A DNA stretch of 62,940 nucleotides, counting the filler, from Kipferlia bialata (Eukaryota), in assembly GCA_003568945.1 (NCBI GenBank). It is 5 parts of 4 records of this genome, joined end to end, with 100 filler letters (N's around TTAATTAATTAA, not from the genome) between each part and the next. Parts side by side here need not be neighbours in the genome. Positions count along the whole stretch, not along the records: positions 1 to 20,156 come from BDIP01000389.1; 4 more parts are not named here. The stretch is one strand, 5' to 3'. Numbering within the stretch: the stretch's first letter is position 1; the number at the start of each line of letters is the position of its first letter. Positions 1-62,940 of this stretch are shown here, piece by piece. The notes under the pieces were generated by a model. That model saw nothing but the letters and a program-made list of their open reading frames with translations, did no database searches and was not told the origin of the DNA. The translations under genes were made by a program, and so were the position numbers.

Positions 1-25
1 TATCTCTCTCTATACTCACTTACAG

Positions 26-338
26 GTGGCTACTACGAGGGTGACTTTGTGACTGGGTACATGCAGGGCACAGGCATCAGGGTCAACGTAGATGGATCTA
101 GTTATGAGGTAGGCTGTACATATATGTGTATAGAGAGAGAGAGAGACTGGGCACAGGCATCAGGGTCAACGTAGACGGGTCTAGCTATGAGGTATGGTAT
201 ATATATATATTGATAGAGAGAGAGAGAGAGAGAGAGGTTGTACATGCAGGGCACAGGCATCAGGGTCAATGTGGACGGGTCTAGCTATGAGGTATGGTAT
301 TATAGATAGATGTATATATATAATTAGTATATATATGT

Positions 339-377
<39 letters not shown>

Positions 378-547
378 CTGGGCACAGGCATCAGGGTCAA
401 TGTGGACGGGTCTAGCTATGAGGTATGGTGTCGTATCCATATATATATATATGTGCATATATTGTCTCTACTCTCTAACCCCAGGGCCAGATGAAGAGGG
501 ACGTCATGTCAGGCCAGGGAGTCATGAGGTAGGGAGGGTGTATATAC

Positions 548-590
<43 letters not shown>

Positions 591-2377
591 AGTCATGTCG
601 GGGCAGGGAGTCATGAGGTATGGGGAGTATAGGTCACTCTCTATCTCTCTCTCTCTATATACAAATACTAATCTCACCCCCAGATACTCTGATGGTGGCA
701 AGTACTCCGGTGCCTGGAGGGGGGGACTGTTCCACGGCAGGGGGAGGAGGTGTGTGTATGTATATTCAATAATGTGTATGTATTAGCCTCTCTATTAATC
801 CTCAGGTGGTACCCCGATTGCCGTATCTACGATGGAGATATATATCACTATCCAGAATATATCTATATGTGTATATACTTATTTGTGTTCTTATGTCAGA
901 TGGTACCCCGATGGCCGTATCTACGATGGAGAGTTCAGAGACGGACTGGAGGATGGACACGGGACACTAGTGGGTATGGTGTCTATTTGATATTCAATAT
1001 ATGTATATATGCTTATGTAGACACGTGCATGTGTATGGAGTTCAGAGAGGGGCTCGAGGATGGACATATCACTCTAGTGGGTGAGTTATTACATTGTGTC
1101 AATGTGTAAGTATGTATCTGTACACACACTTATCCCCAGGTGATGGCTGGGTGTGTGTGGGCACCTTCCGGACAGGCCAGCTGGATGGGGACGGAGAGGT
1201 ACAGTATGTATATATAAATATACATATAATACACTAATGCATATATACTTGTGTATAAGTGTGTACATTCAGGACAGGTCAACTGGACGGAGATGGAGAG
1301 GTGGGTGTATCTAAATTAAAACACCTCTGCGTAGAGTTGTGTACATTTAGGACATAATATCCTCTCACTCTTTATACTTACTCAAGGTTGAGTACAAGGA
1401 TGTGGGTCCAGTATATACACACCACATCTCTCAGTCTCTCTATGTGTATATGCACTCACTATCAGGTTGAGTACAAGGATGGCAGTATGTGGGTCAGTGT
1501 GTTTATACTTTCATATAGTATGTATACACATATATATATCCATATACATTATTCTTACCCATAGGTCGAGTACAAGGGACCAGGCAGTATGTGGGTCAGT
1601 ATGTTTATACTTTCACATAGTATGTATACACATATGTATATCCATATACATTATTCTTACCCATAGGTCGAGTACAAGGATGGCAGGCAGTATGTTGGTC
1701 AGTGGCAGGGGGGGAAGTTCCACGGATTCGGACGCATATCTTGGGGTGACGGTACTGAGTATGAGGTTGGCGTTATGTGGTGTATCTATTAGTATCTACT
1801 ACATACTCACTCGAAGGGTCTCTTCGATAGACAGTGCATAGTTACATATGCATAGTATATGTATGTATATAGTGCGTGTATTAGTGATATGGACAAATAT
1901 CGAGGGCCGCTTTGAGTAGGACCAACAGAGACAGGACATAGTAGCTTATTCATTGATTACTACTATACATATATATATGTATATATATAGAAATATATAT
2001 ATATATCACTCACTGTCAGGGCCTCTTTGAGCAGGGTCAGAGACAGGGCATGGGAGTACATAGACTAGCCGATGGAGGGGTGTATGAAGGTATAAGGATA
2101 TTGTTATTCATGTTCTTACCAGTAAATATGTATACTAACCTCTAGGCGAGCATGTCCAAGACATGTACCAGGGCCATGTACTCTCTCTCTCTCTCTATAC
2201 ATATATATATATATATGTATATACATACTTATTATCAGGCGAGCATGTGCAGGACATGTACCAGGGGCAGGGCATCAATATCACTCTCTCTCTCTCTCTC
2301 TCTCTCACTCTATCTATATTCCTATGTATACTAACTGTCAGGAGAGCATGTCCAAGACATGTACCAGGGCCGATGCA

Positions 2378-2430
<53 letters not shown>

Positions 2431-3664
2431 GTATATGTTTTCACACTAACCCCTAGGCGAGCATGTCCAGGACATGTACCAGGGCCAGGGCAGGTTCACA
2501 TGGCCCAGCGGACTGGTATTGGAAGGTACGTATATGTATACATACCTATATATATTGATCTCATTCTACACCCTTAATACCAGGCCAGTGGAGCATGTAG
2601 ATATATATATTTTTATGTGTGTGTATGTATATACCAGTGGAGCATGGGCCTCTCTCTCTCTGTATCCCTCTACACCCTTAACCCCTAGGCCAGTGGAGCA
2701 TGGGCGAGGCTAATGGCCAAGGCACTCTCAGATGGCCAACGGGGGTGGAGCTGACATCAATATGGGAGGCAAACAGGTACATACACACACATATATAGAT
2801 TTACATATAGTAGATAAGAATGTATGAATACCATAGTATGTATATAGTACATATGGGAGGCAAACAGGTACAGACGCATTTGTAATGATTTTCGTATTTT
2901 ATGTTCTTCTGACTCTCTACTCTTGTGACTGTATGTGTTCTTCTGACACCAGACCCGTTGGCTCTATCTATATATATATATAGGACTATTGACAGTATCA
3001 ATCTGACTCCCAGACCCGTTGGCTCTATCTATATATATATATATATATAGGACTATTGATAGTATCAATCTGACCCCCAGACCCGTTGGCTCTGGCAGGA
3101 AGATGTACCCAGACGGGTGTGTGTATGAGGTATGGTTGGCGTATAACAACTACACGAAATGATTGGAATATTTGTAGAATCGAAGAGGTTCCTTTGGATG
3201 TATTAATCAATCGGTGTTTTCGAATGTGTGTATTATTATTGTAATACGCAACACCCAAGAGGTATCTAGTCTCACATCCTAGGGAGAACTGACCAATGGC
3301 CACATCCATGGCCACGGGGCATATGTATATACTATGATGTATATATATACTATATACACACTCTCTCTCTCTATATATATAGTATATATACTCATCATTA
3401 GGGCGAGCTTACTAATGGCCACATCCATGGCCACGGGGCATTTGTATATACTATGACACATATTCTCTATGTACTTTCACTAAGTATATATATATACATA
3501 CAGTGTATATACTAACACTGCAGGGCGAGCTGACCAATGGCCACATCCATGGCCACGGGGCATTCTCATGGCCAGACGGCAGATTGTACGAGGGTATAGA
3601 ATATGTGGTATATATATATTGATAGAGAGTGTGTGTGTATCCTAGGAAGGAATATCTATATACG

Positions 3665-3701
<37 letters not shown>

Positions 3702-6182
3702 TATCATATCCATGGCCACGGGGCATTCTCATGGCCAGACGGCTGAGGGTAAGGAATATGTGGTAAATATATATGTATATATGTACAGAGAGAGAGAGAG
3801 AGAGTATCATATCCATGGCCATAGATAGCTACTATATATGTGTGTAGCCATGTTTCTTGATATTATCCACTCCAGTTTTCTCTAACCCCAGGCACCTTCA
3901 GGCATGGTGTCATTGATGGGGATGGCATCATGGAGTTCCCACTGCAGCCTGGCGTGGACTCAGGTAGATAGACTGTCTCTCTCTCTTTCTCTCTGTCTCT
4001 CTACCCTATAGGTGGTGGTCCTGTTGGTGTCATCTTCCTCTCTTTTTTTTCTCTCTCTCTCCCTCTACACCCTTACTATAGGTGGTGGCCCTGTCGGTGG
4101 TGTGGCTGTGTACAGGGGTGCCTTCAGAGACAACCTGTTTGAGGGCAAGGGGGTGCTGGAACTGCCAGACGGATCTTTGTATGAGGTACATCTATATTGA
4201 TACACACATAATAGTTGTATGTATTTGTATATATATTCATTTAGTAAAGGATCTCTATATGAGGTACCATAGATATGTGTATGTATGCATAGAGCGATTT
4301 GTGTGAATATTACCCCAGAGCGAGTGGAACTGTGGCAAGTACTACCATGTGTATCTATATCTATGTGTATCTCTTCGTATCTATTTGTGTATCTATTTTA
4401 TGGGTGTTGTATTCATTTCACCCATGGTTCCGATACAATATAGAATCAGTATGAATTCTATAGGAGATACTAACTCTTCAGGGCGAGTGGAACCGTGGCA
4501 AGTACTGTGGCCAGGGCACATTCAAGTGGGCCAGTACAGGCCAGATGTACACGGGTGAGTATCTTAGTCTCTCTCTCTCTCTCTCTCCCTCTCCCTAAAC
4601 TTCTAGGTGCCTTCCAAGATGGGTCTCTGTCTGGCAGTGACATGTTTATTAGACTCTGTCTATCGTGTGGTATACAAGTAATATATCGTGTAGTATACAA
4701 GTAATATATCGTGTAGTTTACCCCAGGTGCCTTCCAAGATGGGTCTCTGTCTGGCACTGGCCAACTGCTGTACTCATCGGGGGCAGCTATCCAAGGACAG
4801 GTACACAACATATATAGATACAGATATAGATTATATAGCGTATGGATGTATAGATATGGATTATTAGTGTATATGGCCAACTGCTGTACTCATCGGGGGC
4901 AGCCATACAGGGGCAGGTATCTATTGATACATGTTTATGATATATGTATACAGTGCATGTCTCTCTTCCTGTATGTATATACACGTGTATGTACACGTGT
5001 ATACCCATCTAACCCCTCAGTTCTCCAAGGGAGAGGTTGAAGGTAACGCCCAGTACACCATGCCCAGCCTGGCCATTCAGAGGTTAGTATCGCTAGTTCG
5101 AGATGTGTATATGGAATAGTGTTTTGTACACGTATATAACCATATATAGTATGCATTATATGGCAATTATACCCACCCACATCAGAGAGAGAGAGAGGAA
5201 GAAGCAGGGCCTAGCTCCCACCAAGAGGGAGGAGGGGGAGGGGGAGAGCGACGTGCGGTACTCGGTCAAGTACAGTGGCCAGTGGAAGGTATCTCATATT
5301 AGAATTGAAGGACGCTGAATACACTATTTACCCTTGGCCTCTCAGCGATTTTCTCTCCGCCCCCACTCTCTCTCTCTATATATATATTTACCCTTACCCC
5401 AGGCCTCCCAGCCCGATGGGACTGGTGCCTACTACTGGTGCGATGGGTGCAGATACGCAGGGCAGCTGGCAAATGGGCAGTTCGATGGGAAGGTATGATG
5501 CTATATATTATTTAGTATACACATATATGTATCAGTGTGTTCAATTATATGCGTGTGTCTGAATATACTTTCTATAGGCAGGGCAGCTGGCAAATGGGCA
5601 GTTTGATGGGAAGGTACACCACTAATTATGCTTACATGTATTGAGGAATACGTATGTGCAATCTTCTTTAACGGCTTCTTACCATGCAGAGCCGCCAAGT
5701 TGTTGGCTCCCGTGTGTATGTGGGAGAGTTCTCTAAAGATACACTGTATATATATACTAATTCCTTTTCTCTTCCAACAATAGGGCCGCCTCGTTGTTGG
5801 CTCCCGTGTGTATGTGGGAGAGTTCTCCAATGACATGGAGCATGGCAGCGGTAGCCTTCAAGATGGCACCGTTACCGTCGCTGGCAGGTGTGTGTGTATT
5901 AACATATACAATATATAGATGCATTGTGTGTGTATGTGTATACATATACCTATATGCCATGGAGCATGGGAGTGGCAGTCTGTAGGACGGGACTGTTTCA
6001 GTTGCTGGAAGGTATGTATACTATATATATACATATGTATATATATAGTGTACTATACCTGTATGACATGGAGCATGGGAGTGGCAGTCCGCAGGATGGC
6101 ACAGTCACTGTGTCTGGAAGGTATATTGAAGAGTACTCTTAGAGTCTGGTGCAAGTCAAGTCGATATACTATATATATATTA

Positions 6183-6215
<33 letters not shown>

Positions 6216-7096
6216 GTATATATACATATACTCTTACTGTAGGTGGGAGGGTGGTGACATTGTGGAGAGGGTGGTCAAGGTCAAGGACAGGGAGGAGGGG
6301 ACAAGGCTGCTAGAGGCCCTAAGTAGTACTGGAGGTACAGTAGTAGAGTATATATAGTATATATACTATACTATATACATGCTCTATGTATATGTCAAGG
6401 TCAAGGACAGGGAGGAGGGGACAAGACTGCTAGAGGCATTGAGCAGTACTGGAGGTTGTGTTCTGTGTCTTACAATGTTGATATTTAGAGATGTAGAGGT
6501 TCGTTGCCCCTTTATCATGCATGTCTCATGGCAGGCGTGACGGCGATGATGCCCCTGTTACTACTCTCTCTCACTCTCTTCCTCCCTATATATATATATA
6601 TATATATCTGATACCAGGAGTATCTTCAGCAGACACCTTTGGGGATGACTCCCCCCCTGTACACACACACACACACACTCTCTCTCTCTCCCCTCCTCCC
6701 CTCCCCTCACTATAGGTGTAACATCTGCAGATACCTTTGGCGATGACTCCCCCCCCGTGCACAAGGCCCATGCCAATCTGATGGATAGTGCCATCGATGA
6801 CATTGAGAGGTATATACTATACTATATACTATATATATATATACACATGTATATGAATGTGGGTATATATATACCGCAAGGCCCATGCCAATCTGATGGA
6901 TAGTGCTATCGATGACATCGAGAGGTATATACTATATACTATATATATACACACATGTATATGAATGTGGATGCCAAGGCCCATGCCAATCTGATGGATA
7001 GTGCCATCGATGACATAGAGAGGTGTGTATGTATATGTGTGTGGATGTGTATATTTTTCTATTCTCACCCAGGCACCATGCCTCCATTGACTCCAT

Positions 7097-7133
<37 letters not shown>

Positions 7134-7925
7134 TTTTACCTCACCCCCAGGCACCATGCCTCCATAGACCCCCTAGCCCTGATAGACAGACCCAGGGACA
7201 CTAGGTATATTCAGAAATATGTTCATGTTGATACATATATACATACTGTATATGATGTACTGTTTGTGGGTACACACGAGGTCAGGCAGACGCAGTCTCT
7301 CCCTCTCTTTCTCTTTCTCCATACATATACTGACCCTCAGGGGCACCGACCCCAAGACTGATGCAGAGGCCGTTGTATCTCTCTCTCTCTCTCTCTCTCT
7401 ATACATATGTATATCTTCATGTATATTCTATACACTGACCCTAGGGGTGAGACCAAGACTGATGCAGAGGCAGCTGTATCTCTCTCTCTCTCTCTCTCTC
7501 TCTCTACATATATATATATATATATGTATATCTTCATGTATAATCTATACACTGACCCTAGGGGTGAGTCCAAGACTGATGCGGAGGCCGCTGTCATCCT
7601 GTACAGTGACGGCAGATACTACGAGGTATGGATAATGATGAATATAGTATAGTATAGTATAGTATAGTATAGTATACATATGTATATGATATATGATATA
7701 TACACACATCTATGTATAGTGAGGCCGCTGTCATCCTGTACAGTGACGGCAGATACTACGAGGTATGTGTAATAGTGTATATATATAGTANNNNNNNNNN
7801 NNNNNNNNNNNNNNNNNNNNNNNNNNNNNNNNNNNNNNNNNNNNNNNNNNNNNNNNNNNNNNNNNNNNNNNNNNNNTAGAGGGAAGCCGCTGTGTCATTC
7901 TGTACAGTGACGGCAGATACTACGA
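26..7925 (+). repeat. Stacked partial exon copies in introns of the MORN gene
   Basis: Donor-side copies end at 191, 291, 422, 617, 1300, 6011, 6120, 6454, 6924, 7022. Acceptor-side copies start at about 806, 1387, 1466, 1565, 2146, 2239, 2342, 2953, 3014, 3283, 3402, 6618, 7341, 7445. Confidence 0.95.
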
Positions 7926-8792
7926 GGTATGCATAGTACAGATAGCGTGTTATCTATGTAGTGTTTAGCATAACTACTGAACCCGAATTGTCTCTCTCTC
8001 CTTCACCCTTTGACACCAGGGTCTTATCCTACACCCTTATTTCATATGCTACACCCTTATTTCATATGCTACTCCCTTAATACCATATCCTGCACCCTTA
8101 ATACCCAGGGTGAGGTTGGCCAGGGCGAGGGAGACCTCGATGGGGCCAGGGAGACACACCTCAGGCCTAAGGTATGTGTATTGAGTGATGGAACAAGCCT
8201 AAGGTATATATAGTTATGTACTGAGATAGTCTCCTGAATGGGTGCGGTGTGTTTCCAACCCTTTACTTCTGCACCTTAATGTCTCTCTCTCTCTCTTCCT
8301 CTACCCCCTTAATGTCAGGGCGAGGGTGTCATGTATGGCCTGGATGGAGGGGAGAGACACGTTGGCCTGTTTGGAGGAGATGACACAGACCCAGGTAATG
8401 ACTCTACACCCTTTTATCAGCACTCTACACCCTTTATGTACACCTACTGTACCCTTATACCAGGCACGCACTGTCTCGAGTACCCTGCTGACCCAGAGAT
8501 AGACCCTCTAGAGGCAGAGAGAGAGAGAGAGTACGCCGAGGAAGAAAGGGTCACTTTAGAGGACCAGAGCCATCTGGATATGGAGGGTGAGGGAGATATA
8601 GACGCCCAGGCAGACGGAGAGTGGGAGAGAGAGAGAATGGTGGGAGGTGAGTACCAGATCGACCTTGGACTGGATCTAGAGGAGGGAGAGAGAGATACCC
8701 ATGAGAGAGAGGAAGAGGATGAGGGAGATGGGGAGGTCAGTGATCTCTCCGACTCCTTCGAGGGAGACGTCACAGGGCTACCCAAGTACTAA
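26..8792 (+). CDS. MORN-repeat protein, many short exons, 5'-partial, acidic C-terminal tail
   Basis: GT-AG exons join in frame into MORN motifs: 26-108 GGYYEGDFVTGYMQGTGIRVNVDGSSYE; 485-528; 684-749 YSDGGKYSGAWRGGLFHGRG; 1667-1765 VEYKDGRQYVGQWQGGKFHGFGRISWGDGTEYE; 2457-2525; 3524-3593; ~4082-4185 YRGAFRDNLFEGKGVLELPDGSLYE. Last exon 8465-8792 is E/D-rich and ends in TAA. N-gap at 7791-7876. Confidence 0.9.
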
Positions 8793-9262
8793 GGCATTGA
8801 ATATGTACTACTGGAGTAGTATAGTCCTGCAGGTCACTACAGTATAGCACTATGTAGTGTTCATGTCTGAGAGAAGATCTAATCCCGTGTAAGAATAGAT
8901 AGCATATTGCTAAGTATTTGACTCCTTCGATTGTTATTGGACTACCAAAGTACTGAAACAGAGATTACAATTCTCCCTCTCCAGTATAGGCTACCAGTCT
9001 GAAGGTCTCCTTAAGTACAAATACAGGGTTTGTACAACAGTGCTATCCCTTGTAAGATCAGATCACACTGACTACTATAGTACTTGAGTATTATGACGGG
9101 AAATACTACAGTTCCTGTACCATATGGAATAGCATTGAAACTCTTGCGACTGTCAAGTGGAGCCACAAGTGAATGCTATGAAGAAGGTATTGTGTCTATA
9201 CAATCTATTTGCGCTGGTCCTTGTCTACACACAAAGACACACACTCCCTTTTTCTCATCGTC

Positions 9263-10255
9263 TTACTCATCTTCTTTGGTCATAACAACACCAGGAGGTA
9301 TTAGTCCCCACCTCATACCAGAGTGAGGATACACCAATGCAGGGTCTATGTAGTGGAGTGCAGAGGAATCCTTAAACAGCACGGCAAGTGAGGGGGAGAG
9401 CATCCCCAACATAAATCCAAAGCTTGTGTCCGGGAGTCTTGCTGTCTCCCCTGAAATGGTGTCATATGCAAACCACCTAGCCAGGGGAGAGCCCGCTACT
9501 TGCCAGACGATCAGAAGAATGCGTCCGACCGCATAAGCAGTAGCCCTGTGATTGAAGAATCCTATGTTGATATCTGTTTCAGGACTCTCCCATCCGGTCA
9601 CTGGGTGGAAGGATACTATACAGCCACTATCTAGAACCCCATAGGCTATCCCACTAATCACAGGCAGAGGCCCTGTGCCATATCTTAATAGAGGTGTTGC
9701 GATATCCATCGCTACCCAGCCATTACTATAGTGCTCGGCGTCGAACCTCCATGTACCTGCACTACATATCCCTTCTCTGAACATGCCTATCCCTAAGTAG
9801 CAGACTTCTCCTACAGAGAAGAAGAAACTACGGCGTGGCGCTAGAGAGTATCCGAAGGACACATGGAATTCCAGCGGTAAACATGTCAATAGGGGTGAGA
9901 GAGACCTATCGTCCAGTGCACTAGCCGCCATACAGAATCTGTGTCTGCCAACCTCAAACCGGAATCTGTCTACCACTATAAGAACCCCACCGACAACATA
10001 GAGACTAAACGCCTTGAATCGGGTCCCGAGTCCAGACATCGGCAAATGGACAGAGTCCAGGGATGAAAGTGTCTCAGTGTTGACACTTCCGTCGCTCTTT
10101 AGTTGTATCGTCAAAAGATGGCTGTTCTTCTCTTCTCCTGACTGACAAACTAGGTGGTTAAGACCGAATGAAAGGTTTCGGCGTCTGTGTAGGACGCTTA
10201 GGTGCTGGGGGATCTCGGTCGTCTCCACAAAGGGAGAATCATAGCCAGAAGTCAT
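9263..10255 (-). CDS. Intronless Kelch/beta-propeller-like protein of an expanded family
   Basis: Long ORF, likely ATG at 10255 (MTSGYDSP). Contains YVVGGVLIVV, AYAVGRILLIV, WFAYDTISGE and C-terminal HYIDPALVYPHSGMRWGLIPPGVVMTK shared with the neighbouring gene. Confidence 0.75.
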   Translation of the reverse strand: MTSGYDSPFVETTEIPQHLSVLHRRRNLSFGLNHLVCQSGEEKNSHLLTIQLKSDGSVNTETLSSLDSVHLPMSGLGTRFKAFSLYVVGGVLIVVDRFRFEVGRHRFCMAASALDDRSLSPLLTCLPLEFHVSFGYSLAPRRSFFFSVGEVCYLGIGMFREGICSAGTWRFDAEHYSNGWVAMDIATPLLRYGTGPLPVISGIAYGVLDSGCIVSFHPVTGWESPETDINIGFFNHRATAYAVGRILLIVWQVAGSPLARWFAYDTISGETARLPDTSFGFMLGMLSPSLAVLFKDSSALHYIDPALVYPHSGMRWGLIPPGVVMTKEDE

Positions 10256-11013
10256 TGCGTTGATCACAAGAGTCCTCCAATAGCCTCTTGTGTAGTATAT
10301 ACTGGCACAGTCTGTTTGTGCTGTACTAATAGCAGGTGAGTGTGGTTGAAAGAGGTAACTGTCAACTGTTAACACATTACCAAGAGATACCCACAGTATA
10401 CATTTTGGGGGAGTTGGCAAACTGAAGGCTCTTTACAGTGTCGAGTCTAGAGTGTGGAATAGAGATAGGCTTGAGATTCACCAAACAGAGAGTGTGAGCA
10501 CATAGATTGCCAAGTGACGAGTCAAACTGATGCAGAGGAAGAGACAAGTATGCAAACAGAAGAGAATATAATAGGGTAATACTCTGAACTTGACTGGAGT
10601 GATGAGTCATGAATTGTGACTCATAATACAATCACAACACAATGCCTACACTCATAAGCCGATGGCTAAGGTCGATATATTTAGTATCATCGGATGATAA
10701 TTGAGGTCTTTTTGAGCTTGGTCTCGTGCGGTACAGGACCCGTGCCCCTATCAACCAATACATCACATACTTGAGATACTATATATACCCATACCCATAG
10801 ACATCTAGGCATCAAGTGTTTATGACTTATAGATAGACACTTCCCGCTATTGGCAGCAAAGCGACCTTGAGGTTCGCTATTCAGAGACACTTTCATTGAA
10901 TCGCGATATATGAGATTATACTTGAAGGAGACACTCCTCTACCTCTATCAGCACAGATTACTGTCTTCTCCCTAGATGTACTCATTCCCAAGCTCCTCTT
11001 CAGATACACACCC

Positions 11014-11958
11014 TTACATGATACATTCCGTCTTGGTCACCACGACCGCTGGTGGTATAATGCCCCACAGTAGGTCAGGGTCTGGGTACACCAGTGCGGG
11101 GTCCATGTAGTGTACGACAGGAGGACGAGTAGATAACAGAGCAAGCCCAGGTGTGAACATTGCACTGCATGCATAGTCAGTGTTGGGAAGCCTGGCACAC
11201 TCCCCGGATATTGTGTCGTACAGAGACCACTCTGTAGACCCATCAAAGTCTCTCAGACTGATGACAAGGAAGTGCCCGACAGAGAACAGTGAAGTTGTTG
11301 TGAGATATATAGCACTCTTTCTGGTGGTTAGGTACCCTACGCGCTTCCACCTCTCTGCGCCTACGAGAACATCGGAGGGAGAGAAGGTGTAGATCTTCCT
11401 GTCATGAGTCAGTCCATATGCTACTCCTCCAATATCGGGCAGGTCTCCGGTAGTAGGAACCAACTGCGGGGTAAAGAGTGTGGTCCTGACCAACATATAT
11501 CTCCCATACTCCCTCCCAAACACCCAGGTCTCAAATGACTCTCGGTGGTCACGACTGCAGTTGATAACAAACACAAAGCAGCTTGCAAGAGTACACTGAG
11601 CTCTGTACATCACATGTTGTATCTGATGGTCATTATGCGGAAAGAAACGGTCACCATAGTATCTCGGTACAAGTGTATCTAGCCGTAGATAGCACACTGC
11701 ACCATTGTCCACACAAAAGAGCTCTCCGTTCAGACAAAACAGCGTGAAAAGACCACGTACACCCTCCTGGAGGGCCTCCATAGACCCTAGAAACCTCACA
11801 CCGTCGTTAATGGTGATGGAAAACACTAATGCTTCATCTGGGCAGTGTTGTTGGCCTGGTGCAATGGCAGCTAGCAGGTTGTGCCCTATAGCGCATGGTT
11901 GAGTAAGGCCGGAGGGGAAGAATGGCATAGAGACATGCTCAATGAAAAGGTGCTGCAT
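11014..11958 (-). CDS. Intronless paralogue of 9263-10255 (Kelch-like family)
   Basis: Likely ATG at 11958 (MQHLFIEHV). WSLYDTISGECARLPNT and HYMDPALVYPDPDLLWGIIPPAVVVTK align with the adjacent gene. Confidence 0.75.
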   Translation of the reverse strand: MQHLFIEHVSMPFFPSGLTQPCAIGHNLLAAIAPGQQHCPDEALVFSITINDGVRFLGSMEALQEGVRGLFTLFCLNGELFCVDNGAVCYLRLDTLVPRYYGDRFFPHNDHQIQHVMYRAQCTLASCFVFVINCSRDHRESFETWVFGREYGRYMLVRTTLFTPQLVPTTGDLPDIGGVAYGLTHDRKIYTFSPSDVLVGAERWKRVGYLTTRKSAIYLTTTSLFSVGHFLVISLRDFDGSTEWSLYDTISGECARLPNTDYACSAMFTPGLALLSTRPPVVHYMDPALVYPDPDLLWGIIPPAVVVTKTECIM

Positions 11959-12603
11959 GTTGGCTCTCTCTGTGGTAGTGGTTTTGGTAGCGAGTGTGAG
12001 TAGAGTGTCGATTGGCAAGGATTTAGGTACTCTCCTTCTCTCTGTGTAAGGAGACGGTTACCCAACGTGGCCTGTGAAGCTTAGTTGCAGGAGATGGTGT
12101 ATACTAGTAAGAGGCCATCACTCGGCTGTGTTAACGTTGTGAGGGTGTTCCAATGACATTGGATTAGCCACTGTATAGTATACAGTATACACAACCATGA
12201 CACATTCTTTTTTGACACATGACTGTAGACTTATCATGATCCTTCAAAACGACTTCACGAGACCAGTGTCAGTATTTTGAAGTGTTACTCAGTGCTATGT
12301 GTACTACAACCTCCATTTGTGGCACCAATGGACATTTTACAGTTCCTTTACTGGTGAATTGTTCACAGTGTACGAAGTATTCTGTTCAGTTTGTTTCAAG
12401 TGATTCAGGATACTATCTGTATGTCGCTAGATCGAACCATCATCTGGTGCCACTATGATGGTGACTAGTCTACATTGTTGACTCTACAACAGTAACTACA
12501 CAGATAAATCTATCTGTCACTGCAATCGCACATACACATTGATGGTACAAAAGTCCATGAGTTTGGTATCCACACTCACTCTTGCCCCGGTCACTTCTCT
12601 CTC

Positions 12604-13035
12604 TTACAATACATCTCTCACACCCTCATTACAGGTCCTCTTGTCCACTGCTGTCTCTTCCTCTTCCTGACTGTCTCTGCCATCTTGCCAGCTATCACAG
12701 CAATCAGCCACCCAAAGACAATGACTTAGCCTAGTGATGCCCAGTATATGTATAGTATATATATATGGTACATACCTCAATAATATATAATTATATATAT
12801 TATTGTATACCTTAGAAATATATTATTATATATCTAACTAAGCCTAGTGATACCCAAAGTGCAACTCCTACCTCTAGAGAACCCCAGCTAGAGGCAGGGG
12901 GCTCCAGATAACTGGGTAAGAGAGAGGAACCATGGGCACTTGAGGATATGTGTATATTGAGAGAGGGAGAGGGAGAGAGAGAACCCCAGCGAGAGGCAGG
13001 GAACCCCAGCTAGAGGCAGGTTGCTCGATGTACCT
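12604..13035 (-). pseudogene. Possible small gene remnant or unassigned exons with duplicated fragments
   Basis: Repeated fragments CCTGCCTCTAGCTGGGGTTC (12880-13020) and a pair TTG GGT ATC ACT AGG CTT / CTG GGC ATC ACT AGG CTA (LGITRL, synonymous differences). No full model could be built. Confidence 0.3.
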
Positions 13036-13374
13036 GGATGTGAGACTGGAGCGATGGGCATTTTTGTAGAGATATAGACTAAGAGCGGGTGAGGTAAAGA
13101 GAGAAATTAGGTTAGTTAAAGAAAGTATGGGTCCGAACACTTGCAACTCCACCAATGATGGACAGATCTCCGGAATCCACCTTCTATTCAAACTACAGAG
13201 GAATCCTCTACGATGACCCAAGACGGGAATAGCCAGACATATGAGAGTTGCCAACCGTCCTGAACGGTCTTTCCCACAGGTCAATCATGCAGTCGACTTC
13301 TGAGATAATCACACTTGTTCAAATGTGTTACTCTATTGTCTACTATGTGCTGATATCCGGGATTCAAAGTATCG

Positions 13375-15489
13375 CTAACAGTCTGTCTCAAGCTCTGCCA
13401 GCATCTCAGCCTCGAATGCAGCACACTCGGCCCTCACTCTCTCAAGGTCTTCTTCGGTCTCCACCTCCAGCTCCTGACATCAACTGTTATAGATATTTAG
13501 TATGTTCTAGTATACTATACACCCAGTATATAGTTTACACTGGGTTTTATACATATTGAGATTGAATTATCGACTTCTAGCCCATGATACTATTCGACAA
13601 TTCTTATTGTTTAGCATGAAAGAATATATCCTGTCTTCTTGGTATTCCGTTATAACAATGGTGAAGAAATATGAGTGTCCTGTGTCCAGGATATAGTATG
13701 CCCTACCGCTAGAAGCTGTTCCTCAGATACTGCGTTGATGTCTTGCTCCATCTCCTTCAGACTCTTGCTTGCCTCCAGGACGTCCAGAGACTCCTGTGTG
13801 TGAGGGCGTATCCTATGCATACGCTAATATAGTTTGACAGGCATCAGTGTGTGAATACATACTATTATGCATTATACATGCACTACTATATATATGTATG
13901 TCACGCATCTATATGTATTGGAATGTGTGTCACTACCATTTGACATGAATCCCATGTATAGACTGTACATGATACTTATGACCACAATATTAGTAGTATA
14001 ATAGTGTACTGCCGGACGGTAATCACACGTATACGTATGAGGTAGGTACTCATTTAGAAAGAAGGATGCAAAAGAGCCAGTCAAGAAATGACAAAGTGGG
14101 AGATTGGGAATCTTGGTGTATACCTGCAGCTTGTTGAGGTCCTCAGGCTCCATGTGTCTAAACACCAGGTCAAGTTGTCTGTAGCGCTTGACATAGAGCT
14201 GTTGTTACTAACAACTTGATAGTAGCAGAAGGTGAGACGTATATGGAGACGTGTTATGTCACCTTGGGGTCGGTTTCGCAGATGTCTGAGCCCGAAATCC
14301 TGCTGAACAGGCTGTAGTGAACGGGTTCCATCCAGTCCTCCAGCTGTCGTGAGTGGTATAAAGTAACATACGATTACCATGGAAATTGTAAATGCTATGT
14401 GACACATGTGAACCTGTGAATTGGTGTCAGAGGCCTACCTTCTCCTTATCGATAAGACTAATGTAAAAGAATTGAGTATTCATTGTTGTACACACATTCT
14501 TACGCCTCGTGGTAGATGTGAAGAAATTAATACCTTCTCGACACCCAGCATCTATCTATGTATAAACTCTCTATATATTTGTATACACTATGTTTACAAG
14601 TTCTATGGGGGTTCATATTCCCATAAGTAAAGGTAGATGTCTATATAATTACCTCCTCCTTGTCGACACCCGGCAGGACACGTAGCCTGGTGCACAGATC
14701 TATCACGAGCTGGGCTTGAGAAGTACAATCAATACGTACATACATAGATATTAGTAATTAGCTTATTGAACTTTGGTCACATATACATATACTTCAAATC
14801 TAAGATTTGGGAGTTAAAAAGCTCGTGTTTGTGTGTAATCTCAAACAGAGTATATGATCAAATAGAGTAAATGATACATATATGTATCCCGATTGGAGCT
14901 TGTATTGGAGAATAGAGCCACGAGCTAGGTAGATATTGACACATACATACATCTATTCACACAACTTTATATAGATTTGTTGATACGTACCTCGTGCATA
15001 TCCGGTCGTGACTCTGTTGTCCTGTACTTGAACGTGCGGTACTCATCCTTGTTTACGAGGATGTCAATCTGGATTATTAGGTGATTACAAAACACAGACT
15101 ACGAGTGGCAAACCAGAAATACTGAGTCAGTACTGTACTGAGATCACTTGACGAGGATGTCAATCTAGTAAATGAGATGATTATATGAAGACAGAGTATG
15201 AATTTCAAACGACTAGAATTAGAAAGGAGTATTGTGAATTAGTCACTCAGAATACTAATTTTAACAAACTAGTTAATATTAATTTATATATATATAGTAC
15301 ATCAGACGTATCTTGACCCTATGGCCAGTACAGAAGAGTATAAGTATACGTATCAAGGGAATTATTGTTAACGTAGTGTGGATAGTGTCATCTACTTGTA
15401 TGTTGTTGTTTACATCCCATCATTCATACACGTAGCGTGGATACATAGCGTGGTCCCTTTGGCTCCTCTGAAACACTTGGCACCCTGAC

Positions 15490-15520
<31 letters not shown>

Positions 15521-16376
15521 CATTTATACTCAGGTACCTCAAACGGCTCCTCATCCACGCTGGCCTCTTTATAGCAATATAGGCTATATATATGTGTATA
15601 TAATGGTGAATAACTATATACTTGCATACAATACCTCAAAGTGCTCCTCCTCCACCCTGGCCCTGAGGACACTTGAGAGGTGGAAGGACTTGGACACCTT
15701 TCCGTTCGCCTGGGGTGAGATAGATTAGTTTATGAATGTATATCAATGTGTGTATATTTGAATATGTATGTATATGTATATCAATGTAGGTATATTTGTA
15801 TGTACATGTATATATATGACAATGTATATGTGACTTGGACACCTTTCCATTGGGCTGGGGGGGTGAGACTCTGAGTAACACTATGCAAAAATTTCTATAT
15901 TATATATTCATATATACATATACGTATGAGCTACATAAGTAAAACTATACATGGGGAGGGGGGGGGGGGGGATTGCACACCGTAATTTCTACCTGCGCAG
16001 TGTATGGGAGTATACAGAGGAGATATACCATCAGGGAGTGGCGAATGTGGCATTGCTTGCGAATAGTATACAATTCCAGCAAAGCGTGTAGGACATTCAT
16101 CAGTCATAATTCACCCACCCTGGGTCGCTGTTCCCACTAGCTGCATACAGTTGTAGATACTTACACATATATGTCATTCCTACAGTGTGAAAGGAAGAAA
16201 AAGGAAAGCGAGACTTGTATATAGGTCTGAGAGTACACCACCTTGACGTGCTGAAGATGTGTCTCAGTTAGCCTCAGCACACGCTCTGTGTTGGGTGTAT
16301 CACCATCTTTGATACACACTACAGCGTATGAGGTGGCAGGGCTAGGCGCAACTACCACAGAGGTGGCTCCGGGCAT
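13375..16376 (-). CDS. Multi-exon protein with probable N-terminal PH-like domain and acidic helical C-terminus
   Basis: Exons: MPGATSVVVAPSPATSYAVVCIKDGDTPNTERVLRLTETHLQHVK / ANGKVSKSFHLSSVLRARVEEEHFE / IDILVNKDEYRTFKYRTTESRPDMHE / LVIDLCTRLRVLPGVDKEE / LEDWMEPVHYSLFSRISG.. / ESLDVLEASKSLKEMEQDI.. / ELEVETEEDLERVRAECAAFEAEMLAELETDC*. The PH call rests on strand/helix pattern only. Confidence 0.65.
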
Positions 16377-16594
16377 TGAAATATAGTAATATAGAGACAC
16401 TCAATATATGTGTCAAGACACTACACCCTTTGTCAGGCCGAATGTGGCAAAAACAACTATTACTCTACAACTACATCAATAGACGAAAATCATCACTACA
16501 TCACACATCTATTAACATATCGAGGCAATAGCAGTCAGTCACCAGCCTCTTTACAAGTTACAATCATATACCCACAGAGGTGAGCCTCAGCCTC

Positions 16595-19500
16595 TCAGCA
16601 TCTCAGCATCCAGTCATCTAGTTGTCTAGTCGTTGTGGGATCCAGGTCTTGACCCCCCATGCCTACCTGTACCCCCTGTGCTGTGCTCAAAGCGGACAAG
16701 CTTGGGCTTCTCAGAGCCTGAAGGTAAGGATAATAGATGCCTACTCTCTCTATATAGCTTGGGCTTCTCAGAGCCTGAAGGGGTAAAGGAGGTGGTATAT
16801 GAAATGTATAGAAGTATATATATATATACATGTCAACATCCAATATATACCTACAGAAGACTGCCTCTCTCTAGGGCTGGGCTCCTTGCTCCCCCTGCCA
16901 CTCCGGAGGTCACTCCTGCTGCGCTCTCTCATGCCCATCTCTCTCTCCCTCTCCCTGTCCCCTCCTCTGGCACCTGAGCCTCTGCTGCCAAGGGGGGGTA
17001 GACCTTCCATGCCTAGAGGTGAGGGTATATATACTCATATATTTGCCAATTCACGCCCAAATACAGAGAGAAATATATACACACACATATACGCATTTGA
17101 ACATATACATTTGCATTCACACGAAAACATATGCACGTATACTCACCTAGAGGCTCTCCACCGAACCTCCCCATGCCAGTCATGCCTCCACTGTTGCTAT
17201 ATGTAAATACATAAACATATATAGATATTCAATAATATAATAATATCTATATATAATACCTAATGGCTCTCCCCCGATCCCCCCCATGCCAGTCATCCCC
17301 CCACTGTCACTACATGTATACACGTATTCATATATACAATATATACAATCTATTCATATCTATATGTAATACCTAGTGGTTCCCCTCCTATCCCCCCCAT
17401 GCCAGTCATCCCCCCACTGGACCTGCCCCCCTGACCTCTGCCCCTGTCAGCACCCCGGCCCTTGGGCTTGACAACCTGACAGGTCAGTGATTATGCCTAT
17501 GCATATATATATATATATCTAGAGAGAGAGAGAGAGGTACTGCCCCTATCAGCACCCCGGCCCTTGGGCTTCACGACCTAGGGGGGAAGACACATAGTAT
17601 GGTGTGTAAATACACTACATATATATAGAGAGAGAGAGAAAGAGAGAGAGACTGTTCTGTCACCACCCCTGCCCTTGGGCTTGAAGACCTAAGGGTGAGA
17701 CATATGGTACATGTACACTCACATATATATTGAGAGAGAGAGAAAGGAGAACCTGATGTAAGGGAGAGAAACTACATACACACACATATATACATGCTAT
17801 ACCTGCATCACCCCTGCGTTTGGTCTGCGGCTGAAGGTCTTGTTGTAGTTCTCCTCTCTGTTCTTGAGCTCTGGTGGTTAGACATATGTACATCCGTAGA
17901 CATCTTCACATATCTAATGTATTCACACCCAAACACCCACTCACACAAATATATATATAAATACATACACTCTATCCACGCACCCAGCTTGTAGAACCGC
18001 ATGTCGGACACTGCCTGCTCCAGCATCCTGTCCTTCTCCTCAACCTCGCGGCGCAGTCTGGTGTTAGATGCATGCAAAGAAGACATTGTATATTAATAGA
18101 TGATACAGTATCAAGAGGGACGTTGTATGTGTAGAGAGCAGCCTGTCCTTCTAGTCAACCTCACGGCGGAGTCTAGGGGGTCAGATATACATAAAGGCTA
18201 AGAAATAGGGACCCAATACGCATACAAGTACGCTATACAGGGAGAATACGGTACAAGCATATATTGACGAGAGACCACGACTATACATACGTCACACATC
18301 CATACCTCCTGACCATCTCCAGATCCTCAGGTCTGCTCTCCCTGTCGGCATAGCGGAGCTCCCACTCCCTAGGGGGTTAGATTAGATGGAGGAATCATAC
18401 TCATACACATGCATACAGTCAAGTGTACACATACACACGGAGACCACTCTCCATGGGGTCAGGGATGACACTATACATGGACCCCTCATATAGAGAATGT
18501 ATGAACTACAATGTCAGTGTACTACATATACACACCTGATGTCTACCCTGAGTGCCCTCTCTCTCTCTCTACTAAACATGACATACGTGTACACACCATC
18601 TATATACGTATATATATATATGTATATTCACTATTCTCTGTACCTGATATCTGCTCTGAGTGCCCTCTCTCTCTCGGCAGAGGCCTCTCTGGCAGTCACA
18701 GCGGCCTGGGATGGGAGGGGGGTAGAAGTACATATGTACATATCTCTAGAACAGGCCTCTTAGACAGCAAAAGACAAGGGTGCAGAGAGAGAGAGAATGC
18801 TGTGGAAGTGGCCTGGGATGGGGGGGTATGACTGGAGAGAAAGACTATGAATGACAGACAAAAAATGCATTCCTTGTGGATGTATTTCAAAATAAGTATA
18901 CAGTACACCTGCTACAGTGCTTCCGCTGCCCGTATGTACTCTCTCTTTCTCTGTCTCTCTCTCTCCCCCCTCCTATACATCCATATATCTATATCTATAC
19001 ACATATACCTGCTGCAGTGTATCCACTGCCCCTGTGTACTCTCTGTTGATGGAGTCTAGCTCGGCCTCGTGCTCAGCAAGGAGTCTGTCGATCTGCCGGG
19101 TTAGATACTCACGGTATTTGACCAATAGCTAATACACTATAGATCTACTAAACAATACGCCATAGATATAATGAACTTCCTGCTGGCTCTGTGACATGAA
19201 TACACTCAACGAGTCAGAATATATAGGAATGACTATACCCACTAGAATATTGAGGCATATACTATCCATACCTCCTGCTGGCTCTGTGACATGAGGGCCG
19301 CCCTCTCCTCCTCCAGTTGGAGTCTGGGGGTGAGAGATACATCTAAACATTGAGCAACTATATGTTGTTGTTGTGGCATAGAGAGGGGTTGTCCCTTGCC
19401 CTAGGCATATACCTATACATATATATATGTACATAGTGTCACACCTTGCTCTTGCGAGTGAGTCATCCAGCTCAGACACCCTGTTGGCATGGGCACGCAC

Positions 19501-20100
19501 ATCGACCTGGGGGTAAGAAGTATAATACATATGCTAATGTATGTACAACATGTATATGTGTATATATGAGTCGTACCTCCAGTCCGTTGCATCTGAGCTC
19601 CAGGGCTCTCTTCTGCTGAGAGAGACGGGCCTTGTCCTAAGAGGTTAGGGGGTACACTATATGTATATATATGTATATATACAGAGTATATACGTATGGA
19701 TAGTGCCCTCTTCTGCTGGGACAGACGGGCCTTGTGGCCTGGGGGTGAGGTAGAGGATATGATATATCGATGTATAAATATGGTATATAGTATAGTGTGT
19801 CAATAAGATAATGTCTATATATAGTACATTTTGCTTTTATACTAAAGACTGTTCTATAACCTGGTTGAGCGTGTCCATACCAGCATAGGCACATATATAT
19901 ACACAAACCCATATATATACAGGTATATACTATTCTAGAGTACATCCATGCAAACACACTGTACCTGGTTGAGCGTGTCGATATCTCTGCGGCACAGCTG
20001 GACCTGGGGGATGAGTGATGTTGTATATACATAGCCACTCATACATACATATCCACTATACCTGCCCCTCTGCCTCCATCTTGAGGTTGATCTCAGAGGC

Positions 20101-20152
<52 letters not shown>

Positions 20153-20156
20153 TTTC
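16595..20156 (-). CDS. FAM184-like coiled-coil protein, 5'-partial
   Basis: Exons give EWELRYADRESRPEDLEMVR / LRREVEEKDRMLEQAVSDMRFYKL / ELKNREENYNKTFSRRPNAGVMQ, resembling the FAM184 C-terminal signature (RESRPED..FY.LEL.NRE.N.NK.F). Heptad-rich exons lie upstream; ends QLDDWMLRC*. Confidence 0.75.
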
Positions 20157-20256
20157 NNNNNNNNNNNNNNNNNNNNNNNNNNNNNNNNNNNNNNNNNNNN
20201 TTAATTAATTAANNNNNNNNNNNNNNNNNNNNNNNNNNNNNNNNNNNNNNNNNNNN
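20157..20256. other. Artificial contig spacer (N44-TTAATTAATTAA-N44)
   Basis: Six-frame-stop linker inside Ns, exactly 100 nt; repeated four times in the window. Confidence 0.95.
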
Positions 20257-20304
<48 letters not shown>

Positions 20305-21062
20305 GTGACAGTGTAGTGGTTCAGAGATACATAATAGACTCATAGAATGTGATTGACTGGTGGTATGTGTTGAGATATCACCTCGTGGAGCAGTGGAGTA
20401 GAGGTGTTGTATCAAATTAGCTAGAAGAGTATAGCCATTCTACTACATACTAGTACCTGGTAGCACATAACAGCGCATATGCACACAAGCACAGCCAAGA
20501 GTGGATTCATCATGTCTGCTAAAGAGTGTGAGAGAGAGAGGTAATCATCCTCTGACAATTCAGTGTAGAACACACTCTGCTTATTCAGTTTGGTTCCGAC
20601 GTTTCAGACTGAAACTTTCAGTGTCGAGTGTATATACTGGTGTTTCAAGCTGGACAACTACTGTCTGTGTTGAATGCAACCAAGCCATGATACTCACTCT
20701 CTAACTTAGTCTGATGTACTGGTACGTATTTCACTGTTGTCTTGATGTTCAGACTGTACTACAGTGCATATAGATGATGATACTGTCTATACACTATATA
20801 TCATTAAGACCCTCTGGTTCTGTGTACACTTCCGACTGCATGAATCTCAAAGGATCAATGAAACAATACATTTACTACTACACATGGGGGTGCCTCAACA
20901 CCTGCCTAGAAAACCTGATACTAGGCTAATAACTCAAGGGGAACCAACGCTTCTACCATAACAAGACCTGCATAATGCTTATCCCTTAGTAGTACCAGAA
21001 TGGTACCACCATCAGAGACGTAGTGCACTCTTGCAAGCATTGCCAATACTACAGTATTCTCT

Positions 21063-24000
21063 CTAGTAGTACCAGAATGGTACCACCATGAGAGTGGTGG
21101 TGGACACTGCCATACCGACCAGGACGTTGGAGGCGTTACTATCCGTGACGCCATCATCCCCGGCATAGTACCTCGTACCCGGGGCCATAGGAGTGAGTCC
21201 ACTGCCACTCATATCAACCAGGCCTCCCATGGTGGTGACTGTAAGTGTCTCGCTGTCCATGACATCAGCTGTTGCAATGCCAATGTACACCCAGTCGCCG
21301 GTGTTCAGAGTAGTACTAGCACAGAACACAGTATCCGTGGGGCAACTGGTGACCAAGGTACCATCTAGAGTGAGGGAATATCACGGGCCCTATCAATACA
21401 CAATAGAGATCTATATGCTGAAATACATTAGAGTATCTGACACTAAAGATGAATGAATGAGTAAAGATGAGTAAATAATATATGTCTGTGTACAATTCCA
21501 GATGCTGCTTAGTATCGAGCACTCTGTACCTAAATCGAAGAACACTGGGTAGTACTGCTTAATGTCCATCTTGGCAGTTCCCGTGATAGTGAAGGCGGAG
21601 CTCGAACTTGCGGATGCATCTGCCCATGCCACTGTTCCACTGTCATCAGACAAGGATAGGACCTGTCCCTCTGTGCCCTTGGCGGCAGGCAGTGTGTATG
21701 CGCTACCCGAGGCCCCTACTGACACACCGTCAGTGCCGCTGAGAGACAGCACACCGTCAGAGGAGAGAGAGGACTNNNNNNNNNNNNNNNNNNNNNNNNN
21801 NNNNNNNNNNNNNNNNNNNNNNNNNNNNNNNNNNNNNNNNNNNNNNNNNNNNNNNNNNNNNNNNNNNNNNNNNNNNNNNNNNNNNNNNNNNNNNNNNNNN
21901 NNNNNNNNNNNNNNNNNNNNNNNNNNNNNNNNNNNNNNNNNNNNNNNNNNNNNNNNNNNNNNNNNNNNNNNNNNNNNNNNNNNNNNNNNNNNNNNNNNNN
22001 NNNNNNNNNNNNNNNNNNNNNNNNNNNNNNNNNNNNNNNNNNNNNATGTTAATGCCGTCCGGGGTGTAGTAGGAGACACCCGCAGTGGCGAAGTCAGAGA
22101 AAGGGCCTGCTCCCCCAACTAGCGTAATGGAGCACTCCACGCCCCACAAGCAGGTAGAGGCTGCGATACCCACAAACTCTCCTGACTGTTAGGACAAGAG
22201 GCATACACTCACTGTAGTGTATAATATATAAATGTATATATATATAGGACTGAGGATGTAGATGAGGATACCTACGTTATCTGGGAACATGTCCGTTGTG
22301 AACACACACTCCTCAAAGTAGGTACCAAAATCACAGACAGCTCCAATGGTCCCTGGGGGTTAATACATTAATTAATTAATACATACATAATTAATTAATT
22401 AATACTGATGGCCTACATGTTATAACAGCAGTAATTGGTATAGCTGCCTATAATTCTTGGACAATACAGACTAATACAGCATTCTCACCACAGACTGATA
22501 GCGAACTTACCCTCTTTCACGAACACAGGGGCGTACTCGTTGATGTACTCATTGGGACTCTGGGGAGTGTAAGTCGTCGTGTAGGTTGGTGCTCCGTCTG
22601 TGCTCCCACTTGCTGCATCTGCCCATGCTACTGTACCACTATCGTCAGAGAGAGACAGGACCTGGGGGTGAGAGGTGAGGGAGACACTAGCTGGGTCAAT
22701 GGAGAGAGAGAGAGAAAGATTCTAGACACGCACCTGTCCCTCTGTGCCCTTGGCGGCAGGTGAATATATATATACATACATATATATCCATATATACACT
22801 GTAGCCTAGGCCACAGTAGTAGTATTCACCCACCTGTCCCTCTGTGCCCTTGGCGGCAGGCAGTGTGTATGCGCTACCCGATGCCCCTACCGACACACCG
22901 TCAGTGCCACTGAGAGCGAGCACACCGTCAGAGGAGAGGGAGGACTGGGTAGAGGAGTTGGCGATGGTGAGGGCCTTGTCTCCGGCAGTCTCTGACTCTA
23001 CAGTGACCTGACTAGGTGCCACAAGATGCAGGGTATCAGACGTGGGGCGCAGATAGCTGTTGTCCTCAGGTCCCGTGACTAGAAGGCCCCCAGTTGAGGT
23101 GCCGACACCGAGCTTCATCACGCTTCCAGTAGCGTCAGCCTCAGTGAGGATCTGGACCTTTCCGTCCATAACCCCAGCGTAGTAGGTCTGGCCGGACTCC
23201 ATCATACCCGCCGCAACACCGCCAATCGCAATAGCCACGCAGTCCACTGGAGCAAATTCACCAATGCACTCAGCATTGGCAATACCCAGGAACTCCCCTG
23301 GATATAAGCGCCAACTGCTAAACGTAGTGCATGGGATAGGGACAAACCAGGACAGGAGACGGGCAGTATATAGAGGCAACAGAAGAGATGACACCAACAA
23401 AGTACACACCTACACTGCCAGGGAACTGCGAGGTTGTGAAGGCGCAGCCGGTATCACAGACAGATCCAATGGTGGCTAAATGTGAGAAGAAGGAAGCATC
23501 AGTATCCAAAGAGTCCACTTACTGAGTCAAGTGAGACGATAACATTCTTGCCAGTGACAGCGACCAAAGACTAGACACTATCGATATATATATATATATA
23601 TACATATATATAAATACACTTACATCCGGATTTGAATACAGGAGCGTCTGCCTCGACGTTAGATCCCAAAAGCTCCCATCCGGTCAAATATGAGGTTGGC
23701 CCTGCCTCTGCACCCCCTGATGCCGCATCTGCCCATGCTGCAGTGCCACTATCGTCAGAGAGAGACAGGACCTGGGGGTGAGAGGTAGGCAGAGGGGTGA
23801 GGGGGGTATATAGTGATTATCACTATCATCAGAGAGGGAGAGGACCTGGGGTGAGGGTGGGTACACCATAGCAATTAGAACCACTGTAACACAAGGAATA
23901 TGAAATGCATACGAGACTAACCTGGCCTTCGGTACCCCTAGCAGTGGGCAGGGTGTAATTGGACCCAGAAGCACCGACGGACACGGCCCCAGAGACAGCA

Positions 24001-27000
24001 AGAGTGTCACTGAGGGTAGCTGCCCCAGTGACGCCAAGTGTGCCCTCGAGGACGGTTGCACCTGACACGGAGAGGTCCCCAGTGACATCTACGTCTACAA
24101 AGGTGGAGAGAGGGGCAGCTACCATGAGCTCCGTCTCAGAGATAGCCACACCCACCAGTACCTCTGACTCTGTCGTGGAGTACGTCCCATCTGCTGCGGC
24201 ATAGTAGATAGCACCCATAGTCAGACCACTTGTGCTGATGGTACCACCGGCACGGGTAATGGTCACAGTCTCACCGCTCTCAAGGGTCACGCTGGAGATG
24301 CCTGCGTAGACAAGAGTACCAGGGGCAGCCAGGGCTTCGGAGAGGGTGCCGTAGGAGCAAAACTCGGCATCCGGTGTACATACAGACTCCCAGGTGTCTG
24401 GGTGTAAGTGATGACATGCTGTAATGGTAGAGGATCTCTAAGTGATGATGACAGAGGGCAACAATGAACATATATACAACCCATGGGAATTTACACTCAC
24501 CGTCTGTCAGGTTCCTGAACACAATGTGTCCTTCCTTGACAGCGCCAAGTATCTGACCCGAGAGGGAGTTTGGAGACGTCCACCCAGTCTGGCCAGTCCC
24601 AGTGACACTGAGTACCTGGCCGTTAGTGGATGTTGTTATCGCGTAGAAATTGACGAGTTTGAGCAGCAACATGTTGGTATAATTGACGGTAGAGAGCTGA
24701 CATAGTATTTGGGTGAGATAGACTCTTACCTGCCCGTCCTCGCCTACTGTAGTAGGGAGTGTGTAGGAATCTGTATCAGACACAGAGACAGCGACTCCGT
24801 CAGTGCCGCTGAGAGACAGCACACCGTCGGAGGAGAGAGAGGACTCTGTGGCAGAGTTGGCGATGGTGAGGGTCTTGTCTCCGGCAGTCTCAGACTCTAC
24901 AGTGACCTCCTTGGAGGCCAGTAAGTGCAGAGTGTCAGATGTAGAGCGCAAGTGGCTGTTGTAGTCTGGTCCTGTGACCAATAACCCCCGAGAGCTTGTA
25001 CCGACACCCAACTTATACAATGACCCCAGGCTATCAGACTCTGTGCCAGTGTTGGCAAATACAGAGGTGCCGTCTACAGTGTAGTATGTCACACCATTGG
25101 ACCAGTCCTGCCCACTGACCACTCCCCCTACTAGTGCAACCACACACTCGTCATGGGGATTGCACTCCATGGTGGAGATACCAAGGAACTCCCCTGTAGG
25201 TTAGTGCAAAGTGTGGCAAAAGGGGTAGCGTATCCAACACATCCATGGCTTAACACTTGCGGACTCACCTACGTTGTCTGGGAAGTCATAGTCCTTGAAC
25301 AGACAGTCAGAGCCAACGGAACCCACAGCACCAGGAGTGCCTTCTGGTAGTGAAACTGCAAAGTAACACGAGACCTAAAGAGAGCATGCAGCAGAACTTA
25401 CCTCCATCTTGCATAAACACTGGCGAGTTCACTGGGATATACTCCATCTCAGGAAGAGTCCAAGTCATCGTGTAGGTGGGCATCCCTGCATTGTCGGCAT
25501 CTGTCCAAGATACGTTCCCATTGCCGTCTGAGGCTGTGAGAACCTGGGAGTGAGGGGAGTGGGGTGGCCGCGTTGATGTGAATACTAGTCTATGTAAATG
25601 GAACGAGGATAGCCCATCGGTTGCCATACAATACAAATATGAAAATATGCAATACACCACCAACCTGTCCTGCTGTGCCTCTAGAGGTAGGGAGTGTGTA
25701 GGATGACTCCCCCCCACTGATGGTGAGTGTGTCTCCCACGGTCACACTGGCAAAGGCATTGGCAGGCTCTATCAGCTCCAGAATGGTGCTGGAGATGGGC
25801 ACACCGAGAGGGACAGAAGTGGGCATCTGAGTAGGCGAGGCACTATCCTCGTTGGCGTAGTATATCTCTCCAACAGTGAAGCTGGTGTTCATCTTGATGA
25901 GGCCACCTGGGGGTGTCACTCTACACGTGGAGCCAGACCCACAGGCCTCAGAGGCCATACCAACGTACTCCACCCCGTCAGCAAGGGCGGCAGTGAGAGT
26001 GCTGTAGGCACAGCTGTCGCTACACACAGACACCATGTTGCCTGAGAGTCAAAAGGATAGGAAGCCACAAGACAGAGTATATAGAACAGACACCCATACG
26101 TACCCCCGCTGTTCCTAAACACAGCACTATTAGCCTCGATGGCCCCGGTAGCTGTCTCGTAGATGAACTGCAGATTGGCATCTGGTCCCGTGATGAGAAG
26201 GGCCCCACTAGATGTACCGATACCGGCCTTGATCACTCCAGTCTCTTCAAAAGTAGCACCATCGTCAGAGACGTAGTATGTCAATCCGGTCTGCAGCATA
26301 CCCAGCCCGACACCACCAATAGTGGTAATGGGACAGGTACTGTCAGGAGGACAGTCAGACGCCGCAATGCCAATGAAGCGGTCGACATTGGCTGGGAAGT
26401 CGTCCGCATCGAAGACACAGTCAAAGCCTCCGAATGATGTAGTCGCTCCACACACAGTGCCGTAGTACACGTTCTCACCTGGGTCAGTGACTTCTATCTA
26501 GAGGGGCACAATGAATATATTTCGAAATGGGTGTTACCTTGACCCCTTGCGAACACGGGTGCATCTGCAGAAATACTATCAATGGGACCAGTCATAATCT
26601 CGCCCTCAAATGCATCTGAGTTGCCAGCTGGGTCAGCCCAAGCGGCACTACCCGTATCGTCAGACAGGGTGAGAACCTGGGTTTAGAACTACATCGCATA
26701 TTGTGACCGAATATACACGATCATTGCGGCACGATGAGATATCACAACACAAGATACCTGTCCGTCTGTGCCTCTGGTAGTAGGTAGGCTGTACGAGGTT
26801 CCTGTGGCACCAACGGTAACAACACCAGTGACGGCCAGAGTCTCGCCCACAGTAGCAGCCTTGGTGACGTCTAGGTTGTCGCTAAGAGTAGTGACCCCAG
26901 TGACAGTAAGAGNNNNNNNNNNNNNNNNNNNNNNNNNNNNNNNNNNNNNNNNNNNNNNNNNNNNNNNNNNNNNNNNNNNNNNNNNNNNNNNNNNNNNNNN

Positions 27001-30000
27001 NNNNNNNNNNNNNNNNNNGGGTGTCCTTGAGAGTAGTGGCGCCAGTGACAGCCAGAGTCTCGCCCACAGTAGCAGCCTTGGTGACGTTAAGGTTGTCCTT
27101 GAGGGTGGTGGCCCCAGAGACGGTCAGAGACCCGCCCACAGTAGCGGACTTGCTGATAGCAGCATCCTCAACGACAGTGAGAGAGTCACTGAGAGTAGTG
27201 GCGCCAGTGACGGTGAGTGCGGTGTCCAAGGTGGTATCCCCTGCCACGTGGAGGGTGCTGTCTAGAGAGACAGGCCCTGAGAGGGAGATGCCGTCTGGGC
27301 TAGAGAGAGAGAGGACCCCCGAGTCCGTGGAGAGGTCCATGGCGTCAGTGGAGGTCAGAGTAGCGGCTACCACGGCACCAGAGACGTTGAGGTCGCCGTC
27401 AACGGAGGTGTCGCCAGTGAGGCTGACGCCATCGCTGCCGGAGAGAGAGAAGGCGGCCCCTCCAGTGGACTTGGCGCCCTTGGTGCCCTTGGTGAGGCTA
27501 GAAGCATCAGACGTCTCTCCAGTGGTGAAGGAGATTGTGTCTCCCACTATATGGGTGGCTGAGGCTGTGTTGCCAATCTCAACAGCAGAGGCGGCGTCTG
27601 TACCAAGCAGGATTGAGCCATTAGTGCTAGTGCCGGATGGGGTGCTACCTGCCTCCAGTACGAGGTCTCCTCCCGTGGCTCCGTAACCAGCTGTGAGGGA
27701 GAGGTCTCCGCCTCCGTAGTTGGAAGATGTGCCAAGGATGGAGGTGGAGGCGGCCTTGGCCTCAGAGGAGTCGAGGGTAGAATAGGGCCTGGAGTGAGAG
27801 GGAGAGAGAGAGAGAGATGGAGGTGGAGGCAGCCTTGGCCTCAGAGGAGTCGAGGGTGGAGTAGGGCCTGGAGTGAGAGGGCATAAGAAGGGAGAAAGGG
27901 AGAGAGAGAGAGCGAGAGGCAGCCTTGTCCTCGGAGGAGTCGAGGGTGGAGTAGGGCCTGGTGTGAGGGGAAGACTCATTAGAGTACTATACTGATACAC
28001 TAGTGTATACATGGAGAGAGAGGCTTGTCCTCGGAGGAGTCGAGGGTGGAGTAGGGCCTGGTGTGAGGAGGTGTATATATCTATCTATATATATAGACAT
28101 ATAGAGAGAGAAAGAGATGGAGAGAGGTAGCCTTGTCCTCAATCCGCAAAGATGTGTATGCAGCCCCCCCCCCCCCCCCAATGATATACATATGAGACAC
28201 AATTATGATGTATATACCCACTGAGAGTGAAGTCTGTGCCGCTCTCTCTCATTATATACATTACTCATTAATAAATACATATGTGTGTGTACGAATATCC
28301 ACACATACCTGCTGAGAGTGAAGTGTGCCACTGTCCCCCACTGTTAGGTCCCAATATATGTATACAACTCATATTTTCGGATAGATAGTGCATATATATA
28401 AATAAAAATACCTGCTGAGAGTGAAGTCTGTGCCGCTGTCTCCCACTATGAGCTCTCCTCCGATGTAGGTGTCTCCCTGGGCAGCACAGTTGATCTTGAC
28501 ATTGCCTGTGTTAGGGTACTTCAGAGGACAGGGACCTAGTGTATACACCCCTACATGTATATATGTATAGTTGTATATATGAGTCAGTGATTACCCTCAC
28601 TACATACTCTATACACTAGGTCGTAAAATAGGAATGTATATAAACACACTACATGATGCCTAGTGGTAACGGTGTATATACCTAAATGTATGTTGAAGTT
28701 ATATTGGAGCATATGCACAGAGATAGGTATACAAGTATGTATATCCACATACCCTGCATGCTGCCCAGGGGTGCTACTGTATATACCATAATATGCGTGT
28801 GTGTATATGTAGTACATAGTATAAACATACTATATATATATATTCATCCATACCCTGCATGCTGCCCAGGGGTGCATCTGAGTTGATCAGAGGCTCAAAG
28901 CACAGAGAGGTCTCAATGGCAACGTCACTGCCCATGTGCACACGGCCAGCACCTAGGGAGTGAGAGATGGTACGTATATAGAGGGGGAGAGAGAGAGAGA
29001 GAGAGAAGCCTCACTGCCCATGTGCACACGACCAGCACCTGGATGTAAGATATTTATGTATAGACCATTATATATGTATTGACAGGGATACATATAAATA
29101 TATATATATATCGGGAGAGCTATGGAGACGACCAGCACCTAGGGGTAAGTGGATATGGATCACATATATATACACACAGGATAGGGACAGAGAGAGGTCT
29201 CACTGCCCCTGTGCCAGCACCTAGAGGTCAAAGGGTACAAACACACATTCAAAGAGGGGGAGAGGGGGGGGGGGGGAGAGAATACCCGCTGCCCAGGTGG
29301 ACGTTGCCTGATACCTGAGAGTGAGACCCAGATGGGCAGTACCCATTGGGTACACAGCACGGAACACTGAGAGAGAGGGTATACATGAGTATCAATGTAC
29401 CTATGGTGTGGTCCTGGTAAATTCCCTCATCGGCCTATCCCAGAGTCAGACTGGTCCCATCCACAGTCGTGATAAGATTACCGGTATAGGCCAAGAAGTA
29501 TACGGTCAGGAACACTGGTATTAGGCAGCAGAGAAGGGAATGAACAAGAGAACAAAAGGGTTTAAAGTTTTTGTGTCTTTTGGTCATGTCAATAAGATTG
29601 AATTCAACGGAAGCAACAACGAGAGCGGAAAATGCAATGAAATATCGCTCAATGCACATGCCTGCAGTAGCCATGAGCACAGATATGAGTGCAGAGAGCA
29701 GTACGGTCCTTCTGGAGACCTGAGATGAGGATAGGAGGCGTATTGTGGGAAGAATAGAAATGCATAGCGTCTTTCACTGTTCTTCTCCTCACCTTGTCCC
29801 CCGTGGGTGCATCTGTGCCATCAGCAAAGCCAAAACCATGCACCATGGGAGGAGGCGAGGTTAGAAACTGAACAGGTTGGGGCATAACGCCGATAGGAAT
29901 GGGGGAGCCAATAGGTGTATCGAACTGCGGCTCCATGAGGTGGGGCATGGATATGGAGTCATCCATGGAGGATGTGTCGCTATCGGTGTGTCTGGTGTTG

Positions 30001-30193
30001 CCAGAGCGGCCAGGGGGGTGGAGCTGGGGTGAGCATAGGCTGAAACACTATCATCCCTATCCATAAGCGTATCAACAGACGCTCATGCACACACCACACA
30101 CACGAATCGGGTTAGAGGTACGTATAGCAGTACCTGGGAGCCAGGGGCATACACGGCCTGTGTTGCCGGGAGCTGGCGGGATCGCTTCCCCAT
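21063..30193 (-). CDS. Large S/T/G-rich repeat protein, probably type II membrane-anchored surface protein
   Basis: ATG 30193 (MGSDPASS). Pro-rich exon, then hydrophobic VLLSALISVLMATA..VFLTVYFLAY segment. A large exon has LTVSGATTLKDNLNVTKAATVGETLAVTGATTL repeats, followed by seven G(I/M)A..GG..YY..G(V/I)..S..L modules and six YTLP..G..GQVL linkers. Ends VVPFWYY*. N-gaps at 21776-22045 and 26913-27018. Linkage of the 5' exons is less certain. Confidence 0.8.
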
Positions 30194-30514
30194 CTAGGCC
30201 TCTAAAGAGAGCAGTTCCAACCTGAGTCTCTGATTCTGCGAATCGGAAATTGCATCAATAGTATTGAATCAATACACTCTTAAAGGTCATATCCACTTCT
30301 GGTGTATATATATATGGTACCTGTAGCCTCTGGGATGTGGGTGAGGACTGGAATAATTGGTCTGCTGGGTGTAAAGGAGAGTTCTTTGGTCAATGTAGGC
30401 CATCTATGAACAATGGTGTTGCAGTGGATTTGAGATGATCTATCTATGTAGGGAACATATGTATTCTGGTGTACATCCCCCCCCCCCCCCCCCCCCCCCC
30501 CCTCCCTCCTCTCT

Positions 30515-30614
30515 NNNNNNNNNNNNNNNNNNNNNNNNNNNNNNNNNNNNNNNNNNNNTTAATTAATTAANNNNNNNNNNNNNNNNNNNNNNNNNNNNNN
30601 NNNNNNNNNNNNNN
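30515..30614. other. Artificial contig spacer
   Basis: N-TTAATTAATTAA-N, 100 nt. Confidence 0.95.
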
Positions 30615-30699
30615 GCCATTGTCAGATTTACACAGTATGTGCATATAGTGGACTCCCCCCCCCCCCCCCATTTCTCTCTCCGACCCAGGGCATATACCA

Positions 30700-30739
<40 letters not shown>

Positions 30740-30751
30740 CTCACCCCTCAG

Positions 30752-30850
30752 GCCATGTACCAGTCTGTGTCCCAGACCCCTATTAGTATGGATGTGTTCA
30801 GAAAGGTGATTGACAGGGAGAAGGAGAGGGACAAGCGGAAGGGGCGGTAG
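30752..30850 (+). CDS. Terminal exon of an unidentified gene cut by the contig edge
   Basis: CTCACCCCTCAG acceptor, then AMYQSVSQTPISMDVFRKVIDREKERDKRKGR*. Confidence 0.55.
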   Translation, partial: AMYQSVSQTPISMDVFRKVIDREKERDKRKGR

Positions 30851-31418
30851 GTACAGATAGAGACAGAGAGAGGGACGCCACAACACCCGAAGTGCGGTCT
30901 AGGCATATATATGTCGGGTAGTCCCTGTACCATGATCAATTGATGAATTGATTGATGTTGATCAATTGAAGTTGATGAGATGATTGATTCATTGACAAGA
31001 GTAGACACATGCACGGAGAGAGCATCGCCTTAGCTCAGCCCACTTCCACAGTGCATAGTGTATCATAGTGTAGCCTTAGCAACGTTTTGTGTATGAGTGT
31101 ATCTCCAGACACGCCGTATTTGTGAGTCTGGAAAACCAATAGATAAGGATAGTTGAGTCTATTGTAGAGATTATCACTGTTTGAATATACGTGTTATTAG
31201 TGTAAGTACTTATGTTCGAAGTGCCGCTCAGTATATATATGGTACTATCATTCGCACTCCAACGGGGTCTATTCTGACAATGCACATCTCTCGCCTCACT
31301 AAAGAATATGATAAGTAGTAAATGAATAGGAATGAGGCAGAGAGACTGGATAACACTGATACAAACAGACACAAATACGTTGTCAACACACGACGTCATT
31401 GATGATTGTCATAGTATG

Positions 31419-32912
31419 TCACTCCCCCTTCCTGGCCCCCTTGCCGCACACCCTCCTGTACACACTCCCCAGACCGAAGAAGTAGGAGGTGTGCAGGTGG
31501 TGGAGCAGCATCTCCTCGTGGGGCTGGAGGGTGAGGGGATAGTATATATGGAGTGTATATGGCATAGAGAATATCTGTCCATATGGTATATACATATATA
31601 TACTAAGGTGCAGAAGCATCTCCTTGTGGGACTGGAGGGTGAGGAGGAGGTGCATGCATGCAGGGAGAACGGCGACATTCCATATTCATGTATATAGTAC
31701 AGTATTCATATAGTATGTACACCCACACACATACACCCACCTTCATCGTATGGGGCTGGGGGGTGAGAGGGGAGAGTATGTGTAGAGTGTAAAGGGAATA
31801 GATAGTATCTGTCCATATGGTATATACATATATATGCAAAGGTGCAGAAGCATCTCATGATGATGGGCTGGTGGGTGAGGAGGAGGTGTATGTATACAGG
31901 GAGAACAGTGACATATACATTAGTGTTCATGTATGTAGTATTCAGACACATACACACACACATACACTCACCTTCGTAGCCACGCCCCCAAACCAGTGTA
32001 CGTGGTATTGATAGTATTCATACAGTATAGTATACATATACTACACACCCACCTTCATCGTAGCCAGGTGCCCCTGGTCTATCCTGTACACCCTGAACCT
32101 GGGGGTGCCATTCAGGAAGGACAGCAGAGCCTTGGAGGATGCAGAGGTGTATGTCACACTCTCACTGGCACTCTGCTCACTCTCGCTCTGCTCCTGTCTA
32201 CACTCAGAGGTGCTCTCCTCACGCTGCCTCTCCCTTTCTCTCTCCCTGTCACGTTCTCTCTCCAGTGATGTGCGGCGTACTACACCGTGGGCCTCCAACT
32301 CACGCTGTCTCTTCTTGGTGTCCTTGGGGTGAGGGGTATATATAGTGCAGATAATCAATATGTATACTGTCTCTGAAGGTGAGGGAGTAAGAAAGGAAGG
32401 GACAATCATATGGGTGTGATTAGCGCTCTCAAGAAACATAAATGAGTATATTTGAGTATGTGTGAATACTATACCCCGTACCTGCTTAGCCCTCTTCTTG
32501 ACCATGGCCTCCCTTACTCATATATATAAACAGGTATATATATATATAGTAACATAATTACTATATAATACTATAGACGTGGATCATCACAATACCCTGT
32601 ACCTGCTTGGCCCTCTTCTTGACCATGGCCTCCCTTACTCATATATATAGACAGGTATATATACATATACCGGTGTGAGTGAGAGAATACAATAGTAATA
32701 GCAATAAGACAGTACCTGCTTGGCCCTCTTCTTGACCATGGCCTCCCTGCCCTTCTGGTACTTGTACATGCCCAGCCAGCTGTCAACGCCTGTAGTATGA
32801 GAGATGGTATGATTATACATATATGGAGAGAGAGACAACTGTCAACGCCTAGAGGGGTCAGAGAGGGGAGGGAGAGAGAGAGTGTGTGTGTGTGAGAGAA
32901 AATAAAGAAAAA

Positions 32913-32944
<32 letters not shown>

Positions 32945-35449
32945 TAGTACCTGGCAGGGCGAAGCATATGTGGTACAGGTCGCCAGGGGGGAAGAGGGAG
33001 AGGGGGCTGGTCAGGGGGACCTGGGGTAAGTGAGAGATACACACAGAGAGAAAGAGAGAGGACTGGTCACATATACACACACAAGTGTATCCATACCTGT
33101 GACCTCAGCACCATCTGAGCCGCAGTGGCATTGGCCAGCTGGACCTGAGTGTAAGGGAGGGGGGGTGGGGGGTATATAGTATATACACATTATGTATATC
33201 AAGGAAATATGATATCAAAGGGGGACGACCTGAGTGTAAGGGGAATATATGATGATACATAGATTAGATGGATGGGCATGAGATACGGCGGGGCTATTGA
33301 CTCCTATATTGAGGGGAATTATCAGCACACACACACACCTCCTTGACGGCCCTGCTGAATGCCTGTCCGTCCATGTGATCCATGTCAGAGGAGTGATTGG
33401 ATACAGGCTGCGTGATGGTGTAGCGACGCATGAGGGGAGGGGGAGGGGGGACAGGGAGATACTGGGGTCAGCATGGGCCGATAGTGGGGACGCAGAATTC
33501 ATGGAGACGTAATAGAATACAGTGTGTTACTCTACGTGGATACATAACACATAGTACCCACCTCGAGGCCTGTGACGCTACTCCTTCTGGCCAGGTTCCG
33601 ATGCTCGGCCTCTCTCTCTCTCTCTCGCTGTCTCTCACCCTCACCCTCTGACGCGATCTCTCTCTCCCTCTCTCCCTCAGTCTCTCCCTCTGACTCTTCG
33701 ACCTCTTCCTTCACAAGGATGGAGGCACTGTCAATGTAGCCTGGGGATCAACAGAGTATAGAGTACAAACTATCGCATTCAATGTGATACTTCTACATAT
33801 TATGTTTCCATTAACCCGTGGTGGTGATAGGGATACACACAGGGAGAAGGGAACTACAATCTACTAGTATCACACCAGATGCCAGTGGCTCTGTGTCACT
33901 GACCTATTGCAGACTAGTACTCATACAGTTGTATCCAGTCACTATGTTTGCATATATATGTGTGTATGTGTCCATACCTGATGCCAGTGGCTCTGTGTCA
34001 CTGACCCCTCCCTCCTTGATGGCAGGGAGGGTACTACTGGTGACACGCTTGGGTTTAATGGGCTCGGACTGGGCTACCTTCCTGCCCTGGGGGTTAGTAT
34101 ACAAGGAAGTGAATATATATGAGTTTGTAACTGTATGAGAACGTGCTCCGTTACATAGGTGTATCATGATATTGACCCCCATACCTTGATGTGGGATGCC
34201 AATCTGTTGAGTATTGGCATATATGAATCTGTATATCTTCTGTTATGCACCAATATATATATGTATGTATATATATATATACATATGTCATACCTTGATG
34301 TGTGACGCCAGTCTGTTGAATACAGTTTTGTAAGAAACTATGGATCCCCTGTCATTCACTAATATATATATATCACTATATATATTAATGTATCATGCCA
34401 TTACCTTGATGTGGGATGCCAGTCTGTTGAATGTGTTGCGCAGGGAGAACTTGACAACGCTGAGGGGTGAGGGGGGGGAAGGGGATAGAGTTACAAGAGA
34501 CTATATATATACAATGAGTCTAAATACACATACCAAATATATATGTAGCAGTCCACCTACCCCACATGGTTCTCTACATCTCTATAACAATATGCATACA
34601 TCACCCACCCTGCATGGTTCTCGAGGTCAACGGCCAGGCCAATGGTGTTGTGCACACTCAGTCGACTGGGGGGTGAGGGGAGGGGGGGGGGTGTGTGTAG
34701 GTCTCTCTACATACAGGTATATGCCAATACATAAAGCCACGTATCAACATGAACCTCTAAATACACATGCCCACACCCACCTGAACATGTCATACTGGAA
34801 CACACAGTTTGTGCAGAAGGATGCCATCTCTCTACACAGGGCATAGCTGGCTATGCAGGGGGTGCCTACTCCATAGCACGTGGTGGAGGGGTACACCTGG
34901 GGGGAGAGGGTGGGAGAGATGCATACACTCTATACACTATATGCACAACAACACAACACTACCCCCCATACCTCTCTGAGCAGCAGTGCCAGGAGGGATG
35001 CCACGCCAGACCCCAGGGAGTGGCCAACACAGACCTGGGGGGTGAGACTATTATACATACTACTGTATAATGCCCATGGACTGTGCAGACACATACTGAA
35101 AGCCAAGAGTGATAGCAAGGTAGTCGATATGCGTAAGTAAGAGTATCTATATACATCTCCCCCTCGTACCAGGTTGTACACGGGGTATCAGTATCAATAT
35201 CATAGCAGAACTGCCCTATATACTCATATACATACACCAATATCCGTACCAGGTTGTACCCCGGTACTATCATATAGTAGTATCATATATAATTATACAT
35301 ATATATCCATCTCCCCCGTACCAGGTTGTACCCGGGGTATGCCTCCAGTAGTGCCCCCAGGTATGGCAACAGGTCATAGTACAGCATGGACGCAGAGGCC
35401 AGCATGCCTGGGTTACGGTATAAGGTAGACACAGGAAATGTACTAGCAG

Positions 35450-35500
<51 letters not shown>

Positions 35501-37946
35501 TGTGTGTGTGTATATACATATGTATATAGTACAGCATGGACGCAGAGGCCAGCATGCCTAGGGTTAAGGACGGCTAGGGTACATACGATATACAGAGTGA
35601 GACAGTACATATGATAGTGTGTGTATGTTTCCCCTCACCCCAGTGTGCCTGCCACTCTATGTTGGGATACCGGTGTGATGTCTGTAGCTCCCTCTCCCTC
35701 TCCTCCTGCTTCTCTCCATCTCTCTCAGACACCTCAGACTCTTCTCTCTCTCTCTCTCTCTCCCTCCCCTTCACCTCCTCCGTCGCCTTGTCTCTCTCTC
35801 TCTGACCCCTGAGGGTCAGTACCTATTCTACTATGTATCTACTATATTCAGTGATAGTGATACTACATACGCTTACTCTGAGTCTAGGAATTGCCTCACT
35901 ATTTACATCATCACAGTACACACTACACTATATGAATAGTAGTAGTATACAAACTATATACCTGTACTCTGGGTCTAGGAACTGCCGCACCATGTCACGG
36001 AACCTGGTATGAGGGAGGGTATAGTAATGAATCCGACAGGCCCTATATATATATGGATGAGACTATTATAGAATAAACGTTGAACCCGTGTTTACCTCTT
36101 TGACTCCTTCTTTGGCTTTCTGCCATAGTACACATCGTCATCTGGCTTGATGGGGGGGAACACGATGGGGACAGGCTCCTAGGAGTTGGTTGAGGGAGAA
36201 GGAGATAGACAGAAGAGACAGTGTTCAATGATACTGGTACTATTGTCAGTCACTGAGACTCGGGGTAGATGGGAGAGACCCACCTGGGCGATGTCTGTCA
36301 ACACATCTGCTATGCTGAGGGTGCCTCTGATGGTGACAGTCACGGCACGGCGCTTGTGGTCACAGTACCTGGGGGTCAGGGGCAGGATGAGATATATGTG
36401 TTTGTGCAGTATATATAGCATATGAATAGAAGAGTGACTACCTAGGGGGTCAGGGGCAGTGGATAGGAGGAGTGTACAAAAATATAGAGATGACACTCCA
36501 AACACTATTAATCCAATCACTATATGCATTGTACGTACACAATATGTGCCGGTCTGAATGGCTTTGCCTCCAAGTGGGATATGGAGACACAGGACCACTC
36601 GATGTCCAGAAAGTCGCAGATGACCTAGGGGGTTAGAGTTAGATAAGAGAGAGAAAGAGATGGTAGGCTAGAATACATATATACTACAGTCGTTCTCAAG
36701 GAAGTCACAGATGACGTAGATAGGGGAGACAGAGGAAGTCGACACATCACAATACATGCAGTCCGTTGAGTTCGGAGTCTATGGGAATAGAGAGAGAGAG
36801 AATGGGAGAAATTGTGTACCCACCTTGAGCTCTGTCTCGAACCACTTGCTCCTGGCAGTGGCACCCTGCAGCCTGGGTATTGGTACAGTAATACATATAT
36901 ATATGTATTATACATATATAGCATTGGGTGAATGATAGTGGCACCCTGCAGCCTGGGTCAGTGTATAGAGTAATAGGATGCATCACAGTATACTAGAGTG
37001 TATAGTGTCCTGCAGCCTGGGGGTGGGGGCAGAGTACACATAGCGCATGGAGTGAATGATGTCACAAAATCGTTAATTACTGTGTGCATGTTTGTCTGTA
37101 TGCTTATATACCTCTGGGCCTCATGTTTCATGGCCTCCTTGACCGACTTGAAAGTGGGCATCTCGCCTGGGGTTAGAGATATACCTATATACTATCTCAG
37201 GGCGTATCTTGATCATACATATTACACAGACACACACATATATACATAGCCATCATACATAATAATAGTATAATATATCTCTTTACCCGACATGGCCAGT
37301 CTGATGATGGAACTGCCATAGGTGCCAAGGGCAACCTGGGTATAAGAAGACATATACATGTATAATACTGCATAAATATACATAGAAGTTTACTTACATA
37401 TCCCCTTGGTACCAAGGGTAACCTGGGTATGAGAAGCCATAGGCAAGATACTGGTACATAAAGAGAGAGAGTGAGAGAGTACCTTACTGTAGTGGTGCAT
37501 CTTGGATATGAGCTCGTGGTCCTCAGCAAGCTCTGGCCTGGTATGAGGATGAAGAGGGAGAGACAGAGAGAGAGAGAGAGAGTCTCAGTCCACGTACTCC
37601 TGCATCTCTGCCGGGTACATTGGTCTCTTGGTTCTGAGGAGAGGGGCAAGACCTGGAGGTCAGAGAGAGAGAGAGAGAGAAGCGTGAAGAGAGTGGATGC
37701 GTACCAAGTGTGACGTCGACCCCGTTGAGGTCTGCGGCCCCATTCACACTCTCTGGGAGGGTGAGAGGAGAAGGGAGTGTGAGAGAGAGGGGGGGGGGGG
37801 AGTGTAATTACTAACGTAGGGACGGAGAATGCATGGTGGCCCCATTGACACTCTCTGGAAGGGTGAGACGAGGGGATAGAGGGGAGGGAAGGAGGGGGAG
37901 AGACACCGATGCTAACCTGCAGTGGATGTGGGCTGATACGTGGTCA
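31419..37946 (-). CDS. Class 3 (diacylglycerol-lipase-like) lipase, 5'-partial, multi-exon
   Basis: TVTIRGTLSIADVLTDI (~36290-36345), AHWGMLASA, nucleophile elbow VCVGHSLGSGVASLLALLL (~34980-35035), FQYDMFSRLS, and C-terminal MLLHHLHTSY. Ends KGARKGE*. Confidence 0.85.
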
Positions 37947-38046
37947 NNNNNNNNNNNNNNNNNNNNNNNNNNNNNNNNNNNNNNNNNNNNTTAATTAATT
38001 AANNNNNNNNNNNNNNNNNNNNNNNNNNNNNNNNNNNNNNNNNNNN
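37947..38046. other. Artificial contig spacer
   Basis: N-TTAATTAATTAA-N, 100 nt. Confidence 0.95.
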
Positions 38047-38086
<40 letters not shown>

Positions 38087-38341
38087 GGAGGGAGAGAGAG
38101 AAAGAGAGAGAGAGAGGCGCACTCACTTACCAGGTCCAGGTCTGTCTCGATATTCTGATATACAGATGTCTATGCATATATATATTCATATAAATAGAGA
38201 AAGAGAGACTCACTTACTAGGTCCAGGTCTGTCTCGATATTGATATATATATATATACATATGCATATATATATATTCAAATACATATATAGAGAGAGAG
38301 GCCCACTCAGAGAGAGAGAGAGAGACAGGCACACTCACTTA

Positions 38342-62940: not shown

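What the first reader, a model, noticed from the sequence alone, without database searches (positions are those of the whole stretch)
26..7625. Intronic stacks of partial exon copies that differ almost only at synonymous sites: a possible exon-end replacement / allele-capture system
Seen: most MORN exons have 1-3 truncated copies of themselves in the adjacent introns. In seven clean hand-aligned sets, all 27 variable codons in the alignable cores are synonymous. Exon 26-108 vs copies ending 191/291/422: aac/aat, gta/gtg, gat/gac, gga/ggg, agt/agc. Exon 485-528 vs ~592-617: tca/tcg, ggc/ggg. Exon 1140-1198 vs 1268-1300: cgg/agg, ggc/ggt, cag/caa, gat/gac, ggg/gga, gac/gat. Exon 2457 vs 2146/2239/2342: 4 codons. 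Exon 3524 vs 3283/3402: 4 codons. Exon ending 6334 vs 6394-6454: agg/aga, gcc/gca, cta/ttg, agt/agc. Exon ending 6809 vs 6924/7022: gcc/gct, att/atc/ata. These sets were selected; others carry a few replacements (D/E, S/T, G/C) or stops. Established: dead duplicates mutate mostly at non-synonymous positions. Inference: each copy diverged while under coding selection. One model is repeated one-ended recombination with divergent alleles, which installs a new exon end plus intron flank and displaces the old one into the intron. That would leave an archive of earlier alleles and drive intron growth. I know of no description of this.
Basis: partly seen in the sequence, partly recalled or inferred. 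Interest (0 to 1): 0.93.

Follow-up and report, generated by a model that had tools for sequence, protein, structure and literature searches.

The report
Captured allele ends pad protist introns
In this intron-rich microbial eukaryote, 50 of 116 modelled exons are flanked by unused half-copies of themselves that differ from the working exon mostly at silent codon positions, likely because DNA repair copied exon ends from very different alleles and left the old ends behind in the introns, which would point to hidden sex and to an undescribed way for introns to grow.

Summary
Real and window-wide. I found 88 partial exon copies at 50 of 116 modelled exons, on 4 of 5 joined contigs. Each is a ~100-bp unit: exon end, its splice site, intron flank. 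DNA contigs bridge junctions with no mismatch at uniform depth; a spliced RNA contig fits MORN exons 1-19 with no copy included. "Almost only synonymous" is overstated: 123 of 195 distinct differences (63%). That still beats a dead duplicate (simulated 40-44%); pN/pS is about 0.15-0.21, and 0.10 between sibling copies. New evidence: the copies' intron flanks are nearly unrelated to the live flank (65% vs 57-59% control) yet keep working-strength splice signals (GT 41 of 41). So exon end and flank diverged while functional, then died recently. Best reading: one-ended homologous repair from a divergent allele, finished by end joining, with selection keeping only products that leave an intact exon. 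It is a mutational by-product, not a dedicated system. No donor allele was found, and the organism (candidate Kipferlia, recalled) is unverified. The scan earlier noted similar echo copies in sea urchin DNA, where dead duplication sufficed (43 of 107); it does not here.

The parts
26..8733 (+). MORN-repeat gene, 26 modelled exons, 721 codons without stop; 5' end lies before the window
   Evidence: Pfam MORN on exons 6, 13, 19; exons 1-19 fit RNA contig 9 of run X2 in length
149..422 (+). Three donor-end copies of exon 1 (26-108): 149-191, 240-291, 380-422, each followed by GT; 13 codon differences, all synonymous
584..617 (+). Donor-end copy of exon 2 (485-528)
806..1080 (+). Exon 4 (900-973) with acceptor-end copy 806-838 and donor-end copy 1038-1080; bridged by one DNA contig 673-1564
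1250..1300 (+). Donor-end copy of exon 5 (1140-1198); clean core 1268-1300
1387..1600 (+). Three acceptor-end copies of exon 6 (1667-1765): 1387-1402, 1466-1499, 1565-1600; the last has a flank identical to the live one (recent same-allele duplication)
1905..1944 (+). Decayed acceptor-end copy of exon 7 (2020-2089), mostly non-synonymous differences
2146..2371 (+). Three acceptor-end copies of exon 8 (2457-2525): 2146-2176, 2239-2274, 2342-2371; four mutually different acceptor flanks
2584..3026 (+). Copies of exon 9 (2689-2776) at 2584-2597, 2634-2649, 2851-2867 and of exon 10 (3081-3129) at 2953-2965, 3014-3026
3283..3821 (+). Exon 11 (3524-3593) with acceptor-end copies 3283-3322, 3402-3442 and downstream copies 3705-3751, 3808-3821
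4012..4916 (+). Copies of exon 13 (4012-4029), exon 14 (4319-4343) and exon 15 (4607-4639 upstream, 4874-4916 downstream)
5574..6120 (+). Copy of exon 18 (5574-5613); copies of exon 19 (5784-5887) at 5690-5739, about 5954-6011 and 6063-6120, with two three-state synonymous codons
6394..7094 (+). Copies of exon 20 (6394-6454), exon 21 (6618-6665, 6877-6924, 6975-7022) and exon 22 (7073-7094)
7352..7926 (+). Copies of exon 23 (7562-7625): 7352-7376, 7445-7477 upstream; 7721-7762, 7882-7926 downstream (an N gap lies between the last two)
13374..20110 (-). Two further short-exon genes (predicted models) with 4 and 11 copies of the same kind
22734..29220 (-). Large repeat-protein gene (predicted): 8 copies around its short exons at 27.8-29.2 kb, 2 more at 22734-22760 and 23821-23845
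31452..37854 (-). Lipase-class-3-like gene (predicted, 24 exons modelled) with 13 copies
38131..42304 (.). Two more genes (predicted) with 2 and 6 copies, among them two copies of a last exon's stop-codon end in the 3' flank (42163-42205, 42260-42304, + strand)
46657..55123 (+). Single copies at 46657-46689 and 55079-55123 in long-exon genes

Best explanation
The introns hold ~100-bp tandem units (exon end, splice site, intron flank) that the RNA contig leaves out, and these are likely former working exon ends, displaced when a DNA break inside the exon was repaired from a strongly divergent allele. Steps. (1, inferred) A double-strand break falls in an exon. (2, inferred) One end invades the other allele; only exons are still alike enough to pair, since allelic introns look near saturation. 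(3, inferred) Synthesis copies the rest of that exon, its splice site and about 70 bases of the donor's intron, then stops. (4, inferred) The extended end is joined by microhomology-type end joining to the untouched other end of the break, so the old exon end with its old splice site now sits in the intron. (5, shown as a pattern) Only products with one intact exon survive, so donor-end copies lie only downstream and acceptor-end copies only upstream. (6, shown) The exon that has both splice sites is the one spliced. (7, shown as a pattern) After displacement the copy decays neutrally, for about 0.03 changes per site so far, against about 0.2 silent divergence brought in at birth. Out-of-register exchange between array-bearing chromosomes likely adds sibling units. 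It is a mutational by-product plus a selection filter, not a dedicated system; it likely needs repeated contact with very diverse alleles, that is outcrossing.
For: Polarity: 39 of 39 donor-end hits downstream, 36 of 36 acceptor-end hits upstream (20 other hits internal). Silent excess beyond a dead duplicate: 123 of 195 (0.63) vs 0.40-0.44 simulated through the same seed detector; third-position difference rate 17.3% vs 4.8% and 2.6%. Changes private to one copy are 31 silent of 47; sibling-versus-sibling pN/pS 0.10. Silent and non-silent divergence per copy are uncorrelated (rho -0.13, p 0.32), so silent divergence is not a clock of dead time. Flanks: 65% identity to the live flank vs 57-59% for unrelated introns; 5 of 78 at 88% or more; the 7 copies with an identical exon part of 20 nt or more have flanks at 36-76%; 7% divergence would give 92%. 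Those divergent flanks keep GT in 41 of 41 and AG in 38 of 41; donor motif score 1.79 vs 1.69 live and -0.58 random; acceptor 2.84 vs 5.54 live, -6.97 random, -1.06 if decayed by 45%. Non-synonymous differences look neutral: 5 stops of 61, mean BLOSUM -0.96 vs -0.40 random. No tandem units in 7,571 bp of intergenic DNA. 10 of 22 multi-copy sets hold three silent haplotypes. Precedent for invasion, extension and Pol-theta joining giving tandem duplications: PMC13031629 (passages). If the organism is the fornicate Kipferlia (untested), its listed kit fits: Dmc1 and Spo11 and PolQ present, Rad51A and Ku70 absent (PMC8516963 section 8 and Supplementary Data 2 rows); Dmc1 stabilises mismatched heteroduplex (PMC6719624 abstract).
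Against: No donor allele seen: the DNA run shows one other-letter row in 6,300 bases, and two metagenome scans found no relative. Outside the MORN gene the ratio is weaker (0.26, interval 0.15-0.51 at kappa 4) and those gene models have no RNA check. No age order along arrays. Siblings often share the inner breakpoint to within a base or two and 12 of 26 sibling pairs share junction-side sequence, which independent captures would not give; a second process is needed. Junction microhomology is weak (35% vs 24% identity in the 8 bases beyond the core, and this may be leftover homology). Only 4 three-state codons, so many donors versus few is not settled. In the worm precedent the homologous chromosome did not contribute. 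One haplotype cannot show which member is the newcomer.
Confidence: 0.5

Rival explanations
1. Born divergent by the opposite geometry: an unequal, microhomology-joined crossover in a heterozygote joins one allele's intron to the middle of the other allele's exon, so the incoming piece is the copy and everything beyond it is from the donor.
For: Predicts the same polarity, silent excess and divergent but intact flanks. Unequal crossing-over in heterozygotes is the proposed origin of mosquito heterogeneous duplications (PMC6121789 passages).
Against: It has no homologous step, so it does not explain why units sit at exon ends and not in intergenic DNA (0 in 7,571 bp), although divergent intergenic copies could be unrecognisable. 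The strand-symmetric GA/CT tracts at junctions fit synthesis running outward from the exon.
Confidence: 0.17
2. Old ordinary tandem duplicates whose exon-like part is refreshed by short gene conversion from other alleles' working exons while the flanks drift apart.
For: Explains shared sibling breakpoints, low pN/pS and unrelated flanks. A few units are plainly same-allele duplicates (5 of 78 flanks at 88% or more).
Against: Dead flanks diverged by about 45% should have lost their splice signals (simulated donor score -0.66, 30% of dinucleotides intact); observed 1.79 and 41 of 41.
Confidence: 0.12
3. Same repair route, but the donors were homeologues or paralogues from a past hybrid or polyploid state, since lost, not alleles of an outcrossing population.
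For: Silent divergence near 0.2 with saturated introns is high for alleles (my knowledge). No second allele at the locus now. Only 4 three-state codons.
Against: 10 of 22 sets hold three silent haplotypes, and some arrays hold three or four mutually unlike splice flanks, more than two parents supply without mosaics.
Confidence: 0.1
4. Dead-on-arrival tandem duplicates; the silent bias comes only from the live exon being protected.
For: Explains polarity and the neutral-looking non-synonymous changes; 16 of 17 exon-specific changes are silent. An earlier scan note reached this verdict for sea urchin copies.
Against: Predicts a silent share of 0.40-0.46 and pN/pS near 0.5; observed 0.63 and 0.15-0.21. 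Predicts flank identity near 92% at this age; observed 65%. Predicts copy-copy ratio of 0.5-1; observed 0.10.
Confidence: 0.04
5. The copies are still used at low level (alternative or recursive splicing, or silent cassettes converted into the exon), which keeps them coding.
For: GT intact in 41 of 41; donor motifs as strong as live ones.
Against: Copies have one splice site only; stops and frameshifts occur; the RNA contig fits exons 1-19 exactly with no other letters (contigs drop rare forms). Conversion frequent enough to protect the copy would erase the silent differences (inference).
Confidence: 0.04
6. Assembler stitching of haplotypes from a mixed or heterozygous culture.
For: Short-read assembly with many microsatellites; units are about one read length; the DNA run may be the source of the window, so it is not independent.
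Against: Independent k-mer contigs cross 13 of 31 junctions with no mismatch at the same depth as unrelated contigs (350-480), and no second haplotype lies on the exons.
Confidence: 0.03

Closest known systems
Tandem duplications begun by homologous recombination and finished by polymerase-theta end joining (C. elegans tnsl-1; PMC13031629, passages seen)
   Same: Head-to-tail direct duplication; proposed route of invasion, extension, release and end joining.
   Different: There both copies came from one haplotype and the homologue did not contribute, in a repair mutant. Here the two members look divergent from birth, units are about 100 bp, sit on exon ends and fill about 38% of intron DNA in what appears to be a natural genome.
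Heterogeneous gene duplications (mosquito insecticide-target loci; PMC6121789, passages seen)
   Same: Two already divergent alleles placed in tandem on one chromosome; divergence precedes duplication.
   Different: Those are whole loci, both copies work, they are few and selected. These are half-exons, silent, mostly synonymous and present at many exons.
Human F7 intron 7 37-bp minisatellite with donor pseudo-sites (PMC1557585, abstract seen)
   Same: Repeat unit spans the exon-intron boundary; functional downstream donor copies stay silent because the first donor is chosen.
   Different: F7 pseudo-sites are identical in sequence, at one locus, donor side only. Here flanks are nearly unrelated, both splice ends are affected, and exon parts carry coding-type divergence.
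Tandem exon duplication giving mutually exclusive exons (recalled)
   Same: Exon-like copies in the neighbouring intron with silent-biased differences.
   Different: Those are whole exons with both splice sites and are expressed; these lack one site and are absent from the RNA contig.
Silent-cassette archives for gene conversion such as vlsE or pilS (recalled)
   Same: Partial, untranscribed-as-protein copies of a coding stretch kept beside the expressed one.
   Different: Cassettes diversify amino acids at one surface locus under selection; here differences are mostly silent, in unrelated genes, and the copies decay.

Membership tests
Recombination-initiated, Pol-theta-completed tandem duplication | Direct head-to-tail duplication with one novel junction | tested here: met
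   junctions in DNA contigs
Recombination-initiated, Pol-theta-completed tandem duplication | Microhomology or templated insert at the junction | tested here: inconclusive
   35% vs 24% identity beyond the core; junctions are aged and the donor is unknown
Recombination-initiated, Pol-theta-completed tandem duplication | Both copies from the same haplotype | tested here: not met
   flank identity 65%, only 5 of 78 near-identical; silent excess
Recombination-initiated, Pol-theta-completed tandem duplication | Genetic dependence on polymerase theta | not testable with these tools
   PolQ is listed for the candidate organism; organism unverified
Heterogeneous duplication | Members derive from alleles that diverged before the duplication | tested here: inconclusive
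   sequence signatures fit; no donor allele found
Heterogeneous duplication | Whole locus duplicated and both copies expressed | tested here: not met
   copies average 31 nt of exon; RNA contig uses the whole exon only
Exon-boundary minisatellite (F7 type) | Unit spans the exon-intron boundary and only the exon-proximal site is used | tested here: met
   82 of 88 copies reach a splice site; RNA lengths fit exons 1-19
Exon-boundary minisatellite (F7 type) | Units near-identical, intron part included | tested here: not met
Mutually exclusive duplicated exons | Complete exon with both splice sites, included in mRNA | tested here: not met
Silent-cassette conversion archive | Amino-acid-changing variation with reading frame kept | tested here: not met
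   63% silent; stops and frameshifts present
Introner or transposon-derived intron expansion | One repeated element shared between unrelated introns | tested here: not met
   self-comparison shows only microsatellite matches between distant introns

The most novel reading that the evidence does not exclude
In this lineage, mismatch-tolerant repair from highly divergent alleles is so routine that displaced exon ends are the main recent source of intron DNA (about 38% here). Each intron then stores several former alleles, so one homozygous genome records a population with about 20% silent diversity and repeated genetic exchange, in a group (if a fornicate with Dmc1 but no Rad51A or Ku) where sex has hardly been observed.
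Probability: 0.5. Interest if true: 0.88.

Novelty: new variant of a known kind. Interest (0 to 1): 0.76.

Why it matters
It would be an undescribed, quantised mode of intron growth, and a way to read allele diversity and cryptic sex from a single genome. It makes testable whether a eukaryote that repairs with Dmc1 alone uses divergent homologues as routine templates. It is also a natural panel of dozens of strong but silent donor and acceptor sites 60-100 bases from the used ones, for asking how a reduced spliceosome defines exons. Practically, such copies can mislead gene prediction and read mapping.

Tried and rejected
No whole genome is held, so all counts are for this window. Reads could be laid on 1-6300 only; exons 20-26 and all other genes have no read or RNA check. 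No RNA holder was listed as such; run X2 is a guess, though its contig is spliced. Other isolates: none. Protein searches to place the organism found only the window's own protein or nothing. 'Old exon split in two around a new one': upstream and downstream copies abut within 5 nt in 4 of 12 exons, p 0.05 or 0.32 by null; not supported. Fixed tract length: copy length and flank length barely trade off (rho -0.17, p 0.11), so ~100 bp may be set by splicing limits. Faster turnover of the splice-side than the junction-side flank among siblings: means 0.705 vs 0.698; not supported. Live exon as consistent outgroup to its copies: not seen (flank copy-copy 0.64, live-copy 0.68). Age order along arrays: not seen. 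RNA-templated repair: rejected by reasoning, as it copies the same allele and spliced RNA lacks flanks. Dropped before counting: 4 of 95 seed hits (3 coding repeats across an N gap, one 11-nt internal hit); 3 more were merged, giving 88. One short ambiguous gene at 12.6-13.1 kb was not modelled. Literature searches (listings only unless named elsewhere) returned no description of this pattern; the library lacks most subscription papers. The candidate organism's genome paper has no occurrence of 'duplicat', 'allel' or 'heterozyg' in its main text; its supplements were not read. The arrest of synthesis at GA/TC tracts is recalled; one search gave listings only.

Full report
Setting. The window is five records joined by N-flanked linkers at 20157, 30515, 37947 and 58175. 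It is from an intron-rich eukaryote with short exons and TA/GA/CT-rich introns. From memory this resembles the free-living fornicate Kipferlia bialata, whose genome paper gives 49.4% G+C, 124,912 GU-AG introns and a k-mer hint of diploidy (PMC5874029, parts 1-3 of 6 and passages). My protein searches did not place the organism, so this stays a lead. No whole genome is held.

Gene model. The MORN gene runs 26-8733 in 26 exons, 721 codons without a stop; Pfam confirms MORN on three of three MORN exons sent (two above the curated cut-off). One spliced contig of run X2 lies on eight exons with no other letters, and the record distances between its pieces equal the summed lengths of the modelled exons between them (110, 59, 139, 191 and 209 nt, then adjacent). 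So exons 1-19 are used as modelled and no copy is included. Ten further gene stretches were modelled by a splice-site and codon program with hand correction; they have no RNA check.

Is it there? A frame-blind ungapped search of each exon against its flanking introns gave 73 hits where 0.34 were expected from foreign introns. The full scan gave 95 hits; I dropped 4 and merged 3, leaving 88 copies at 50 of 116 exons, 40 of them at 19 of 26 MORN exons, on 4 of the 5 records. All 39 hits that reach an exon's donor end lie downstream and all 36 that reach its acceptor end lie upstream; 20 were internal at that stage, and after gapped alignment 82 of 88 copies reach a splice site. Two copies of a last exon's stop-codon end lie in its 3' flank, so the process is not tied to splice sites as such.

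Is it real DNA? In run X1, eight long contig pieces match 1-6300 with no other letter, at depth 450-482 (one short piece 307), like unrelated contigs caught by microsatellites (about 350-480). They cross 13 of 31 inner junctions with 31 or more bases a side; only the longest pieces were listed. One other-letter row appeared in 6,300 bases, so no second allele is seen here. The run may be the source of the window, contigs break at long repeats, and whole arrays are not spanned, so long reads are still wanted; but stitching cannot create junction words at full depth.

How silent? With frame-blind trimming, 123 of 195 distinct differences are synonymous (MORN 66 of 97, others 57 of 98); difference rates by codon position are 4.8, 2.6 and 17.3%. 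The fair null is a duplicate dead from birth beside a live exon: silent share 0.37-0.46 by formula and 0.40-0.44 simulated through the same seed detector. pN/pS is 0.15-0.21 with exon-bootstrap upper bounds of 0.22-0.32; MORN alone 0.14 (0.06-0.22), other genes 0.26 (0.15-0.51), which touches the null. Changes where the exon differs from identical siblings are 16 silent of 17; changes private to one copy are 31 of 47; sibling-versus-sibling pN/pS is 0.10 with pS 0.24. Silent and non-silent divergence per copy do not correlate. The non-silent changes look neutral or worse (5 stops of 61; mean BLOSUM -0.96 vs -0.40). This is a two-phase history: long divergence as coding DNA, then about 0.03 changes per site as dead DNA.

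The flanks decide most. The 25 intron bases beside a copy's splice site match the live flank at 65%, against 57-59% for unrelated introns; 16 of 78 exceed the control's 95th percentile and 5 of 78 reach 88%. Seven copies with an identical exon part have flanks at 36-76%. Simulation puts 65% at roughly 45% substitution, while 7% would give 92%. Yet GT is intact in 41 of 41 and AG in 38 of 41; donor motifs score as high as live ones though half their positions differ, and acceptor motifs are weaker than live ones (p 0.0007) but far above decayed or random sites. A flank that differs this much and still carries its signals diverged as a working intron end. That rejects same-chromatid duplication for most units and weighs against old duplicates refreshed by conversion.

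Size and effect. Successive units are 102 bp at the median (SD 23, n 87); each copy adds 94 bp to its intron (r 0.79); copy-free introns have a median of 113 bp, copy-bearing ones 291. Units make up 7,968 of 20,774 gap-free intron bases. None was found in 7,571 bp of intergenic DNA. The length may be set by splicing limits rather than by a fixed tract.

Mechanism. The best fit is a break in the exon, invasion of a divergent allele by one end, copying through the splice site into the donor's intron, and end joining to the other end. Invasion, extension and polymerase-theta joining is the model for tandem duplications in worms, where the homologue did not contribute (PMC13031629 passages). All fornicates examined lack Rad51A and Ku and hold Dmc1 (PMC8516963 section 8); its Supplementary Data 2 lists four Dmc1 entries, Spo11 and PolQ for K. 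bialata and no Rad51A or Ku70 (rows seen). Dmc1 stabilises mismatched heteroduplex (PMC6719624 abstract). These support the route only if the organism is a fornicate. Selection explains polarity, since any product without an intact exon is lost (inference). Silence of the copies fits exon definition (inference); silent downstream donor copies are known from human F7 (PMC1557585 abstract). GA tracts precede donor-type junctions (7 of 45, CT 0) and CT tracts follow acceptor-type ones (11 of 42, GA 1), from only 4 and 7 exons; 8 of 9 intronic GA tracts sit at such a junction. On both sides the strand extended outward from the exon would end in GA repeats; this fits the geometry but is unexplained.

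What does not fit. No donor allele or other isolate was found. Siblings often share the inner breakpoint and sometimes the junction-side sequence, so not every copy is an independent capture. Distal copies are not more decayed than proximal ones. Abutting half-exons are not significant. Ten of 22 sets hold three silent haplotypes but only 4 codons have three states, so a hybrid or polyploid past is not excluded.

Novelty. The parts are known: repair-made tandem duplications, heterogeneous duplications (PMC6121789 passages) and boundary-spanning repeats. Their combination, at exon scale, at 43% of modelled exons and as a large share of intron DNA, was not found in eight searches. The scan's earlier notes report similar echo copies in sea urchin DNA explained by dead duplication at 43 of 107 silent (unchecked note); the same null fails here.

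Noticed in passing
window 20157, 30515, 37947, 58175: Four identical N-flanked linkers join five separate records; gene context across them is not real.
   Followed up: yes
window 31741-31755 (-): A 15-nt in-frame chimeric mini-exon (first 5 bases of one exon, last 10 of the previous one, with acceptor and donor) made by a 232-bp duplication spanning a whole intron; a possible route to new exons and introns. No RNA check.
   Followed up: partly
window 42163-42205 and 42260-42304 (+): Copies of a last exon's end in the 3' flank; one ends in its own stop codon one codon later than the live gene.
   Followed up: partly
introns of the MORN gene and of the gene at 16.7-20.1 kb: Sense-strand GA tracts occur in 0 of 57 copy-free introns, and 8 of 9 such tracts lie right before a donor-type copy.
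   Followed up: partly
window 42719-56271 and 22276-26881: Long-exon genes (TPR, PARP-like, repeat protein) carry few or no copies (0-2 each), while short-exon genes carry up to 1.6 per intron.
   Followed up: no
window 1464-1703, 2942-3093, 6762-7024, 7325-7594: A minority of units have near-identical flanks: recent same-allele duplications on top of the divergent class.
   Followed up: partly
window 32468-32748 (-): Two sibling units share 28 junction-side bases with one difference but have unrelated donor-side flanks; unexplained by single capture.
   Followed up: partly
window 12876-13030 (-): A short gene with two internal copies of its second exon's sequence in the first intron; frame ambiguous, left out of all counts.
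   Followed up: no
window 53352-53594 (+) and 57332-58099 (-): Two PARP catalytic-domain genes on one record; the second found no relative but itself in a protein search of similar lengths.
   Followed up: partly
window 21000-30300 (-): A very large secreted-looking protein of internal ~300-residue repeats in which an intron position recurs in each repeat; no Pfam match on the exon sent.
   Followed up: no
window 58500-60867 (+): Intronless ORF with pentapeptide-like repeats (by eye, not searched).
   Followed up: no
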